This document shows positions 1-64,000 of a stretch of 64,000 nt of DNA, one piece after another. The stretch lies in IMG/VR virus record IMGVR_UViG_3300042508_000910. One strand, 5' to 3'. How positions within the stretch are numbered: position 1 is the stretch's first letter; every line of letters begins with the position of its first letter. Under the pieces are notes generated by a model. It was given only the letters and a program-made list of their open reading frames with translations. It searched no databases and was not told the origin of the DNA. The DNA comes from a virus. A program made the translations under genes and the position numbers.

Positions 1-253
1 AGCTCTTGATGTCGAGTGCGATGAGGACGAGAACGATGAGTGAGATTATTGTTGATTGTCTTATGTGGATGGCATTTGGCCTTGTTATCGTAGGATTAAT
101 ATTGCCATTTTTATGATCACAGGAGACACAATAGTTGCCTTTCTTATCATAGCTTTTTCGGCTCTCTATATTTATCTTAATTATTATTGACTTTAATTAT
201 TAAAAGGTGTAAGATAATATATCAACCCGCAGTACTTTCGAGGAAACGGTCTT

Positions 254-287
254 GGGCTAGGCGTAAAAAACCTAGCCCTTGTTTTTT
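254..287 (+). terminator. Intrinsic terminator
   Basis: GGGCTAGG-N9-CCTAGCCC hairpin followed by TTGTTTTTT. Confidence 0.7.
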
Positions 288-324
288 GTATTGACTAAAT
301 AAGAATCTGAATTAGACTAAATAG

Positions 325-477
325 ATGAAGCAATCTAAGCCCAGCAAAAATAGAAAGATCCTTGAATCTGCTGGATGGGAGAAGCATAATAGACTTTGGC
401 TTAGTCCTTATACTAGAAATCTTCAATGCTTGAGGGTAGCTCTCCAAATAGAAAAAAGAGAAGCTCTAAATAGATGA
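325..477 (+). CDS. Small hypothetical protein (50 aa)
   Basis: Read manually (MKQSKPSKNRKILESAGW...); TTGACT-N16-TAGACT promoter with -35 starting 34 nt before ATG. Confidence 0.6.
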   Translation: MKQSKPSKNRKILESAGWEKHNRLWLSPYTRNLQCLRVALQIEKREALNR

Positions 478-608
478 TTGATACTAATAAAATAATAAAT
501 TACGAGCGCGGCCAATTATCTAATATTCAAATAGTTGAATTGTTCAAAGAGTTTGCTGATGAAGCAGGTGGAGCATCAGAGCTATTAAGAATACTATTGA
601 CTAAATAA
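474..608 (+). CDS. Small hypothetical protein (44 aa)
   Basis: Read manually (MIDTNKIINYERGQLS...); ATGA overlap with upstream gene. Confidence 0.5.
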   Translation: MIDTNKIINYERGQLSNIQIVELFKEFADEAGGASELLRILLTK

Positions 609-630
609 TAATTTAATATATTCTAAATAG

Positions 631-831
631 ATGCACTATACCATTCAAAAAGTCATAAATAAAAATCCTTATTTATTTGGTGGCGGTTATGATGAGCAAT
701 ATGTTGATAAGCCAGTATATTTGGCTAAATATGTTCTCTGCCAACCAGCAGAAGAATTATATTTCCCTAAATTAAAAGAATGCAAAGCTTGGTTAAATAA
801 AATAAAAGCTACTTATACTAGGATTAAATAA
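631..831 (+). CDS. Hypothetical protein
   Basis: ORF track; TTGACT at 597, 34 nt before ATG. Confidence 0.65.
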   Translation: MHYTIQKVINKNPYLFGGGYDEQYVDKPVYLAKYVLCQPAEELYFPKLKECKAWLNKIKATYTRIK

Positions 832-964
832 ATACTAAATAACTATTGACTAAATAATAAATAGGTGATAGTGAAATAGAAGGGTAAGGATATAACTATT
901 ATTGGTATATATTTTTTAATTTTGGGCTATTGACATTAAATTAATTTGTATTATTATTGAGTTT

Positions 965-1417
965 ATGAAGCTCATTAATACAACCTCATATTGTTCAAAC
1001 AAACTAAAAGAAATTATTAAATGGTGCATGCCTCAAGGAGTATTCCTTAAAGACATCAGAAAGATAGATATTGGTAATACTAAATTAGGTTGGCATGGCA
1101 GAGCATGGGGCAGTATGAGACTTCATGTAGGAGTCCCAGCATATAATAAATATATTAGGCCATATAAGAGTGGTGGATTTAGAGGATATTTAGAGGTTAA
1201 TACTTATACATGGGAAGAGAGCTTAATTGAATTAATTGCTCATGAATTAAGACATATTTATCAATATAAGAAAGGTAAGTTCTATCATGGAGTTAAAAAG
1301 ATAAGAAAATATAACATGGGTACTAGGGCTAAATTAAGTGAAGTAGATGCTAGTTTATATGCTATGAGGAAAGTAAGAGAATACAGAAGGGCTAATATTA
1401 AATTCGATTTGGTTTGA
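965..1417 (+). CDS. Putative zinc metallopeptidase-like protein (HExxH, SprT-like)
   Basis: LIAHELRH motif with downstream E (SEVDA); own promoter at 930. Confidence 0.55.
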   Translation: MKLINTTSYCSNKLKEIIKWCMPQGVFLKDIRKIDIGNTKLGWHGRAWGSMRLHVGVPAYNKYIRPYKSGGFRGYLEVNTYTWEESLIELIAHELRHIYQYKKGKFYHGVKKIRKYNMGTRAKLSEVDASLYAMRKVREYRRANIKFDLV

Positions 1418-1419
1418 CA

Positions 1420-1492
1420 TAAGTTGTTGATTATTATATAGTTAGGGCGGCGGGCCCCCCGCGCGTGTAAGTCGTTGATAATCAAGGGGTTA
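1420..1492. repeat. Paired-palindrome element, copy 1
   Basis: taagttgttgattattatatagtta + 23-bp GC spacer + taagtcgttgataatcaaggggtta. Confidence 0.85.
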
Positions 1493-1613
1493 GCTCATAA
1501 GAGCTTCTAATGATAAACTTTTTTGTGAGAGGATAGCTAACATCCTGGAGGTCAGTATCTTATGACATGAAAAAAGTTCTTGTCACAACTTAAAACTGTG
1601 GTATGATTATTTT

Positions 1614-2471
1614 ATGGCAAGACAAACAAAACCCGCTCAAAGTGTATACGATTTCGATGTACACCAAGAGCCACTCCTCACAACTGACGGCAAGAGGACA
1701 GGATACTTCGGCATGGTACGCCGTGATACCGCCGAACCCATTACGCTCGGAGTTTGCACCGAGCAGTATGGTGTGGTGAAGAATGCAGACCTCATCGAGA
1801 TGGTGGAAACCAACCTCGCCAATCATGACAAGCTCTCGAATTTTACTTCGAAGAAGTTTGTCGTGCGTGACGGCGCTCGTTTCTACGCTTCCTACGACTT
1901 CACCGATTTCAAAACGGAATTGAAGCCTGTGGGCAAGCGAGCCAAGGGTGACATTCTCGGGTTGCGGCTGGTCGTTAACAACAGTTATGACCGCTCGACT
2001 CGTGTTTCGTTGTCTCTCGGCTTCCTTCGTCTCGTCTGCGAGAACGGTATGACCTCGCTTACCAAGGAGTTCAGCATGACCAAGCGCCACACGCTTGCGG
2101 TCAATCTCGACTTCGTTGGTGATGCATTGGCTCATGCTTGTGACAGCGTGGAATCTTCGGCGCAAGTTTTCAACAAGCTAGCGCAGAAGGCTCTCACTAA
2201 CGAACAGGGCTTGAACCTGCTCACCAAGCTGGAAGAGAAAGACATTATCTCTGGCAAGGTGCGTGAGGGGATCGAGGCTGTTTGGCGCAATCCCGCTTAT
2301 GAGGAGGATACGGATCGCAATCTGTATAACCTTTATAATGCGGCAACTCAGTTCCTGACTCGCAATGTCTCAACAGAGCGCTACGAGTACAGCGAGCGTG
2401 TCAACCGTGACCTGCTCAAAGTCTTCAGCGGCAAGACCCGTGACGAAGACCTCTTGAAACTGGTCGCCTAA
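1614..2471 (+). CDS. DUF932-family phage/plasmid protein
   Basis: 285 aa; Y.VV.N, LVVNNSYDRS, RLVCENG, RHT and NLYNLYNAAT motifs typical of DUF932. Confidence 0.8.
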   Translation: MARQTKPAQSVYDFDVHQEPLLTTDGKRTGYFGMVRRDTAEPITLGVCTEQYGVVKNADLIEMVETNLANHDKLSNFTSKKFVVRDGARFYASYDFTDFKTELKPVGKRAKGDILGLRLVVNNSYDRSTRVSLSLGFLRLVCENGMTSLTKEFSMTKRHTLAVNLDFVGDALAHACDSVESSAQVFNKLAQKALTNEQGLNLLTKLEEKDIISGKVREGIEAVWRNPAYEEDTDRNLYNLYNAATQFLTRNVSTERYEYSERVNRDLLKVFSGKTRDEDLLKLVA

Positions 2472-2491
2472 ACTAAAACCGAAACCTTAAC

Positions 2492-2524
2492 AGAGGCGGG
2501 GGACAAAATCCCCCGCTTCTTTTT
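2492..2524 (+). terminator. Intrinsic terminator
   Basis: AGAGGCGGGGGA-caaaa-TCCCCCGCTTCT followed by a T run, just after the DUF932 stop. Confidence 0.8.
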
Positions 2525-2543
2525 GCTTAAATTTGATGAGTTG

Positions 2544-2616
2544 TAAGTCGTTGAGTATCAAGCACTTACGCGCGCGGGGACCGCGCTTTTGTAAGTTGTT
2601 GATTATCAACAGGATA
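2544..2616. repeat. Paired-palindrome element, copy 2
   Basis: taagtcgttgagtatcaagcactta + 23 bp + taagttgttgattatcaacaggata. Confidence 0.9.
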
Positions 2617-2656
2617 TTTTTGTTGACTATTTAAGAAACTGTTGTATATTAAACCT

Positions 2657-2887
2657 ATGACAAACAACAACACCTCAAACTGGGAAGCTCCTAAGTGGAC
2701 TCCTTACTACACCAAGATGATTTTTGGTGAGCGTAGGGCTTACATTATGGACGCTCGAATCCGTGAAGCAACCAAGAAAAGCACATACACCTTGCAAGAC
2801 CTTTACAAGATCAGCAAGGCTTTTAATGTAGCGTTCAAGCTCGTTCCAGAGCCTAGCGAATTTCCAACGGAGATTTCAGCGGCGTAA
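2657..2887 (+). CDS. Hypothetical protein
   Basis: ORF track frame; start moved to ATG 2657, 34 nt after TTGACT at 2623. Confidence 0.65.
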   Translation: MTNNNTSNWEAPKWTPYYTKMIFGERRAYIMDARIREATKKSTYTLQDLYKISKAFNVAFKLVPEPSEFPTEISAA

Positions 2888-2893
2888 AATGTT

Positions 2894-2966
2894 GGGCGTA
2901 TAGCTCAGGGGTTAGAGCGGAGAACTCATAATTCTTTGGTCCTAGGTTCAAATCCTAGTGCGCCCA
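2894..2966 (+). tRNA. tRNA with CAT anticodon (probably Ile2/lysidine type; Met not excluded)
   Basis: GGGCGTA/TGCGCCC acceptor, GAGAA-CTCATAA-TTCTT anticodon arm, GGTTCAAATCC T arm. Confidence 0.9.
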
Positions 2967-2974
2967 AAGCTTTC

Positions 2975-3046
2975 GGATCGCTAGCTCAATGGTAGAGCAG
3001 TTGGCTTTTAACCAATTGGTTGTAGGTTCGAGTCCTACGCGATCCA
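2975..3046 (+). tRNA. tRNA-Lys(TTT)
   Basis: GGATCGC/GCGATCC acceptor, GTTGG-CTTTTAA-CCAAT, GGTTCGAGTCC. Confidence 0.95.
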
Positions 3047-3100
3047 AAAAAGTTTAAGAAAACCCTTGACAAAAAAGTAAACCCTGTTAAACTAAAAACA

Positions 3101-3247
3101 ATGAAAGATTTGTTAGAGCAAAGCTATCTTATAGCTCCTACTTACCATTGGATGCTTAATGGCTATGCAAAACATACAGAATTGACAGAAGAAGATATCA
3201 AGGCATACTTCAAAGCAAAAGCAGAAAAGGAGAATCAAAACAAATGA
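3101..3247 (+). CDS. Small hypothetical protein (48 aa)
   Basis: Read manually; TTGACA-N16-TAAACT promoter at 3066; ATGA overlap with next gene. Confidence 0.6.
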   Translation: MKDLLEQSYLIAPTYHWMLNGYAKHTELTEEDIKAYFKAKAEKENQNK

Positions 3248-3639
3248 AACATATCAAACTATATAAACAAAACCTCGGAGCCCATTGGGTTATTGGAATT
3301 AAAGGTTCCAAAGATCGAATTGAGCAATTCCATAATCGAGTCTACAATTGGGGTGGAACAAAAGGCGAGCTTCAATGGATGGCAGATGACTTCGCTTATT
3401 TTTGGATTACCCTTGAGAAGTTGGAGCGTGTGATGTTTAAGTATGTTATGAATAGTATGAGCGATAAACTTGGTAAAAAATTTCGTGGTTCCAAGGGCGG
3501 ACTAAAGGAAGTTGTGTTGAATCGTGTGAAGAATACGATCAGCAAGATTCCTAGCGAGTTCTTTGTTCGCACAGCACAGGTTGAGCCTACCTATGCTCTC
3601 GGACAAGTTTCGGCTGAAAAGTTAGATACTGACAGCTAA
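3244..3639 (+). CDS. Hypothetical protein, FHN..YN.GGT family paralog 1
   Basis: IEQFHNRVYNWGGTKGEL, shared with ORFs at 9645 and 12492. Confidence 0.75.
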   Translation: MKHIKLYKQNLGAHWVIGIKGSKDRIEQFHNRVYNWGGTKGELQWMADDFAYFWITLEKLERVMFKYVMNSMSDKLGKKFRGSKGGLKEVVLNRVKNTISKIPSEFFVRTAQVEPTYALGQVSAEKLDTDS

Positions 3640-3645
3640 AAAATC

Positions 3646-3718
3646 CGCCTAGTAGCCCAATGGCAGAGGCAAACGACTTAAAATCGTTATAGTGTCAGTT
3701 CGAGTCTGACCTAGGCGA
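3646..3718 (+). tRNA. tRNA-Leu(TAA), short variable loop
   Basis: CGCCTAG/CTAGGCG acceptor, AACGA-CTTAAAA-TCGTT, 5-nt variable region, GTCAG-TTCGAGT-CTGAC. Confidence 0.85.
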
Positions 3719-3728
3719 AAACTTTGTT

Positions 3729-3800
3729 GCTCCTATAGCTTAATGGATAAAGTGAATGTCTTCTAAACATTCTATGCAGGTTCAATTCCTGCTAGGAGCA
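3729..3800 (+). tRNA. tRNA-Arg(TCT)
   Basis: GCTCCTA/TAGGAGC acceptor, AATGT-CTTCTAA-ACATT, GCAGG-TTCAATT-CCTGC. Confidence 0.92.
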
Positions 3801-3850
3801 TTAGTTCAAAAAGATAATCTATTTAAATCTAATCTAGTGTAACTATAAGT

Positions 3851-4372
3851 ATGAATAAAACTCTGTTAAAGCAATATATAGATTCTGGCTATTCTTCTTA
3901 TAAGATAGCTAATATTTCTAATAAAGGCCAAACTACAATAAGATACTGGCTCAAAAAATATAATTTATTTACCAAAGGAAACAAAAGATATACTAAAATA
4001 ATAAATGGAGATACTCATATTAAATGTGGAAACTGTGATAAATTTTATTCAAAAGATAATTTCTATAAAAAAACAAAAAAGTCATTTATGAGTTATTGCA
4101 AAGAATGCTTTAATGAATACGCAAAAGAGAGATGGAAAGCTAGAAAACGTAAGGCTATTGAATATAAAGGCGGTAAATGCTCTTCTTGTGGCTATAATAA
4201 ATATCCAGATGTTCTTGAATTTCATCATAGAGATGCAGAAACAAAAGAATTTGATTGGAAAAAACTTCGTCAGATGTCTTGGGATAAAGTAACAAAAGAA
4301 TTAGATAAGTGTGATATGCTTTGCGCTAATTGTCATAGAGAGCGACATTATGAAATATTTTCACAAAAGTAG
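3851..4372 (+). CDS. HNH endonuclease (N-terminal HTH and Zn-binding CxxC pairs)
   Basis: KCSSCGY...LEFHHRD...LCANCHRERH; sits directly after the tRNA pair; GTGTAA motif at 3837. Confidence 0.85.
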   Translation: MNKTLLKQYIDSGYSSYKIANISNKGQTTIRYWLKKYNLFTKGNKRYTKIINGDTHIKCGNCDKFYSKDNFYKKTKKSFMSYCKECFNEYAKERWKARKRKAIEYKGGKCSSCGYNKYPDVLEFHHRDAETKEFDWKKLRQMSWDKVTKELDKCDMLCANCHRERHYEIFSQK

Positions 4373-4579
4373 AAGTCTTATGTAAAGTCTTTATGTGAGA
4401 TGGTTCGAAAGAAATTTTTGGTGGATTTTTCTTATTATGATTTGTGGAAGTATATCGTGGGGATTGATGATTGAGATCTGGAAAATAGTGATTACACATC
4501 TCAAATAGTTTTTCCAAAATATTTTTGGGCATATAAATTAATATTGAAATATAGTTCATGCTACTGTAAAATACTATAT

Positions 4580-4738
4580 ATGAAGCATAATAATAGATTC
4601 GACAAGAAAATCGAAGAGAAAATCTTAAGCGAGATCGATCATAAAGATCTACGCCAAATAGATCAAATGCTTGCCGAATTAGAGATCATCTGGAAAAAGT
4701 GGGTTAAGTCTCATCCAGATTGGAAGTCTCACGAATAA
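4580..4738 (+). CDS. Small hypothetical protein
   Basis: ORF track frame; ATG 4580 after TTGAAA-N17-TAAAAT; its stop is the first TAA of element copy 3. Confidence 0.6.
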   Translation: MKHNNRFDKKIEEKILSEIDHKDLRQIDQMLAELEIIWKKWVKSHPDWKSHE

Positions 4739-4808
4739 GTTGTTGATACTCAAGTAGTTACAAAAGCGGGGAGCCCCGCGTCGTAAGTCGTTGACAGTCA
4801 ATGAGATA
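4736..4808. repeat. Paired-palindrome element, copy 3
   Basis: taagttgttgatactcaagtagtta + 23 bp + taagtcgttgacagtcaatgagata. Confidence 0.9.
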
Positions 4809-4848
4809 CAAAACTTGACAATTATTAAATCTATATTACAATTTGTAT

Positions 4849-4971
4849 ATGCGGTTAGTTAAAACTATTATTTGTTTTCCTTTTGTTCAGATTCATTGTG
4901 AGGGACAAAGCCTTTTAACTTGGAAGCTGTGGCACATTATCTGCTATATTCTGGCATCAATGTATCTATGA
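4849..4971 (+). CDS. Small hydrophobic hypothetical protein (40 aa)
   Basis: Read manually; TTGACA(4815)-N16-TACAAT-N6-ATG; ATGA overlap with next gene. Confidence 0.5.
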   Translation: MRLVKTIICFPFVQIHCEGQSLLTWKLWHIICYILASMYL

Positions 4972-5309
4972 AAGCAAAACACAAAGTATATTATAACTTG
5001 CATAAACATTGTTTAAGTATTATGCTTAAAGGCAAAGTCCTACAACATAGTTCAGAGTTCTTTCTTAAAGATGTTGATTTTAGGGTGAGTCAAGCAGGTC
5101 GCTCCAGGGTTCTGCGAGAGAAGCGTAAGAATGTTCACGCTTTTGTTTGTGGCACTCCAGATGAAGGTTGGCCTATTGACCAACTAGAGCGTCGTGTAAC
5201 CTATAATCCTTATAAGTATCATAGTTTTGTTTATGCAGACACAAAGAAACCAGTATACAAGGCTAAATGGGCTGGTGTTATTGGTCGTGAAATTTTCGTA
5301 TTAAACTAA
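4968..5309 (+). CDS. Conserved phage hypothetical protein
   Basis: VYYNLHK...GRSRVLREKRKNVHAFVCG...VTYNPYK, a motif set I recognise from many phages; start at ATG 4968. Confidence 0.75.
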   Translation: MKAKHKVYYNLHKHCLSIMLKGKVLQHSSEFFLKDVDFRVSQAGRSRVLREKRKNVHAFVCGTPDEGWPIDQLERRVTYNPYKYHSFVYADTKKPVYKAKWAGVIGREIFVLN

Positions 5310-5343
5310 TTGACAAACAGAAAAAACATAGTATAATTATAAA

Positions 5344-5559
5344 ATGGAAATCACTAAAACCAAAAAGACCAACGGAGGGTATGAGTTCTTTGGCTCTGAC
5401 CCTAAAACTAAAGCGGAAATTTTGTTGGGCAACCTCAAGGCTTTGCCCGAAGGCGGATACGGAATCTTCAAGAGCGATGCCAAGGCGGGTAAAGATGTTC
5501 AAGTCTCCTATATTGGTGCTAACTTGAATATCGAATCCTTTTTGCCCAAGGAGCTGTAA
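5344..5559 (+). CDS. Hypothetical protein
   Basis: ORF track; consensus TTGACA-N16-TATAAT promoter at 5310. Confidence 0.7.
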   Translation: MEITKTKKTNGGYEFFGSDPKTKAEILLGNLKALPEGGYGIFKSDAKAGKDVQVSYIGANLNIESFLPKEL

Positions 5560-5918
5560 TGAAAGTCCTCGAAGAATCTTTCTCTAGCAAAGGCTTCAAA
5601 CTTCAGCAGGTTAGGCGTGATGGCGACATCGCCATCTACAAAAAGCAACTCGATGACCCCGAATGTGAAAACTATCATTATGAAGTTATCGCAATCAAGC
5701 GTCACAATGGTTATGAGATTGCTGGCGTAAAGATGCCTCCCGCTGAAATGTATCCTAGCGATAGTCAATGGGGCGATTGGGCTTTCACTTGCACTACTAT
5801 CGAAGATGCCAACAGGCGTTTCGGTGAATTGCAAGAGAAACTAACAAACTATAATGCAACCGCAATTCTGCCTAGTGGTGAGAAGCGTGGGCGTGGTCGT
5901 CCTCGCAAAATCGCTTGA
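5559..5918 (+). CDS. Hypothetical protein with C-terminal AT-hook
   Basis: Ends KRGRGRPRKIA; TAATG coupling with upstream gene. Confidence 0.7.
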   Translation: MKVLEESFSSKGFKLQQVRRDGDIAIYKKQLDDPECENYHYEVIAIKRHNGYEIAGVKMPPAEMYPSDSQWGDWAFTCTTIEDANRRFGELQEKLTNYNATAILPSGEKRGRGRPRKIA

Positions 5919-5949
5919 CAGAATAACAAAACATATTACAATCACAACT

Positions 5950-6186
5950 ATGACCTATAAGTGTGCTGTAAGTGGTGAGGCAATCCCTCCAGAGAGAGTC
6001 GAGGCTCTGCAAGTCCTTGGCGTTCCAGAAGCTCTTTGGACTAAAAAAGAGCATAGTCAAACACGAAAGCTCAAAGCTGTTTATGCTGGCGATGATGGTA
6101 GTAATGATATTATTATCTGCGACAATGTAGATGGTGGCAATCTGTTTGAAAATGAAGCAATAGCGGAGACTGAAATTGACAACTAA
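5950..6186 (+). CDS. TraR/DksA-finger-like small protein (degenerate)
   Basis: KCAVSGEAIPPERVEAL resembles the CxxCGxxIPxxRLxA motif; promoter at 5915. Confidence 0.45.
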   Translation: MTYKCAVSGEAIPPERVEALQVLGVPEALWTKKEHSQTRKLKAVYAGDDGSNDIIICDNVDGGNLFENEAIAETEIDN

Positions 6187-6334
6187 ATTTATCGTTTTGC
6201 GTGATGGCATCAGAGTTAGCGATGATATGCACGATAAGATGGAATCTGCCGAACAAGAGGCAAATCATTGGCGTGAGATCATCAAGCGTTGGCCTGATGG
6301 CACAAAAGTCACGATCAAAAAAATCGGAGGCTGA
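6176..6334 (+). CDS. Small hypothetical protein (52 aa, TTG start)
   Basis: Read manually (MTTKFIVLRDGIRVSDD...RWPDGTKV); GGAG 7 nt upstream. Confidence 0.55.
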   Translation: MTTKFIVLRDGIRVSDDMHDKMESAEQEANHWREIIKRWPDGTKVTIKKIGG

Positions 6335-6352
6335 CACTAGCTACGGAGCTAT

Positions 6353-6443
6353 GCGAGGGTCGTCTAACTGGTTAAGACCCCAGACTTATACTCTGGTCGC
6401 TCTAGATTTGGGCAAAATGAAGGTTCGAATCCTTCCCCTCGTA
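6353..6443 (+). tRNA. tRNA-Ile(TAT) with long variable arm
   Basis: GCGAGGG/CCCTCGT acceptor, CCAGA-CTTATAC-TCTGG, 22-nt variable region, GAAGG-TTCGAAT-CCTTC. Confidence 0.85.
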
Positions 6444-6466
6444 AATCCTTAACAATCAAAGAGAAA
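6442..6466. repeat. Solo degenerate palindrome overlapping the tRNA 3' end
   Basis: taaatccttaacaatcaaagagaaa; reverse strand reads ctctttgattgttaaggatttacg. Confidence 0.5.
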
Positions 6467-6517
6467 AAAAAGAAAAAAAATCTTTGACAAAAAAGAAAGA
6501 TATGGTAGGATAAGACT

Positions 6518-6778
6518 ATGACAAAACAAAACAACATTACCCTATGGGAGATGATTAAGGGGCTGTTCTGGTTCGTGCTAGGACAGAGGTATATCATCAA
6601 CTATACGCCTTACAATGGAACCGAGGCTTATACTTACATCATCGGTGTTCCTACAACCCATTACATTTCCAAGAAGGGCAAAAAGCTCTTTATTACTTGG
6701 TGCTTTTCTGGTCGTGACGGATTCGGACATCGTCAGTTCCGTTATGATAGAATTGCTGGTGGTCTCTCGCCAGTATAA
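6518..6778 (+). CDS. Hypothetical protein, possibly WYL-like
   Basis: Promoter at 6484; C-terminal HRQFRYDRI resembles the WYL R.FR.DRI motif. Confidence 0.55.
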   Translation: MTKQNNITLWEMIKGLFWFVLGQRYIINYTPYNGTEAYTYIIGVPTTHYISKKGKKLFITWCFSGRDGFGHRQFRYDRIAGGLSPV

Positions 6779-6826
6779 CAACAGAGAGATGGGTGGGGTT
6801 TTTTATTTCCCCTTCCCTTCATATAG

Positions 6827-6859
6827 AAAGGGCGAGACCTAAAAAATCTCGCCTTTTTT
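6827..6859 (+). terminator. Intrinsic terminator
   Basis: AAAGGGCGAGA-N9-TCTCGCCTTTTTT. Confidence 0.7.
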
Positions 6860-6892
6860 ATTTGACGCTAAATTAAATTATGATAAGATTTA

Positions 6893-7027
6893 AATAGTTC
6901 TTTCCGCAATGAGTGAGGATGACTTCCTCCATAGAGCCATTGAAGCCCCAATGCCCAGAGTCTGAGGCAATTAAAGGTGGGAATATATTCTCTTTGATTC
7001 TAGAGCAGAGAGAGCGGAAGAATTATT
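6893..7027 (+). ncRNA. Putative structured ncRNA of unknown family
   Basis: Own promoter (TTGACG at 6862, N16, TAAGAT); closing stem AATAGTTCTTTCCGC/GCGGAAGAATTATT; internal hairpins. Confidence 0.5.
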
Positions 7028-7205
7028 TATTACGCCAGCCGTTTCTGTGATTGAAGTTCCAATCTAACAAAGCCCATTCAAATCCAACATCGCGTCCAGC
7101 TTTCTCACTTTCAATCCATTTGTGTTTTAAGATTTCTTCTCGTTCTTTGAGGAATTGTTTATATAATGCAGAGTTTTCTAGTATACCGCTGACTTTTGAG
7201 TTCAT
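7023..7205 (-). CDS. DUF4032-like small protein
   Basis: EREEILKHKWIESEKAGRDVGFEWALLDW matches the small DUF4032-type proteins I associate with Verrucomicrobiota. Confidence 0.7.
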   Translation of the reverse strand: MNSKVSGILENSALYKQFLKEREEILKHKWIESEKAGRDVGFEWALLDWNFNHRNGWRNK

Positions 7206-7289
7206 ATCTAAATTCTAATTTAGATTACACCAAATAGCAAATATGATTTGCAATATAGGTAAATAAATAATATAATAATACAACATATT

Positions 7290-7361
7290 GGGGCTATCGT
7301 CTAATGGTTAGGACTCCTCGCTTTCAATGAGGGTGTATCGGTTCGAATCCGTTTAGCCCTA
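7290..7361 (+). tRNA. tRNA-Glu(TTC)
   Basis: GGGGCTA/TAGCCCT acceptor, CCTCG-CTTTCAA-TGAGG, GGTTCGAATCC. Confidence 0.9.
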
Positions 7362-7378
7362 TATACTTGTGATAGTTA

Positions 7379-7451
7379 TAAGTGCTTAATTATCAAAGAT
7401 TTACAGCGGCGGGCTCCCTTGTTTCATAACTCTTTGATATTCAATGAAATT
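7379..7451. repeat. Paired-palindrome element, copy 4
   Basis: taagtgcttaattatcaaagattta + 23 bp + taactctttgatattcaatgaaatt. Confidence 0.8.
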
Positions 7452-7491
7452 TAAATGTAGACATAAATTAAAACTATGATACTATATAAAA

Positions 7492-7959
7492 ATGACAACC
7501 ACACTAACACAAAAAGTCAAAAAAACAATGCGTGGACATTTAGCAGCAACAATCAGGACTTCGTTCTCCACATCGAAGTCTCGCCAAACTCCTTCTCTTA
7601 GGATGGGGGTTTATTGCTTGATTAAAGCAAGCCCAAGGTGGGGATGGCGTGTTTATATCGGTGCATCTCGTGATATTCGAGTGCGTTGGTATCAACACCG
7701 CTCTCTTCATGGAAATGGAACGGGTTGGAACATTGGAATGTTTCAAGTCGTAAGCGTTCCATCTTCACCTATGCTTAATTATATTGAGCAGATAACAATC
7801 AACACAGCCAAAGAACTTGCAAACAAGTACAAGTATAAGATTCAAAACAAGATTGATCCTTTGTATCAAATTATTGATACAGATTCAAAAATTGAAAAGA
7901 AACTTATCAACATATTTGCACGATTCAAACTTGGAGAAAGGGGATTTAGCCTAGTTTAA
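7492..7959 (+). CDS. GIY-YIG nuclease family protein
   Basis: GVYCLI...VYIGASRDIRVRWYQH...EQ..I motif. Confidence 0.8.
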   Translation: MTTTLTQKVKKTMRGHLAATIRTSFSTSKSRQTPSLRMGVYCLIKASPRWGWRVYIGASRDIRVRWYQHRSLHGNGTGWNIGMFQVVSVPSSPMLNYIEQITINTAKELANKYKYKIQNKIDPLYQIIDTDSKIEKKLINIFARFKLGERGFSLV

Positions 7960-7977
7960 TTTGTTAGTGAACTGGCG

Positions 7978-8050
7978 TAAGTCGTTGATTATCAGCGGCT
8001 TACGTCAGCGACCTCCCTGCGGTTGTAAGTCATTGATACTCAACGAGATT
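7978..8050. repeat. Paired-palindrome element, copy 5
   Basis: taagtcgttgattatcagcggctta + 23 bp + taagtcattgatactcaacgagatt. Confidence 0.9.
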
Positions 8051-8100
8051 TAACTGCAAAAAAAACTTGTCACAAGAAAAAAAAGTGATAAAGTTTATCT

Positions 8101-8736
8101 ATGTTCAAAAACAAAAAGCAAGCCGAAGCTATTGTCGGCACATTATCTAAACCTTCGAAGATGCCAGGTTATGCTTATTCAACGCCAGCGAAGCGTTGCA
8201 TTATCGGACAGAAAATGCGTCAAGTTGCGGGAAGCATTTGTGCGTTCTGCTATGCTCTTAAAGGGCGTTATGTTTTCCCTAATGTTCAAGCGGCGATGGA
8301 AAAGCGTTTCGCTTCTCTTACTCACGATCTTTGGGTGGATGCGATGACTTACCTTATTAACAAAGCAAACAACCCTCACTTCCGTTGGCACGATTCGGGA
8401 GATTTGCAAGGCATTTGGCATCTCGAAAAGATTGTCAAAGTCGCAAAGAATCTTCCACATATTTCTTTTTGGTTGCCTACTCGTGAATACTCTTTTGTTT
8501 CAGAGTATATAGCAAAAGGCGGTGAGGTTCCTTTTAATCTTACTATCCGCTTGTCTGCTCTTATGATGAACGGCCCCGCACCCGTTGGCTTGGCTGAGAG
8601 ACTTGGCCTTTGTGTTAGTGGTGCGAGCAACAAGGGAGAGTTTAATTGCCCATCCTCTAAACAAGGCAACAAGTGCGGTTCGTGCCGTGCGTGTTGGCAT
8701 AAGAATGAGTTTGCAATTAACTACAAAAAGCATTAA
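8101..8736 (+). CDS. Phage Gp88-like Cys-rich protein (radical-SAM-like)
   Basis: SKMPG, CAFCYALKGRY, FRWHDSGDL, FWLPTRE and CGSCRACW motifs. Confidence 0.75.
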   Translation: MFKNKKQAEAIVGTLSKPSKMPGYAYSTPAKRCIIGQKMRQVAGSICAFCYALKGRYVFPNVQAAMEKRFASLTHDLWVDAMTYLINKANNPHFRWHDSGDLQGIWHLEKIVKVAKNLPHISFWLPTREYSFVSEYIAKGGEVPFNLTIRLSALMMNGPAPVGLAERLGLCVSGASNKGEFNCPSSKQGNKCGSCRACWHKNEFAINYKKH

Positions 8737-8797
8737 GATGTTCCAATGGAAATCTTAATCTTAATCCTTGGAATTATAATCAGCTTGTTAATCTAAA

Positions 8798-8947
8798 ATG
8801 AATATTGAAAAATTATTAAACGAAAATCTTGAAACCTTTTATCCGTGGAGCGACAACGATAATCCTCCACTCGATGCTGGAAAAACTTTTCTACAAAAAG
8901 AAAGAGAGATAGACGAATTTTTTGAGGGTTGGCGAGCCTCAATGTAA
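8798..8947 (+). CDS. Small hypothetical protein (49 aa)
   Basis: Read manually (MNIEKLLNENLETFYPW...); its stop is the first TAA of element copy 6. Confidence 0.5.
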   Translation: MNIEKLLNENLETFYPWSDNDNPPLDAGKTFLQKEREIDEFFEGWRASM

Positions 8948-9017
8948 GTCTCTGATTATCAAAGACTTACGAGAGCGCCCTCCCCGCCGCCGTAAGTCGT
9001 TGATAGTTAACTACTTA
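8945..9017. repeat. Paired-palindrome element, copy 6, at the convergence of the two early blocks
   Basis: taagtctctgattatcaaagactta + 23 bp + taagtcgttgatagttaactactta. Confidence 0.9.
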
Positions 9018-9124
9018 CGCTTACGCTCCCAAAGCCATACAGCAAAGTTGATAAGGGTTTCTAATGAGGCAAGAGCAAGGAAAAAAATTCCAAGCCCCGC
9101 GATTGCGAGTATATATTTTTCCAT
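9011..9124 (-). CDS. Small membrane protein (37 aa)
   Basis: Read manually: MEKYILAIAGLGIFFLALASLETLINFAVWLWERKRK; GGAG upstream. Confidence 0.5.
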   Translation of the reverse strand: MEKYILAIAGLGIFFLALASLETLINFAVWLWERKRK

Positions 9125-9126
9125 AA

Positions 9127-9399
9127 TTATTCTCCGCAGATTTCTGGATCACCAGCCCAACCGAAGTCTTCCATCTGGTAGCACCCGCCACCATAGTCCT
9201 CGTCTGTGCCGTGACCCGCAGAGGCCATAGCAGAATCGAAGTCGCCATCCATCGATTCGTCCACATCCGAGAGGTTAGATTGAGAAGATGCGAGGATGCG
9301 CTCGTCATCACGCGTCATCTCGTTAAGGATGTCGCGCACATCTAACCGAGTCAGCATGTGCTGGTTCATCCACTCCTTGAGTGAGGCTTTGTAGTCCAT
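9127..9399 (-). CDS. Acidic hypothetical protein
   Basis: C-terminal part of track ORF 9127..9573; start MDYKASL after GGAGG; SAMASAGHGTDEDYG motif. Confidence 0.65.
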   Translation of the reverse strand: MDYKASLKEWMNQHMLTRLDVRDILNEMTRDDERILASSQSNLSDVDESMDGDFDSAMASAGHGTDEDYGGGCYQMEDFGWAGDPEICGE

Positions 9400-9400
9400 A

Positions 9401-9625
9401 TTATTTGACCTCCATTCCATTCTGACAGGTGAGGCGAAAAGGAACAGCCTTCGCGCCGAAGAAGTTGGTGACCTCGGTATCCCTCTCATCGTAAGAGGGA
9501 GCCATCTTGTCGAGCATCTCGTTGATGGCATCAGGGGAGTTGATGTAGTCGAAGAAAGCCTCCGCATCAGCAAAGGCTTCGGTGCAGTTAATCGAGGCTA
9601 GGTAGGATATGTCGTTGTTGTTCAT
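9401..9625 (-). CDS. Hypothetical protein
   Basis: ORF track; TTGACA at 9659, 34 nt before ATG. Confidence 0.7.
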   Translation of the reverse strand: MNNNDISYLASINCTEAFADAEAFFDYINSPDAINEMLDKMAPSYDERDTEVTNFFGAKAVPFRLTCQNGMEVK

Positions 9626-9644
9626 ATAGGTAATGTATCACAGA

Positions 9645-10010
9645 TTACGATTCTGTCAAAGATTTTCTATAAGAATATTCCATTGAATGACAACGTCTTA
9701 CAAAAGTTGCTGGTTTTATTTCTGAAATGATTTGATCTGCTAGGGCTTCGCCGTGAGAGTTCCAATCACCTTGAGCAAAAGATGATTCGAGATTCGTGGC
9801 GAGTGCGAGAGATAAAGCCCTGCGAAACTTCGCTGGTTCTGCATAAAAGTAAAATGCTTTCTCGCCACCAAGATTTTTCAAACGATAATTAGTCCCGCCA
9901 AAATTGTAAATTGCATTGTAGAATCTTTCAGCAGATGCGAAATCAGTCTCTAATAAATAGGCGAGGTTAGGGCCAAAAGGTTCAGAGAAGATTCTTATTT
10001 TGTTTTGCAT
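9645..10010 (-). CDS. Hypothetical protein, FHN..YN.GGT family paralog 2
   Basis: AERFYNAIYNFGGT...GGEKAFYFYAEP; promoter at 10044. Confidence 0.75.
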   Translation of the reverse strand: MQNKIRIFSEPFGPNLAYLLETDFASAERFYNAIYNFGGTNYRLKNLGGEKAFYFYAEPAKFRRALSLALATNLESSFAQGDWNSHGEALADQIISEIKPATFVRRCHSMEYSYRKSLTES

Positions 10011-10051
10011 AAAAAAAGGATATCAGATTTTTTATTTTTGTCAAGCTTTTG

Positions 10052-10124
10052 TAAGTTGTTGATAGTCAAGGACTTGCGCGCGCGGGGGCTCTTCGTGCGT
10101 AAGTCGTTGATGCTTAGAGACTTA
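10052..10124. repeat. Paired-palindrome element, copy 7
   Basis: taagttgttgatagtcaaggacttg + 23 bp + taagtcgttgatgcttagagactta. Confidence 0.9.
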
Positions 10125-10263
10125 CAACAGGTCTCGAAGGTTCAAACAACTCGCAGAAAGATAGTAAAAAAATCTTTCCCTCAAAAAGTTTTTATTCTCG
10201 CCGTGAAAAACTGCGAGACGAAAAGTTTTTTTATTTATTTGGAAAAGAATCTTTTTCATCTTT

Positions 10264-10554
10264 TTAGACTCCTTCCGCTTTGGCGATGTCTCTGCCAATT
10301 TCAACCGAGAGGTTGAGTTGATCCACGAGGTGCTGATTCTTTGCCAGCTTCGTGATGGTCACAGCTTTTTCGGTTGCCCAATCCCAGCGAGAGGAATATC
10401 CTGCACCTTGACTCACGCTGATTTTGATGAAGGTGTTTTCGTCTTTCACATAAAGGATTTCCTCGGTAGGAAGCCAAGGAGTTTTCGTCCTGTCATTGGT
10501 CAAGAGGTAGAAGGTTCCGATTTCGGGTTGAATTGCTTTGTTCTTATCTTTCAT
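10264..10554 (-). CDS. Hypothetical protein
   Basis: ORF track; TTGACA at 10588, 34 nt before ATG. Confidence 0.7.
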   Translation of the reverse strand: MKDKNKAIQPEIGTFYLLTNDRTKTPWLPTEEILYVKDENTFIKISVSQGAGYSSRWDWATEKAVTITKLAKNQHLVDQLNLSVEIGRDIAKAEGV

Positions 10555-10594
10555 ACTTTTATCCTATCAGATTTTTTGATTTTGTCAACTTTTA

Positions 10595-10619
10595 TTTTGC
10601 GTTGATCTTCAACGACTTA
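10595..10619. repeat. Solo palindrome
   Basis: ttttgcgttgatcttcaacgactta; right arm is perfect consensus. Confidence 0.75.
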
Positions 10620-10766
10620 GGACTTCTTTCCATAAAGTTTTGCCTTTTTCAAGGCGTGAAGTCTGGCTTTCTCTGGATTGTTTCCTTTCCATTCAGCCCA
10701 ACGCTTGCGGTTAAGTTCCCACTTGCGTTGGTTATCTTCGTATCTTTTAATGTCATCTTGATTCAT
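10617..10766 (-). CDS. Small basic hypothetical protein
   Basis: Track ORF with start moved to MNQDDIK; its stop is the TAA of the solo palindrome. Confidence 0.55.
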   Translation of the reverse strand: MNQDDIKRYEDNQRKWELNRKRWAEWKGNNPEKARLHALKKAKLYGKKS

Positions 10767-10767
10767 T

Positions 10768-11037
10768 TTATTTATTACCTTTCTTGATGAATTCTGCTTT
10801 TTTAAGGTAGATCGTTGTGGTCTTACCTTTATCCTCACCTTCGAGGATTTCAGCAACAGCGGTTTCTGCTGTAGTTTTATAAACGAGTTTGACTAAAACT
10901 CCTTCGTATAAGTAAACATCACCGAAAAAGGTTTCGGTGTTTGTGTAGACTTTAGAAGCATCTACTTTGCTTGATGCCTTACGCATCGTTTCACGCATCA
11001 GCTTTCGCTGATAGTTCCAATTTATCATTCTATGCAT
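10768..11037 (-). CDS. Hypothetical protein
   Basis: Track ORF with start moved to MHRMINW after AAGGA. Confidence 0.6.
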   Translation of the reverse strand: MHRMINWNYQRKLMRETMRKASSKVDASKVYTNTETFFGDVYLYEGVLVKLVYKTTAETAVAEILEGEDKGKTTTIYLKKAEFIKKGNK

Positions 11038-11044
11038 TGTCTTA

Positions 11045-11191
11045 TTATCCTTTCTTAAGAGTTTCGATTTCGTCAATTTTGACGATGATTTTTTCCATCC
11101 GCTTTGCGGATTCTTGGTAAGCCTTGGAAATTTCTTCCAAGCGGCGAATTGTTTCATTGAGGTCGAATTTGATTTTGGTTTTTGTTTTCAT
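11045..11191 (-). CDS. Small coiled-coil protein, paralog of 12951..13124
   Basis: MKTKTKIKFDLNETIRRLEEI... Confidence 0.65.
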   Translation of the reverse strand: MKTKTKIKFDLNETIRRLEEISKAYQESAKRMEKIIVKIDEIETLKKG

Positions 11192-11260
11192 TTTTTTCTT
11201 CTTTCTTTCTACCTTTAATCTATCACATTTTTCATTTTTCGCAAGAAAAATCTTCATTTA

Positions 11261-11333
11261 AATTTCATTGACCATCAACGAGTTACAACGCAAGGGAGGC
11301 GGCTTATGTAAGTTCTTGATAGTTAAGAACTTA
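11261..11333. repeat. Paired-palindrome element, copy 8
   Basis: aatttcattgaccatcaacgagtta + 23 bp + taagttcttgatagttaagaactta. Confidence 0.85.
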
Positions 11334-11459
11334 GGTTTTATGCGTTCCATCAGGTTTTGGTCAAAGATCATTCGTGATCTTTTCGCTTCCATCAGGTTTT
11401 GTCGCAAGATCGAACTGGAAAGCATAACATTAAAATGTTGTGCCCAATTTATTTGGATA

Positions 11460-11532
11460 TAACATGTTGATTATCAAACACTTACAGAGACTGCCTCCCG
11501 CCTTGCGTAAGTCGTTGATGTTGAACAACTTA
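11460..11532. repeat. Paired-palindrome element, copy 9
   Basis: taacatgttgattatcaaacactta + 23 bp + taagtcgttgatgttgaacaactta. Confidence 0.85.
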
Positions 11533-11545
11533 CGAAAGGATGATT

Positions 11546-11926
11546 TTAGAGGGGTAAAACTTTGATCTCTAAAGATTCTTCCAGATATTTTTTTGAGGGC
11601 TTGAAAAAAATCACACGCTCGAAAACTTTTTCGGTTGTGACATTTTCGGGGAGTGAAACAGTTTCGCCCTCGCTGTCTGTGCCAACGATCAACGCTTTGC
11701 CAGCGAAAGGTTGTGAACCGATTCCAAACTTAAAGTAGGCTTGAGATTCTGAATCTTTCAAGAGTCCTTCGTCATCCAGAATCATGTCCACGCCATCAGC
11801 GAGACCTGCCATCGTGATGATCTCGCAATCAATGAGAGTGCGAAGGGTTTGGAATTTAGTGTCCACAAGCGTCACCTGCGACACAGTTTCGGTGAATGGG
11901 TCAATGAGTATTGCTCTCGCCATCAT
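11546..11926 (-). CDS. DUF3846-like protein
   Basis: ILIDP...DDEGLL...PFAGKALIVGTD.EGET.SL pattern. Confidence 0.7.
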   Translation of the reverse strand: MMARAILIDPFTETVSQVTLVDTKFQTLRTLIDCEIITMAGLADGVDMILDDEGLLKDSESQAYFKFGIGSQPFAGKALIVGTDSEGETVSLPENVTTEKVFERVIFFKPSKKYLEESLEIKVLPL

Positions 11927-11927
11927 A

Positions 11928-12077
11928 TTAGATGCTCCTTGTTTTGAGTAGATCGCTCAACTCGTTAAGGTAAACTCCAGCCGTGTTGCTGAAGCGGTTA
12001 TCGTTTAGCTCTTTGATGATATTGACTAGACGACTAGCCAACTCGATCACTTCTTCGTTGTTGATGGTTTTATTCAT
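11928..12077 (-). CDS. Small hypothetical protein (49 aa)
   Basis: Read manually (MNKTINNEEVIELASRL...); TTGACA at 12111, 34 nt before ATG. Confidence 0.6.
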   Translation of the reverse strand: MNKTINNEEVIELASRLVNIIKELNDNRFSNTAGVYLNELSDLLKTRSI

Positions 12078-12114
12078 ATGTTTAGTTTATCATACTTTTC
12101 TTTGTTGTCAAGTC

Positions 12115-12492
12115 TTACAAGCGGTAAAACTTGTGATTCTGAATGACTGCTATGGGCTTCTCACCCTTCGACCACTTGGGCGACACTTGGAATGTGTGGT
12201 AATGGTTCGCACCATTCACGACATCGGGCATCTTCTTTTGTGCCACAAGTTTCGCAAGATGGATTGCGTTCTGTGCTTGAGGATTAGCCAAGAGCTTCCG
12301 CTTCTGTGCTTCAGTCACTCCACCATTCCAGAAGCTGAATTGCTTTGGTGCAAGACAGACTTGGGATGCTGTCTGCTTACGCTCTATCGCTCTTGTCTGA
12401 ATAACAGAGGCAACGCCAGCCATGCCCTCGATGCCTTCGCCTCGTGCTTCGCCAAGGATGGTCAAAGCTATAACAAGAATCTCTGCGGTCAT
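12115..12492 (-). CDS. Cell wall hydrolase, SleB/Hydrolase_2 family
   Basis: TILGEARGE..GM..VASVI..R, QFSFWN, GANHYH, W...I.NHKFY. Confidence 0.88.
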   Translation of the reverse strand: MTAEILVIALTILGEARGEGIEGMAGVASVIQTRAIERKQTASQVCLAPKQFSFWNGGVTEAQKRKLLANPQAQNAIHLAKLVAQKKMPDVVNGANHYHTFQVSPKWSKGEKPIAVIQNHKFYRL

Positions 12493-12911
12493 TAGTCTCT
12501 CCCGTTGCTGATGGCTCCGCAGTAGTCGCTAGGCTTCTCTGCGGTGATGCTTCCAAGGTTAAAGACATCGGTGCTGATAGCTGTGCGAAGGAATCGCCCA
12601 TCCTTAATTGTATCGAACTTGTCTTTTGCTTTTTGCTTCGCAAGGCTAAGAAGTCCACCCTTCAAGCCCTTTGCTTTGATCTTATTGCATAGAGCATACA
12701 GGGCAACTTTGGTCATCGCTTCTAGCACGGCTTCGGGCTGTGCGTAGAAGTAGAACGCTTTGCCGTTGCCCATATCGTGCAACTCTCCATTGGTTGCACT
12801 ATGGTTATACATAGCATTGTGAAATGTCTCGATGTGCTTCTTATCGCCTTCCAAGAGGAAAGCGGTAGTATTGCCGAAGGGTTGTTTGGTGATGGTGATT
12901 TGGTTTTTCAT
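12492..12911 (-). CDS. Hypothetical protein, FHN..YN.GGT family paralog 3
   Basis: IETFHNAMYNHSATNGEL..GNGKAFYFYAQP; start at MKNQIT. Confidence 0.75.
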   Translation of the reverse strand: MKNQITITKQPFGNTTAFLLEGDKKHIETFHNAMYNHSATNGELHDMGNGKAFYFYAQPEAVLEAMTKVALYALCNKIKAKGLKGGLLSLAKQKAKDKFDTIKDGRFLRTAISTDVFNLGSITAEKPSDYCGAISNGRD

Positions 12912-12950
12912 ATAGCTTATATTGCTTTCTGGTTTGGTTTTCGTCAAGGG

Positions 12951-13124
12951 TTATTTGATGACAGGTTCGCCCATATACTTCTGATGGGCTTCGTCCTTCT
13001 TCGCTTGGGCTTCTGCCACGATGTTATCGAGGCGTTGGGCAGAGGCTTTGTAGCCTTCTGCGATGGCGTTGAGCCTGCGGATAGTTTCGTTGATGTCGAA
13101 CTTGATGTTTGCTTTAACTTTCAT
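12951..13124 (-). CDS. Small coiled-coil protein (57 aa), paralog of 11045..11191
   Basis: Read manually: MKVKANIKFDINETIRRLNAIAEGYKASAQRLDNIV...; promoter at 13158. Confidence 0.7.
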   Translation of the reverse strand: MKVKANIKFDINETIRRLNAIAEGYKASAQRLDNIVAEAQAKKDEAHQKYMGEPVIK

Positions 13125-13175
13125 ACTCTTAATCTATCACACTTTAGGGATTCTGCAAGGGTTTTTCTTCAGTTA

Positions 13176-13200
13176 AATTTCATTGATAGTCAACGACTTA
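13176..13200. repeat. Solo palindrome at the edge of the early region
   Basis: aatttcattgatagtcaacgactta. Confidence 0.8.
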
Positions 13201-13460
13201 GGTAGCCCATATTTTTTTTATAGAATACCCTACCCATTTTTGAAAAGCTGGGGAACTTATGTTTTGTAAAAGAGGGGGGAGGGCCTGAATTTCATTCGCT
13301 ACTCTACTAATAATCCTTTCTTTATATACCCCCCCTACCCTTTTTAGAAAAATAATAGAGAAAAAGCTTATTAAAATTCATTTAAATCTTAAAAATTCGG
13401 GGGCCTATATATTTTTTTAACCTTTTATTGATATAAGGTCTTATTGTGTAATTAAGTCTA

Positions 13461-13703
13461 ATGAGAAAATGGATACCTATATTTCTTGGTTCAATTGGTT
13501 GTTTTTTTATACTTAAAACACTATTTAAGTTCGATAAAAGCAATAACACAGTAGTAGTTGCTCCTGCTAACAACGAAGAGGTTAGAAGAGCTATTCCTGT
13601 AATAACAAAAGCTGTCGAAAACCCTGCGCCCAACGCTTCAGATGCTTTGCCAGCCAGAAACTATCTACAGAGTAGCCAAAACAATATAAATAGCAAAAGG
13701 TAA
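13461..13703 (+). CDS. Small protein with N-terminal hydrophobic anchor
   Basis: ORF track; GTGTAA 15 nt upstream. Confidence 0.55.
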   Translation: MRKWIPIFLGSIGCFFILKTLFKFDKSNNTVVVAPANNEEVRRAIPVITKAVENPAPNASDALPARNYLQSSQNNINSKR

Positions 13704-13706
13704 TTT

Positions 13707-13850
13707 ATGGCCCAAAAGAAAAAAGTAAACAAATTAACAAAAAAAGAGTGCGAAGATATCTTAGCGCGTCTTTCTAATAGCAAAGATTCCCTATACTATA
13801 ATCATGTTGAAATAAGGCTTAAATTCCTTAATGAGTCTGATCTAAAATAA
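13707..13850 (+). CDS. Small hypothetical protein (47 aa)
   Basis: Read manually (MAQKKKVNKLTKKECEDIL...); fills the gap between two genes. Confidence 0.5.
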   Translation: MAQKKKVNKLTKKECEDILARLSNSKDSLYYNHVEIRLKFLNESDLK

Positions 13851-13852
13851 AT

Positions 13853-14872
13853 ATGTTTAAAAAAGTACTTAATTTTTCTGCTTTTTTGCTCGCTTCTTGT
13901 GCAGCCTTCTTCTCTGTTAAGGGTATAGCATTATTATTTGCTGCTAGTTTCTGGAGCGTTGCTATAATGGCAGGATCTCTTGAGATAGCTAAACTTGTGT
14001 GTGCATCTTACTTATATAGGTATTGGGATACTATTAATAAACTATTAAGAAGCTATATGTTAGCCGCGACCTTGCTTTTAATGGGCATAACTAGTCTTGG
14101 TATATTTGGATTTCTTTCAGATGCATTTCAAAAGAACTTTTCTCAATATAGTTTAAATGTTAGCAAGATCCAAGCTTTAAAATCTCAGCAAACTTTTATA
14201 TCATCTCAAGTAGACTTTAATAAAGGCAAATTGAAAGATCTTATAGAGCTTCAGAAAACATATCAATCATCATTAGATAGTGCGGTCAAGCAAGATGTCA
14301 CAGTAACTAAAACTAGTAGCGGCGGTTTATTTAGCTCTGGTCAAACAGAAAAAGTAACAGATAATAAACTATTAGATAGTCGTAATAAGATAGTAGAGGG
14401 TTCACAGCAAAATATAAATAGCTTATTTAATCAAATACAGATAGTTACGTCCGAGCTTCAAAATTTGGAGCAAAAAGCTTCTCAGACCGCTCAAGAGATT
14501 ATGGTATTAGAAGCTGATAATACCAAAGGAGAGATTGGTACATTTAAATTTGTAGCAGAAGCATTTGGTATGAAGATTGAGAATGCGGTTCGTTTGTTTA
14601 TTATACTTATTGTTATAGTATTTGATCCTCTAGCAGTTGCACTTGTTATAGCTTATAATAGTATCATAGTTAGACGAGAAGAGATTATTAAGAAAGTCGT
14701 AGAAGTAGAAAAGATAGTAGAGAAAGAAGTAGAGAAACCTGTTGAAAAGATTATAGAAAAAGTGGTAGAGAAACCTTTTGAAGTCATAAAAGAAATATAT
14801 TTAAATAGAGGATATAAAAGAGGCACAAAGAAAACTCATAACGAAGATCTTGCAGACCCAGATGCTAAATAG
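13853..14872 (+). CDS. Multi-pass membrane protein with coiled coil
   Basis: Three N-terminal TM helices, LEIAKL, TSLGIFGFLS, IVFDPLA, EKIVEK repeats. Confidence 0.8.
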   Translation: MFKKVLNFSAFLLASCAAFFSVKGIALLFAASFWSVAIMAGSLEIAKLVCASYLYRYWDTINKLLRSYMLAATLLLMGITSLGIFGFLSDAFQKNFSQYSLNVSKIQALKSQQTFISSQVDFNKGKLKDLIELQKTYQSSLDSAVKQDVTVTKTSSGGLFSSGQTEKVTDNKLLDSRNKIVEGSQQNINSLFNQIQIVTSELQNLEQKASQTAQEIMVLEADNTKGEIGTFKFVAEAFGMKIENAVRLFIILIVIVFDPLAVALVIAYNSIIVRREEIIKKVVEVEKIVEKEVEKPVEKIIEKVVEKPFEVIKEIYLNRGYKRGTKKTHNEDLADPDAK

Positions 14873-14897
14873 TGTAAATTAGGGTAAGGAATAAGGT

Positions 14898-16181
14898 ATG
14901 CCCAAAAATAGAATATTATATAATTGTCAGAGCATTTATGTTGGTCCAAGTCCAAGCTCTGGATACCATTTTATAGATATTAATGGTAATTTAAATAATA
15001 CTATCGAGGCTTCGAATACTAATTTTAATCTAATCAAAAGAATAACTCGTGCCACAAATCTAGGCTATACAATTAGCCTTAACCGAGAAGAGATCAAACA
15101 GATGGGACAATCAACTATAGCTGCACATCCAATTATTAAAAATCCAAATGTGCAAGTTGATTTTGAATACTATCCTAATGGAGTTATTAATGAACTAAGA
15201 CTTGGCTTAAATGCTAATTATACTCAAATTAGTGGCATTAATTCTGGTCAACCATATTATCAAAATAATTTTAATAATTTTATTTTTTCTGGTATGACTA
15301 ATTATGATACCAATGTTCAACCAGCAGAAGAACCTTATTGGCCTTCGAACAATAGATCTGTAAGAAATATTTTTGCAACAGTTACAAAAACTGAAAATGA
15401 TGATGAAATTTTTATCAACGATTTAAATACTCCAACGCAAAATTTTAGAAATCAAAATGTTATTGCTTTTGGTGATGCGTATATGGTATCTTATAATACA
15501 AACTGCACGATAGGAGCATTACCAACTGTAAGGACTTCTTTTATAGCAGACAATATAGTTTTTTATACTGGATCTAGTGGACTTGGTATACCAGCTATCT
15601 CACCAAAGAGCGGAAACCAATTATCAGATATTAAATTTGTTATACCAGCAGAACCAGATATTCAAGATATTTCTGTTATTGTGCCAGGAGATATTTCTAT
15701 TGATATAGAACAAACAGGAATAGATTCTAGCGTATCTATGAATAATATTACTGGTCTCGGTGTTAAATTCTCTGATATTAAAATACAAAATTATTCTATT
15801 GATATTAAATTTGATCGCGAAGATATGGAATCCATAGGCTACAAAGCTCCAGCTTCAAGAAGAATTAATTTTCCAGTAAGGGTTGATTTAGATTTTACAA
15901 GTTTGGCTGGTGATGAATCTGCAGCAAATCTAAAAGATCTTATAGTTAAAGATGATAAATATAATATATCACTCAAAATGAAAAAGCGAGGAACAAACGA
16001 AGAAATTTTAAGGTATGATTTTAAGAAAGCATTTTTAGAAGATTTTGCATATGCGTCTTCTATAGATAATAATAGATCAATTAATTTCTCTTTTAGATCT
16101 TATTGTGCGCCAGATGATTTATCTCAAGGATTATTTATAAGTGGACAGATACCAAATCAGAATTTAAGAGTACCATATTAA
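14898..16181 (+). CDS. Tail tube-like protein, paralog of 39145..40245
   Basis: NRILYNCQSIYVGPSP / KIQNYSI..KFDRE / R.INFPV.V align by eye with the tail tube. Confidence 0.7.
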   Translation: MPKNRILYNCQSIYVGPSPSSGYHFIDINGNLNNTIEASNTNFNLIKRITRATNLGYTISLNREEIKQMGQSTIAAHPIIKNPNVQVDFEYYPNGVINELRLGLNANYTQISGINSGQPYYQNNFNNFIFSGMTNYDTNVQPAEEPYWPSNNRSVRNIFATVTKTENDDEIFINDLNTPTQNFRNQNVIAFGDAYMVSYNTNCTIGALPTVRTSFIADNIVFYTGSSGLGIPAISPKSGNQLSDIKFVIPAEPDIQDISVIVPGDISIDIEQTGIDSSVSMNNITGLGVKFSDIKIQNYSIDIKFDREDMESIGYKAPASRRINFPVRVDLDFTSLAGDESAANLKDLIVKDDKYNISLKMKKRGTNEEILRYDFKKAFLEDFAYASSIDNNRSINFSFRSYCAPDDLSQGLFISGQIPNQNLRVPY

Positions 16182-16229
16182 TATTAGAATTAATGCTTTT
16201 TTAAGCCTATAATTATAGTGTAATATACT

Positions 16230-16529
16230 ATGAAACATATGCTATCTAAATTATTTGGCCCAAATTGGAGATCCTCAACATCAGGAATCGTAACAGTCGT
16301 AGCCGTGGCCACAGCTTTTGCAATTCACGGAGACAATTCTCTAGTTGCATTTTTACCAGATAAAGCGGAAGAATACATAGTTGGAATTTCTAAACTTATC
16401 GCAGTTGTTAGTGGTATAGTTTTTGCTCTTACAGTAAAAGATGCTGCTGTTACTGGCGGTAAAGTAGCTCAAACAAAAGAAGCTAAAAAGAGAATAAAAA
16501 AAGAAGTTGGACATGGAGAAAATATATGA
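16230..16529 (+). CDS. Putative holin
   Basis: Two TM segments, NWRSS.SG and KDAAVTGG motifs, basic tail; heads the lysis cluster. Confidence 0.6.
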   Translation: MKHMLSKLFGPNWRSSTSGIVTVVAVATAFAIHGDNSLVAFLPDKAEEYIVGISKLIAVVSGIVFALTVKDAAVTGGKVAQTKEAKKRIKKEVGHGENI

Positions 16530-16984
16530 ATAAATTAAATCTAATTGCTATTGCCCTTATGGGTATTTTTATGATCGGTTGCTCTACAACAAATACTGGT
16601 GTAGATAATCAAGTTGGCGGAACAACTGCAGTAGAGAATGCTCTACCTTATATTAAGCCAGCGGTAATGCTTGCTTGCACAGTAGTTCTTGAGCAAGCTC
16701 TTTCTCCAGAAGATCGTGTTGAAAAGGCAAAGATGATTAATCATGTTGCTACAGTCGTAGAGAGTCTCACAATTGGTCAAACCCCAACACCAGATCAACT
16801 TCAAAAAGCTCTAACAGATTATCTTCCAGCAGAAAAAACTCATTGGGCAAAATATATTGTTGCAGTTAAAGATATTTATGCTGCACAATTTGCTAAACTA
16901 AACGGAGACGCTGCTCTTGCTGTAAAAGTTCTTAATGCAATCGCCGCAGGTTGCAAAGATGCTACAGCAGAATACGTAGACTAA
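16526..16984 (+). CDS. Lipoprotein
   Basis: Signal peptide with MIG-C lipobox. Confidence 0.7.
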   Translation: MNKLNLIAIALMGIFMIGCSTTNTGVDNQVGGTTAVENALPYIKPAVMLACTVVLEQALSPEDRVEKAKMINHVATVVESLTIGQTPTPDQLQKALTDYLPAEKTHWAKYIVAVKDIYAAQFAKLNGDAALAVKVLNAIAAGCKDATAEYVD

Positions 16985-17185
16985 ATGCCAACAGGAATTG
17001 TACAAGCTTTTTTAAGTGCAGTTTCTGGAATATTCTCAGCAATTAATAATCTTTTTGGCGCAAAAAATACCAAAGAAATGAAAGAGCGTGATCAAGCGCG
17101 CAAAGAAGTTGAGCACCAAAGTGAGATAGAGCAAGAAATTAAGGAGAAAGATCTTGAAAAGATTCGTAAACGTATTGGCTCTTAA
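16985..17185 (+). CDS. Putative i-spanin-like protein
   Basis: Hydrophobic N-terminus plus charged coiled coil; overlaps the next lipoprotein gene. Confidence 0.45.
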   Translation: MPTGIVQAFLSAVSGIFSAINNLFGAKNTKEMKERDQARKEVEHQSEIEQEIKEKDLEKIRKRIGS

Positions 17186-17570
17186 CTTCCTTCTTGTTGG
17201 CTGTGCAACAGTAACACCAGATAAGATACAAGATAGTACTGCGTCTTATGATGCATCAACTCCTTCTCAGTATAATCAAGATAATGGTGGTGTTATAGCT
17301 TTATTAGAAAATGGCGCAGTCATTACTAATCAAGCAAAAGATCGTTACAATAAATTAATAGAAATGTATAAAGTAAAATTTAAAAAAGAAAAAGCTATTG
17401 AATTAGTAGAAAATGCTGGAATACAACCATATAAAGATCGCTATGGAAATGATTTATTTTTAATTGATAATGAACATCTTGTTTATTTTGGAGTAATGAA
17501 CTCTTGGTTAAAAGAAAAAGTTCCAGCAGATAACATCATAGATAAAACAATAGATAAAATAAATAATTAA
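17154..17570 (+). CDS. Lipoprotein, putative o-spanin-like
   Basis: LLVG-C lipobox; overlaps the 3' end of the previous gene. Confidence 0.55.
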   Translation: MKRFVNVLALNFLLVGCATVTPDKIQDSTASYDASTPSQYNQDNGGVIALLENGAVITNQAKDRYNKLIEMYKVKFKKEKAIELVENAGIQPYKDRYGNDLFLIDNEHLVYFGVMNSWLKEKVPADNIIDKTIDKINN

Positions 17571-17572
17571 TA

Positions 17573-17962
17573 ATGGGCAAGTTATCAATTCCTAATAATA
17601 GGTATCTTTATATAGTTAGAGGCGTTGGATTATCTCCAGATATAAATGGTTTAAAATTCTATGATAGTAATTTAATAAGTGAATCTGCTCCTATTTTTTA
17701 TGCATCAGATTTGAGTTATAAATTACAAAGAGCAAGAGTTTTTTCTAATTTTTATGTTTGGAATATGTATAAATTTAATTATCCAACTGATCAAACCAAT
17801 TGGTGGAGAACGAATTTAATTCCAGACATATCTTTAACACCAGATCTTGAATATTCTACGCCAAACAATGGAGCAGTAGGAACGCCAGTAATATATGCTT
17901 TATCTAATAAGATTTCTCTTAAGAAACAAAATCTTGGCGGAGGAAAATTAAATTTAAATTAA
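17573..17962 (+). CDS. Hypothetical protein
   Basis: ORF track; tight operon spacing. Confidence 0.6.
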   Translation: MGKLSIPNNRYLYIVRGVGLSPDINGLKFYDSNLISESAPIFYASDLSYKLQRARVFSNFYVWNMYKFNYPTDQTNWWRTNLIPDISLTPDLEYSTPNNGAVGTPVIYALSNKISLKKQNLGGGKLNLN

Positions 17963-17963
17963 A

Positions 17964-18656
17964 ATGCTTAACAATAAATCTTTAAAACTTATATTTGATT
18001 TTGAAGTTGGTGGTGGCGAAAATTACTACAATAAATTTTTAAAAAATCCAACTTGGCCAGGAGAGCAAAGTGGGGTTACAATTGGGGTAGGTTATGATGT
18101 TGGATATGTAAATAAAACTGAATTTTCTAACGACTGGAAAGATCTTCCTAAAGAAACTTTTGACAGACTTTATCGTGTCGTTGGAGTAAAAGGTTATCAA
18201 GCAAAAGAATTGGCACGTAGACTAAAAGATATAAAGATACCTTGGGATATGTCTGTGAAAGTATTTTTAAATAAAACAGTAAAGAAATTTTATGATCTTA
18301 CTCAAACTACATTCCCTAATTTTGATAAACTTCCAGAAGATGCCAAAGGTGGATTAGTTAGTCTTGTATTTAATCGAGGCGCGGCCTTAGAAGGAGATCG
18401 TAGGCGTGAGATGAAAACTATTCGCGATATTATGGCTAGGACACAGATCTTTGATCAAAAAACTTTATCTTTAATTGCGAATCAGATTCGTAATATGAAA
18501 AGGATATGGATTGGCGGAAGTATAGAAAAAGGTATGAGTCGTAGAAGAGATGCTGAAGCTAAAATAATAGAAGAAGCACTAGCAAATGCAGTAATTAATC
18601 CAAAAGATAATATAATCGCCTCAGATAAGATAATCTCTGATAAATTTAAAAACTAA
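17964..18656 (+). CDS. Endolysin (lysozyme fold, pesticin-C/GH24-like)
   Basis: FEVGG, SGVTIGVGYDVG, LVSLVFNRG and G..RRR.AEA motifs. Confidence 0.85.
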   Translation: MLNNKSLKLIFDFEVGGGENYYNKFLKNPTWPGEQSGVTIGVGYDVGYVNKTEFSNDWKDLPKETFDRLYRVVGVKGYQAKELARRLKDIKIPWDMSVKVFLNKTVKKFYDLTQTTFPNFDKLPEDAKGGLVSLVFNRGAALEGDRRREMKTIRDIMARTQIFDQKTLSLIANQIRNMKRIWIGGSIEKGMSRRRDAEAKIIEEALANAVINPKDNIIASDKIISDKFKN

Positions 18657-18675
18657 TAGTTGTGTAATCTAACTT

Positions 18676-18822
18676 ATGAGATTACTTTTAATTTTGCCGC
18701 TATTTTTATTAGTTTCTTGCTCTGAGCCAAATTACGAGAGTCGAGAATTACCAACAAAATATCCTGATACTCCAACAAGTGGAGCAGCTTATGATGCTAC
18801 CGAAGAATTATATAAAAAATGA
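18676..18822 (+). CDS. Small lipoprotein (48 aa)
   Basis: Read manually: MRLLLILPLFLLVS-C...; GTGTAA 14 nt upstream; ATGA overlap with next gene. Confidence 0.6.
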   Translation: MRLLLILPLFLLVSCSEPNYESRELPTKYPDTPTSGAAYDATEELYKK

Positions 18823-20840
18823 ATATTAAAATAGGCAAAGGTGGAAGTGGTAAGATTAATTCTACTAAAAGTGGCGGTGGAAAATTAAATGAAAAAAAAT
18901 ACATAGATCTTTTACCACCAACTTTTATAAGCAAAGTTACATTATCTGGTGGAACATATAGTAATGGAATCTATACTAGAAATTCTGGTGGAACAACAAC
19001 TTTTGATGGACCAGATGGTAAGACAATCATTTGGAATGGATTAGATAGATGGAGAGCGTATGACCCAGATTATGTTGGAGGAAATGATCCAACATTTGAA
19101 TCATTTGATCTAATTACTTGGATTCAGGCAGAAGCGCCTGGAAATTTACCAATTGGTGTAACAGAAAATTCTTTAACTTTTCTTTTTGATCCAGTTTTTT
19201 ATAAAAGTCAAATACAAAATGAAAGATATAAGATTTTATTACAAGGTTGTTCTTTAGATTATGTAAATGGAATATATAGTTTAAGTTTAGATGTGGGACT
19301 CTATAATGGTCGTGGATATTATATAAAAGATGATGATCAAGCTATGGTTATCTACTATGAAGCAGGAAATTGGTATATTTATGATGAGGATGAAAGAGAC
19401 TATACTAGTCTATTTTATAAAATTGAAGGAGGAGGGAATACAACAACTAGACCATTTGTTTTAGATTGGTCAACTCCTGATGGCGGAGATGCTTATGACG
19501 ATGGTCAAACTCCACCAGCAATGGGTGAGTATTTAAATCAACAATATAAAAATGGTGGAAGACTAGATCCTGCTTTTCTAGAACAAATTCGAGATTATCA
19601 AATAGATAATACTGTTCCAAATCAAGGACTTAATCCACTTTCTCCGCAACATATTGCTGGTGCAGCTTTTAATACAAAAAAAGGTCAAATAAAAAATAAT
19701 ACATTTTCATATATAAAATATTCTGATAATAGTGATGTTGAAGCTAAGAAATTAAATAAATGGTATGGTTCAATTTACAGCACAAATCCTCCTGTAGATA
19801 GCAAATGGCCATTATTAAAAATAAATAGAAATGATAGTCAAAATATTTTTTCGATTGGAGGAGGCGTATTCTCTACATTAAATATGTTTGTAAGATTACA
19901 GCGCCCAGTTTCTCATAAGAATCCAGACAATGGATATATTGTGAGAGAAAAAAGAGGAATTTTTTGCACTTCAAGGTCTCAAAATAATACTCCATTTTCT
20001 ATAGGATATCGTTCTCCATATTATAATATAGTTGGAAGACCTAGCTATAAAAGTGTTTTTAATAATTTTAGTTTTGTTTTTAGTTTTGGTCATTTTGGTT
20101 ATAGTGAAACTTTTAATAGACCAATTTCTTTTAATCTTATGACAGATTATAAATTTAATTTTGGCGAGATGTATATGTTAACAATTAGATCCAATGATAC
20201 TTATATAGAAATTTATATAAATGGTGAACTTCAAAGTATTGCATTAGCGCCTTCTAATCCTCTTGTTAATCCGAGTTATTATGCTCAGTTCGATGAACTA
20301 CTTATTGATGGAGGAGATTATGGGAATGGATATTATACCCGTGTCGCAGGAGGTACAACAACTTTTGATGGACCAGATGGAAAATACATTGAATGGGCAG
20401 GATCTTTTTGGTATCTTTGGGATCCAGCAGATCCAGAATATTCCAATGGTGTACCTTCATATGGTTCATCTGATTTAATTACATGGTTTGTAGAAGGAGC
20501 GATTAATCCACCTAATGGTACTTTCACTAGAAAAATACAATATAGAAAACTTTATAAAGATCGTCGTGATGAGATACCTCTTGGTCCAGGTTTTTATAAA
20601 AAAGATGGAACAATCTATCCTCATACAAATACACAATTCTATTTTAATAATACTTTCAATTTTAATTATTTAATATTCGGTAAATCAGCTTTATCTCATG
20701 GAATAAGACTTTTTAATTCAAAAAAGAAAAGAAGATACCTCAACAATTTAGATATTGGTGTAATTAATTCGTATAGCACTGCTCTTTCTCAGACTGAAAT
20801 TTCTCAGATTTATAATAATTTTAGATATAGATATATCTAA
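18819..20840 (+). CDS. Virion-associated protein with LamG/ConA-like C-terminal region and internal repeats
   Basis: IYINGEL and YSTALSQTEISQIYN; duplicated GGTTTFDGPDGK module. Confidence 0.65.
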   Translation: MNIKIGKGGSGKINSTKSGGGKLNEKKYIDLLPPTFISKVTLSGGTYSNGIYTRNSGGTTTFDGPDGKTIIWNGLDRWRAYDPDYVGGNDPTFESFDLITWIQAEAPGNLPIGVTENSLTFLFDPVFYKSQIQNERYKILLQGCSLDYVNGIYSLSLDVGLYNGRGYYIKDDDQAMVIYYEAGNWYIYDEDERDYTSLFYKIEGGGNTTTRPFVLDWSTPDGGDAYDDGQTPPAMGEYLNQQYKNGGRLDPAFLEQIRDYQIDNTVPNQGLNPLSPQHIAGAAFNTKKGQIKNNTFSYIKYSDNSDVEAKKLNKWYGSIYSTNPPVDSKWPLLKINRNDSQNIFSIGGGVFSTLNMFVRLQRPVSHKNPDNGYIVREKRGIFCTSRSQNNTPFSIGYRSPYYNIVGRPSYKSVFNNFSFVFSFGHFGYSETFNRPISFNLMTDYKFNFGEMYMLTIRSNDTYIEIYINGELQSIALAPSNPLVNPSYYAQFDELLIDGGDYGNGYYTRVAGGTTTFDGPDGKYIEWAGSFWYLWDPADPEYSNGVPSYGSSDLITWFVEGAINPPNGTFTRKIQYRKLYKDRRDEIPLGPGFYKKDGTIYPHTNTQFYFNNTFNFNYLIFGKSALSHGIRLFNSKKKRRYLNNLDIGVINSYSTALSQTEISQIYNNFRYRYI

Positions 20841-20969
20841 CAAAAGACTTGATCCAGTTCGCTGGTAGAATAGATAACACCAAGCGTGGTAAAATAGATT
20901 AGCATAATGTTCTATCCGTTATGCTAATTTTAATTTAATTTAAATCCTTAATAAGTGTATAATATATAA

Positions 20970-21389
20970 ATGAGCATAAACAATCCCGATAATTTCGGCT
21001 TTGAGCCTATAAAAGCCGCCAGATCTGGTCCAAAATCATCCGCTCAAACTCCTGCTAAACCTAGCGAAAGGAGAAAGGGCTCGTCTAAAAATAAACCAGG
21101 AAGTGCTGGTACTAAAAGCGACAAAGCTATTGAATTTTCTAAGAAAGTAATAGAAGCTCTTCAAAATAAAGTAAAAGAACACAATAGTAAAAATAAGAAA
21201 AAAGTAACTCTTGGTCAATTAAAGAAAGTCTTTAGAAGAGGCGCAGGAGCATATAGTACCTCTCATAGGCCAGGAATTTCAAGAACTGCTTGGGGATTAG
21301 CAAGGGTGAATGCATTTCTTAGAATGGTTAGAGGTGGAAAAGTCAAAGATTCTTATCGTCAAGCAGATAAAGATTTAATGTCAAAATGA
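20970..21389 (+). CDS. Conserved basic phage protein
   Basis: [19 protein letters not shown]...[10 protein letters not shown] motif; head-gene neighbourhood. Confidence 0.75.
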
Positions 21390-21913
21390 ATAATAAATTT
21401 AAAAGAGGAGATTTTAATTCTGTAACTCAAAAATATTTTTGGAGTTATATCAATGAACGCAGAGAATACTGGATAAATTTAGATAAATTTAATGAATATA
21501 AAAATCGTCAAAAAACAAAAGAATATAAAGATAAAAAAAAGACATCTGATGCAAACTATAGACCAATTGCCAATTTAAAAAGAAAATTAAAATATCAAAA
21601 TGATATAAATTATAAAAATAGAGTTTTAAATAAAAATAGATTAACTAGAAAGAAAAAAGCTTTAAGAACTCTAGAGCAATTAGCAAAACATGCAAATTAT
21701 CAAAGAGCAAGAGACGCAAGAATGAAATCGCCTAAAATATTAAAAGATTTTTGTCAAATATTTTATGATACAGCTAAATATTTTGAATCTATAACAGGTA
21801 AAAAATATCATGTAGATCATATTGTTCCTTTATCTAAAGGTGGGGTTCATGTTCCTTGGAATCTACAAGTTTTAACGGCGGAGGAGAATATTAAAAAATC
21901 TAATAATATATGA
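21386..21913 (+). CDS. HNH endonuclease
   Basis: [33 protein letters not shown]. Confidence 0.9.
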
Positions 21914-22089
21914 AAAAAAATGAAATAGAAATAGACGCTGCAGAGAATATAGAAATAAATGATCAAGATTTACAAGAAGCTCTTGCGGATATAGAAAAAT
22001 ATCAATTAAATGATTTTGATTTTGATAGCGTCGAAGAACTTTATCTCGATGATGAGAGTGACGGACAAATTTACGGTTTCGAATTTTAA
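21910..22089 (+). CDS. Small acidic protein (59 aa)
   Basis: Read manually; ATGA overlap; D/E-rich. Confidence 0.55.
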
Positions 22090-22101
22090 GAGGATAAAAA
22101 T

Positions 22102-23655
22102 ATGGACACAAAATACACAACAATTTTTAGCTCTGAACTAAAATGTATAGTTTCAGAGGAAAAAGATTTGCATCTTAGCGTAGCTTCTCTAGATAGTCTA
22201 AGAGCATTTCTTCCAAATATTGATACTGATAAAAATATAGATTTATTGCCAATCTCGACAAATGCTTTTGTTGCTGGCAGAGTTAATCGTAATGGTGATG
22301 TTGTAGATAATAAAACAGCAGTAGAGATTGCAAAATATTTTGTTAATAAGCCAATTAATCTTGAACATAATCGTACTCAAGTAGTTGGTTGTATTTTAAA
22401 TTATGGTTTTAATACTTTTGGTAGCGAAGAACCAATGACAGAAGAACAAGCTCTTAACAGCAAAGATCCATTTAATGTTGCTCTTGGTGGTGTTATGTGG
22501 AAAGTTGTTAATAAAGATCTAGCTAATCTTGTTGAAGAAAGCAACGATCCAACTAGTCCAAATTATATGAGAGTTAGCGCAAGTTGGGAACTTGGTTTTA
22601 ATGAGTATCAATTTGTCGTATTAGATAATGATAAGAAGAACATTATGGAAGGTAGAATCATAGAAGATGTTGATGAAATGGAAAAATTAAAGTCCAAATC
22701 TAGAGCTTTTGGTGGAACAGGCATGCTACCAAATGGTCAAAAAATATATAGACTTGTAACTGGTAATATTATACCACTAGGTATAGGTCTGACAGGTACT
22801 CCAGCAGCAGATGTAGTAGGAGTTGCCACAAACGAGAAGAAGCCTGATTTAGCTATTTTATCCCTTAAAAAGGATGATGAAGAAGGCGAAAATGAAGAGA
22901 ATGAATCAGAAGCTAAAACTGATGAAAAAATTAGTATTTCACAAAATACAGATTTAAATGTAAATTCAGATAATAAGAATAATAATATTATGAAAATAAC
23001 CAAAATCGAAGATATTACAGCTGAATCCCTTAAGGAGATTCAAGCCTCTCAAGTTGCAGAATTCATCGCAGAAGAAATTAAAAAAGCTTCTGACGTTTTT
23101 CTTGCTGAAAAGAATGAAAAAGATGAAGCTATCAAAGCTGCAACAGAAAAATACGAAGCTCTTACTAAAGATAACGCAACAGTAAAAGAAGAACTAGAAA
23201 AAGTAAAAGCTACTCTAGCTGCCCTCGAAGAAGAGAAAGCCGCTAAGATTCGTGAAGAAGTTTTCAATGTTCGTATGGCCTCTTTTGATGAGGAATACGA
23301 TCTATCTGATGAAGATCGTCAAGTTCTTGCAACAGATATTAAAGATTTAAATGACGAAAGTTTTGCTGCTTATAAAAATAAGATGACAGTTCTTATGAAA
23401 GAAAAAAGTAAGGCTGTTAAAAAAGCAAAAATGGCAAAAGAAGCTGAGATGAAAGAAAAAGAAAAAGCTATGGCTACTGAAGTAGTAGCTAAAGTTGAAA
23501 TCAAAGCTTCTGATGCTAAAGAAGTAGTCAATCAAGCTTTAGACAATGGTATCAAGCAGGTAACAGATGTTCCTGCTACTGCCACTGCTAATGAACCTTC
23601 CTTGTACGATAGGTACAAGAAAGCTTTTAGCATCGAAGGTTTTAATGTATCATAA
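22102..23655 (+). CDS. Prohead protease / scaffold fusion
   Basis: NRNGD, KPINLEH, SASWEL and GIGLTGTPAA in the N-half; coiled-coil C-half; upstream of capsid genes. Confidence 0.75.
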   Translation: MDTKYTTIFSSELKCIVSEEKDLHLSVASLDSLRAFLPNIDTDKNIDLLPISTNAFVAGRVNRNGDVVDNKTAVEIAKYFVNKPINLEHNRTQVVGCILNYGFNTFGSEEPMTEEQALNSKDPFNVALGGVMWKVVNKDLANLVEESNDPTSPNYMRVSASWELGFNEYQFVVLDNDKKNIMEGRIIEDVDEMEKLKSKSRAFGGTGMLPNGQKIYRLVTGNIIPLGIGLTGTPAADVVGVATNEKKPDLAILSLKKDDEEGENEENESEAKTDEKISISQNTDLNVNSDNKNNNIMKITKIEDITAESLKEIQASQVAEFIAEEIKKASDVFLAEKNEKDEAIKAATEKYEALTKDNATVKEELEKVKATLAALEEEKAAKIREEVFNVRMASFDEEYDLSDEDRQVLATDIKDLNDESFAAYKNKMTVLMKEKSKAVKKAKMAKEAEMKEKEKAMATEVVAKVEIKASDAKEVVNQALDNGIKQVTDVPATATANEPSLYDRYKKAFSIEGFNVS

Positions 23656-23674
23656 TATATAGGAGAAAAAATAT

Positions 23675-24232
23675 ATGGCATACAGCTCAAATACAACACT
23701 AATTAAGCCATTTCGCAGCTATGACGAACATGATGTCGTCAATTTGTTTGCGTTTGATGGCACAACCAACAAAGGAACACTTGTAAAAGTAAGTACTGGT
23801 TGGTCAAATACAGATGCTAACGGTGGCATTACTCCAGTTGCAAATCCACATGCTGCAACTTATAATGGCACAGTTAGTCAATATCATGTTTTAACACCAC
23901 GCGTTACAGAGGCTGGAACAGGTGATGCTGCTATCCTCGGTGTCGTTCTAAACGATGTACGTCTAACTGACGACAACGGTGAGTATCTAATTTACAAGCC
24001 AGCTCGCGCTGCTGAACTAAGTGCAGTAGCTTCGGGCCAAGCTGTTCCAGTTCTAACCAAAGGTCTTGTTCTTTACAAGGCTGCTGGTATTAGCGCTGGC
24101 AACAAGGCTTTCGCAAATGGTAACGGAGCAATCTCTGGTGCAGCCACAGTTCCTGCTGGTCGCGCTGAAATTGGTAAGTTCCTAGGAGCCACTGATAGTG
24201 ATGGCTTTGCTCTACTCAAACTAGAGCTCTAA
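23675..24232 (+). CDS. Putative capsid decoration/cement protein
   Basis: Between scaffold and capsid; AGGAG RBS; Gly/Ala-rich beta protein. Confidence 0.6.
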   Translation: MAYSSNTTLIKPFRSYDEHDVVNLFAFDGTTNKGTLVKVSTGWSNTDANGGITPVANPHAATYNGTVSQYHVLTPRVTEAGTGDAAILGVVLNDVRLTDDNGEYLIYKPARAAELSAVASGQAVPVLTKGLVLYKAAGISAGNKAFANGNGAISGAATVPAGRAEIGKFLGATDSDGFALLKLEL

Positions 24233-24251
24233 TTCATAGGAGAAATTTAAA

Positions 24252-25421
24252 ATGAAATTAAAACTCAAAAATACACCAGAGCAAGTTGAACTCATCAAAG
24301 CTATGGGTTCCCGTAATGGTACAGAGAGCCGCGAAGCCCTAGAAGCTTTTGCAGCTTTTGTTGGACCAGTCGTACAAAAGGTTCTTAATGAAACCGCTCT
24401 ATCTTCTGCCCTCTACACTGATATGGCATTTGATGAAGACGACAGTCCTTCTATCCCACTAGATCTATACTACAACGAAGATGCAGGTCTTATCTCCGTA
24501 TGGAGTCAAAACGTAGCAGGTGGTCTTCCAACTTCTACAGTTGACGTTCCAGTACAAGAGATGAAATTCAGCACCTATCGTCTAGATAGTGCAGTTTCTT
24601 TTGCAAAACGTTATGCTCGTAAGAGCCGTCTAGACGTAGTAAGCAAAGCTATCGAGCGCATGACCCAAGAAGTTCTTGTTAAACAAGAGCGTAATGCTTG
24701 GGCCGTAGTACTCAAAGCAGTTGCTGAAGCAGCCACAAAGAATGGCAAAGCCGCTTCTGTAGGTTCTACAGGATCTCTTCGTCATGTAGTTCATAGCGCT
24801 GGCTCAACAACTGCTGCTGCATTTAATCTAGGAGCTTTAAACACTCTTCTAACACGCATGAAGAGAGTTAGTCAAAGCTTTGCAGGTGGCACAGCTGCTG
24901 AAACTCGTGGAGTAACAGATCTTTTTGTTAGTCCAGAAGTTAAGGCTGCTATCAGATCTTTTGCTTATAACCCATTGTTCACAACAACAATCGGCACAGC
25001 TCAACAAACTCAACTACCAGAAGCTGTCCGCGAAGAAATCTATCGTGGTTCTGGTACAGAAGAGATCTATGGCATCACAATTACTGAACTATTAGAACTT
25101 GGTCTTAACCAAAGATACAATACTCTATTCGGCACAGTATGGAATAATGCTGCTGCTCTAGGTACTGATACTGATGGATTCTATAAGAGTTCATTCACAA
25201 CTTCTAGTGAAGAGCTTATTATAGCAGTTGACGCTACTCGTGACGCATTTGTACGTCCAGTAGCTCGTCAAGCTGAGAGCGGTGGTCAATTCACTGTTCT
25301 ACCAGACGATCAATTCTACGCTGCTCGCCAAGACAAGACAGGCTTCTACGGATTCGTAGAAGAAGGTCGCGTTTGCTTGGACGCTCGCGCAGTAGGTGGT
25401 ATCGTACTAGGCTCAGAGTAA
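24252..25421 (+). CDS. Major capsid protein
   Basis: 389 aa, strong RBS, position after protease/scaffold and decoration gene, followed by a terminator. Confidence 0.75.
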   Translation: MKLKLKNTPEQVELIKAMGSRNGTESREALEAFAAFVGPVVQKVLNETALSSALYTDMAFDEDDSPSIPLDLYYNEDAGLISVWSQNVAGGLPTSTVDVPVQEMKFSTYRLDSAVSFAKRYARKSRLDVVSKAIERMTQEVLVKQERNAWAVVLKAVAEAATKNGKAASVGSTGSLRHVVHSAGSTTAAAFNLGALNTLLTRMKRVSQSFAGGTAAETRGVTDLFVSPEVKAAIRSFAYNPLFTTTIGTAQQTQLPEAVREEIYRGSGTEEIYGITITELLELGLNQRYNTLFGTVWNNAAALGTDTDGFYKSSFTTSSEELIIAVDATRDAFVRPVARQAESGGQFTVLPDDQFYAARQDKTGFYGFVEEGRVCLDARAVGGIVLGSE

Positions 25422-25440
25422 TTCTGACTAAGTAAGTTAT

Positions 25441-25482
25441 AGAAACCCCTCAAGGTAACCCCTTGGGGGGTTTTCTTTTTTT
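25441..25482 (+). terminator. Intrinsic terminator after capsid gene
   Basis: GAAACCCCTCAAGG/CCTTGGGGGGTTTT hairpin plus T tract. Confidence 0.8.
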
Positions 25483-25527
25483 GGAAAAAGGTCAGTTTTA
25501 ATATATAATATAATTAAAGGTAAAATT

Positions 25528-25875
25528 ATGGCTAAAAAGAAATTAAATTTAAATGACATTCATCAAGCTCATGGCAAAGATGAAAGTAGAAATTCAGTTC
25601 AAAGTTTAGATCAACTCTGGGGCGATGATGGTATGTCAAAATATAAGACTCTAGATGTTTCAGAATATACTCAGCAACTTGCTGAAATGAATAAGAGTGA
25701 TCTTCAAAATCATGCTGCAAAATTGGGTCTTGTGCCAATTGATAGTCGTGATCTTCTTGTCAAAAGACTTGTTGCAGAGTTTAAAAAACATGCAACAAAA
25801 TATCAAAAAGTTCGCAAGCAGGAAACTAAAGACGAGAGCGTAGAAGCTAAAGTTAGAAAATTATTGTCAGATTAA
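25528..25875 (+). CDS. Hypothetical protein
   Basis: ORF track. Confidence 0.75.
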   Translation: MAKKKLNLNDIHQAHGKDESRNSVQSLDQLWGDDGMSKYKTLDVSEYTQQLAEMNKSDLQNHAAKLGLVPIDSRDLLVKRLVAEFKKHATKYQKVRKQETKDESVEAKVRKLLSD

Positions 25876-25911
25876 TTCTGATTAATTTTATTGCCATGTG
25901 TAATTATTACT

Positions 25912-26256
25912 ATGGCAACAAGTTATAATATATCTACGTATCAAGGCGACCTTTTTCAAGCAACTCTATCAGTAAAAGACAGTAATAATACTGCTATTAA
26001 TTTAAGCGGTTATCAGATAAGAGGCCAAGTAAGAGCTAGTTATGGCTCTACAGGAGTTTTATTGGATTTAAATCCTACGATTACAAGCCATGTTTCTGGA
26101 ACTATCAATATTAGTTTAGAATCAGAAGTCACAGACTCTTTACCAGTTGGACAATTTGTTTATGATATAGAAAGGTATCCATCTGGTATACCAACAGGAA
26201 ATAGTATAAAATTAATGCTAGGCAAATTTAATGTTTCACCAGAAGTAACGAGGTAA
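25912..26256 (+). CDS. Ig-like structural protein (BppU N-terminal-like)
   Basis: YQGD.F...INLSGY...QVR...GTINISL...T..LP.G..VYDIE...SPEVTR; start at MATSY. Confidence 0.6.
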   Translation: MATSYNISTYQGDLFQATLSVKDSNNTAINLSGYQIRGQVRASYGSTGVLLDLNPTITSHVSGTINISLESEVTDSLPVGQFVYDIERYPSGIPTGNSIKLMLGKFNVSPEVTR

Positions 26257-26261
26257 AGAAA

Positions 26262-29200
26262 ATGGCAGAAATACAAGTTGATGTCACATTACCTAGTGCA
26301 ACTTCTGTAGATGTAACATCTCCAACACAAGCTCTTGCTGCAAATGTTATAATACCTGGTCCTCAAGGTCCAAGAGGACTACCTTTAAGTTTAAATAATA
26401 TAACTTCAGATTATATCACCATAACTGGACAAGATGGTAATTATGTTTATACAGGGTTAAATACAATTTATATTTCTGGTAATAGTGGATATTTTCAATC
26501 TGCAATCAATACTTTAACAACTAATTTAAATTTGACTGGCGCCAATTTAAATACTTCAATAAATAATTTAAGTGGATTGTTTACTGGATATACTGGTTCT
26601 TTAGATGCAACATATGCAACAGACTCTCAATTACAACAAACAGGAAGCTCTCTTGTTAATTCTATAAATTCACTTAGCGGAACGTTAACTTCTACATATG
26701 CAACAATTACTAATCTTGCTCTCACAGGCTCTACATTACAAACTCAAATAAATAATCTTGATAATACTTATGCTACTGATATAGCTCTTGCTTCTACTGG
26801 AAATACACTACAGACTCAGATTAATAATCTTGGTACGACATATGCAACAGTAACAAATTTAGCTTTAACTGGCTCTACATTAGAGAATAAAATAGGTTCA
26901 CTAAGTGGAACATTAACTTCTGATTATGCTACTATTATTAATCTTGCAAGCACTGGAACAACATTACAAAACTATATAAATTCACTCAGCGGTAGTTCAG
27001 TCTTGTTATACGGAAATCAAACAATAGATGGTACGAAAACTTTTAGAGATAAAGTTTATATTCATGATCTTTATGTTACAGGAACAGAATTCATAGCTAA
27101 TGTACAAAATAATTTTATTGAGAGTCCATATATTCTTCTTAATCTTACTGGTGGCGCAACAGATGGAGGCATTTTCTTTGTCACTGGTTCTGGACTAACT
27201 GGAATAAACGATCTTGGTCCAATCATAGGTTTTGATCATACTGATAAATTTAAATTTGGTATATCCAGCAGAGGATCAGATCTTTCAACATTAAATGATA
27301 TTGCCGCTTTTCAAGATATTACTGCTTATAGTGGTTTTGTTAATAATAAATATGCCACTATAATAAATTTAGCTAGTACTGGTTCTACTCTACAAAATCA
27401 AATAGATAACCTTGGTAATACTTATGCTACTGTAACAAATCTTGCCTCGACTGGTAGTACATTAGAGAGTAAGATAGCTTCCTTAAGTGGTTCAGCAGTT
27501 TTACTATATGGAGACCAAACCATATCTGGTGATAAAACTTTTACACAGAATATAAATATATCAGGTACAGGAACATTTAATGCTGTAGATCTTAATAATA
27601 TAGATCAATTAAGTCTAAGTGGTATAGACATTAGTGTTACGAGTTCAACGGTTAATGTTTATGGTAATATTTTAATCTCTGGTAATCCTGTGCTAACAGG
27701 TATACCAGATGCTAATTGGGCAAGTCAAGCTGAAATAAATTCTTTAAGTGGTCAAGTAGTATTTACTACTGGTGATCAAACGATCAATGGTCTAAAAACT
27801 TTTACATCGGGCATAGATATTTATAGCGGTACAAATCCTCAATCAATCCGAGTATTTAATCAGACAGGAACTAATACTGGTGAGTTTGGATTATTTGGCT
27901 GGCAAAATAATCAATTAGTTATAGGTTCGCAGGCAACTAATTCTGGAATATTAAGAAATATTACAATAACTGGATCAAATATCAACATAACAACAACTGG
28001 AGAAGTATATATTGGGGATGGAGCTTTAAGAGTTGGTAAAAATACGGCAGGTGGTACAAATATTATAGCAGCAGGAACAAATGTTTTATCTCTTCAAGGA
28101 AATGCAACAAATGGTGGTTATGGAAATGTTGCGATTGGGCCAAATGGAGCAGCTCAATTTTTCGTACCATTATATGGATATCCTCAAGTTAGATCAGATG
28201 GTTATTATGCATGGTCAAATAATATTGGAAATGCAGCGTCAACCCCAGATTTATATTTATATCGCGATTCAGCAGGAATTCTTGCTCAACGCAATGGAAC
28301 TAGTGCTCAACAGTTTAGAGTTTATAATTCAACAGGTACAAATTCTGGAGAGTTTGGTTTAATTGGTTGGATTACAGGTTCTGGATTTTCTCCTTCTTTT
28401 ATAATTGGCGCTCAAGCTACTAATAGTGGAATATTGAGATCTTTAATAATTACTGGTGATAGCATAAGTTATAGTGGAAAAAGATTAACTATTGCACATG
28501 CAAATGCTGGTTTATTCTTTGATGCAACTGGTCCAACAATTCGTGGTAATCATTGGGGCGCAGGAGATGCAGGTTTTGTTACTTATAGAAATGGTCTTGA
28601 TATGGGTCGAGGAGGAGCAAAATTCCTACGAGTAGATGCTGGTAGTCCAACAGTAATAGTTGGAAATGGTGCAACTAGTTCTTTAGCAGGTATAGGATTT
28701 GATGGAACAAACTCTAATTTAGATCTTCCAGATGCATTTATTATACGTGATGCTTCTGGAGTTTTATCATTAAGAAATCCAAGAACAAATCTTGGTAATT
28801 CACCTCAACAATTTAGAATTTATAATACAACTGGTACTAATTCTGGTGAATTTGGACTAATTGGATGGCAAAATAATCAACTATTTATTGGAGCCCAAAA
28901 ACAGATCTCAGGAATACTAAGAGATATCGTTGTATCTGGCGCAAATATAAATCTATATGCTATGGGCGATGGAACAGTCCAAGGTGGACAATTACAAATA
29001 CCATATAATACAGATTATAATTCACTAACATTTAGAAATATTCAAAGCAATGTAAACTATTTACAATTAAAAAGATATCTAGGATCTACTTCTGGTCCAT
29101 TATTTACAACTATAGGATTTGCTTCATCAATATCAACAAATAGCGCTTCTACTGCAGATCTTCTTGTAGAAAGAGATGCCGCTGGAATCTTAGCTCAACG

Positions 29201-30872
29201 TAATGGAACTAGCGCGCAACAATTTAGAATTTATAATATAACTGGCACAAATACTGGTGAATTTGGATTAGTTGGTTGGATTAATTCTGGTTTAGTAATT
29301 GGTCCTCAACAAACAAACTCTGGTATTCTTCGTAATTTAACTTTAACTGGTTCTAATATTAATTTATCTGCTACTGGTAATATACTTATTGATAGAAATA
29401 GTCAAATTATATTTCCATCTAGATTTGGAGGAATATCTACAAATCCTAATAGATTATATACAGATTCTCCAACAGATACAAATAACAATTATTATTTTTA
29501 TGGTGGAAATGGAGGAGGAAATTTCGTATTTAATAATTCAGATGGAAATTGGAATTTAGTATTAGCAACAGCTGGAGCCATAGGTTTTACTCAATCAAGT
29601 ACTGCGCAAAAAGGTTCTTTTTCTCCAGATGTTTTATTATATAGAGATGCCGCAAATACATTAGCTCTTCGTAATGGAACTACCTCTCAACAATTTAGAG
29701 CTTATAATACAACTGGCACAAATTCTGGCGAGTTCGGTCTATTTGGTTGGCAAAATAATAATCTAATCATCGGAGCTCAACAATCTCAAAGCGGAACTCT
29801 ACGAGATGTATTTTTAACTGGTCGAAATGTTAATATCAATGCTTCTGGCGTATTTAATATTTTTGGTAATACTAATATATTAGGAAATCTTAATGTAACA
29901 GGAAATATTTTCTTAAGTGGTAATCCTGTACTAACTGGAAGTAATCATACTCATCTTTGGAGTCAATTAACTTATGATAGTCAAATCGGAAGTGCTAACG
30001 CTGGATTTGCGGGTAGAACTGCTGGAGGTAATTTAACTTTATACGCAGGAACACAATCAACGGCAGTTCCAAGTTTTTATGGTTGGGACGGATTCTCAAA
30101 TACATCTTTTACAGCAGCTACAGCAAGAACAAATCTTGGACTAACGAGCACCGCAACTGCTGTAGAAAATACATTCGTAAGAACAACTGGTGATCAAACT
30201 ATTGGCGGCAATAAAACATTTACTGGTATTACTACATTCTCTGGTCAAGAAATTAATCTTGTAGATACAGCCCTTAATCTTAGTGGCGTTGGAGATATGA
30301 CATTTTCTGGAACTAATATTAATTTTATAAATTCTCCAGTATTTATAAGTGGAACAAACTTAAGAGTTAGTGGTGATGTATCAGCATATAACGTATATAC
30401 AACTGGCAAAATTGGAGTAGGAACATCCTCTCCTACAGAAAAATTAGAAGTAGCTGGTAATATTAAATTTGGTGATGTTGCAAATGGTTATTCTGCTAAG
30501 TTTATGATGTGGGACCCTGCAAATGCCGTATATAATACTGGGGATTGGTATGATAGCCAACTTACATTAACGGATTCTGCAAATAATAAATCTATAGCAT
30601 TAAATTTCTATGGAGATACAAACTCTCTAATATCTAACGGTTCAATACTTAGACTTCCTTCTGGTAAAGATGATTTTATCGCAATGGATAGCGAAGTTGT
30701 TCATAAAACTGGAAATGAAACTATCTCTGGCATTAAAACTTTCATAGGAAACCATATTATTAGTGGAAATACCACAGTAAGTGGTTCTATTAATATTAGC
30801 GGTAATTATGATATATATTCTCAAATAGAAAATGTAAAAAAATTAGCAATTGCCTATGCTATAGCACTATAA
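26262..30872 (+). CDS. Large repetitive tail fibre protein
   Basis: TYAT.TNLA.TG.TL repeats, G.QTI.G.KTF joints, five FR.YN.TGTN.GEFGL.GW modules, C-terminal AIAYAIAL. Confidence 0.8.
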   Translation: MAEIQVDVTLPSATSVDVTSPTQALAANVIIPGPQGPRGLPLSLNNITSDYITITGQDGNYVYTGLNTIYISGNSGYFQSAINTLTTNLNLTGANLNTSINNLSGLFTGYTGSLDATYATDSQLQQTGSSLVNSINSLSGTLTSTYATITNLALTGSTLQTQINNLDNTYATDIALASTGNTLQTQINNLGTTYATVTNLALTGSTLENKIGSLSGTLTSDYATIINLASTGTTLQNYINSLSGSSVLLYGNQTIDGTKTFRDKVYIHDLYVTGTEFIANVQNNFIESPYILLNLTGGATDGGIFFVTGSGLTGINDLGPIIGFDHTDKFKFGISSRGSDLSTLNDIAAFQDITAYSGFVNNKYATIINLASTGSTLQNQIDNLGNTYATVTNLASTGSTLESKIASLSGSAVLLYGDQTISGDKTFTQNINISGTGTFNAVDLNNIDQLSLSGIDISVTSSTVNVYGNILISGNPVLTGIPDANWASQAEINSLSGQVVFTTGDQTINGLKTFTSGIDIYSGTNPQSIRVFNQTGTNTGEFGLFGWQNNQLVIGSQATNSGILRNITITGSNINITTTGEVYIGDGALRVGKNTAGGTNIIAAGTNVLSLQGNATNGGYGNVAIGPNGAAQFFVPLYGYPQVRSDGYYAWSNNIGNAASTPDLYLYRDSAGILAQRNGTSAQQFRVYNSTGTNSGEFGLIGWITGSGFSPSFIIGAQATNSGILRSLIITGDSISYSGKRLTIAHANAGLFFDATGPTIRGNHWGAGDAGFVTYRNGLDMGRGGAKFLRVDAGSPTVIVGNGATSSLAGIGFDGTNSNLDLPDAFIIRDASGVLSLRNPRTNLGNSPQQFRIYNTTGTNSGEFGLIGWQNNQLFIGAQKQISGILRDIVVSGANINLYAMGDGTVQGGQLQIPYNTDYNSLTFRNIQSNVNYLQLKRYLGSTSGPLFTTIGFASSISTNSASTADLLVERDAAGILAQRNGTSAQQFRIYNITGTNTGEFGLVGWINSGLVIGPQQTNSGILRNLTLTGSNINLSATGNILIDRNSQIIFPSRFGGISTNPNRLYTDSPTDTNNNYYFYGGNGGGNFVFNNSDGNWNLVLATAGAIGFTQSSTAQKGSFSPDVLLYRDAANTLALRNGTTSQQFRAYNTTGTNSGEFGLFGWQNNNLIIGAQQSQSGTLRDVFLTGRNVNINASGVFNIFGNTNILGNLNVTGNIFLSGNPVLTGSNHTHLWSQLTYDSQIGSANAGFAGRTAGGNLTLYAGTQSTAVPSFYGWDGFSNTSFTAATARTNLGLTSTATAVENTFVRTTGDQTIGGNKTFTGITTFSGQEINLVDTALNLSGVGDMTFSGTNINFINSPVFISGTNLRVSGDVSAYNVYTTGKIGVGTSSPTEKLEVAGNIKFGDVANGYSAKFMMWDPANAVYNTGDWYDSQLTLTDSANNKSIALNFYGDTNSLISNGSILRLPSGKDDFIAMDSEVVHKTGNETISGIKTFIGNHIISGNTTVSGSINISGNYDIYSQIENVKKLAIAYAIAL

Positions 30873-30888
30873 TATAAAGGACAATAAT

Positions 30889-31740
30889 ATGAAAAAACTT
30901 ATCACAGGATACCAATTTTTAGCAAATAGTAGAATAGTTAATTTTACTGAATATGGACCAACAAATCCAGTAATACTAGATAATCTATTACTAATAACAA
31001 ATGTTAGCAGAGGACAAATAATATATAACTTTGCAGACACAGCAGCCACAGGATCTGTTAATTCTACTAGCGGTTTTCTTCTTGGATATAATACAACAAG
31101 TATGGCGAATGCTGATCGTCTTCAAATATTTTATGATGCTCCAACAGAAGACGTTGATTTTGCTACTGGATATCTTACAGGATATATTACAGGGTCTGGT
31201 ACAAGTACAGGTTTATATTCTTCTCCAATAAGATTCGATTATCAATCAGTAGGTGGTCGCGCTGTTGATGTTGCTTCTGGTTTTTTTCCTCAATACAATA
31301 GAAATGCTCACGCAGTATTAAATATAGATTCTCAAGGCGGTGGTGCATTAACTTTACAAGCAGATCTTGATAAAGATATTGACAGCGTCACAGCGTTTCC
31401 TCCTGTTGGTGGTTATGCTAGTAATTATTCTATTCAAACTGGAGTAGGAACAATTATTAGTGGTAATAATAGCCGACTTGCTTGGGGCATAACAAATTAC
31501 GGTACAGGAAATATTTATCTAAAATTTGGAGCAGGAGCAACAGTAACAACTGGCACAAGTTTTGGCATAACAAATGTGATAACTGGTAGCAGTTTCAATA
31601 TAATATTAAAAGGTGGCAATACTGAATTTGATAATAATGGTGGTTCATTTTTTGATTTTACTCCAAAATATAATGGACCAGTAAGTGTTGCAGGTTATCC
31701 AAATCAAAATATTAAATACATAAGTTGGGAATTAGTATGA
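30889..31740 (+). CDS. Putative fibre-associated structural protein
   Basis: LLLITNV...IIYNFAD...DRLQIFYD; follows the fibre gene. Confidence 0.6.
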   Translation: MKKLITGYQFLANSRIVNFTEYGPTNPVILDNLLLITNVSRGQIIYNFADTAATGSVNSTSGFLLGYNTTSMANADRLQIFYDAPTEDVDFATGYLTGYITGSGTSTGLYSSPIRFDYQSVGGRAVDVASGFFPQYNRNAHAVLNIDSQGGGALTLQADLDKDIDSVTAFPPVGGYASNYSIQTGVGTIISGNNSRLAWGITNYGTGNIYLKFGAGATVTTGTSFGITNVITGSSFNIILKGGNTEFDNNGGSFFDFTPKYNGPVSVAGYPNQNIKYISWELV

Positions 31741-32015
31741 TAGAGAAAAAAGTAATAATCAACTCACCAATTATATCAGAAGAATTAGCTGAAATTTTAA
31801 AACAAGTTAAATTTCTTCATTGGGATGATTCTGGTCACACTATCACAAGACCAGCAGAATTTGGTTATACTATTATGCCAATGCCAATCAAAGATGGTCC
31901 AGAACCAGAGAATCCTTCTGCTGAAGATGTTAGACCAGTAATTGGCTGGTGGTTTATTTGTATTGTTCCAGAAGATTTCCTTCCGCCAGAAGGGGTAACA
32001 TTGGAAAATGTATAA
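31737..32015 (+). CDS. Hypothetical protein
   Basis: Track ORF with start moved to the ATGA overlap at 31737. Confidence 0.6.
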   Translation: MIEKKVIINSPIISEELAEILKQVKFLHWDDSGHTITRPAEFGYTIMPMPIKDGPEPENPSAEDVRPVIGWWFICIVPEDFLPPEGVTLENV

Positions 32016-32826
32016 AAGATACTATGATATTGATGTTGATGCAAAAGCTTACGCAAACAATATTGTAAAAGCTGGCGGAAGAATACCGTCTGATATAGGT
32101 AGTGTTAGTGATTTTATAAGAAGATTAAAGCAAAACAATCTTTGGGCTTCTTTTGGCGAAGGTTGGTTAATGAGATCAACCCAAAATATTGGAACAGGCA
32201 CAAGCGTTATACCTTTAAAAGACTACAATAATCGCGCTACAATGATAAGTGGTCCAACATGGAGTCCAGCAGGTATAGTATTTGATGGAGTTGATGATTA
32301 TATTATATGTAATGCTACAGAAAATTGGAAAAAACTTGTTGCCCAAAAAAGCATAAGTGCATTTTGTGTTGGAACCTGCCCAACTTCTGGGGGGAGAGGC
32401 GGAATGTTGCTATGTAGTATTACTCAATATACTTTTCTTTGGCTGACTCCAAGAACAGATTTTGGTGGAGAATTTAGATATGGTTCAAATACTACAGGAT
32501 CTTACTCGAACACAAGTGATAACACAACTACTGGATTTAATGTGTGGACAAGCACTGGCGGAGTAGGTAAAAGAACAATAGGTTATCGGAATGGCGCATC
32601 TATAGCAAGTAATGGTGCAGCATCTGCAGGAGACACAACTATTAGTTACGAACAACTGCCAAACAACAATCAGGGTGGATCTTTAACTATTGGTAGAGCT
32701 GCTGGTGGATATCAAGGTACATATTCTCATTGCCTCATCTTTACTGATTATCTTTCATCAACAGATGTAACCACAGTTTATAACATAATTAAAAGCACAA
32801 TCGGAAAGGGTTTAAATTTACCATGA
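32008..32826 (+). CDS. Tandem paralog 1 (lectin/LamG-like core)
   Basis: YYDIDVDAKAY...FIRRLK..LW...W..R..QN.GTG...FDGVDDY...KSTIGKGLNLP. Confidence 0.75.
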   Translation: MYKRYYDIDVDAKAYANNIVKAGGRIPSDIGSVSDFIRRLKQNNLWASFGEGWLMRSTQNIGTGTSVIPLKDYNNRATMISGPTWSPAGIVFDGVDDYIICNATENWKKLVAQKSISAFCVGTCPTSGGRGGMLLCSITQYTFLWLTPRTDFGGEFRYGSNTTGSYSNTSDNTTTGFNVWTSTGGVGKRTIGYRNGASIASNGAASAGDTTISYEQLPNNNQGGSLTIGRAAGGYQGTYSHCLIFTDYLSSTDVTTVYNIIKSTIGKGLNLP

Positions 32827-33620
32827 GATTTTACGATCTTGATATTGATGTTAAAAACTACGCTAAAAGAATAATAGATGGTGGTAATCCAATACCTTCT
32901 GATATTGAAGCGGTTAGTGACTTCGTTAAAGGTTTAAAAGCTTATAATATATACTATAGTTTAATTGATGCTTGGTTTTTGCGTAAAGCGCAAAATGCAG
33001 GTCAAGGAACAACAGTTTATGGTTTCAAAAAATATAATGGAATAATAGTAAATGGTGGGATTTGGCAATCTGATGGTATAGAATGCGATGTAGCTTTTAG
33101 TAGATATATTGATGTTAGATTACAGCCTAATACAGTAAATACAATTTGCGCTTTTTCTGTAGGAAGAAGTTTTGCTCCTATGCCAAATTTTACAAATGGA
33201 TATCCACATCACTTAGCGTTAAGCTCTACTAGTTATGTAAACGGACAATATGCAATATATTCAAATGGCAATAATGGCAATTCTTGGACAATTGCAGATA
33301 GTGCGACTCTTAATATGACTTCTACTTATACTCGTATGCTTAGAGGTTTATTTCAAACTGGCAGACATTCAATTAATATTAATTCTGGAGCTACTGCTAC
33401 TGTAACTAGTCCCGCTCCCCAAACTCCTTTATTTTATGATAGAATAATCTTTGGTGGAAGATGGTTTAATGCTAATACAATTCAAGCTTCTGGAGGAAGT
33501 TTTGGCGTTGGCTTTCATGGTACTCATACTGCTGAATTTCTTTTTGATAGCGAAATAGATAATGTAATCTTCTATAATCTATTTAAATCTACTGTTGGAA
33601 GAGGACTTGTTTTACCATGA
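32823..33620 (+). CDS. Tandem paralog 2
   Basis: FYDLDIDVKNY...FVKGLK...KSTVGRGLVLP. Confidence 0.75.
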   Translation: MRFYDLDIDVKNYAKRIIDGGNPIPSDIEAVSDFVKGLKAYNIYYSLIDAWFLRKAQNAGQGTTVYGFKKYNGIIVNGGIWQSDGIECDVAFSRYIDVRLQPNTVNTICAFSVGRSFAPMPNFTNGYPHHLALSSTSYVNGQYAIYSNGNNGNSWTIADSATLNMTSTYTRMLRGLFQTGRHSININSGATATVTSPAPQTPLFYDRIIFGGRWFNANTIQASGGSFGVGFHGTHTAEFLFDSEIDNVIFYNLFKSTVGRGLVLP

Positions 33621-34447
33621 AGTATTATAAATTAGATAAGGACGTGAAACAATACCTAAAAAGAATGGCCGCAGATGGCATAAAAACTCCAGCAGATATT
33701 TATTCTGTGAATGATTTTGTTGTTGGATTAAAGGATTTGAATTTATATAGTGGATTAATTGATTTATGGTTTACAAGAAGTCTTCAAAATGCTGGTGTTT
33801 TCACAAAGCTTTACGCATTTAAATCTTCGTATTATGATGCAATTATAACTTCTGATGGATCGCCTACTTGGACGGCAAATGGCATAAGAACTTCTGTTAC
33901 TGCTGGTTTTTCAGCTCCATCAATTTGGATACCTAATGGTGCAGATTTATTAGCAAGATATCCTGTAACAAGTTTTTGCGTTTTTAATTGCTATAATACT
34001 TCTTGGAGTAGCAACTACTATTGGATGTACGGAAATGCTTACAGCAGTCAAACAGACAATCAAAATAATGGCGGATGGTTTAGGGCAGCGGTTGGTGTTG
34101 ACGTTTTGAATCAAATGCGAGGACAGACTTTAACTAGCGCAACCACATTCTCTCATGGAATTTTTCAGTTAAATGGTAACACAACCATTAATCAAGCTTC
34201 TAATAATTCTAGAAATTATAGAAATGGTAGCCTTAGTTCAACGCAAACCGCTTTTGGCCCTATTTTACCACGTCCTACAAACGCAAGCGGAGGAAAATCT
34301 TATCAAATTGGTGGATCTTTTGGAACAGTTGCAAATGGTACAATATCTTTCCACTCAGTTTTTGAAAATGATTTCTCGACAACAGATCATCTTAATTTTT
34401 ATAATCTTTATAAAGTTACAGCAGGTAAAGGATTAGGTTTACCATGA
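33617..34447 (+). CDS. Tandem paralog 3
   Basis: YYKLDKDVKQY...FVVGLK...KVTAGKGLGLP. Confidence 0.75.
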   Translation: MKYYKLDKDVKQYLKRMAADGIKTPADIYSVNDFVVGLKDLNLYSGLIDLWFTRSLQNAGVFTKLYAFKSSYYDAIITSDGSPTWTANGIRTSVTAGFSAPSIWIPNGADLLARYPVTSFCVFNCYNTSWSSNYYWMYGNAYSSQTDNQNNGGWFRAAVGVDVLNQMRGQTLTSATTFSHGIFQLNGNTTINQASNNSRNYRNGSLSSTQTAFGPILPRPTNASGGKSYQIGGSFGTVANGTISFHSVFENDFSTTDHLNFYNLYKVTAGKGLGLP

Positions 34448-35262
34448 AATACTATCAACTAGATAATGATACAAAAAAATATATAAAGCGCCTCAGTTAT
34501 AACGGCTATAAAACTCCTGCAGATATTTATTCTATTGATCAGTTTATTAGAGGATTAAAAGATCTTGGAGTATGGGGAAATTTTGTTGACGCTTGGTTTA
34601 TGAGAAACAATCAAAATGTTGGAACAGGGTCTAGTGTTTTTTCTTTTAGAAATTCAACTTATAATGCAACTCTTGTTAATTCTCCTACTTGGCATTCTAA
34701 TGGTATTAATTTTACAACATCACAGTACGCATTTAGTCTTATCAATAATTTAGATCAAGATGTAACTTTAGTTTTTGTGGGGGCAGGAAACGGCGGGACA
34801 GCAATTGTTTTTGGCCAAATTTTTGGTATTCAAAATAATAATGGAATCATCGGAAATGGAGAAATAAGAATTCAAAATTTTACTGGAAATAGTACTCAAA
34901 TATCTCTTGCTCATAGAAATTCAGCTCATACCTCAGATCGAAGTTCTGGAACTATAACTAATCCATTTAATAATAGTTTAGGTTATACGATGCTTGCTGG
35001 TAGCGCAAAAATTAATACAATATTAAATATAAGAAATTTAAATGCAGGGACTTCTAATTCAAGCACTTCTGCTGGATTAGGCATAGCTACTCTTAATAGA
35101 ATGCAAGTAAATGGCAGGTTCAATGACGGAAATCCCGTTCAACTTGGCGCCAATATTACATCTTCGCTATGCATGATATTTTCGCCTCAAATAGATTTTG
35201 CCACAACTTCTATTTATAATTTATATAAATCTACTGCAGGAAAAGGATTAGGACTAACATGA
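34444..35262 (+). CDS. Tandem paralog 4
   Basis: YYQLDNDTKKY...FIRGLK...KSTAGKGLGLT. Confidence 0.75.
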   Translation: MKYYQLDNDTKKYIKRLSYNGYKTPADIYSIDQFIRGLKDLGVWGNFVDAWFMRNNQNVGTGSSVFSFRNSTYNATLVNSPTWHSNGINFTTSQYAFSLINNLDQDVTLVFVGAGNGGTAIVFGQIFGIQNNNGIIGNGEIRIQNFTGNSTQISLAHRNSAHTSDRSSGTITNPFNNSLGYTMLAGSAKINTILNIRNLNAGTSNSSTSAGLGIATLNRMQVNGRFNDGNPVQLGANITSSLCMIFSPQIDFATTSIYNLYKSTAGKGLGLT

Positions 35263-36065
35263 TAACCAACAAAACATATGGAATAGATAATGATGTATTA
35301 GCTTATAATGCTAGAATAATTTCGGCTGGCTTTCAAGGATTATCTACTCAGAGTCTTCGCGAAATAAATCAACTTGTAATTGGACTAAAAAAACTAAAAG
35401 TCTGGGAATTTCTTGGTGAAGGTTGGCTTTGTAGAAACGTGCATAATGTTGGAAGTGGGGATACATTGTATTCTTTAAAAGGAAATTTTAATGCTACTCT
35501 AGTTGGAAGCCCAGATTGGACAACTAAAGGACTAGTCTATCCATCTGGAAATTTAAGATATTCACAGACTTCCTCTTCTTTTATTCCTAATACTGAATTT
35601 ACATTAATTATGGATTATAAATCTTTAGATTCTGGTCTTACAAGAGTATATTCTGAATTTTCAAGAAATACATTATCAGCAAAAAATTTAGATTTTTATA
35701 AGGGAAACGTTGGGACACAATATGTTATAAGAAATGTAACAGATGGTTTAACTAGTACTAGTTTATCTACCACTGGAGATACTGGGATTTTTAGAATTTT
35801 AGCTTGGGGATATAATAATGACACTTCTACTGCTAGAGTTATGAGCGAAGATAGGATAACAGATAGCTCTGCTAGTCTTAGCATAAATAATAAAGACACA
35901 GGAACATTTAGACCTAGATCAGCTGGTGCATTCGGAAGCACAGGTTCAGATGGAATTCAGTCTTGTTGTTTTTGGTTTAATAAATTACTTTCTCAAACAG
36001 AAATGCTTGCGATTAAAAATCTGCTAAGATCAACGGTAGCTCAACAAGGCAGTTTAGAGTTTTAA
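35259..36065 (+). CDS. Tandem paralog 5
   Basis: TYGIDNDVLAY...LVIGLK...GEGWLCR...RSTVA. Confidence 0.72.
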   Translation: MITNKTYGIDNDVLAYNARIISAGFQGLSTQSLREINQLVIGLKKLKVWEFLGEGWLCRNVHNVGSGDTLYSLKGNFNATLVGSPDWTTKGLVYPSGNLRYSQTSSSFIPNTEFTLIMDYKSLDSGLTRVYSEFSRNTLSAKNLDFYKGNVGTQYVIRNVTDGLTSTSLSTTGDTGIFRILAWGYNNDTSTARVMSEDRITDSSASLSINNKDTGTFRPRSAGAFGSTGSDGIQSCCFWFNKLLSQTEMLAIKNLLRSTVAQQGSLEF

Positions 36066-36082
36066 AAGTGTAATTTCTATAT

Positions 36083-36610
36083 ATGTTATTAAATAATCCA
36101 ATCTTCATTAATCAAACAGATGCAGATAATAGGTACGTTAACACAACTGGCGATACAATTAATGGTAATATAAATGCATTAGGTAATTATTATGTAAAAG
36201 TAGCTAGACTCTCAGATCAAACAATACCACAAGATACAGATACAATTATTCAATTTTCTAGAATAACAGATCCTAATAATTGGTATAATACAGGAAGTTA
36301 TAGAATAAGCCCTACTATATCTGGTAATTATTGCGTCAATCTTATGGTGTCATGGAAGCAGGGGTCAGCTGCTAGAAATATTCAAACTAACGTTCAAATA
36401 AGAAAAGCTGGCAATACATTTGCTATTAATCAAACTCCAGTAGAGTCTGGATTAAATTTTTCAGTTTATGCATGTGGTATAACAACTTTAAATGGAACAA
36501 CTGGAGATTATATTGAGGCGACTGCGTATTCAGCAAATCCAACAAGTCAAAATCTTGTTGGTGAAGCAGTTGGCACTTGGACTAAGATGGAATTATTTAA
36601 ACTAAATTAA
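36083..36610 (+). CDS. Short fibre protein with C1q/TNF-like head
   Basis: ADNRYVN.TGDT..G stalk motif; P..SG.Y.V...GDYIE pattern. Confidence 0.55.
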   Translation: MLLNNPIFINQTDADNRYVNTTGDTINGNINALGNYYVKVARLSDQTIPQDTDTIIQFSRITDPNNWYNTGSYRISPTISGNYCVNLMVSWKQGSAARNIQTNVQIRKAGNTFAINQTPVESGLNFSVYACGITTLNGTTGDYIEATAYSANPTSQNLVGEAVGTWTKMELFKLN

Positions 36611-36658
36611 CCCCAAATTTGACTATAATATATATTATATAGTGTAATTTAATATACT

Positions 36659-37171
36659 ATGACTACTAAAATTGTGGATATTGCTGATGAGCTATTTCGT
36701 GAGCTTGGCGAACCTGATGATATAAGCATACCTTCTATTGCTTTCTGGCTAAGAACCAATATTGGGTCTTTGAATGTGCTTTTAAATAAGCCATATACTA
36801 TTGATTTATCTACTCTTGAAGTTGAAGATACATCAACAGATCCATTTGGTATAAATGAGAAGACAATTTTTAAGAAATTGTATACAATACATTACTATGA
36901 CCGTCAATTAAGAAAGACTCTTGTTAGTGTTTCATTAGATAGTGTCGTTAGTATTTCAGACGAAGGTAGTTCTGTTACCAAAGTAAATAAGAATGAATTA
37001 AGTAAAACATTTTCTAGCATCAAAAAACAAGAGATGGCCGAACTCTCTGATATGCTTAAAGCTTATTCAATTAACGAGATCACTCCATTACAGGTCGCAG
37101 GAGACGACACAATTCCTGGTCTTTCTACAGAAGGAGATCAGTCAATCAATATTTACAATAGGTCAAGATAA
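36659..37171 (+). CDS. Putative head-tail adaptor
   Basis: Position and size; D.GSSV..VNK motif. Confidence 0.5.
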   Translation: MTTKIVDIADELFRELGEPDDISIPSIAFWLRTNIGSLNVLLNKPYTIDLSTLEVEDTSTDPFGINEKTIFKKLYTIHYYDRQLRKTLVSVSLDSVVSISDEGSSVTKVNKNELSKTFSSIKKQEMAELSDMLKAYSINEITPLQVAGDDTIPGLSTEGDQSINIYNRSR

Positions 37172-37614
37172 TGCCAAGTCTACTTTCAGATGTAGAAATC
37201 TCAAATGCGACAGGAGTCATGGGTGACCTTTTCGACACTTTTTCTCGTCCAATAGTAATTTATAAAGAGCCAAAAAAAATCATTAATCAAGTATCTACAA
37301 ATAGTCTTCCTGGATATGGTGAAGCCGCAATTAAAACTAATATAACCTATATTCCTGTCAGCGGAACTTTCGAAGCTAAAGTAAAATATAATCCAAAGCA
37401 AGAACTTGAATTATTACCAGAATTGAAGAGTAGAGTTAGTAAAGGTATTGTAAAAATTAGAGTAGAACGACCTGCTAGAGATTTTATAGTTCAAAATGGT
37501 AAAACTGAAAAGATAATGATAGATAATAAACCTTTTAATGTTATTACTGATGATACAATGAAAAGATTTCTTACATCAGAATATTTTGTATTTTTCCTTG
37601 AGGCTGCCTCATAA
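37171..37614 (+). CDS. Putative head-closure protein
   Basis: Synteny and beta-rich character. Confidence 0.45.
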   Translation: MPSLLSDVEISNATGVMGDLFDTFSRPIVIYKEPKKIINQVSTNSLPGYGEAAIKTNITYIPVSGTFEAKVKYNPKQELELLPELKSRVSKGIVKIRVERPARDFIVQNGKTEKIMIDNKPFNVITDDTMKRFLTSEYFVFFLEAAS

Positions 37615-38231
37615 TGAAAGTTAAAATAAATCAAGCCAAAATTAATCAAGCTCTATTAAAAAATCCTAAGATGATTAAATTTATTAGAGATGAGATTTAC
37701 AGTTTAGCAGAGGAATATGCTGAGAAAAATAAACAAGAAATGCTTAATGAATTTGATAATCATCCAGTAACAAAAGAGATTGAAAACGGACCAGACGCTT
37801 CAAATATATCAAATACTCTTGCAGGAGATGGTAATCTTTTTAGTTATATTGGATTTAATGAAGGAGATAATCCTACAGAAGTTGTTAGAGATATTTTGAA
37901 TAATTCTGTTAAAGTTGATAGCCGCGCAAAAATTAGTGCTGATTCAAAAGGTTTAAAAATTAATTTCCCTATATCTGCTCCAACGCTTTCTGAAATAGAA
38001 TCTCAAACTCCTATGCCTTTTGAGGGCGGAAGAAGTTGGGTTCGTGGAATAGAAAAAGGTATTTCTGGATTTAGTAACTATATATTTAGAAAGTTTATAC
38101 AAGGTAGCAGATCTGGGACTGGAATACAAACAGAATCAGAAGTACGTACAGGCTCTTTCAAGCCAACCTCATATATGAAACAAATTTTAAATAAATTTTA
38201 TTTAAAAATTAATGCTAAAATTAACGCATGA
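37614..38231 (+). CDS. Putative neck/tail completion protein
   Basis: Synteny; GNLFSYIGF and SW..GIE.G motifs. Confidence 0.45.
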   Translation: MKVKINQAKINQALLKNPKMIKFIRDEIYSLAEEYAEKNKQEMLNEFDNHPVTKEIENGPDASNISNTLAGDGNLFSYIGFNEGDNPTEVVRDILNNSVKVDSRAKISADSKGLKINFPISAPTLSEIESQTPMPFEGGRSWVRGIEKGISGFSNYIFRKFIQGSRSGTGIQTESEVRTGSFKPTSYMKQILNKFYLKINAKINA

Positions 38232-39082
38232 AACCACAATTTGAAAATATATTAATGAGTAGTATGATACTTTGGTTTGACCATACTTTGGTAACAAAAG
38301 GCGAAGCATTTTCTAATCATGTTAGTGAATTCTATCCTATTACAAATATCTATAATGGATATTATAGTTATGGAGCCCCATTTAGAAATCTAATTAGAGA
38401 CGAATCTATAACTGGAGCTAATATTATTAGTGGAGTTTATTTAAATAATACATTTATTACAACTGGAGTAAGTGGACTTGTAGCTATAAATGCAGATCAG
38501 GGTCAATTATATTTTAATGTAGATCAATCATCTCATACGATAAGTGGTAATTATGCCGTTAAAGATTATGGCATATATTTAACCAATGAAAATGAAGAAA
38601 AGATATTATTTGAAACAAAATTTAATTTAAATCCAAAAACAATAGAGAATCCTACAGGATTGCCTATAAATGCTCAAACTTATCCAGCAATATATCTCAA
38701 AAATAATGGTGGTAATAATGATCCCTTAGCATTTGGAGGTCTGGACACAACCAATATTAATGTACGAGCTATAGTTATATCAGACTCTATATTTAGTATG
38801 GATGCTGTTACAAGCATATTTAAAGACGTAGTAAGAACATATGTGCCTATTGTTCAACCAGAGGAGATGCCATTCAACAGCTTAAATGGGTTAAAATCTG
38901 GCTATAATTATAATATTTTAACTAGTGGCAGAGCAGGTTCTACTAATAGTGCTTATATAAAAAATGTATATGTTAGCAAAAATGTAGTTAATAGGAGTCA
39001 ATATCAGGATCTTAACCCAGAGGCTATATCCTCATTTATTGATTTTGAGCTTGAAGTATATAGATATCCAAGATCTAGTTAA
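38228..39082 (+). CDS. Putative tail terminator
   Basis: Directly upstream of tail tube; YPAIY...P.AFGG. Confidence 0.45.
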   Translation: MKPQFENILMSSMILWFDHTLVTKGEAFSNHVSEFYPITNIYNGYYSYGAPFRNLIRDESITGANIISGVYLNNTFITTGVSGLVAINADQGQLYFNVDQSSHTISGNYAVKDYGIYLTNENEEKILFETKFNLNPKTIENPTGLPINAQTYPAIYLKNNGGNNDPLAFGGLDTTNINVRAIVISDSIFSMDAVTSIFKDVVRTYVPIVQPEEMPFNSLNGLKSGYNYNILTSGRAGSTNSAYIKNVYVSKNVVNRSQYQDLNPEAISSFIDFELEVYRYPRSS

Positions 39083-39144
39083 AAAATATACCAGAAAAAG
39101 AATAAAAACAGGTGTAATAAAGGTAAATATAGGAGAATTTTAAT

Positions 39145-40245
39145 ATGGCAAGAAATAGAGTAATTTATCAATCCGAAGCCCTTTACGCAGGACCAAGTCC
39201 AGCAACAGGCAATCACTTTTCCGCAGGAAATGTTGGCACAAATAATGTTAATCAATTACAACGTGTACAAACCTGCAATTATAGTTTCAACATTGCTCGC
39301 ACAGATGTTAATCAATTTGGTGAGCTAGCAGCTATTGATCGAGTAATTCTAGAATCACCAACCGTTTCTCTAGACTTTAGTTATATCCTAGGCAGTCTTG
39401 TAAACGAAGACGTTCTAGGTTTTGCACCTCTTGATTCATTTGATGTAACATGTATTTCTGGAATTTTGAATAAAACTCAAGACGAAAGAAATTATTTTAT
39501 TCGTACAACCGCAGAGGGTGCAGATGCTAAAGGCGTAGGTAGTGGCGTAGCAAATCAAAATGTTATCGGTATCGGAAATGGATTTATCACATCTTATTCT
39601 ACTGAAGCTTCTGTTGGTAATTTCCCAACAGTAACAGTTAATGTAGAGGGATTAAACATGCAGTTCGATGCTGGAGTTACTGGAAATCATATCCCAGCAG
39701 TTATCCCTACAGATGGAAGTAAAATAACAGGCAAGCTATATGCACTTCCAAATTATGTAAGTGATATTGGAAGTACCACTGTTGGTGCATTAAGTGCTCT
39801 TCGCCCAGGCGATATTACCTTTGATCTTGGTCAAGTTCAAGGTGGAGTTACTATTGCTGATGCAAAAATCCAAAGCTATACACTTAGCTTTGATCTTGCT
39901 CGTGAACCACTCCAAAAATTAGGCAGTAAATTCGCATTTGCAAGAGAAATTACATTCCCAGTTACAGTAAATCTAAGCATTGATGCTCAAGTTGGTGATC
40001 TAACAACTGGAAGTTTGGCCGATATTATCACTAATGATCTAGATTATGATTTACAAATCAATCTTAAACATCCAGTATCTGGCACAAATCAAGTATCCTA
40101 TAGACTAGAAAAAGCTAAATTAGACAGCCAAGAATTCTCTAGTTCTATCGGTGCTAATAAGTCTGTAACTCTAAACTTCTCCTCACAAATTGGTGGTCCT
40201 GGTCAAACTGATCGTGGACTCTTCATGAGTGGAGTTAAAGATTAA
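39145..40245 (+). CDS. Major tail tube protein
   Basis: Strong RBS, own terminator, lies between head-tail genes and chaperones/tape measure. Confidence 0.7.
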   Translation: MARNRVIYQSEALYAGPSPATGNHFSAGNVGTNNVNQLQRVQTCNYSFNIARTDVNQFGELAAIDRVILESPTVSLDFSYILGSLVNEDVLGFAPLDSFDVTCISGILNKTQDERNYFIRTTAEGADAKGVGSGVANQNVIGIGNGFITSYSTEASVGNFPTVTVNVEGLNMQFDAGVTGNHIPAVIPTDGSKITGKLYALPNYVSDIGSTTVGALSALRPGDITFDLGQVQGGVTIADAKIQSYTLSFDLAREPLQKLGSKFAFAREITFPVTVNLSIDAQVGDLTTGSLADIITNDLDYDLQINLKHPVSGTNQVSYRLEKAKLDSQEFSSSIGANKSVTLNFSSQIGGPGQTDRGLFMSGVKD

Positions 40246-40268
40246 TTAATAAATAATATTAATAATAA

Positions 40269-40306
40269 AGTACCCCGCTAGGTTAAACTTAGCGGGGTAT
40301 TTTTTT
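40269..40306 (+). terminator. Intrinsic terminator after tail tube gene
   Basis: TACCCCGCTAGG-ttaaa-CTTAGCGGGGTA plus T run. Confidence 0.85.
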
Positions 40307-40340
40307 GGTGTAATACATTGTAAGGTAAAAGGTAAAATTT

Positions 40341-40574
40341 ATGGAAAAAGGTGATCCTAAAATCAAGGAATATGTGCTATTCCAATTTCGTAGAAAAATA
40401 ACTAATTTATACAAACAATTCTTATTTATTCTTGAAGATGTAAGTAATTCTAAATATAATATATCTGATGAATCTTATCAGAAATATCGCAAACGCATAC
40501 TTGATGCAGGAAACGATACTATTCGTGAACTAGAGGAAGATTTAGCCAAACTTGAATTAAAATTAAAAGAATGA
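40341..40574 (+). CDS. Hypothetical protein
   Basis: ORF track. Confidence 0.7.
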   Translation: MEKGDPKIKEYVLFQFRRKITNLYKQFLFILEDVSNSKYNISDESYQKYRKRILDAGNDTIRELEEDLAKLELKLKE

Positions 40575-40831
40575 AAAAACTTTACTTTAAATACTCAGAA
40601 GAGTCTATCATAAAGAATAATCTTGAATTACAATCTATTCAAAGATCTTTAAAAGATTATGGAGTATTAAAGCCAACGTTTGAGGTCGTCACAAGTTCTA
40701 ATTTTTTAACTAAAAATTATGATAACTGGACAAAGGAAAAACAAAATAATTTTATCTTTCTTTTGGGTGGAAGAGTTCATCTAAAGAAAGTAAAAAAGTA
40801 TATAGAATCAATTGAAAGGAACAAGGAATAA
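40571..40831 (+). CDS. Hypothetical protein
   Basis: ORF track; coupled at both ends. Confidence 0.65.
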   Translation: MKKLYFKYSEESIIKNNLELQSIQRSLKDYGVLKPTFEVVTSSNFLTKNYDNWTKEKQNNFIFLLGGRVHLKKVKKYIESIERNKE

Positions 40832-41628
40832 TGAAAAAACTATTTGAATTTATGGTACCAAAAGAGGTTGAAGTCGAAGAAGTAGAGGCTTCAAAAAATG
40901 AAAAAGGTGAAGAAATTAAAGTAACCAAAAAGGTCTCCAAAAGAGAACAAACAAAGGTATTTCTTCGTAAACCAACTCGCGCACTTTTCGATGAAGCAGA
41001 GTTGTTCTATGGTGTTCGTTTATCAGAAGGCATTAAAGCTGGTCTCTTAACCCGCGCTCTTCTTGCTAAAAGATTCACTAATGATGGTGGAGTACTTAGC
41101 GAAGAGGAAAAGAATCTTTATGCTAATCTTTATGTAGCACTTTTTGAAAAACAAAATGAATTTCAAAAGTTGAGTATTAAAGATGAATCAGAGAGAACAG
41201 ATAACGAGAAGAGTAGATATAGAGAAGTTATTGCAGAACTCGCAGAACTAAGAACTCAGATTCAAGATTTTGAAACAGCTCAAGCTAGTTTGTTTGATCA
41301 AACAGCAGAGAACCGCGCAAGAAATAAAACAATCTTGTGGTGGGTACTTCAGCTATCTTATATCGTTGATGATAAAGGTAATGAAACTCCATTCTTTGGT
41401 GGAGGTGATTTTGAAAGTAAATTAAGAATCTACGACACCATGGAAGAGAATGGTACAGAATTTGAAAATCTTGTGTGCCGTAAACTTGCTTATTTTGTTA
41501 GCTTCTGGTATGTTGGCAGAGCATCTTCTCAGGAAGAATTCGAAAGACTTGCTGCAATATCTTCTGAAGAAAGTACTGTTGAAAAAGTACTAAAAGAGAA
41601 TCCAGCAGAAGCAAAACAAGAAAAATAA
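40831..41628 (+). CDS. Putative tail assembly chaperone
   Basis: Helical acidic protein between tube and tape measure genes. Confidence 0.5.
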   Translation: MKKLFEFMVPKEVEVEEVEASKNEKGEEIKVTKKVSKREQTKVFLRKPTRALFDEAELFYGVRLSEGIKAGLLTRALLAKRFTNDGGVLSEEEKNLYANLYVALFEKQNEFQKLSIKDESERTDNEKSRYREVIAELAELRTQIQDFETAQASLFDQTAENRARNKTILWWVLQLSYIVDDKGNETPFFGGGDFESKLRIYDTMEENGTEFENLVCRKLAYFVSFWYVGRASSQEEFERLAAISSEESTVEKVLKENPAEAKQEK

Positions 41629-41633
41629 AATGA

Positions 41634-42644
41634 ATGACGGATACAAGTTTAAAAATTGTATTCTCTGAGATAATAAAAGGATATTCCAAAAAGAATATCG
41701 AAGGATTCGGCACTTTATTTTTCAAACATATTAATAATCAAGATTCTGCTGATATAGACATATATAATCAGCAATTTGTTGAAAAAGCTAAAAAGATGGG
41801 CTTGCCAACAGAGAAAGATCAAGAAACATATCTTCTTAAAGAAGGCTTATGGGAAGAGTCTAAAAATAAAAGAATCAAAGAATTAGAGAATTTTATTATT
41901 AATCTAAGAACCACTAAATCTAAACTATATTTACAAGCCCAAATAGAGCAGATCAATAAAGAGATAGAGACAAATCAAAAAGAGCTATCTAAATTAAAAT
42001 TAGATAAAAAAGAATTAATTGGCTTCACAGTAGAAGATTATTCATTTAAGAAGATCAATGAGTATTATATGTTTGTTTCTTTATATAAGGATGAGAGCCT
42101 AAAAACTAGATTCTTTAATATTGATGATTATGAAGAGCTTGATAATAAAGAGATAATGAATCTTATTAGAGAATATAATGAAGTCAACATTAAATTTAAT
42201 GAAAAGAATTTAAAAAAGATAAGTCTTTCTAGTTATTTCTCTAATGTATTTTATTTAGCAAAAGATGATCCTTTTGTTTTTTATGGGAAACCCCTTGTTG
42301 AATTAAGTTTCTATCAAATAGAATTATTTAGTTATGCTAAATACTTCAAAGGTATTATATCTCAAGCCAAGAGTCGTCCATCTGAATATGTAATGTCTGA
42401 TCCAGACCGACTTATAGAATGGTTTGAAGGAACTAAAAATGCTGAAGAAGTATTAAATAAAAATAGTAAAGTTACTCAAAAGGATAATGTGGCGACATCT
42501 ATTGTAGGAGCCACATCAGAAGACTTGAAAAGATTAGGATTAAAAGAAGAGGATGATCCTAATACTATAGATTTAAATAAAGAAGCGGCCAAAAAGGGCG
42601 GTAAATTAAGCATGCAAGATCTTATCAAATTGCATGGTTTATAA
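41634..42644 (+). CDS. Putative tail assembly chaperone 2
   Basis: Directly precedes tape measure; L.FYQ..L..YA.YF pattern. Confidence 0.45.
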   Translation: MTDTSLKIVFSEIIKGYSKKNIEGFGTLFFKHINNQDSADIDIYNQQFVEKAKKMGLPTEKDQETYLLKEGLWEESKNKRIKELENFIINLRTTKSKLYLQAQIEQINKEIETNQKELSKLKLDKKELIGFTVEDYSFKKINEYYMFVSLYKDESLKTRFFNIDDYEELDNKEIMNLIREYNEVNIKFNEKNLKKISLSSYFSNVFYLAKDDPFVFYGKPLVELSFYQIELFSYAKYFKGIISQAKSRPSEYVMSDPDRLIEWFEGTKNAEEVLNKNSKVTQKDNVATSIVGATSEDLKRLGLKEEDDPNTIDLNKEAAKKGGKLSMQDLIKLHGL

Positions 42645-42714
42645 GAGAAATATTATATATACAACCGTAATATTTTTCCAATAAATGTGTAATTTATTAT
42701 AGGAAAAAGGCATT

Positions 42715-45700
42715 ATGGCTGGAAATATAGGAGATTTACAGTTTAATTTAACAGCAAATACATCCCAATTAGAAAGGGATGTAGCAGCAGCTTTAAGAAG
42801 ACTAGAGAGTAAAGGATTTAATCTTGGTGCTGGAATTAATGCTAGAGCATTTACTCAGCCTCTTGGTAGAATTACTGGCGCTGCAAACGAGTTCCAAAAA
42901 TCATTAGACGCTTCTAATGCTCGTGTTATTGCATTCGGTGCCTCTGCAGGAGCAATCTATAATGTCCAAAGAGCATTTACAGCATTAATTGGTAGTACCA
43001 TTGAGGTTCAAAAATCTTTAACAGATATTAATGTCATTTTAAATGCTAGCTCCAAAACTCTTGGTCAATTTGGTGATCAATTATTTGAAATAGCAAGAAA
43101 TAGTGGTCAAGCATTTTCTACTGTCGCTACTGCTGCTGGAGAGCTTGCTCGTCAAGGTTTAACAATAGAACAAACATTAAAAAGAACAAGTGACGCTCTT
43201 ATATTGGCTCGTCTTTCTGGATTAGATGCAGCTTCTAGCGTAGAAGCTTTAACAGCTTCGATTAATTCATTTAATCAATCCGCACTTGATTCAACTCAAA
43301 TTGTTAATAAATTAGCGAGTGTTGACGCTGCATTTGCAGTTAGTTCATCGGATCTTGCTGAAGCCTTAAAACGAGTTGGTAGTTCTGCTCAAGATGTTGG
43401 CGTTAGTTTTGATGAATTGTTAGCTATTGTTGCAAGCGTTAATCAAACTACAGCCCGAGGTGGAGCCGTTATTGGAAACTCATTAAAAACAATTTTCACT
43501 CGAATTCAAAGAACAGATGTTCTCGATCAGTTAGAATCTTTAGGAGTTGCTGTTAGAGATTTAGAAGGAAATACAGCTCCAGCGATTCAAGTTTTAACTG
43601 GTCTAGCTTCAAAATTTGATCAATTAGGAAGCGCACAAAAAGCACAAGTTGCAGAACTTGTCGGCGGCGTTTTCCAGATTAACGTATTAAAAGCCGCTTT
43701 AGGAGATTTGAGTCGAGAATATTCAGTCTTTGGTAACGCTTTAAAAGTTTCAACAAATGCAAGCGACGAAGCTATAAGAAGAAATGAAGAACTTAATAAA
43801 ACATTATCTGCATTATTAAATAGAACTGTAGCAAATCTAACAAAGGTCGGTAGTGAAATTGGCGGTTTAACTTTTGCTCCAGCTATTGAAAAAGTATTAA
43901 ATGGATTAAATACAGCTCTTGAAGGTTTTGATGTAAAAGGAGATAGCATAGGAAGTAAAATAGGAAAAGGAATCTTTGAAGGCATTGGGAGCTTTGTATC
44001 TGGTCCTGGACTTGCACTATTGATTGGCGTTTTCTTAAAAATATTTGGTAATCTAGCTAAATTTACAGGTGACGCTGCAAGAACTATTCTTGGATTAAAT
44101 AAAGAAGCTCAAGCACAAGCTCAAATACAAGAAAGAATTAATAATATTCTTGCTCAAAATCCACAACTTGTACAAAATATTTTAAATAAACAAACAACAC
44201 TCTTGCAAGTAGAAAGAGACATCTTAACAGTTATCCAAGCTCAATCTCAAGCTAGACAGCAAAGCGCTGCAGTTGCAACAAATATTAGCCGAGGTTTAAT
44301 ATCAAAAGGCGTAACAGTACAAGGTGGAGCAATTACCGCTAGAACAAAAAGTCAAGGATTTATTCCTAATTTTAGTGCTAATAGAGAGATTATGGGTGCT
44401 ATTTCTGGTGGATATATGCCTGGTCAAGTTCGTTCTATGAATATTCCTAACTATGGAAGAATAACTTACAACACAGCAGAAGAAGTTAAAAGATTTCCAG
44501 GATTATCTCAACCAGGAATTATGCCACCAGAAGGAAGTGAAGCAGGAAAAAATTATAAACAAAAATTTAAAAATAAATATGGAATTGATCCTTATGCAAG
44601 TAAAGGATTTGTTCCTAATTTTTTAAGTGCAGCACAAATTGCAGCAAGATTAAGGCGAAACGAAATGACTCAAGAAGAGGCTACAAGACTTGGTTATAAA
44701 TCTACGAAACAAAAACAAGCTGAAAGAACAACGCCTTCTGGAATTCCTGTTTCATCTCTTTCTCCTCTTTTAGCTCTAAGATCTACTGGTGGAAAACAAG
44801 GGTATACTTTTAAACCAAAAGATGGACCACAAGTAAATGTCACTTTTCCAGTTATACCATTTGATCAGCAATCTACTGGATTTAAACTTTCAGATTTACG
44901 AACAAATCTAGATAAAGTAATAGATAAATCTATCTCTGATTTTGCCACAAGTATATACAAAAGTAGAGAATTAACACCACCAATTGATCTTCCTTCAACT
45001 ATTGAGCAAGCCAGAAAACAAGCAGATGGTTTATCTGGTTCCATAGAGGGAACAATTGGTGGAATTTTTGAATCCGCATTTCGTGCTGCATTTGGTCGTA
45101 GCGTAAAAGCAACAAAAGGTGGAGCTAATTTTGATGTAGCTAAAATACCAAAAGATCTTGGTATATTTTTCCCAGGAGCTGTTACTGGTATTCCTGGAGA
45201 TTTTAAAAGTTCTGATAGTGATGAAAATCGTAGAAGTATGGCTTTAAAAGTATTAAGTAATCAGCAGCCAGCTTTATATAGTTTACTTACTAAAAGGACA
45301 GCCTCTCAAGGTTTTATTCCTAATTTTTCTCCTTTAGAAAAAGCTTTTAGCACAGAGAAAAGTCTTGGCGGAAAGCCAACTCTTGATTATAAAGAAGGCC
45401 TTGGTCTTTATGTTAGAGATGGTAAGACTCAACCTAACTTTGCAGCAGTAATGCGCGATCATCCAGAAGGCATGCAAAGAGCGATTAAGAATTCTAAAAT
45501 GATGCAAGGTATGTATGGTTCAGGAGGATTTATACCAAATTTCCAAGCTTTAGATCCAATGAGTATTTTCTTTCTTGCTCAAAGTTTCTTAGGAGGTGGC
45601 GGTAGAGACGCAGGAGAAGCAGAACAAATAAAATTAGAACAGAAAAGATATAGGGATCTTCTTAAAGAAAGAAATCTTAATTTGAGAGTGCTGAAAGAAC

Positions 45701-48700
45701 TTGAGAATGCAGCCGTTAGAGATGAAAAAGCTATCAGTTATGCAAGGCAAGAATATAATACATCTTTATCTAATTTAGCTCAATATCAAAAACAAGCAAG
45801 ACTAGAGGGACCAATCTTTACTGGAAGAGGTGCAACACAAGCTCAAAGAGCAGCTGATTTTGCAAGAAGAGGTGGAGTAGGTGGAGCTTTTGGTAGATTT
45901 GGCGCAAGATATGGTTCTGGTATTGCGCTTGCAGCACCACTTGCTACAGGTGTAGCTTCTCAATTTGTAGGAGATGATGTTACAAGAGTCGGCAGAGCAC
46001 AGAAAGCAGGTGTTACAGGACTTGGAACAGTAGCTTCTTTCGCTGGATTAGGAGCATTAGTTGGTGGCCCAATTGGAGCGGGTGTGGGAGCTACTGTCGG
46101 TGCAGGTATAGCTATATATGATGTATTTAAACAACTCAAAGATATAATGCCAGAAGTTGCAAAAGAAATAGAAGATGCAAATGAAAGATTTAATAATCTT
46201 AGCGCTGGAGCACAAGCATTAAATACATCTCTTGAGACGTTAAGGACAGTACAAGAAAGAAGCGATATTTCAGCAGAAACTCGTGCAAAATTAGTAGTTA
46301 AAGCAAATGAAGATTTTGCAAATGGACTAAATCAAATTGCTCTTGCCTCAAAACCTGCTGCAGATGAAATTTTAAAATTATATCAAACTCTTGGGGATAC
46401 TCCAGATCTTAGAGAAAGAATTAATTTAGAGTTAGCAAAATCTAGAGATATTTTAGATGTTTCTCAAAGTAAAGGTGGATTCATTAAAAGCTCTAAAGAT
46501 CTAGAAGGTTTACTCGATAGATTTGGTCCAGGATTCTTAACAGGCACAAAAGGTGTTTCAGATTTAAATGCAGAAGAATTAACAAGATATAGAGGTTTAA
46601 TAGGTCAACAAGCTCAATCTCTTTCAAAATATTTTGAAGGTATTACTGGTCGTGAACTAGATGTAAAAGGAATAGAAGATCTTAAAAGAATATATCAAGA
46701 AAGTAGCGGAAACCTTGATAAAATTAAACAAGGACTCTTAGGTTTAGATATACCAGCTAGCCAAGCAGAAGCTATTATTGCTCTTTTAGGAGAAGGAAAA
46801 GGTGATCTTTCTCCAGTATTTGATGCGATGTTAGAGATAGAGAAACGCATGCAAGCAATTAGAGATGCTCAAGCAAATATGCAAACTGAAATAGCAAGAG
46901 GAGCAAGACCAATTACAAATATAGCAGAATTACAACAAGCATTTCAAAGACCAGGCGGAATAACATCTACAGCTTTAGGAAGAATAGATTATAGGCAATT
47001 AAATGAAGGATTAGGAATAGAAAGAAATAAAGCGTTTACTCAAGATGCTATTAGTCAATTTACGACGCTAAGTAATGAAGTTGGAAATACTTCCAAAGGT
47101 ATTGAATTAATGAAAGGCTTTGTGGAGGAAGCGGCAAAAGCCCAGAAAGAATATAATGATGGAGTTATAACATTAACTCAAGCAAGCGAAAAATTAAAAT
47201 ATACTTTTGATAAAATCATGTTCTCTCAAAATGAATCAAGAATGTTTAGTGATGAAAGAGCACAAGCAGCTATGGATCTTAGACGTTCTGCTTTAAGACA
47301 AGGTAATTTTGCAGAAGGTTTTGCACCTGCCGCTTCATTCTTTGATAAATTTGGTGATAATGCAATTACAACAGCAGATAAAATTAATCAATCTTTTGCT
47401 AATCTTGCTGAAAATATGCAAACAGGATTTGAAGATGCATTTGGTGCATTTATAGATGGTACAAAAAGTGCAGAAGATGCATTTAGAGATTTTGCATTAA
47501 ATTTAGCTCAACAAACTATTAAAGAACAATTTAGTATTGGTTTAAGAAGTTTATTAGGTAATTTAACAGGAGGTGGTGGAGCTGCTACAGGTATTGGTGG
47601 AGGTGGTGGAATAGGTGGATTTTTGAATAATATTTTTGGAGGCGGCGGAGGAGGTGGAGGTGGTCTATTTGGTTTTGCAAGTGGTGGTAGAGTAAGAAAA
47701 TATAGTGGTGGTGGCTATGTTGATGGTGGAAGTGGAGTAAGAGATGATGTTCCTGCAATGCTAACAGATGGTGAATATGTATTAAGAAAAAGCGCAGTTA
47801 ATAGATATGGTCTTGGTATGTTAAATATGTTAAATGGTGGCGGAAGAGTAAGAGGATTTGCGACAGGAGGATCAGTTAGTGCTTTATTACAAAATGCTTA
47901 TGATTTTTATGGTGTTGCAGGAGAAAGATTAACAACCCAATATACTCCAGAAGCTTTTGCAACTACGGTAACTGGACCAGAACAATTAGGAAATGTACCA
48001 GCCCTAACTGGAAGATTCAACATCTCAGATCTTTTAAGTTCTCGTGCAATGGTAAATGAAGATAATCCAATGGTAGCATTAAGAAACGAAAGGTTTCTTG
48101 GAATGCAAAATTATCAACAACAAGTAGCTAATTTTAAAACAGGCTATAATGAACAAATGCGTCAAGTTGAAGAAGCTAGAAGAAGAGCTCAAGAAGAAGC
48201 AGATAGAATTAATTCAGAAAGAATGGCGGCTTACAATAGACAAAGAACAGGAACTTTAATTGGTGGTTTACTTAATGTAGGTTTACAAGCTTTTGGTGGA
48301 CTCTCTTCTTTAGGTGGTGGACTAGGTGGACTTGGCGGTGGTGGAGGTGGTGGATTAAATATTGGAGGTTTATTTCAAGATATCGCTGGAAGAGCTATTG
48401 GCTTCGTACAGAATGCTATTACTGGAGGTGGTGGAATGTCTGGAGGAACTGTAGGAGGTATTTCACCTGAACAACAAAAATATATGTCAGAACAGATTCG
48501 TCAAGGTCAAAGAGCTGGATATCAAGATCCATTTAGGCAACAAGCTCAATTATTTCCTCAATTTGGAGGAGCAGGAGGATATGGTGGCGGATTTGGCGGA
48601 AGTATGTTTGCTCAACCATCTTCTAGTTTTGGAGGATTTCAATATAATGTAGGATTAGGTACACCAGCAGGATTTCAAACTCAGTTTCAAAGTCCATTAG

Positions 48701-50814
48701 ATTTCTATAGAACAAATTTTGCTAATCCTGTTGCACCATTAACATATGGTCGTGGTAATCTTATTATCGCTACAAATCCTTATGATCGCACAGGACAATT
48801 TTATGCTAAAGGTGGATTAGTTAAAGGATATCAAACTGGTGGCAAAGTTGAATCATTTGTAAATAGATATTATCCTTACGCTGTTCAAGCCGCTCAAAGA
48901 TTAGGAACATCTCCAGAAGCTTTATTAGCTCAATTAGCTCTTGAGAGTGGATATGGAACTTCTAAATTATCAGCATCAAATAATCTAGGAGGATTAACTG
49001 CTGGTCGTGGATATAAGGGAAGCACAGTTGCTTTACCAGCAAATAGATTTGATAAAAATGTTGGAATATATGGTAATAGAACATATAGATCTTATGCTAG
49101 TACTCAAGAGTTTTTTGATGATTATGTTGCATTTTTATCCAAAGATAGGTACAAAGGAACATTAGGAATTACTGATCCTGGAGCTAGAGCATCAGCGTTA
49201 ATGAGAGCAGGATATGTTGCTGGAGATCCTAATTATGCTGCAAAAATACAAAGAATTGCTGGAAGATTGCAGCCTGTAATTTCACAGAATGTATTAGGTG
49301 GCTCCACAATGATTGCAGATTATAGAAATATACAGAATCAATTAGATCGCGCTGTTAAATATGCATCTAATGTGGGTCGTAGCAATTTAATGTCAACAGA
49401 AGTTGATCCAGAAGGAGCTTTTATAACTCGTGGCGCAAACATTTCTCAAAGAGCTCCACAGCAAATGGCAGGATTTTCATTTAGATTGCCTCAAATGTTT
49501 GGTACTTTAGATACACCAGTAAGAAATCCATTTGCAGAGGCTAATGCTCCATTTTTTAGACCTTCTGGCGCTCCATTAAAAGGTCCAGTTAGTACTAGAG
49601 GCTATAGTGGACCTTACGTTGGTCCTGGTCGTGGAGGATATCCATCCTATGAAGCTATTAAGGCTAGAGTTCAAAGTGGTCAAGGCGCTGGTGGAGCAGG
49701 TTCTTTGTTTCCAGATTATAATAAAGCTGCTTTAGATTATTGGTCAAATCAAATTTTTGGTGGTGCAGGATTAGCTGCTGGTCGTTTAGGTGGAACAACT
49801 CCAAGTCTTTATCAAGATGTAGGAAGTCTTTTAGACACAAGAGATCGTGGAAATTATGCAAGAGTAGCATCAAGATTTGCTCCATTCTATGGTGGCACAG
49901 CACAGAATAGATTCTTGTATCAACCATCTCCATCAAATTTTGGTCAAACAGGATTTAACAATTATTTAAAATATATTGGTTTAAATCCATTAACAACAAG
50001 TTTAGATTCATTAGCTTCTTATCGTGCCCCAATGACTCCTGGAATGTATAGTCCATATGCATTTGCAAGTAGTTATTTTGGTGGTTTTGGTGGATCAGGT
50101 TATCAATCAGGCTTCAGTTCCACAGGAAATGTATTTAGTAATTATTTCTCAACAGGTAGTAGATTAGGTATAACACCAAGTTGGCAAGCAAGAGCAACTG
50201 GTGGACCAATATATGGTGGCTCTTCATACAGAGACGATGTACCAGCTATGCTTATGGGTGGAGAATATGTTATTCGTAAAGATGTTGTTGATAGAATGGG
50301 CCAACCATTTTTTGATAGATTAAATCGTGGTCAAATGAATTTTGCAGAAGGTGGCCCAGTAGGTACTGGCTTACCTTCAATAGGAGTTGGCGGAGAAGGC
50401 AACGGACAACAAGATAATTCAAGAGTTCAATTTATTGAAGCTTTAACAAAACTTTTAAGATCGCTCGATCAACTAAACAAAACAGTAGAAGAGCAAACTC
50501 GTCAACAGAGAGATACAAAAGAATCTCAAGTTACCTCAACAGAAACAGAAACTAGTGGCGGTGGAGTAACTAATAATATTACTATTAGTGTCAATGTTGA
50601 TCAAAATGGTAAAACAACTGATACACAGAAACAAGAGAATCAAGACAGCAGCGGAAACGATATGAATGATCAAGAGAAGTTTAAGAAGACTCTTGAAAGA
50701 TCCAGAATGCTTTCTGAAATGTTAAGACAACAAGTATTAAAGGTTATTGTAGAAGAACAGCGTCCAGGTGGAGTATTATATCAAGGCTCTAAGGGACGCG
50801 ATATGGGTCGCTAA
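42715..50814 (+). CDS. Tape measure protein with GH73/FlgJ-like muramidase domain
   Basis: TP901-type N-terminal region (ELARQG, LAEAL.R.GS.A, IGNSLKTIFTR); AQLALESGYG...NNLGG...Y...DPNYAAK near 48850-49260. Confidence 0.9.
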   Translation: MAGNIGDLQFNLTANTSQLERDVAAALRRLESKGFNLGAGINARAFTQPLGRITGAANEFQKSLDASNARVIAFGASAGAIYNVQRAFTALIGSTIEVQKSLTDINVILNASSKTLGQFGDQLFEIARNSGQAFSTVATAAGELARQGLTIEQTLKRTSDALILARLSGLDAASSVEALTASINSFNQSALDSTQIVNKLASVDAAFAVSSSDLAEALKRVGSSAQDVGVSFDELLAIVASVNQTTARGGAVIGNSLKTIFTRIQRTDVLDQLESLGVAVRDLEGNTAPAIQVLTGLASKFDQLGSAQKAQVAELVGGVFQINVLKAALGDLSREYSVFGNALKVSTNASDEAIRRNEELNKTLSALLNRTVANLTKVGSEIGGLTFAPAIEKVLNGLNTALEGFDVKGDSIGSKIGKGIFEGIGSFVSGPGLALLIGVFLKIFGNLAKFTGDAARTILGLNKEAQAQAQIQERINNILAQNPQLVQNILNKQTTLLQVERDILTVIQAQSQARQQSAAVATNISRGLISKGVTVQGGAITARTKSQGFIPNFSANREIMGAISGGYMPGQVRSMNIPNYGRITYNTAEEVKRFPGLSQPGIMPPEGSEAGKNYKQKFKNKYGIDPYASKGFVPNFLSAAQIAARLRRNEMTQEEATRLGYKSTKQKQAERTTPSGIPVSSLSPLLALRSTGGKQGYTFKPKDGPQVNVTFPVIPFDQQSTGFKLSDLRTNLDKVIDKSISDFATSIYKSRELTPPIDLPSTIEQARKQADGLSGSIEGTIGGIFESAFRAAFGRSVKATKGGANFDVAKIPKDLGIFFPGAVTGIPGDFKSSDSDENRRSMALKVLSNQQPALYSLLTKRTASQGFIPNFSPLEKAFSTEKSLGGKPTLDYKEGLGLYVRDGKTQPNFAAVMRDHPEGMQRAIKNSKMMQGMYGSGGFIPNFQALDPMSIFFLAQSFLGGGGRDAGEAEQIKLEQKRYRDLLKERNLNLRVLKELENAAVRDEKAISYARQEYNTSLSNLAQYQKQARLEGPIFTGRGATQAQRAADFARRGGVGGAFGRFGARYGSGIALAAPLATGVASQFVGDDVTRVGRAQKAGVTGLGTVASFAGLGALVGGPIGAGVGATVGAGIAIYDVFKQLKDIMPEVAKEIEDANERFNNLSAGAQALNTSLETLRTVQERSDISAETRAKLVVKANEDFANGLNQIALASKPAADEILKLYQTLGDTPDLRERINLELAKSRDILDVSQSKGGFIKSSKDLEGLLDRFGPGFLTGTKGVSDLNAEELTRYRGLIGQQAQSLSKYFEGITGRELDVKGIEDLKRIYQESSGNLDKIKQGLLGLDIPASQAEAIIALLGEGKGDLSPVFDAMLEIEKRMQAIRDAQANMQTEIARGARPITNIAELQQAFQRPGGITSTALGRIDYRQLNEGLGIERNKAFTQDAISQFTTLSNEVGNTSKGIELMKGFVEEAAKAQKEYNDGVITLTQASEKLKYTFDKIMFSQNESRMFSDERAQAAMDLRRSALRQGNFAEGFAPAASFFDKFGDNAITTADKINQSFANLAENMQTGFEDAFGAFIDGTKSAEDAFRDFALNLAQQTIKEQFSIGLRSLLGNLTGGGGAATGIGGGGGIGGFLNNIFGGGGGGGGGLFGFASGGRVRKYSGGGYVDGGSGVRDDVPAMLTDGEYVLRKSAVNRYGLGMLNMLNGGGRVRGFATGGSVSALLQNAYDFYGVAGERLTTQYTPEAFATTVTGPEQLGNVPALTGRFNISDLLSSRAMVNEDNPMVALRNERFLGMQNYQQQVANFKTGYNEQMRQVEEARRRAQEEADRINSERMAAYNRQRTGTLIGGLLNVGLQAFGGLSSLGGGLGGLGGGGGGGLNIGGLFQDIAGRAIGFVQNAITGGGGMSGGTVGGISPEQQKYMSEQIRQGQRAGYQDPFRQQAQLFPQFGGAGGYGGGFGGSMFAQPSSSFGGFQYNVGLGTPAGFQTQFQSPLDFYRTNFANPVAPLTYGRGNLIIATNPYDRTGQFYAKGGLVKGYQTGGKVESFVNRYYPYAVQAAQRLGTSPEALLAQLALESGYGTSKLSASNNLGGLTAGRGYKGSTVALPANRFDKNVGIYGNRTYRSYASTQEFFDDYVAFLSKDRYKGTLGITDPGARASALMRAGYVAGDPNYAAKIQRIAGRLQPVISQNVLGGSTMIADYRNIQNQLDRAVKYASNVGRSNLMSTEVDPEGAFITRGANISQRAPQQMAGFSFRLPQMFGTLDTPVRNPFAEANAPFFRPSGAPLKGPVSTRGYSGPYVGPGRGGYPSYEAIKARVQSGQGAGGAGSLFPDYNKAALDYWSNQIFGGAGLAAGRLGGTTPSLYQDVGSLLDTRDRGNYARVASRFAPFYGGTAQNRFLYQPSPSNFGQTGFNNYLKYIGLNPLTTSLDSLASYRAPMTPGMYSPYAFASSYFGGFGGSGYQSGFSSTGNVFSNYFSTGSRLGITPSWQARATGGPIYGGSSYRDDVPAMLMGGEYVIRKDVVDRMGQPFFDRLNRGQMNFAEGGPVGTGLPSIGVGGEGNGQQDNSRVQFIEALTKLLRSLDQLNKTVEEQTRQQRDTKESQVTSTETETSGGGVTNNITISVNVDQNGKTTDTQKQENQDSSGNDMNDQEKFKKTLERSRMLSEMLRQQVLKVIVEEQRPGGVLYQGSKGRDMGR

Positions 50815-52040
50815 GTTATATATTGATTTAAATGTGACATTAAACCACTAACTCTAAGATTTAATTTATTTAGATCTATGCCTGATCCTACTGAATAAAA
50901 ACTAATACGAGCATTTGTATTTGCAGCATTACCAGCCGTAAGTGAATTTATTTTAAATATTGTATCATTAATTCCTAGTCTTGGATCAGCTGAGATAGAT
51001 GAACTAATTGTTCCAGTAAAACCTGTTCCTAATATAAAGCTTAAATTAGTGCTATTACTTCTAGAAACGCCATAGAAACCAGTTATCCTATCTATAGCTA
51101 TTGAAGTTCTAGAACCACCTCCATTATTATCAAAAAAGAGTCCATTATTAAAAAATCTATAATCTAAAGATATACCTGCTCCTGTTACTGGAAATGAGTT
51201 TGCTCCGAAAAAACTATGTTGACTTAGATTTCCAGATGGAGCTTCTGTAATAAATATAGAAATATGTTTACTATCTGCTGGATCTTGATTGCTAGCTCTA
51301 TTAGTATTTAACCATCTGGATGGACTAGATCCTCCACTACCTTTAATTCCACTTTTACGTAAGTATGAAGATGGAGCAAAAATATTTCCAGCTTCTCCAT
51401 CTCTGAATGGAGCGGGTCCTTTAAGAGGGACTAAAGCTCCAGTTATTGATCTTGCTGCGCCTAAAATACAACAACTTTTTATTGAACTCCAAATACCATC
51501 CGCTTTGCATCCTGTTACAAAAGATGTAATACCTGAGATAACGCTACTTTCTAAAGTTTGACCATCAGCGAGTTCTACAGCTGATACGTAATTTGTAATA
51601 GTATTATCTGGAGTTATTGTTAAATAACCAGTTCTATAATCAAAATTATAATTAATTCCAGAGCCACCGCTAGCTAAAATAGGATATGTGCCAGTTGGTG
51701 AATCAATTGTGGCTGTAGTATAACCAATGGGTAATGTTGTAATATTTCCACTATTTTGGCCATAAACGAATCCGCTAATATTGACAGTAAAGCTAGGTAA
51801 ACTATCTCCACTAATCATTGTTTGATTATTAGGTAAGACAACTAAAATCTTCTTATTAATATCAAAATTCTTAAAACCAGTATTATAATATACACCACTA
51901 AAACCCGACCAATTTATACCTACATTTCCAACACCAGTAATATATCCACTATATCCAATTATATATAATATATTATTATTGGTAGAGCTAAAATAGCCAG
52001 TAGTCATATTGTTTGTGTATGAGAAAAGATTAATCGCCAT
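50811..52040 (-). CDS. Tail-associated protein: MBG-like repeat plus lectin-like domain
   Basis: LVVLPNN...P.FTV.ISGFV.G...Y.I.ASGG...NY.F.Y..G.LTI; FVTGCKADGIW domain. Confidence 0.7.
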   Translation of the reverse strand: MAINLFSYTNNMTTGYFSSTNNNILYIIGYSGYITGVGNVGINWSGFSGVYYNTGFKNFDINKKILVVLPNNQTMISGDSLPSFTVNISGFVYGQNSGNITTLPIGYTTATIDSPTGTYPILASGGSGINYNFDYRTGYLTITPDNTITNYVSAVELADGQTLESSVISGITSFVTGCKADGIWSSIKSCCILGAARSITGALVPLKGPAPFRDGEAGNIFAPSSYLRKSGIKGSGGSSPSRWLNTNRASNQDPADSKHISIFITEAPSGNLSQHSFFGANSFPVTGAGISLDYRFFNNGLFFDNNGGGSRTSIAIDRITGFYGVSRSNSTNLSFILGTGFTGTISSSISADPRLGINDTIFKINSLTAGNAANTNARISFYSVGSGIDLNKLNLRVSGLMSHLNQYIT

Positions 52041-52527
52041 AAGTTATCGCTCCTGTTAAGTTAAAATAAATACCAGTATCTATTTCTAAGATAGTTAAAT
52101 ATCCAGTTTTATAATCAAAATTATAGTTAACGCCTGATCCTCCACTGCCTATTATATTATATATGCCTCCACTAGAATTTATATTTGCGACTGTATAACC
52201 TGTTGGTAATGTTACAAGATTTCCGCTATTCTGATTGTAAACAAATCCACTAATATTAACAGTAAATGGAGGATTATTATCGCCACTAATTCTTAATTTA
52301 TTATCTGGAGTTACTGTTAAAGTTTTTGAATTTATAGTTAAAATAGCTGTTCCTGTTCCATATCTAACAAAATTACTACTATAACCTGTCCAATTAATAT
52401 TAACATTGCCTACGCCAGTTATGTATCCAATAGAACCGTTAATTACTAATATGTTTGTATTTGTAGAAGCAAAATTAATACTTCCATCTATGTTCGTGTC
52501 TATATATGATAAAAGATTAATCGCCAT
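52030..52527 (-). CDS. Tail-associated protein with MBG-like repeat
   Basis: LTVTPDNK.R..G..NPPFTV..SGFV...GYLTI. Confidence 0.7.
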   Translation of the reverse strand: MAINLLSYIDTNIDGSINFASTNTNILVINGSIGYITGVGNVNINWTGYSSNFVRYGTGTAILTINSKTLTVTPDNKLRISGDNNPPFTVNISGFVYNQNSGNLVTLPTGYTVANINSSGGIYNIIGSGGSGVNYNFDYKTGYLTILEIDTGIYFNLTGAITYGD

Positions 52528-55500
52528 AAGTGATAACTCCTGTAAATGTTAGATAAAATGCAGGATCAAATCCAGTCGTTTCATTTATGGTTAAGAATCC
52601 TGTTTTATAATTAAATTTATAATTAATTCCAGAACCACCACTAGCTAAAATAGGATATATACCAGAAGGAGAATTTGTATCTGCAATTGTGTAGCCAGTA
52701 GGTAGTGATATAAGATCTCCACTATTCTGGTTGTAAACAAATCCGCTAATGTTAACACTTAAAGATGGAATATTTTGTCCAGTAATTATTGTTTTATTAT
52801 CGGGAATTACTGTTAATGTTTTCTTTTCGATCGTGATAGTTTTTGCTAATCCAGTATATCCACTAGTAGTAGTTATTGAAATCCCAGACCAATTAATATT
52901 AGTTGTGCCAAGTCCTGTGATTATTCCAGTATTATTATTCATTACTATAACTGATGAATTTGTGGAAGTGTAAGTAAAATTATTTAAATTCTGTGAGCTA
53001 CTTGGAGATAGAATTATATTTGAATCTCCATATATATTAGTCTGTATATATGGACTAAAGTCAGCATAAGTATTTTCTCTAAATATTAAAACTTGTTCTA
53101 TAGAGTCTCCACTTTGATCTATAATGAGCACTTTAAATCCAAAAGTTTTACTTTCATTAATCCATTTTTTATAATCTTGTAGAAAGTCTTGATATTGATT
53201 CTCTCCACCTTGAGAATATATAAAGTCTGGAATAGATAGTATAGTTGGACTAAGCTTCCTTATAGAAGAAAACTCTTGAGAAGAGATAACATCAGAGCTT
53301 GTCCATGATATATTATTAGTATCATTTATCTCTTTTGCATATATTATAACCTTGCGAAGTGTTACGTTATGCTCTGGACAGAATGCTAAAACTAGATTTA
53401 AAGTTTCATTTTGATTTACTGGCCTTGTATATGAAAATTCATATGGAGTAGAGTTATAGTCTACGGCTTTATAATTCCAGATTAAAGATCCTAAAACTTT
53501 ATTTTGACACTCATATATTTTACCATAAGGATAATTAGATGAAGTTTGTTTAGCGTCATATTTACTTAATATATAGAATTGTTTATTTTGAGCTCTGTCC
53601 TCTACAATACTAGCTAGATCTGCACAGCATCCTTTTAAGCAATCCGTTGAATTATCAATAATGACATAAGGACAAGATTTAACTAAACTAAATCTATTCT
53701 GAATTGGATCTGTTGCCAATAAATAAAAATCACCAAAGAATGGAACATCTTGAGCATCTTGCACGATTTTAAATCTAGTTGGATATATTAAGAAAGATAT
53801 CATCTTTTTAGAATCTATAATATTTTTTGCGTCTATTTTTGTTCCAAATAGAATAGGATCATCATTAATACCGCAAGAAGAAACAAATTTGGCGACAAAA
53901 TAATGATAATTGACACCATTAATTTTCTTTATTCCTTTTTCTAGTATAGAGTCTGTACCAGATATACCCTGAATAATGAAATCTTCTGCATCAGGTATAT
54001 CTAATATAAATTCTATAATAGAATAAGCATCATCTTTTTGTATGCCAACGCTTAGAACCTCTACAGAATATATATTTTTTGCAGAAAAATACTTTAGATC
54101 ATCTCTAATAGCTTTAAAATCAACAACCTCTGGTGATTCTTGATCTCCTATATTTCCTGGATCATAAACTCCAAGATAACTATTAGTGCCATTTATTCCG
54201 CTTGATGGAACATCTTCTGGATCTAATCCTCCTGCGACATTAGAAGAATTATATTTATAACTATCTAAGCATCTATATGTAGTCTTATATTTGATTTCAT
54301 TAGGGAAAGAGTTATCTATTCTAGCTTGTGCAAGAGGAAAATAATTTAAGAATTCTGGACCAGATGCGACTCCATCCTTCTCAAAATCAAGCATTCTTGC
54401 ACCATATCCATTAAAATTTTCATTTCTGTAATCTTCGTTTGGCCAAGATATATAAGGATAACTTTCTGGAGTAAAGAAATAAACTAGACCTTGATAACTT
54501 GCGGCTATTGTAGAAGTATAGTTAGAATTATCTTTAATGAACTTATTTAAGTATATATATTTATCAATTAAATCTGTATTTTGTATATAGTTTAGCATCG
54601 CTTGGAGACTATTATTAGTAAGAGCTAAATAATTATTTAAAGCTGAAGCCTGTAAAGAGTTTAGATAATATAATTTGACTGAAAAGATATTATCATTAAC
54701 TAGTGGGCTTTCTGGGCTAAGATATGTTGTAAGTCTATAATTTGATTCATATTGACCATCTAATATTTCAATTTTATAATTTTTATTATTTAGGAATAAG
54801 GACGGATCTTCTTTTAGATTTCTTATAAATATAAATTCATCAAAAAACTCTTGTCTATCTTGATCGTTTATGTTCTCATTATATTTGACAGGTAAAATAA
54901 TTATTGAATCTATGCCAACATCATTAGGATATATATCTTTTATATCAAAAATAATTTTATTATTATCTTCCCTTCTATAATTTTTAAATGTTTTTAGAAC
55001 ATCTGATCTGGATATATCATTATGATTAACTTGTAGTATTTTATATCCTTTTGAATTTGAATATCTATCGTTAAAATATGTAGATGTTGATCCAGAGGTT
55101 GTTGTATCTGTTGCAATGTTTCCACCTGCAGAAGAGAATCCTTCATCGTCAACTGCTTCTATTGTAACGTAATAATTATTATAATGACCAGGTTGAGCTA
55201 TCTTAACGTATAAATTTTCTCTATCACCTGTAGTTCCAAATATTCCAGTATCATTTACAGATGGATTATAAACCATAGCGTTTTGCTCTGTTGTGCCTCT
55301 AACAAAAGATTCATTCTTGCTTAAGAATCCTTGGTAATTATGAATATAATCAAAAATAAAATATCTATTAAAATCACTAAAAAGATTTCCTTGTATCACA
55401 TCTCCAGTATTTAATGGAAGAATAGGAGCATTAATCTCAGTGGCAAATGCACTTTTCTCTGGTGCAACAGCCAAAGATTCTAAAGCATAGATATCATTTA

Positions 55501-56164
55501 AATTAGATTTTAGTAAAGAGTTGTCTATTAAAATTCCGCTCGAATAATTTCCAGTCGTATTGAATGGAAGAACGCGATTATACATATTAACAGTTTTATT
55601 TTTAAAATACCTAGAAAAATCATATTGTGTAAAATTAGGATTATATGCTTGGACTTCTGGAGTAGTTGGTGAAGAGAAAGATATTTGCCATCCTAAATAA
55701 CAATAATCTGAAAAAGTCGTAATTTTATCTTGATTTAGAGTACTTATCATTCCACCAGATATATTTCCATCTTCATATGTATAAACATCTGTGAAGTAGT
55801 TTAGGTTTTTAAAACTAACTTCTTTGATAAATTTTTGATTTGGCATATATCCAGAGAATAATGTTCCTGTAGACTCCATGCCAAAAATATTTTTAGAGAA
55901 AACTGTTACATAATTTAATCCTGTATTTTCAGGTATATAGAAAAAGTATTTTTCATCTGTAGAGTATGGTATTTCTTGTACTAGATAATTATTATTATTA
56001 CTATTTGGTTTTGTGTTATAGTAAGTATCTGTTACGTATATTCTATAAGATTCTATATTTTCAATATTTTCTATTGGTTTAAAATAGAATTTAAATCCTT
56101 TACTATTTTGTGTTATGTTAATAACTTCAACTGTTACATTAGGGATTCCTGTTGGACCATTCAT
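52517..56164 (-). CDS. Large tail-tip-associated protein with C-terminal MBG-like repeat
   Basis: Follows gpJ; FN3-like N-terminus; C-terminal repeat shared with the two downstream genes. Confidence 0.7.
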   Translation of the reverse strand: MNGPTGIPNVTVEVINITQNSKGFKFYFKPIENIENIESYRIYVTDTYYNTKPNSNNNNYLVQEIPYSTDEKYFFYIPENTGLNYVTVFSKNIFGMESTGTLFSGYMPNQKFIKEVSFKNLNYFTDVYTYEDGNISGGMISTLNQDKITTFSDYCYLGWQISFSSPTTPEVQAYNPNFTQYDFSRYFKNKTVNMYNRVLPFNTTGNYSSGILIDNSLLKSNLNDIYALESLAVAPEKSAFATEINAPILPLNTGDVIQGNLFSDFNRYFIFDYIHNYQGFLSKNESFVRGTTEQNAMVYNPSVNDTGIFGTTGDRENLYVKIAQPGHYNNYYVTIEAVDDEGFSSAGGNIATDTTTSGSTSTYFNDRYSNSKGYKILQVNHNDISRSDVLKTFKNYRREDNNKIIFDIKDIYPNDVGIDSIIILPVKYNENINDQDRQEFFDEFIFIRNLKEDPSLFLNNKNYKIEILDGQYESNYRLTTYLSPESPLVNDNIFSVKLYYLNSLQASALNNYLALTNNSLQAMLNYIQNTDLIDKYIYLNKFIKDNSNYTSTIAASYQGLVYFFTPESYPYISWPNEDYRNENFNGYGARMLDFEKDGVASGPEFLNYFPLAQARIDNSFPNEIKYKTTYRCLDSYKYNSSNVAGGLDPEDVPSSGINGTNSYLGVYDPGNIGDQESPEVVDFKAIRDDLKYFSAKNIYSVEVLSVGIQKDDAYSIIEFILDIPDAEDFIIQGISGTDSILEKGIKKINGVNYHYFVAKFVSSCGINDDPILFGTKIDAKNIIDSKKMISFLIYPTRFKIVQDAQDVPFFGDFYLLATDPIQNRFSLVKSCPYVIIDNSTDCLKGCCADLASIVEDRAQNKQFYILSKYDAKQTSSNYPYGKIYECQNKVLGSLIWNYKAVDYNSTPYEFSYTRPVNQNETLNLVLAFCPEHNVTLRKVIIYAKEINDTNNISWTSSDVISSQEFSSIRKLSPTILSIPDFIYSQGGENQYQDFLQDYKKWINESKTFGFKVLIIDQSGDSIEQVLIFRENTYADFSPYIQTNIYGDSNIILSPSSSQNLNNFTYTSTNSSVIVMNNNTGIITGLGTTNINWSGISITTTSGYTGLAKTITIEKKTLTVIPDNKTIITGQNIPSLSVNISGFVYNQNSGDLISLPTGYTIADTNSPSGIYPILASGGSGINYKFNYKTGFLTINETTGFDPAFYLTFTGVITYGD

Positions 56165-56165
56165 A

Positions 56166-59100
56166 TTATATATCGTCTCCTAATGCATATTTTGTCTCAT
56201 CATATTGAAGCGCGGTAACTTTGTATCTATTCTCTTCTTGCTCTTCTATATCTAAGATTCTAAATTTTTGAGTTTTATCTAAATAAGGCTCTAGATAAGC
56301 TCCAGGATATAATCCTGTATTACTAAATCCAGATACGCTTGGACTTTTACTAAAATCATAAAAATTAGGATCAACTTCTATTGTCCAAACTGTATTTTGT
56401 AATAAAGTATGCTCAACATTATCTAATTCAGATGTTCCAAAATTAATCCTTGTAAAGCCATTAAAATTCGTCCCAGTCTCTAGAGATATTGCATCAGCAA
56501 AAATAGATTGAGTACCATTTTCTAATGTTGTATTATTATATTCTATAGTTTGAACTTGTTTTCTTCTTATTAAGGATGTACTAATTCCAGAAGATATTGC
56601 ATTAATATTTCCATCTTTATATGGAATAATATTATTTCCAGTGTAAGTCATCGCTTCATTTCCAGCTTCTGTACCGATCTCGATATTACCTGCTGGAGTT
56701 AATATATTAAATTTGCAACCTTGAATAGCTGGTAAAAATCCAGAGATATCTTCGTATTTTACGTCAAGTATTGCTGAGTTCTTGTCTAAACTAAATGTTC
56801 TCCCTCCTAATACCTTATTTTGTCTATTCTGATCTTGTACTAATATTATATCTCCTGGTTTTAAATACAAAGCTGGTAGACTTGTTTCAAAATTTACCAA
56901 CTCTGATTCAAAATTTTCTGATAATAATGTCCATTTACCGAGTCTTTCTGCTTGACCTTCGCTTGTGCATCCAAAAGCGCTAACTTCTATTTCTCTAATA
57001 CCAAATTTAATTAAGCCATCTCTATTTTCTACATATTTAACCGCTGGTTTATAAAAATTTTCTTTATCATTATATCTAACTAATGCAACATTTCTTCTTA
57101 CTCTTTTACTTGTATTACTATATGTAAATTCTCCATCTTTGACGTTAGAATTATTAAATAAATATATAGACTCTTTTGGTCTATCTTGAGAAGTCATAAT
57201 TAATCCCGCACTATAATAGACTATAGCTCTAAAGACACTCGCCATATCATTCATTACTTTATAAGCATCTTCTCTTGTACTAATTAAAACATTACATGTG
57301 AATCTTGGTTCAAGACCACCTCTACCATCGCTAACAAGCTCATCACAATATTTACTAATTTCATAAAGTGTCCATTTATCTGTAAATTGTGGATCAATAT
57401 ATTTTCCAAGTCCATATCTTTTATTCGTAATTATATCATAAAAGCACCAAGCTGGGTTATCTGTCCAAGCTAGTTTAAATGTACCATCCCAAATAGGAGG
57501 ATCATATGTTTTACTAAATGGATTATAATTAGTTGGAACTTTTACCTTTAGTAATCTTGTATCATAGGCTCTTTGTGGAATACTTTGGAAAAATCTTGCA
57601 TCAAAAGTTGTCATTACTCCTGCTGTATGAGGAAGAACAAGAAAATCATTATATATTTCTGTAATAGAGTCTATAGCGGATTTTAATAATATATTTGCAT
57701 CAACACTCTCTGTATAAGTTGGTTCTATTTCTATTTCCCATCCAATTGTATTGTCATTTGTCTCTTTGTCTAATCCTGTCCACTCAAATGTTTCAATATA
57801 TGGTCCAGCATTTAACTTACCAGTCATTATTAATGTAGAATATTCTTCTGGAAGATTTAAATCAGGTTTAATAGGAGTGATAACGAGTCCACCTGAATCT
57901 ACCCCACGATCTACTCTTTTTAGATATAATTTAAATGTCATACTCTGTCTATCAATTCTACCACCTACGCTATTCTCAGCTGCTTGATCTGATGTGTCCC
58001 AAATAGTTAAATCTACAATTTGTTTAAATAAACTCAAAGCTTTTATATGCAATTTTAATCCATAAAGATCTTTAGTAAGAATAGTTATTGATTTTTTATA
58101 AGTTTTCTCTGAACCATCTTGGAATTTTCTTTTTCCAAATAGTTTTGAACCAACTGTTTTGGTACTAGTTAATCTCTTAGGTAATTTAATTTGTTCTGCT
58201 ATTACTGTACCATTCTCATCTCTAGCCTTTAAATAATTAACATAAATACCATTTTGTATTTGTCTAGAATAATACTCTTCTTCAAGACTAATATTTTTCA
58301 ATTCATCTATATTTGTATGTCTTGGTGCAGAATCTCCATTATCAAATTTTAATCTTATAAACTCAAAATTTAAACTTCCATTATTTGGATATGTATTGTC
58401 TGCTAATGGAATTTCATTCCAATATACAGATCTAATAAGAGAGGAATTCCCTGGATATCTTTTAATAGTAACGCCATTTTTATATCCAATATCTCCTTTT
58501 TGAAAACCAGGGTTTGGTATAATTTCATAATCAACAATACCTTCAATCGGTCCTTCGCCTAAAACATCAAGAATTGATATATTTGTTAAAGATGTTATTC
58601 CTATATCTTTTGATTCAAGAAGGCTATTTCTATATTGATAACCATAATTAATTATGGTTGAAGTTGCAGCAGCTTGACTAACAAGAGTAGTACAATTTGC
58701 TGGGATAGAAGATGAAGTTAAAGTAACGTTCTCTGAATAATTATATGCACGTTTTGTTTGCCATCCTCTTGAAGTATAAATTCGACACCCACCTTTTCTG
58801 CTGCATTCTACAGTTCCTATCTTTATTCCAGGTCCACGGCCATTATGAACAAATATATTTTCAGCGATATAAGTATGATATTTGTCTACTTCTAAATTGT
58901 AAACAACATCCATGCCAATATATTTTTTACTTTTAATCTGTAGCTTTTTCTTATCGAAAGATGTTAAATTCTCACCCACTTCAATATCGTTTAGGAATTT
59001 AAATTCTCCATTTACTAGGAATTGATGACTTAATGTAGATTTGATAATTGTACCATCTTCTAATTCTATTTGATATATAGGTTGAGGTTCCTTATTATGA

Positions 59101-61592
59101 TCTATAAAATCTATAACTTTTGAAATATGAATATCCTCATTTTCATCAAAAGCTAAAACTTCATCATCTACTTTAATTTTTTCAATTTCGATGTCGCCTT
59201 TTGGAGTTTTTACTTTTGTTCCTTTTGCAAAACATGTTCCTTTGAAGACGCAAGAATAAACGTCTCCAGCTCTTGGGGCAAGAGTTACTCCAATATACAT
59301 TGTAAATCTTGTAAAGATATAATTAAACGCACAACTATCTGTAAATCTTACATAATAAGTATATGTTCCATTTGCATTTGGAATTCCATTTGGGTAAGCT
59401 AAAAGCTTGCTTTTAGGTAATCTTTGGTTTGCAAATTCAGAAGTTGTGTCAAAACTAGGGCCAGAATCAAATACCACTTGATGCTCTACTGTTGATGGAC
59501 TCATAGATATAATTGGAACATTTTGAGCTGGATCAGCACTTATACCAGTTTTAGTATTACCGCCAGACGTTACATCTATATTCTGTGAATAAGGTTTTGA
59601 AACTGGTCCATTTGTACTATCTGGTGGATAACAAGCGTTACCTATACCATCTACAAGCCCAGCAGATGCAAAATCAACATCGTATGTGCCATTAATGTCT
59701 ATTGTACCAATTATATTTCTAAATTCACGAGCAGGATTACGTATATTTTCTACTGATATCCAAAGACACGTTTCTGCATCTTTACTATTACCAGGAATAA
59801 AAGTTAAAAAATTAGCATTCGTTGAGTCATAGTTGATTTGCAATCCTTCTAATTGAATCCCGTCAGGATATCCATCCTTACGGATTTTGTCAAATTCATT
59901 CTTGTTAATTTTCTTATATTTAATAAAATCGCCTAAATTTGGAGAAAATATAGATGTTCGACTACTAATTAAAGATTTTATAATAAATTTATTATTTTTT
60001 ATAATATCAAAGTTTCCTTGAGGTAAATTAATTGTAGAAGGAAAAGAAGCTCCTTCATTTGGATTTCTTTCAATATAATCTGTAAAATTAAAAGTTAAAG
60101 TTACTTTTGATGTTGTTCCTCTATCATTAGAAGCGCTTGCATATGCGTAAAAAATTCCAGCATGTTTAACTGTTCCTGATATTACATTTTTTGTAGCGTT
60201 ATAAGAAAGTCCATCAGGTAAAGAAGATATTGCTATGATCCTTTGTTTTCCATTTAATCCGCGTATTGAATTGCTGAATTTATCTCCAACTGAACCACCA
60301 TAAGTAAATGCAGAAATAGTTGGTAATGGGCCAGTAGTTGCTTGTTTCCCAACTATAGCACTTAGATTAAATTCTTTCTGGTTTCCAGAATCAAAATCTG
60401 GGCCACGAATAGTAAATAATAGATTTTGTATTTCTATCTGATCTTTAATACTATTAGAAACTGTACCAGATATAGTTTTTGTTTGATGATTAAAAGATAA
60501 ATTTAAATATTGAAGTAAATCTTTTGTTTTTGGTGGTACGTAAACACTAAATTGACTTGAAGATATTAAATTCGTTGTTATAGTATAACTAATAGACTGC
60601 CCTTTAAATAAACTTATTGTTGGCGCACTAGTAACATACATTGGATCTTGAATATCACTACTTTGACATTTTATAGTAATACTTCTTGTTGATTTAAATG
60701 TTTCTGTTTCATAAACTGGTTTGTTTCTTGTACCTACATTGACTACTTTGCTACCACGTACATGAGTAGTAATATAACCTGTATCATACCCAACGATATT
60801 AATCTTATTTTTTATGAAATTTTTATTTTTTGTGATATTATATGTATATAATTGTGCAAATCCACTAGTAGTTACCGATCTTGTTGCATAAGTAAATCTA
60901 AATAAATCTCCACTAACATAATTAACTGTTCCATAAGTTTTTAATCCAAGATTACTTCCGCTTGAAAAAATAACATAAATTCTGTCTCCTACAATTAAAC
61001 CATGGTTACTATAAGTCACGCTAACTTCATTACCATTTTGAGAATAACTAACATCATATACATCAGAAAATCTAATAGGATCATTTGAATTCGTTTCTGC
61101 AATAGAACTGAAACCATTAAATGTAAAATAAGATGGTAATGTATCTGTTTGAAATTGTGTTATAAATGGTTCATTTTTTATCGCCGATAAAACCGTTGCA
61201 TTTGATACGGTTTTATTTATAAAATTTTGATAAGCCGCAGTTATTGATGCTGGAGTTATACCAACTCCTGGGCTTCCATACATAATTAACCCATCTGTTA
61301 AACTCCAAACGAACCAAAATCCTCGACTATTATCAATTCCATTAATTTTTATCGCATTATTTTGAGACACTGGCCAAGACCTTAATGAACCAGGAGAAAA
61401 TATTGGATTATAAGCATCAAGCATGTCATCAACATTTGCGAGCATATCTGTGGTAGGCTCATTATTAGCATCATATGGTTGTCCAATATCGTTATAATTA
61501 TTAAAATTATCAAAAGATACTCCATTTTCTCCGCGATATGCAAGTCCTTCAATATATTTATTTGGATCGCAATCTTTACATTTTTTAGCCAT
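56166..61592 (-). CDS. Central tail fibre / tip attachment protein J with N-terminal Ig-like extension and Hint domain
   Basis: EGPIEG, WDGTFK.AWTDNPAWCFYD, RYGLG, DKWTLYEI.KYCDELV.DG.GG.EPRFTCN, GCTSEGQA.R.GKW (lambda J hallmarks). Confidence 0.92.
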   Translation of the reverse strand: MAKKCKDCDPNKYIEGLAYRGENGVSFDNFNNYNDIGQPYDANNEPTTDMLANVDDMLDAYNPIFSPGSLRSWPVSQNNAIKINGIDNSRGFWFVWSLTDGLIMYGSPGVGITPASITAAYQNFINKTVSNATVLSAIKNEPFITQFQTDTLPSYFTFNGFSSIAETNSNDPIRFSDVYDVSYSQNGNEVSVTYSNHGLIVGDRIYVIFSSGSNLGLKTYGTVNYVSGDLFRFTYATRSVTTSGFAQLYTYNITKNKNFIKNKINIVGYDTGYITTHVRGSKVVNVGTRNKPVYETETFKSTRSITIKCQSSDIQDPMYVTSAPTISLFKGQSISYTITTNLISSSQFSVYVPPKTKDLLQYLNLSFNHQTKTISGTVSNSIKDQIEIQNLLFTIRGPDFDSGNQKEFNLSAIVGKQATTGPLPTISAFTYGGSVGDKFSNSIRGLNGKQRIIAISSLPDGLSYNATKNVISGTVKHAGIFYAYASASNDRGTTSKVTLTFNFTDYIERNPNEGASFPSTINLPQGNFDIIKNNKFIIKSLISSRTSIFSPNLGDFIKYKKINKNEFDKIRKDGYPDGIQLEGLQINYDSTNANFLTFIPGNSKDAETCLWISVENIRNPAREFRNIIGTIDINGTYDVDFASAGLVDGIGNACYPPDSTNGPVSKPYSQNIDVTSGGNTKTGISADPAQNVPIISMSPSTVEHQVVFDSGPSFDTTSEFANQRLPKSKLLAYPNGIPNANGTYTYYVRFTDSCAFNYIFTRFTMYIGVTLAPRAGDVYSCVFKGTCFAKGTKVKTPKGDIEIEKIKVDDEVLAFDENEDIHISKVIDFIDHNKEPQPIYQIELEDGTIIKSTLSHQFLVNGEFKFLNDIEVGENLTSFDKKKLQIKSKKYIGMDVVYNLEVDKYHTYIAENIFVHNGRGPGIKIGTVECSRKGGCRIYTSRGWQTKRAYNYSENVTLTSSSIPANCTTLVSQAAATSTIINYGYQYRNSLLESKDIGITSLTNISILDVLGEGPIEGIVDYEIIPNPGFQKGDIGYKNGVTIKRYPGNSSLIRSVYWNEIPLADNTYPNNGSLNFEFIRLKFDNGDSAPRHTNIDELKNISLEEEYYSRQIQNGIYVNYLKARDENGTVIAEQIKLPKRLTSTKTVGSKLFGKRKFQDGSEKTYKKSITILTKDLYGLKLHIKALSLFKQIVDLTIWDTSDQAAENSVGGRIDRQSMTFKLYLKRVDRGVDSGGLVITPIKPDLNLPEEYSTLIMTGKLNAGPYIETFEWTGLDKETNDNTIGWEIEIEPTYTESVDANILLKSAIDSITEIYNDFLVLPHTAGVMTTFDARFFQSIPQRAYDTRLLKVKVPTNYNPFSKTYDPPIWDGTFKLAWTDNPAWCFYDIITNKRYGLGKYIDPQFTDKWTLYEISKYCDELVSDGRGGLEPRFTCNVLISTREDAYKVMNDMASVFRAIVYYSAGLIMTSQDRPKESIYLFNNSNVKDGEFTYSNTSKRVRRNVALVRYNDKENFYKPAVKYVENRDGLIKFGIREIEVSAFGCTSEGQAERLGKWTLLSENFESELVNFETSLPALYLKPGDIILVQDQNRQNKVLGGRTFSLDKNSAILDVKYEDISGFLPAIQGCKFNILTPAGNIEIGTEAGNEAMTYTGNNIIPYKDGNINAISSGISTSLIRRKQVQTIEYNNTTLENGTQSIFADAISLETGTNFNGFTRINFGTSELDNVEHTLLQNTVWTIEVDPNFYDFSKSPSVSGFSNTGLYPGAYLEPYLDKTQKFRILDIEEQEENRYKVTALQYDETKYALGDDI
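58842..59234 (-). other. Hint domain in gpJ (BIL/PT-HINT-like, 131 aa)
   Basis: CFAKGTKV...STLSHQF...VYNLEVDKYHTYIAENIFVHN, followed by Gly. Confidence 0.9.
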
Positions 61593-61593
61593 A

Positions 61594-62907
61594 TTAATTT
61601 CCTGCGTTTAATGAAGAATCTGACAAGGAGTTTCCTTGTACATCTTGAATATCTATGGCCGTACCATAATGAGTAAAGTAATAACTTTTAGTTGGATAGT
61701 TTTGTTGTCCTGCATCCTCTGGAGGTTTACCTGCACTATCATATTTATTAGCTCTAGACTGTATACGATATAATTGATCATAAGAACTAAATACTTGATG
61801 ACTTCCTACAATTAATCTTCCATAACCTATTGGAATTGGACCACCTTCTCCTACCGTATTGACTGGTCCATTAAAAGTATAAGAAGGTTCACCTCCACCA
61901 CTATCAGGCGAAGCTTCAAAATCTGCAGAAGGATTAGCGATTTGTTGTGGACTTACCATTGGTGGTGGTTTCATTAACAACATTGAGACTCCTAGAGAGA
62001 TTAAACCAACTATAGCTGGAAGTAAAGCTCCTAATAGACCAAGAGATCCTCCACCAGTTATAGGTGATAATAAAATACCTAAAAATATAGCAAAGATACC
62101 TTTAACTCCACCACCCATTCCTCCCTTTCCTCCACCAGCTTTACCACCTCCTCCATTATGTACTCTTATTTCATCTGCAATATAGGTATGATATTCTTTA
62201 ACATGAAAATTATAAGTTTTTTCGAAACCTATTTCTTCTATATTTTCTATTGGAAGAACATCTCCGCTTTCATGAATTAATACATCTCCAATTTGAAATT
62301 TTTCAAGAGGCGCAAATCTATTATATTCATTTAAAAACCAATGGTTTGGAGTAGCTTTTATAATTTTTCCACCCCATAAAGTAACTTTTAGAATCTTATT
62401 AGATTCATGTGAAAAAGTTTTTTCTATTATATCTTCGTGAATTTTCCCATCTTTATCAAAAGATAAAATCTTATCTCCTTCTTTTAGATCTTCAATATTT
62501 GATAAACCATTAGGCGTAGATATTCTTGTTCCAGATGGAAAACATCCTCCACCACCTCCACCACCTCCGCCTCCACCAGCACCTTCTAAAATTGGAACAA
62601 CATCGATTGTTTTCAATTCTTTTCCGAAATTCATAACAATTTCTGATTTATTCAATATTTCAAAATGCTCTCTTTTTAAATCTTTTAATTCTTGAGGTAG
62701 TTTTTCTGGTTTTGGAACCCAAACTGGACGATTATTTATTAAAATTTCGTATTTAGCATTCTTCTCTGCTTGCTCAATAAGTAGTTTAGTAAATTTTTGA
62801 GTATTAGCTTCTATTGCTCTAAAAGCCTCGGCAACGCTTGAAACTTCTAGGTTCCATTCTGAACCTAATTCTTCACCCAAATAACCATGTAGATTAACCT
62901 TAACCAT
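61594..62907 (-). CDS. Tail assembly protein I (ubiquitin-like N-terminus) with Hint domain
   Basis: V.LHG.LG...W.LEV.S.AEA.RAI...I.VVP.LEG; C-terminal SY.FNGPVNT...G.PIPIGYGRLIVGS. Confidence 0.88.
   Translation of the reverse strand: MVKVNLHGYLGEELGSEWNLEVSSVAEAFRAIEANTQKFTKLLIEQAEKNAKYEILINNRPVWVPKPEKLPQELKDLKREHFEILNKSEIVMNFGKELKTIDVVPILEGAGGGGGGGGGGGCFPSGTRISTPNGLSNIEDLKEGDKILSFDKDGKIHEDIIEKTFSHESNKILKVTLWGGKIIKATPNHWFLNEYNRFAPLEKFQIGDVLIHESGDVLPIENIEEIGFEKTYNFHVKEYHTYIADEIRVHNGGGGKAGGGKGGMGGGVKGIFAIFLGILLSPITGGGSLGLLGALLPAIVGLISLGVSMLLMKPPPMVSPQQIANPSADFEASPDSGGGEPSYTFNGPVNTVGEGGPIPIGYGRLIVGSHQVFSSYDQLYRIQSRANKYDSAGKPPEDAGQQNYPTKSYYFTHYGTAIDIQDVQGNSLSDSSLNAGN
62155..62544 (-). other. 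Hint domain in gpI (130 aa)
   Basis: CFPSGTRIS...ATPNHWF...TYNFHVKEYHTYIADEIRVHN; preceded by 11 Gly and followed by GGGG. Confidence 0.9.
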
Positions 62908-63653
62908 TATAGTTTGCTCCTATGCCTTAAAACATAACTTGTATGTTTCTTATAAAAGCTATCATATAAATTTACACAAGAAAAAGAATTATAAGGTTGA
63001 TGTAGGATTAAATTATTACCTAGAAAAACAGCCGCATGAGTTGGATATTCTTCTGAAACACTGGGAAAAAGCATCATTAATCCATCTGATTTTTTCAAAG
63101 GAGTATCCTTATCTAATTTAACAAAACCTTGTTCTATAAAATTATTTTCATATAAACTTTTAATATCTTTTAATGATCTTGGATAAGAATTTATCTTTGG
63201 AAAATTAATCTTAACATTCTCTTCTTTTAAAGCGTACTCTTGCATTAATGTAAAACAATCTGATCTACCTAACATAAATGGTCTTCCAATATAGGGGTTC
63301 TTCTCAGAATTTGGACTATAAAATTTAAATTCATCATATTTAACATTATAAAGTATATAATGTATATTATATTTGTTACTATTCTCTTTATCCATTTCGC
63401 TAAATTCTAAATTATCATTAGAATGAGAATGATAGCATGCTGTAATTTTCCCTAATAAAGTGCATGATAAATATTCTTGAGGAGAGATTAAAAAATTATT
63501 GTTTTTTTGATTTGCTGTATTTTTACATGGATAAATATCAAATTTATATGTATTTTGGTCAAAATAGATAAAACCACAAACTTCTTGTGGATATTTTTTA
63601 ATACTTTCATTCTTAATCTTTTCTTTAAGTTGAAGGTTAAACTCTAGGTTCAT
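62907..63653 (-). CDS. Tail assembly protein K (JAB/MPN plus NlpC/P60)
   Basis: EVCGFI...HSHS.....S..D JAMM motif; GRPF..G..DC...HAAVFLG...ILH. Confidence 0.9.
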   Translation of the reverse strand: MNLEFNLQLKEKIKNESIKKYPQEVCGFIYFDQNTYKFDIYPCKNTANQKNNNFLISPQEYLSCTLLGKITACYHSHSNDNLEFSEMDKENSNKYNIHYILYNVKYDEFKFYSPNSEKNPYIGRPFMLGRSDCFTLMQEYALKEENVKINFPKINSYPRSLKDIKSLYENNFIEQGFVKLDKDTPLKKSDGLMMLFPSVSEEYPTHAAVFLGNNLILHQPYNSFSCVNLYDSFYKKHTSYVLRHRSKL

Positions 63654-64000
63654 GAAGATTGTGGTCCTTGCTGACTTTGATATTTTCCTTCTACAGATGG
63701 AAAACCTCCAAATGGTAATAGACCAATTAATTGATTTCCATTCGCATCTTTTGGAGATTGTATATTATAAGCAATTAAATTATCTATGATTTCAACATTC
63801 TGTCCAACTGCAGTAGAATATGCGCTATAATTATAGCTACCAGAAAATGTTTTTTGTTGAAAATTAGGATTTTCTTTCCATCTTAATCTGCAACCATTTA
63901 GAGTTTTTGAACATGTGTCTGATAACCAATAATTTTGATTAGGTGGCGCATTAATTGCGTTAGCTGTATGATCTTGAGTGCAGACAAAATAATATTTAAT
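63650..64000 (-). CDS. Minor tail protein L, C-terminal part (truncated by window edge)
   Basis: Read manually: W.SDTCSKTLNGCRLRW...LPFGGFP; ATGA overlap with gpK. Confidence 0.85.
   Translation of the reverse strand: MKYYFVCTQDHTANAINAPPNQNYWLSDTCSKTLNGCRLRWKENPNFQQKTFSGSYNYSAYSTAVGQNVEIIDNLIAYNIQSPKDANGNQLIGLLPFGGFPSVEGKYQSQQGPQSS

Follow-up and report, generated by a model that had tools for sequence, protein, structure and literature searches.

A repeated 73-bp element in the early region

The window, i.e. the whole 64-kb stretch of DNA that was analysed, belongs to an uncultured phage of ~170 kb, and its early-gene region is subdivided by a 73-bp element made of a 25-bp palindrome (P1), a 23-bp spacer and a second 25-bp palindrome (P2). 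The copies, the solitary palindromes and the predicted promoters beside them are as follows.

1420..1492, + strand, paired element (P1, 23-bp GC spacer, P2); starts 2 nt past the stop of ORF 965-1417; without phased promoter, the nearest downstream -35 box being 87 bp off
2544..2616, + strand, paired element; module A/B boundary; the sole spacer with a correctly oriented terminator-like hairpin and T-run (2572-2586)
2623..2650, + strand, predicted sigma70-like promoter; 6 bp past element 2544; leaderless, with the ATG 6 nt past the -10 box
4736..4808, + strand, paired element; module B/C boundary; the element's first TAA serves as stop codon of ORF 4544-4738
4815..4842, + strand, predicted sigma70-like promoter; 6 bp past element 4736
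6442..6466, + strand, weak solo palindrome (7 mismatches); abuts tRNA-Ile; module C/D boundary
6484..6511, + strand, predicted promoter; 17 bp past solo 6442; leaderless ATG
7379..7451, + strand, paired element; 16 nt past tRNA-Glu
7458..7485, + strand, predicted promoter; 6 bp past element 7379; leaderless ATG at 7492
7978..8050, + strand, paired element; 18 nt past the stop of ORF 7492-7959
8067..8094, + strand, predicted promoter; 16 bp past element 7978; leaderless ATG at 8101
8945..9017, no strand assigned, paired element; flanked by convergent genes; the element's first TAA serves as stop codon of ORF 8798-8947; no promoter
10017..10044, - strand, predicted promoter; 7 bp from element 10052; leaderless ATG
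10052..10124, - strand, paired element; serves minus-strand genes; the spacer of its L004 counterpart holds an inserted 159-bp cassette
10561..10588, - strand, predicted promoter; 6 bp from solo 10595; leaderless ATG
10595..10619, - strand, solo palindrome (4 mismatches)
11261..11333, - strand, paired element; promoter-like site 11217-11244 at 16 bp
11334..11459, - strand, mini-cassette without promoter, between two elements; in L004 missing here and present inside the counterpart of element 10052
11460..11532, - strand, paired element; 13 nt past the stop of ORF 11546-11926
13176..13200, - strand, solo palindrome (4 mismatches); promoter 13131-13158 at 17 bp; leaderless ATG

All nine paired copies of the original prediction were recovered at their starts (1420, 2544, 4736, 7379, 7978, 8945, 10052, 11261 and 11460), and the two palindromes start 48 bp apart in 9/9. 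A consensus scan allowing at most 5 mismatches found 18 palindromes in the 64-kb window, every one inside 1420-13200 (0.03 expected from block shuffles), while the best matches outside this interval had 8 mismatches, which is chance level; the other 50 kb held no elements, in agreement with the predicted absence from the late genes. Two of the three predicted solo palindromes, 10595 and 13176, are good matches with 4 mismatches each, but the third, 6442, has 7 mismatches, which by sequence alone is chance level; this weak solo owes its credibility to context only, lying directly 3' of tRNA-Ile and 17 bp upstream of a promoter. The predicted consensus served to find the palindromes, but positions 4 and 7 of each arm turned out to be nearly free, and the half-site was revised to TAA-S-TC-N-TTGA. 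The spacers are GC-rich (74% G+C in the window) and carry a central tract of a G-run, W and a C-run, of the GGG(A)/(T)CCC type reported at the outset.

The element also occurs elsewhere, in more than 119 IMG/VR phage contigs. Its start-to-start spacing is 34, 41, 48, 50, 51, 53 or 58 bp depending on the lineage, so that the conservation of spacing looked for in relatives holds inside each lineage but not between lineages. Among 66 pairs at 47-49 bp in 119 IMG/VR loci and the window, 64 are spaced by exactly 48 bp, although counts over loci, here and below, take in related sequences and overstate independence. The lineage spacings (34-58 bp) have no helical phase in common, and the argument from fixed spacing to a tetramer that bridges the two dyads was not supported. 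In two complete relatives the element is limited to ~12-14 kb of ~170 kb, the palindromes lying within 124.7-136.4 kb of a 172-kb genome and within 17.9-32.2 kb of a 167-kb genome. Regions 1-12000 and 20000-40000 had no megablast match among 50,697 deposited phage genomes, tblastn of two proteins against deposited phage genomes gave none either, a 41-nt piece of the element retrieved chance matches only, and the tmRNA tag of one relative did not point to a host. Literature searches by topic and by arm sequence found no published description of the composite element, which had not been recognised as a described one at the outset, but it is not wholly unfamiliar, each arm holding the core of the integration host factor (IHF) consensus.

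The palindromes as protein sites resembling those of IHF

Arms of the palindrome vary independently. Among 522 unique palindromes, compensatory double changes were close to expectation (60 observed versus 52 for pair 4/22, 39 versus 33 for pair 7/19 and 6 versus 12 for pair 6/20), and a formal covariation test on 58 elements of the 48-bp class gave 71.8% paired cells versus 72.0% in shuffles; a model pairing P1 with P2 scored below shuffles. Since the arms change without compensation, the palindromes are double-stranded protein sites and not hairpins, as the original prediction of protein-binding dyads rather than an RNA repeat had proposed.

TCAA-N4-TTA, read in each arm, is the core of the IHF consensus WATCAANNNNTTR. 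This consensus is quoted in PMC9452768, to which the literature search by arm sequence led and in which the predicted Dickeya sites equal the phage arms. In a less biased position matrix built from 143 partner sites, information resides in TAA, TTGA, TCA and TTA, the fourth base of the TCAA core being weaker, and the nearly free positions 4, 7, 19 and 22 coincide with the NNNN of the IHF consensus. The strict consensus is matched by 408 of 1190 arms (34%) and by at least one arm in 369 of 595 palindromes (62%). The 'WA' that precedes TCAA in the consensus is weakly conserved in the arms (0.24 and 0.09 bits), and positions 5-6 and 20-21 are conserved in the palindromes although the IHF consensus has N there. 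In promoter-proximal palindromes the distal core is kept while the proximal arm end becomes an A/T-rich variant (8/12 window sites), an arrangement suggestive of the canonical asymmetric IHF site. The cores of the two arms are mirror images across a central A/T base, and the palindrome's invariant TT and AA steps are 9 bp apart. IHF-type proteins kink DNA at steps 9 bp apart, as seen in the IHF-DNA crystal structure.

HU/IHF genes (PF00216) are absent from two complete relatives and one 83%-complete relative; for these three a phage-encoded HU/IHF was rejected as the binder, so that the candidate would have to be a protein of the cell. Unrelated bacterial chromosomes contain this 25-bp palindrome as well, one Microscillaceae MAG having 709 copies and Fibrobacter genomes 7-8 each, favouring a widely shared cellular protein. 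It is not a general host motif of Bacteroidota, since 0/150 other genomes of the phylum had it at no more than 1 mismatch, and the genes beside the Fibrobacter copies belonged to no informative family. Two independent IHF sites leave unaccounted for a spacer whose length is fixed while its sequence drifts, and whose length differs between lineages; this rigidity may point to a further component.

Early promoters are phased with the palindromes

The centre of the promoter-proximal palindrome falls at -53/-54 or -63/-64 of predicted leaderless sigma70-type early promoters. At 9/12 window sites the -35 box lies 6-7 or 16-17 bp away, the other 3/12 being without a phased promoter, and among 44 cases over all loci the distances cluster at 6-7 (22), 16-18 (8), 25-27 (7) and 36 bp (2). 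This helical phasing points to architectural control of early transcription, and the early-transcription role originally put forward is consistent with the 10-bp periodicity; for the handling of first-injected DNA, suggested alongside it, we found no evidence.

The palindromes could instead be operators at which some dimeric regulator unlike IHF, perhaps a phage protein that is injected or is made once the early genes have been expressed, shuts off or coordinates all early promoters at once, comparable to the KorB operators on RK2, the SPO1 TF1 sites or the mycobacteriophage stoperators; the IHF likeness would then be coincidental. Symmetric sites that suit a homodimer and adjoin -35 boxes in helical register agree with such a regulator, as does the conservation at positions where the IHF consensus has N, and a spacer length that is constant within and variable between lineages could follow a co-evolving phage protein. 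Many small early ORFs belong to no known family, but in Pfam searches the window's early ORFs showed no DNA-binding domain, whether HTH, RHH or another. The proteins common to several lineages (PhoH, a zinc-ribbon protein and a sigma-like factor) are not obvious dimeric operator binders, and the palindromes in unrelated chromosomes likewise speak against a dedicated phage protein. We regard this explanation as possible but rather unlikely.

Cassette order and content vary, with breakpoints inside the elements

Modules are ordered A-B-C-D in the window and in locus L048 but A-C-B-D in L061, L039 and L113, and C also precedes B in two partial loci, L049, where D had no match, and L006, which does not extend to A. 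The junctions of this reordering are elements 2544 and 4736 and solo 6442. Because the entire spacer travels with the upstream module in the B/C swap, the crossovers were not at one fixed point. A mini-cassette has also been relocated between elements: it occupies 11334-11459 in the window, whereas in L004 the cassette (159 bp) brings half-elements of its own and lies precisely within the spacer of the element that corresponds to 10052. Gene adjacency is conserved at 0.36 across element junctions versus 0.64 elsewhere, and a DUF932 gene with elements on both flanks is bordered by 8 or more different genes to either side. These observations support the earlier suggestion of cassette shuffling at the elements: order and content differ among relatives, in which cassettes have been reordered, lost or relocated.

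Tyrosine and serine recombinases are lacking in two complete relatives and one 83%-complete relative, which excludes a phage-encoded enzyme of these families there and makes homologous exchange between the repeats likelier; by analogy with the PeSLs of T4, homologous recombination over short repeats is the most likely route of cassette exchange. The elements might instead be site-specific exchange sites, or themselves mobile in an integron-like or MITE-like manner, with the GC dyad as crossover core and the flanking bends building the synapse. The L004 cassette with its half-elements inside a spacer, present between two other elements in the window, the exact reverse-complement spacers within one contig (L014), and the dyad-symmetric, non-covarying spacer consensus of the 48-bp class would all suit such sites. 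Apart from the missing recombinases and the shifting crossovers, however, no target-site duplications are visible beside the nine window copies, and the cassettes bring their own promoters, unlike integron cassettes, so that we consider exchange sites or mobile elements improbable. An integron array was rejected because PF00589 is absent from G006, G007 and G008 and no fold shows covariation, and a MITE because the nine copies have no flanking direct repeats and the polymorphisms seen comprise cassette plus element, not the bare element. A related proposal would make the elements attachment sites of an integron-like phage platform for promoter-bearing cassettes, the GC core being cut and rejoined either by a recombinase whose family is unrecognised or by a host enzyme that has been hijacked; IHF-type bends folding the synapse would account for the rigid, lineage-specific spacer, yet we give this proposal little credence as well.

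Spacers of the 48-bp class fold no better than shuffles (-6.6 versus -6.2 kcal/mol), and the same holds for the 41, 50, 51 and 53 classes; spacers of these classes lack T-runs. Spacers of the 58-bp class form clean GC hairpins next to a T- or A-run and fold better than shuffles (-13.6 versus -8.0 kcal/mol), and relatives of this class have the intrinsic-terminator feature of a GC hairpin followed by a T-run. In the window 2/9 spacers are terminator-like, 2572-2586 in the correct orientation and 4766-4779 opposite to transcription, so that an intrinsic terminator was rejected there as the identity of the element. That the element acts as RNA, its three hairpins terminating transcription, protecting 3' ends or forming RNase III sites between early genes, would fit its placement after stop codons, the 58-bp-class hairpin and the terminator score of 2572-2586, but is very improbable in view of the folding results, the missing covariation in palindromes and spacer, the canonical terminator that gene 1614-2471 has of its own upstream of the element, and the Rfam search of 1-14000, which at E up to 1 returned tRNAs only.

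A boundary module of the early region

With moderate confidence, and from sequence comparisons, we favour the reading that the element is a double-stranded-DNA boundary module whose palindromes are sites of a dimeric bending protein, most likely host IHF/HU (DNABII), and which sets early promoters and doubles as a cassette crossover. Each 25-bp palindrome would be a symmetric site of this protein, and two such sites would clamp the fixed-length 23-bp, 74% G+C spacer. The module would end one early transcription unit directly upstream of the next leaderless sigma70-type promoter, where the proximal site, on a fixed helical face, may introduce a sharp bend that shapes the upstream DNA around RNA polymerase; this bend could switch the promoter on, insulate it or, the DNA being AT-rich, protect it against silencing. 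Since each cassette boundary repeats the same ~73 bp, the elements would also act as crossover points, at which recombination may reorder, delete and relocate cassettes among related phages.

If this reading is true, a large clade of uncultured environmental phages of ~110-320 kb would set up every early unit through a host nucleoid protein and a standard 73-bp module, and the same module would be the seam at which phages trade accessory cassettes, probably ones for host takeover or anti-defence. One sequence element would then join gene regulation with genome mosaicism, offering a testable case of repeated protein-binding sites driving modular evolution, and in metagenomic phage genomes it could serve as a simple marker of early regions and of the boundaries between cassettes.

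Comparison with known systems

Integron attC sites and pdif modules share with the element that repeats bound small accessory cassettes of variable order. In the phage, however, relatives lack an integrase, there is no folded single-strand signature and the cassettes have promoters; the phage arms are 3 bp apart, whereas tyrosine-recombinase core sites have an overlap region of 6-8 bp.

PeSLs of T4-type phages are closer. According to PMC2839356 and PMC4122927 they mark breakpoints of insertions, deletions and replacements, ascribed to homologous recombination between repeats. Both they and the phage element are short composite intergenic repeats beside early promoters in variable regions of large lytic phages, and both mark indel and replacement breakpoints between close relatives. 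A PeSL, however, combines a promoter with a terminator stem-loop, whereas the phage element comprises two 25-bp protein-type palindromes and a GC spacer; its promoter adjoins but falls outside the repeat, the spacers of this lineage fold at chance (7/9 not terminator-like), and it belongs to another phage clade and has no sequence likeness to PeSLs.

BIME-1/RIB (RIP) of Escherichia coli has the order REP, IHF site, inverted REP according to PMC3333891 (Boccard and Prentki 1993 cited therein), and BIMEs are reported there as terminators, mRNA stabilisers and topological insulators. Like the phage element, they are composite repeats, dispersed over the 3' ends of transcription units and made up of an IHF(-type) site together with GC-rich palindromic units. 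BIMEs, however, are chromosomal, and their REPs form hairpins and are mobilised by RAYT transposases, whereas no hairpin signal or transposase was seen for the phage element; its order is also reversed, with two IHF-type sites around one GC unit.

Canonical IHF sites lie upstream of promoters such as lambda PL, Mu Pe and ilvPG. The ilvGMEDA operon is cited as an IHF-site example in PMC6907758. With these sites the phage palindromes share the same core consensus and a helix-face-dependent placement upstream of sigma70 promoters; the known sites are single and asymmetric, whereas those of the phage are mirrored double cores, set in fixed-distance pairs and repeated ~12 times in one region.

Paired palindromes in the early region

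The nine paired elements of the original prediction were all recovered, at 1420, 2544, 4736, 7379, 7978, 8945, 10052, 11261 and 11460, each with two 25-bp palindromes, P1 and P2, on either side of a 23-bp spacer. When the AT-rich window (29-44% G+C per 2-kb windows, mostly about 30-35%) was scanned with the consensus, 18 palindromes were found at ≤5 mismatches, compared with 0.03 in shuffles, and all lie between 1420 and 13200. Past 13200 the first matches appeared only at 8 mismatches, the chance level, in agreement with the lack of copies originally noted among the late genes. Of the three solo palindromes proposed earlier, those at 10595 and 13176 are sound, while the one at 6442 is convincing by context only. 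Neither DNA nor protein comparison with deposited phage genomes turned up a close relative of the window.

Six tRNA genes lie within 2893-7362. One tRNA-Ile (anticodon TAT; 6352-6444, and 7307-7399 of locus L246 in a complete relative) is 93 nt long, and this length, unusual for tRNA-Ile, suggests an extra arm or an insertion.

The palindromes behave as DNA sites

Palindromes may be read as DNA or as a folded strand, and the variation among copies separates the two. Across 522 unique palindromes the arms vary independently, with mostly one-sided departures that break pairing, and compensatory double changes between arms showed no excess over the expectation under independence. A formal covariation count used alignment A1, made of 58 elements from the 48-bp class (classes give the distance between the starts of partner palindromes). 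In it a three-hairpin model yielded 71.8% paired cells versus 72.0 ± 0.6% with shuffled partners, and a long hairpin of P1 with P2 scored below shuffles. Spacers of the 41-, 48-, 50-, 51- and 53-bp classes folded no better than composition-matched shuffles and carry no T-runs; the consensus of the 48-bp class spacers is dyad-symmetric (G-run, W, C-run), likewise without covariation. Only the spacers of the 58-bp class form a true GC hairpin accompanied by a T- or A-run. In the window just two spacers are terminator-like, one of them wrongly oriented, and the gene at 1614-2471 has its own canonical terminator at 2492-2520, before the element. Rfam reported tRNAs only and nothing for the elements. 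The folded-RNA reading was therefore rejected, and since there is no covariation, the spacers mostly give no folding signal and no Rfam family matches, our conclusion is that a predicted dimeric protein reads the palindromes as double-stranded DNA. The original preference for a protein site over an RNA repeat is thus borne out by independent arms and by hairpin models at or below shuffle level.

Each palindrome resembles two mirrored IHF cores

A less biased position matrix was built from 143 partner sites, each picked solely for having a good palindrome as its mate. Its information falls on TAA, TTGA, TCA (the fourth core base being weaker) and TTA, with positions 4, 7, 19 and 22 almost free. 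Read from the centre outward, an arm is (W)(A)TCAA-N4-TTA, which corresponds to the core of the E. coli IHF consensus WATCAANNNNTTR. The consensus was taken from a study of Dickeya IHF (PMC9452768), whose predicted IHF sites are identical to element arms. The palindrome thus appears to be two predicted IHF cores in mirror image, with an A/T base at the centre common to both. Its invariant TT and AA steps are separated by 9 bp, the distance between the two IHF-induced kinks in the IHF-DNA crystal structure. The WA preceding TCAA in the IHF consensus is weakly conserved in the arms, and positions 5-6 and 20-21 are conserved in the palindrome though they are N in that consensus. Just 34% of arms and 62% of palindromes (in at least one arm) carry the strict consensus. 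No HU/IHF-family gene was found in two complete relatives and one 83%-complete relative, so the binding protein would be cellular, and a Pfam search of the early ORFs tested returned no DNA-binding domain.

When 185,579 genomes of bacteria and archaea were scanned, the same 25-bp palindrome turned up in bacterial chromosomes. Copy numbers were 7-8 in each of two Fibrobacter genomes, with 0 for a reversed-pattern control, and 709 at ≤2 mismatches in one Microscillaceae MAG; at ≤1 mismatch there were 0 in 150 other Bacteroidota genomes. This pattern fits, without proving, a widespread cellular protein that binds DNA and is exploited by repeats specific to each lineage. Paired copies on a few MAG contigs probably reflect mis-binning of phage contigs.

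In 13 of 37 Fibrobacter loci a conserved ORF of 136-150 aa, without a known family, lies about 50-220 bp from the palindrome, mostly on its downstream side. Saprospiraceae have repeated palindrome copies, and Flavobacteriaceae have a conserved copy between two tRNA genes.

Elements are phased with early promoters

The elements are polar, starting at or just past a stop codon or tRNA and finishing shortly before a promoter; at 4736 and 8945 the TAA of the element is itself the stop codon. In the adjoining promoter TTGACA and TAnnnT are separated by 16 bp, and an extended -10 TG is often present. At 9 of the 12 window sites there are 6-7 or 16-17 bp between the proximal palindrome and the start of the -35 box, which places the centre of that palindrome at -53/-54 or -63/-64, and at eight of these nine phased sites the ATG lies exactly 6 nt past the -10 box.

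Promoter-ATG intervals in the window with the ATG 6 nt after the -10 hexamer
2650-2660
6511-6520
7485-7494
8094-8103
10008-10017
10552-10561
13122-13131

With the ATG at exactly this distance, the early genes appear to be leaderless. Over all loci, where many promoters are orthologues and the counts are therefore not independent, the distance in bp from palindrome to -35 box was, among 44 cases, 6-7 in 22, 16-18 in 8, 25-27 in 7 and 36 in 2, a period of about 10 bp, and at 24 of 32 promoters the -10 box was 6 nt from the ATG. In the palindrome next to the promoter the distal arm is regularly retained and the end of the proximal arm becomes an A/T-rich variant. Such a face-of-helix rule beside RNA polymerase is expected of a bending protein that shapes upstream DNA, and we infer activation, insulation or countering of the silencing of AT-rich DNA only as candidate effects of bending on the promoter.

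A second motif, in which CTAACA or CTAACG boxes stand 5-7 nt after TTGACA, occurs near elements in three loci of the 50- and 58-bp classes (L089, L065 and L106), often several times per intergenic gap. It may be a promoter specific to the phage or another regulatory site.

Spacing is fixed within lineages

An exact-pattern scan of IMG/VR returned at least 119 loci, the majority with many paired copies, and 595 palindrome copies were collected from among the matches listed. Among these matches the partner distance is sharply quantised by lineage, at 50 bp (97 pairs), 48 (64), 58 (24), 41 (12), 51 (11), 53 (6) and 34 (4). In a PhoH tree built from 25 contigs that carry elements, the 50-bp spacing is widespread and the others originate within sublineages; the 58-bp contigs group in a single, fully supported clade, and one 48-bp contig adjoins a 50-bp contig. 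The lineage spacings correspond to 3.2, 3.9, 4.6, 4.8, 5.0 and 5.5 helical turns, so the two palindromes keep no common rotational relation, which undercuts the original argument from fixed spacing to a tetramer bridging them. Spacer length is rigid within a lineage while its sequence drifts, and between lineages it differs without a common helical phase. Palindromes are confined to 124.7-136.4 kb, bar one stray copy, in one complete relative (G006, 171,916 bp; loci L240-L248), and to 17.9-32.2 kb in a complete 166,536-bp relative with terminal repeats.

Cassette rearrangements have junctions at the elements

Shuffling of accessory cassettes was among the roles originally proposed, and in relatives of about 66-90% DNA identity the cassette order indeed differs, with junctions in the elements. 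The window and L048 have the order A (929-2609), B (2590-4808), C (4969-6443), D, and three other loci (L061, L039 and L113) have A, C, B, D; C also precedes B in two partial loci, L049, where D had no match, and L006, which does not extend to A. The junctions of the order change are at elements 2544 and 4736 and solo 6442, and in the B/C swap P1 moves with the upstream module and P2 plus promoter with the downstream module. The counterpart of window 11334-11496 is missing from L004, where the junction falls within elements, and L004 has a 159-bp insertion exactly within the spacer of its counterpart of element 10052, which is the mini-cassette of the window.

Mini-cassette and collinear block
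11334-11459 (window): mini-cassette, about 80-126 bp, promoterless; two ~16-nt direct repeats flanking an 8-bp hairpin
140.7-144.7 kb (G006, locus L247): collinear block; PhoH, zinc-ribbon protein with acidic tail, sigma-70-like factor, two further conserved proteins

The mini-cassette lies between two elements in the window and recurs elsewhere, again bounded by elements, in L004, L006, L053 (twice) and L113; L019, L049 and L088 match it in part. It is a candidate small RNA or protein-binding unit. Over 358 gene junctions from all loci, adjacency was conserved at 0.36 across element junctions versus 0.64 without an element (Mann-Whitney p about 7e-23, relatedness among loci being ignored). 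Elements flank the DUF932 gene in about 21 of 23 loci, and on either side of it at least 8 different neighbours occur. The block of PhoH, zinc-ribbon and sigma-like genes, common to element-bearing phages of all spacing classes and just outside the cassette region, is collinear with no elements inside.

Junctions at elements could reflect a site-specific process or homologous exchange between short repeats, the latter having been proposed for T4 PeSLs (promoter-early stem-loops) in PMC2839356 and PMC4122927. No tyrosine or serine recombinase was found in two complete relatives and one 83%-complete relative, and the crossover position varies by event: one lies in the middle of the spacer, another where the spacer meets P2 or past that point. 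Homologous exchange is therefore the more likely mechanism, and a site-specific process the less likely.

Cassette cargo in the window
965-1417: metallopeptidase-like protein, weak match
1614-2471: DUF932
4920-5309: relative of mycobacteriophage L5 gp82
8101-8736: GP88-family protein
11546-11926: DUF3846
12115-12492: SleB-type cell-wall hydrolase domain

A paralogue trio of an unannotated family of ~120-150 aa (3244-3639, +; 9645-10010, -; 12492-12947, -) sits in different early cassettes, and the family occurs in 14 related loci. Among the late genes, five consecutive overlapping ORFs of 265-276 aa (32008-36065, +) look like a tandem paralogue array. The tmRNA of G006 (L243, 10338-10725) encodes an atypical 24-residue tag ending in SVA, which gave no help in host identification.

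Comparison with known systems

No published description of the composite element was found in the literature. Integron attC sites, intrinsic terminators and MITEs each have defining features that the elements lack. Without sharing the defining features of either, the elements come nearest to the PeSL in behaviour and to the E. coli BIME-1/RIB in composition, with the parts in reverse order.

Follow-up and report, generated by a model that had tools for sequence, protein, structure and literature searches.

The window (the whole 64,000-nucleotide stretch of DNA analysed here) derives from an uncultured freshwater phage and encodes a gpI-like tail assembly protein I with a type-A bacterial intein-like (BIL) domain in the Gly linker between a ubiquitin-like (Ubl) head and the structural part of the protein. 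This domain probably removes itself in cis, by cleavage or aminolytic splicing, and so leaves the usual gpI products. The gene (61594..62907, minus strand; 437 aa) matched phrog_32 over residues 1–114 (2.3e-25), PT-HINT, and phrog_4554 over residues 299–372 in profile searches. From the N-terminus, its product consists of a beta-grasp Ubl (residues 1–109), a run of eleven glycines (Gly11), a 130-residue HINT (Hint) domain, GGGGK repeats, hydrophobic helices and a lambda-gpI-like structural domain. The translated ORF (...VVPILEGA-G11-C122-FPSG...T186-P-N-H189...V-H250-N251-GGGGK...) agreed with the original prediction in every statement about the sequence, namely the succession of Ubl-like domain, Gly11, Hint, GGGG, and hydrophobic and C-terminal regions, together with an intact Cys1, block-B TxxH and terminal HN followed by Gly at +1. 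The beta-grasp head with its terminal Gly, the Gly-rich linker, the helices, the C-domain of the virion-gpI kind and the position between K and J mark the protein as a lambda-type TAPI/gpI. Homologous clusters numbered 27, with identities of 53%–99%, and a tblastn search against 50,697 cultured phage records returned partial matches only (the Hint alone or the C-domain alone) and no cultured relative. The base composition gave no sign of a recent foreign origin (GC of 0.27 in the Hint, 0.31 in the Ubl and 0.37 in the C-domain).

The Ubl head (residues 1–109; 62581..62907, minus strand) ends in P105 and G109, both of which were invariant across 63 sequences. The original prediction depended on a beta-grasp fold in this region, and such a fold was supported by the AF2 model of residues 1–108 (mean pLDDT of 89), for which all of the top 50 Foldseek matches were MoaD/ThiS/SAMP/Urm1/ubiquitin beta-grasp proteins, although with weak E-values (best 0.018). 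The head is followed by an N-flank linker of A110 and Gly111–Gly121 (62545..62580, minus strand), in which the thioester would form on Gly121, at −1; this position was G in the relatives except for S in two sequences. Beyond the Hint lies a Gly/Lys linker (residues 252–270, GGGGKAGGGKGGMGGGVKG; 62098..62154, minus strand) that begins with Gly252 at +1 and has Lys at +5 and +10. The hydrophobic helices and C-terminal structural (plug/beta) domain (residues 271–437; 61597..62097, minus strand) matched the tail-tip chains 9l9p_A (2.2e-9) and 25vf_9 (3.7e-6) and lambda gpI, 8iyk_I (6.8e-4).

The inserted domain itself (residues 122–251; 62155..62544, minus strand) starts with Cys1 at C122, has block B at T186-x-x-H189 and ends in H250-N251. 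Pfam PT-HINT (PF07591) matched residues 129–251 (1.4e-13; 51.7 bits against a cut-off of 27.7), and the closest sequence match in the PDB was the bacterial intein-like domain 2LWY (E 2.5e-16). The AF2 model had a pLDDT of > 90 over residues 122–251, and Foldseek ranked 2lwy first (E 1.3e-12, TMt 0.86) and Tetrahymena BIL2 (6Y75/6TMM) second. Seven residues (C122, T186, N188, H189, H240, H250 and N251) were invariant in 43 sequences, while the remainder of the Hint diverged as fast as the Ubl (about 70% identity). The +1 residue was never C, S or T, being Gly in gpI, G, M, R or I in gpJ, and Lys in the independent gpI lineage P0137, and the 130 aa of the gpI Hint include no endonuclease insert. 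With a HINT fold, Cys1 and TxxH, a terminal His-Asn, a non-nucleophilic +1 residue and a location in a variable linker without a homing endonuclease, the gpI Hint is a type-A BIL domain. According to PMC4031507 and PMC7664689, type-A BILs retain the His-Asn, mainly cleave and can splice via aminolysis.

The position of the Hint was nearly constant among relatives, with Cys1 located 10–12 residues past the invariant terminal Gly of the Ubl (G109 here) in 41 of 42 sequences and 19 residues past it in one. The original prediction had placed the Hint exactly at the Gly tail of the Ubl. Its location within the Gly linker held, whereas the exact placement did not, as the domain begins about 11 residues past G109. 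At this site, the sequence of the Hint-less relatives is EGAG(7-10)-K-GGGGK, and on this alignment the Hint is a clean insertion into the gpI linker. In a tree of the exteins, the Hint was limited to one gpI clade (support 97), which also includes two Hint-less sub-clades; only P0028/P0029 and L001/P0031/P0033 were counted as truly Hint-less inside this clade, P0019, P0023 and P0030 being counted as Hint-bearing based on Pfam and P0026 as belonging to a second Hint lineage ('alt') based on identity. The sister phages L001 (Hint-less) and L002 (Hint-bearing) shared 83% identity in gpK and 74% in the gpI exteins. As the Hint-less lineages nest in the Hint-bearing gpI clade and keep the same K-I-J module, the gpI Hint is, to judge from this distribution, dispensable. 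In some members of the clade, the original Hint has been replaced by one of the 'alt' lineage, and in P0137, a third gpI lineage, a Hint directly follows EGSG with Lys at +1. A Hint at the boundary between the Ubl and the structural part thus recurs in three Hint lineages (main, alt and P0137).

A paralogous BIL/Hint was also present in the neighbouring gpJ (56166-61592; 1808 aa), where residues 786–917 (58842..59237, minus strand; PT-HINT 9.2e-9) lie between a 785-aa N-terminal part and the gpJ hub and are followed by Gly at +1. In relatives, this internal junction of gpJ either held a Hint, ran on uninterrupted without one, or fell between two separate genes. An N-terminal Hint on gpJ was found in about 58 of the best 150 representatives at 50% identity, and all five proteins checked were gpJ. 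The Hints in gpJ, whether internal or N-terminal, had no Ubl nearby. When the window and the fetched loci were scanned, no Hints other than those of gpI and gpJ came up. Recent copying between the two sites was ruled out by the 37% identity between the gpI and gpJ Hints and by the separate clade formed by the gpJ-site Hints (support 100/100). A conserved cross-ligation of the two Hints was likewise ruled out, given the variable +1 residue in gpJ (G, M, R or I) and the 14 of 28 fetched gpI-Hint loci without a gpJ Hint, although in a few of these 14 the contig end cuts gpJ short.

The gene adjacent to gpI encodes a gpK-like tail assembly protein (62907..63653, minus strand; 248 aa) with a JAB/JAMM domain at about residues 1–118 and an NlpC/P60 domain at about residues 120–248 (PF14464, Prok-JAB, 2.5e-7; PF00877, NlpC/P60, 5.8e-6; phrog_30, 1.3e-55). 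As the original prediction had it, gpK keeps its JAMM motif, which is complete (E24, H75-S-H77-x7-S85-x2-D88; HSHSNDNLEFSEMD), and the NlpC residues C133 and H206 were invariant. The motif was intact in 29 of 29 Hint-bearing loci (28 fetched loci and the window) and also in the independent P0137 lineage. The survey for co-variation between the Hint and the JAB catalytic residues that had been proposed with that prediction found none, as the JAMM motif neither decays nor co-varies with the Hint. The idea that the Hint replaces the JAB was ruled out by the intact motif in all Hint-bearing loci.

A complex model of the gpK JAB and the gpI Ubl scored 0.69, compared with 0.00 for the best control; among 80 solved complexes, 58 attained this mark, as did two of 110 mismatched pairs, these counts being approximate because the alignments were author-made. 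The model runs had at least 78% of contacts in common, with a partner pLDDT of at least 77, and brought Ubl residues 102 and 104–113 into contact with E24, H75, H77 and S85–D88 of gpK. The gpK active site may therefore hold the Ubl tail (residues 104–113), upstream of the Hint, although its score may reflect memorised solved JAMM–Ubl complexes. Cleavage of the Ubl from gpI by gpK was predicted earlier (Iyer, Burroughs and Aravind 2006, PMC1779556), and a conference report (Davidson talk, PMC12908700) states that lambda gpK cuts the Ubl off gpI during assembly. In the lambda virion, gpI is visible only from residue 101 on, inside the gpJ cone (PMC11101478; 8IYK/8XCG).

In the mechanism that we favour, Cys122 would carry out an N-S acyl shift on Gly121 after translation, generating a Ubl-Gly(n) thioester, and cyclisation of Asn251 would sever the Hint from Gly252. 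The thioester would then be resolved in cis in one of two ways: hydrolysis by water would release a free Ubl, a free Hint and a free C-fragment, or the freed alpha-amine of Gly252 would attack the thioester, as in type-A BIL splicing, and yield an ordinary gpI. Both outcomes would lead to normal end products because the JAB of lambda gpK cuts the Ubl from the structural part anyway. The structural part of gpI would have to shed its bulky N-terminal domains to fit inside the gpJ cone, and gpK would still bind the Ubl tail (residues about 104–113) upstream of the Hint. The Hint would then be a self-removing passenger, possibly a co-opted pro-domain, with no required role in the Ubl/JAB mechanism. 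Our analysis shows the fold of the gpI Hint, its catalytic residues, insertion site and distribution and the retention of the JAB; we infer its activity and its balance of cleavage and splicing. Autoproteolysis had been put forward in the original prediction as the simplest alternative; the dispensable Hint, the Ubl-less sites of its relatives, the spacing of about 11 residues, the steady JAMM motif with a modelled JAB site ahead of the Hint, the lack of an acceptor-recognition module and the linker lysines shared with Hint-less relatives now argue in its favour.

The long vertical persistence of the Hint, its recurrence at the Ubl/structural boundary and the very common N-terminal Hint of gpJ suggest that the Hint has been selected for some function and is not simply tolerated. 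One such function, which we regard as possible but rather unlikely, is that of a co-opted maturation device, in which Asn-driven C-cleavage, possibly with N-cleavage as well, would free the plug/TM domain of gpI with a defined Gly N-terminus in a timed manner. The Hint would then serve as a pro-domain that removes itself and either adds to the gpK step or takes over part of it, and the N-terminal Hints of gpJ may act alike. Consistent with such a role, the Hint lies 19 residues ahead of the hydrophobic helices bound for the gpJ cone, a Hint that directly precedes a buried tail-tip component is a widespread arrangement, and purifying selection acts on the Hint at the rate of the Ubl. In addition, the JAB site in the model lies ahead of the Hint, so that after a JAB cut the Hint would still be attached and would have to cut itself off. 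However, the Hint is absent from the Hint-less sister lineages and from most gpI families, the JAB catalytic residues are unrelaxed in Hint-bearing phages, and a selfish element in an essential protein would also be expected to keep its catalytic residues.

A further candidate function is E1-independent conjugation similar to that of Tetrahymena BUBL, in which the epsilon-amine of a lysine would resolve the Cys122 thioester and produce an isopeptide-linked Ubl, to be removed or edited by the gpK JAB; we consider this improbable. The acceptor could lie in the gpI C-fragment (K256 or K261) or be a lysine in a different tail protein or in a host protein. In favour of this reading, a Ubl N-terminal to a BIL is the BUBL architecture (PMC8616854), Tetrahymena BIL2 was the second-best structural match, GGGGK directly follows the terminal HN of the Hint in 36 of 42 sequences, the P0137 Hint stands immediately after EGSG with Lys at +1, and the JAB is kept throughout. 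By analogy with the isopeptide conjugates of ciliates, the conserved Lys after the Hint (+5 and +10; +1 in P0137) may take part in a trans or side-chain reaction. Against it, the G/K linker with the same lysines also occurs in Hint-less members of the clade, where the Hint is dispensable; 10–12 residues separate the Hint from the conserved Ubl Gly in the main clade; the Hint family also occupies Ubl-less sites; no acceptor-binding module is present; and BIL2 (23% identity) is no more similar to the gpI Hint than ordinary mini-inteins are. The original prediction of a Ubl-Gly thioester formed without E1 or ATP therefore fared differently in its two parts: the thioester is inherent to any active HINT with such an N-flank and has a ciliate precedent, whereas transfer of the Ubl is disfavoured by the comparative evidence. 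The possible relevance to host Ubl-conjugation defences, also raised in that prediction, drew no support from our analysis. That the Hint is an inactive relic, which no longer processes and remains as an extra globular domain of mature gpI, is highly improbable: nothing specific speaks for it beyond the poor splicing possible in BILs with a non-nucleophilic +1 residue, whereas C122, T186, H189, H250 and N251 are invariant in 43 sequences otherwise only about 40%–70% identical in the Hint, and a 130-aa domain plus a Ubl on the plug region would be hard to fit in the gpJ cone at the lambda gpI site.

In existing descriptions, BILs are curiosities of variable surface proteins in bacteria and of polyubiquitin-like loci in ciliates. 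Our analysis points to a type-A BIL family as a recurrent component of siphophage tail-tip proteins, occurring in the gpI linker, at the internal junction of gpJ and at the gpJ N-terminus. In gpI, the site lies between a Ubl and the part from which a JAB deubiquitinase-like enzyme normally cuts it. The natural alleles with and without a Hint are suited to asking how BILs without a +1 nucleophile, here with Gly on both flanks, divide between cleavage and ligation, whether self-processing interacts with the recently reported gpK–gpI assembly checkpoint, and whether E1-free Ubl transfer, so far known only from ciliates, occurs in the prokaryotic virosphere. If conjugation of the BUBL kind did occur, the phage tail module would hold a two-gene system that writes and erases a Ubl, with the gpK JAB as deconjugase, and would be a viral, prokaryotic counterpart of BUBL. 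A compact 130-aa BIL whose junctions are all Gly could also be of interest in protein engineering.

Our literature searches, which covered open-access papers, did not turn up a description of a Hint or BIL in either gpI or gpJ. Like lambda gpI and gpK, the window has the K-I-J gene order, a Ubl with a terminal Gly, a Gly-rich linker, helices and a C-domain in gpI, and a JAB joined to NlpC/P60 in gpK. Lambda gpI has no Hint, whereas here the poly-Gly/Lys linker is much expanded and interrupted by the BIL, and gpJ and gpL have large extra regions. The pretoxin HINT of polymorphic toxins (PT-HINT, PF07591) is the best Pfam model and likewise stands at a domain boundary, freeing a downstream module by autoproteolysis; in gpI, however, the downstream part is a virion structural domain and there is no toxin module. 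Canonical class 1 mini-inteins (such as gp41-1, Npu DnaB/DnaE and Mtu RecA) share the fold and blocks A, B and G. They differ in that the +1 residue of gpI is Gly252, which is no nucleophile, and that the site is a low-complexity inter-domain linker and not a conserved active site; lacking a +1 nucleophile, the gpI Hint cannot undergo standard trans-esterification splicing.

Two further parallels are the ciliate BUBLs and the bacterial type-A BILs. In Tetrahymena, BIL2 of a BUBL attaches ubl4 to lysine residues on ubl5 and Ras and needs no ATP to do so, as given in section 2.4 of PMC8616854 (citing Dassa 2004 TIG and Chiarini 2021). Both systems place a Ubl N-terminal to the BIL Cys1 (Ubl-Gly12-Cys122 here, EGSG-Cys in P0137) and have lysines in the C-flank; for BUBL, conjugation has been demonstrated by experiment. 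The eukaryotic arrangement is BIL-Ubl-BIL-Ubl, with a second BIL upstream of the Ubl, whereas the gpI Ubl begins at Met1, is of the MoaD/ThiS-like TAPI type, and is accompanied by a Gly spacer of 10–12 residues, a dispensable Hint and a JAB partner. With BIL4 of C. thermocellum (2LWY), the gpI domain shares the HINT fold, Cys1, TxxH, His-Asn, a non-nucleophilic +1 residue and the lack of an endonuclease. Like type-A BILs (Amitai 2003, Dassa 2004 and Aranko 2013, as cited in PMC4031507 and PMC7664689), it also sits in a variable linker of a protein that is not an enzyme, but here the domain resides in a phage tail-tip assembly protein, has a Ubl as its N-flank and is bordered by poly-Gly on both sides.

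The window, with a GC content of 0.28–0.44, appears to derive from an uncultured phage, and a lambda-like tail-tip module occupies the minus strand at its end. The module comprises a gpL fragment (63650–64000; C-terminal end only), gpK (62907–63653; 248 aa; Prok-JAB and NlpC/P60 in Pfam, phrog_30), the tail assembly protein gpI (61594–62907; 437 aa) and the hub protein gpJ (56166–61592; 1808 aa), which has an internal Hint domain at 58842–59237. A tblastn search of 50,697 cultured phage records found no full-length relative of gpI; the relatives identified came from metagenomes, one of them labelled freshwater. Elsewhere in the window, six tRNA genes (Met-CAT, Lys-TTT, Leu-TAA, Arg-TCT, Ile-TAT and Glu-TTC) were clustered on the plus strand at 2893–7362, that for Ile-TAT being unusually long at 93 nt, and very large ORFs of 2699 aa (42715–50814, plus) and 1536 aa (26262–30872, plus) ran opposite to the tail-tip module. 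The Phage_tail_L protein gpL spans 776–849 aa in this phage group (relative loci L001:6832-9243, L002:6820-9240 and L003:6930-9260), whereas lambda gpL, at about 230 aa, is far smaller.

The Hint domain in gpI is real, and the original prediction described the sequence correctly. The ubiquitin-like (Ubl) part closes with VVPILEG109 and is followed by A, G11, C122-FPSG, the TxxH motif T186PNH189 and VH250N251; Gly at +1 opens GGGGKAGGGK, beyond which lie a run of hydrophobic residues and then a C-terminal domain that is conserved. The Pfam match to PT-HINT at residues 129–251 (1.4e-13) exceeded the curated cut-off, with phrog_32 on residues 1–114 and phrog_4554 on 299–372. The prediction depended on a beta-grasp fold at the N-terminus, which the AF2 model from 53 sequences recovered: residues 1–121 had a mean pLDDT of 89, and the top 50 Foldseek matches were all MoaD, ThiS, SAMP, Urm1 or ubiquitin, so that the modelled fold class is unanimous despite weak E-values (best 0.018; TMt ≤ 0.67). 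This model is in line with the Ubl that Iyer et al. 2006 (PMC1779556) described for TAPI. Residues 122–251 were modelled with pLDDT > 90, and their best relative was 2LWY, a bacterial intein-like (BIL) domain of C. thermocellum (sequence E 2.5e-16; fold E 1.3e-12, TMt 0.86), followed in the Foldseek ranking by BIL2 of the Tetrahymena BUBL1 locus and then by ordinary mini-inteins. The C-terminal part matched gpI chains in solved tail-tip structures (9l9p_A, 2.2e-9; lambda 8iyk_I, 6.8e-4). In the lambda virion, gpI is visible only from residue 101 onward, where it forms a plug and hydrophobic helices within the cone of gpJ (PMC11101478). All three gpI domains are therefore real.

The same Ubl–Hint–structural architecture was found in 27 protein clusters with 53%–99% identity, and close gpI relatives without the Hint were about 295 aa long. 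Alignment of Hint-less gpI, reading EGAG(7–10)-K-GGGGK, with Hint-bearing gpI, reading EGAG(10–12)/Hint/GGGGK, placed the domain at exactly the same position, and judged from these sequences it is a clean linker insertion. The domain had been placed exactly at the Gly tail of the Ubl; because Cys1 follows the invariant terminal Gly (G109) by 10–12 residues in 41 of 42 sequences, the Hint instead lies within the linker. The −1 residue was Gly, or Ser in two sequences, and the +1 residue was Gly without exception in the alignment of relatives. The long Gly/Lys linker is common to the whole gpI clade, including Hint-less members, and linkers are short in more distant gpI proteins. Since the Gly codons flanking the Hint are near-repeats (upstream GGT GGA GGA; downstream GGA GGA GGT GGT) that could recombine, in-frame deletion seems possible, and its product would be much like the Hint-less alleles.

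To survey distribution, 80 IMG/VR loci and four assembly loci were fetched, and gpK, gpI and gpJ were typed in each. The gpI Hint was found in 28 of them and in the window, limited to one gpI clade (support 97); 63 other gpI sequences were without it. Two truly Hint-less sub-clades (P0028/P0029 and L001/P0031/P0033) were nested inside this clade, and the sister phages L001 (Hint-less) and L002 (Hint-bearing) shared 83% identity in gpK, 74% in the gpI exteins and 64% in gpJ. The gpI Hint is dispensable, and it may be a tolerated passenger. Within the main lineage, the Hint diverged as fast as the Ubl (ca. 70% identity), and C122, T186, N188, H189, H240, H250 and N251 were invariant in 43 sequences; inheritance of the Hint is thus vertical, with selection for catalysis. 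An alternative Hint lineage (L002/P0027 and P0024–26), merely 38%–44% identical to the main one, occupied the same gpI site in non-sister hosts. A search of 1.84 billion representatives revealed a third gpI lineage, P0137 (L085:8001-9113), in which the Hint directly follows EGSG without poly-Gly and has Lys at +1, with a hydrophobic helix immediately after. The phage that carries it shares the M-L-K-I-J module and has an adjoining gpK with an intact JAMM motif and a gpJ without a Hint.

Its features class the gpI Hint as a type-A BIL: it has Cys1, TxxH and His-Asn, its +1 residue is not a nucleophile, it lacks an endonuclease and it sits in a variable linker. Type-A BILs form an N-terminal thioester and cut at the C-terminus via Asn cyclisation; their products are mostly those of cleavage, although attack on the thioester by the released alpha-amine can lead to splicing (PMC4031507; PMC7664689). 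Splicing would yield an ordinary gpI, next processed by gpK, and cleavage would merely part the Ubl and the structural part earlier; either outcome would supply what the tail needs. Lambda gpK cleaves the Ubl off gpI after gpI joins the tip complex (2025 meeting report; PMC12908700). A complex model of gpK 1–120 with gpI 1–121 fits this finding and supports binding, scoring 0.69 against 0.00 for the best control; 58 of 80 solved complexes attained that mark, as did 2 of 110 mismatched pairs, counts that are only roughly valid because our own alignments were used. Runs shared at least 78% of contacts with partner pLDDT of at least 77, although the pass may stem from resemblance to known structures and not from this pair, because JAMM–Ubl complexes have already been solved. 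Ubl residues 102 and 104–113 were predicted to contact gpK E24, C26, H75, H77 and S85–D88, so that the scissile region would lie upstream of the Hint. Because such cleavage could not free the plug region of the Hint, the domain would have to cut itself off, and this need would explain the invariant His-Asn. The JAMM motif (E...HxHx7Sx2D) was intact in all Hint-bearing and nearly all Hint-less loci, the two pattern exceptions being L034, with longer spacing (HSH, then SAAD 18 residues on), and L042, whose gpK ORF is just a 75-aa fragment at the contig start. As the motif is kept irrespective of the Hint, no co-variation between the Hint and JAB catalytic residues was found across the typed loci.

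The same Hint family also occupies tail-tip sites without any Ubl. The gpJ Hint of the window, 37% identical to its gpI paralogue, is preceded by a 785-aa N-part and followed by the hub. At this junction, relatives had a Hint whose +1 residue was M, R, I or G, a contiguous sequence (L003, L016, L029 and others) or two separate genes (L015 and L023, with a Shine-Dalgarno-like AAGG before the second start in L015); covalent joining of the N-part to the hub thus appears optional. Hints at the gpJ site formed their own clade (support 100/100), and their presence was independent of that in gpI, with I+J+, I+J− and I−J+ loci all found. By our own count in a library-wide search, approximately 58 of the best 150 representatives were at least 800 aa long with a Hint at residues ~5–150, and all five checked were gpJ (FNIII-A_GpJ and Phage-tail_3). 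A layout of short leader (~5–25 aa, often ending GGGG), BIL, Gly/Lys linker and gpJ was very common in metagenomic siphophages (e.g., P0112, which has a tandem pair of Hints, P0123, P0128, P0132, P0136, P0144, L033:2594-7075 and L034:7918-12096). In L033, the gpJ leader before the Hint (2594–2650; MKEEIQRIDIVQGEGGGG) is similar to the final beta-strand plus Gly tail of the Ubl in the phage's own gpI (LKRIDIVPVLEGAG), which suggests that the cassette moved from gpI to gpJ with some flanking sequence. Other proteins of about 1000 aa carried four to five Hint stretches each (P0113–P0116 and P0122; P0113 also has a Tim44-like domain), and the 421-aa P0108 combined a Hint with a GP38-like tail-fibre adhesin region, a further Hint in a phage protein for host recognition. 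The type-A BIL of gpI belongs to a wider set of BILs in the tail tips of siphophages that seems not to have been described, and since Hints recur beside buried tip components, it may instead be a co-opted pro-domain.

Transfer of the thioester-borne Ubl to other proteins without E1, as put forward in the original prediction, is improbable despite a precedent in ciliates, given that the Hint is dispensable, the linker lysines are ancestral features, the spacer puts the thioester 12 residues past the JAB-recognised Gly and the same Hints serve Ubl-free sites. Relevance to host Bil-type defences, in which the central tail fibre is tagged (bioRxiv 10.1101/2023.09.04.556158), is speculation. The E1-free Ubl-Gly thioester itself is an expected intermediate of a type-A BIL at this site, whereas its use for transfer drew no phage-specific support. 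Ciliate BUBL loci use such a thioester (PMC8616854), and the layout of their Ubl-BIL units is convergent with the Ubl-Hint arrangement of phage gpI.
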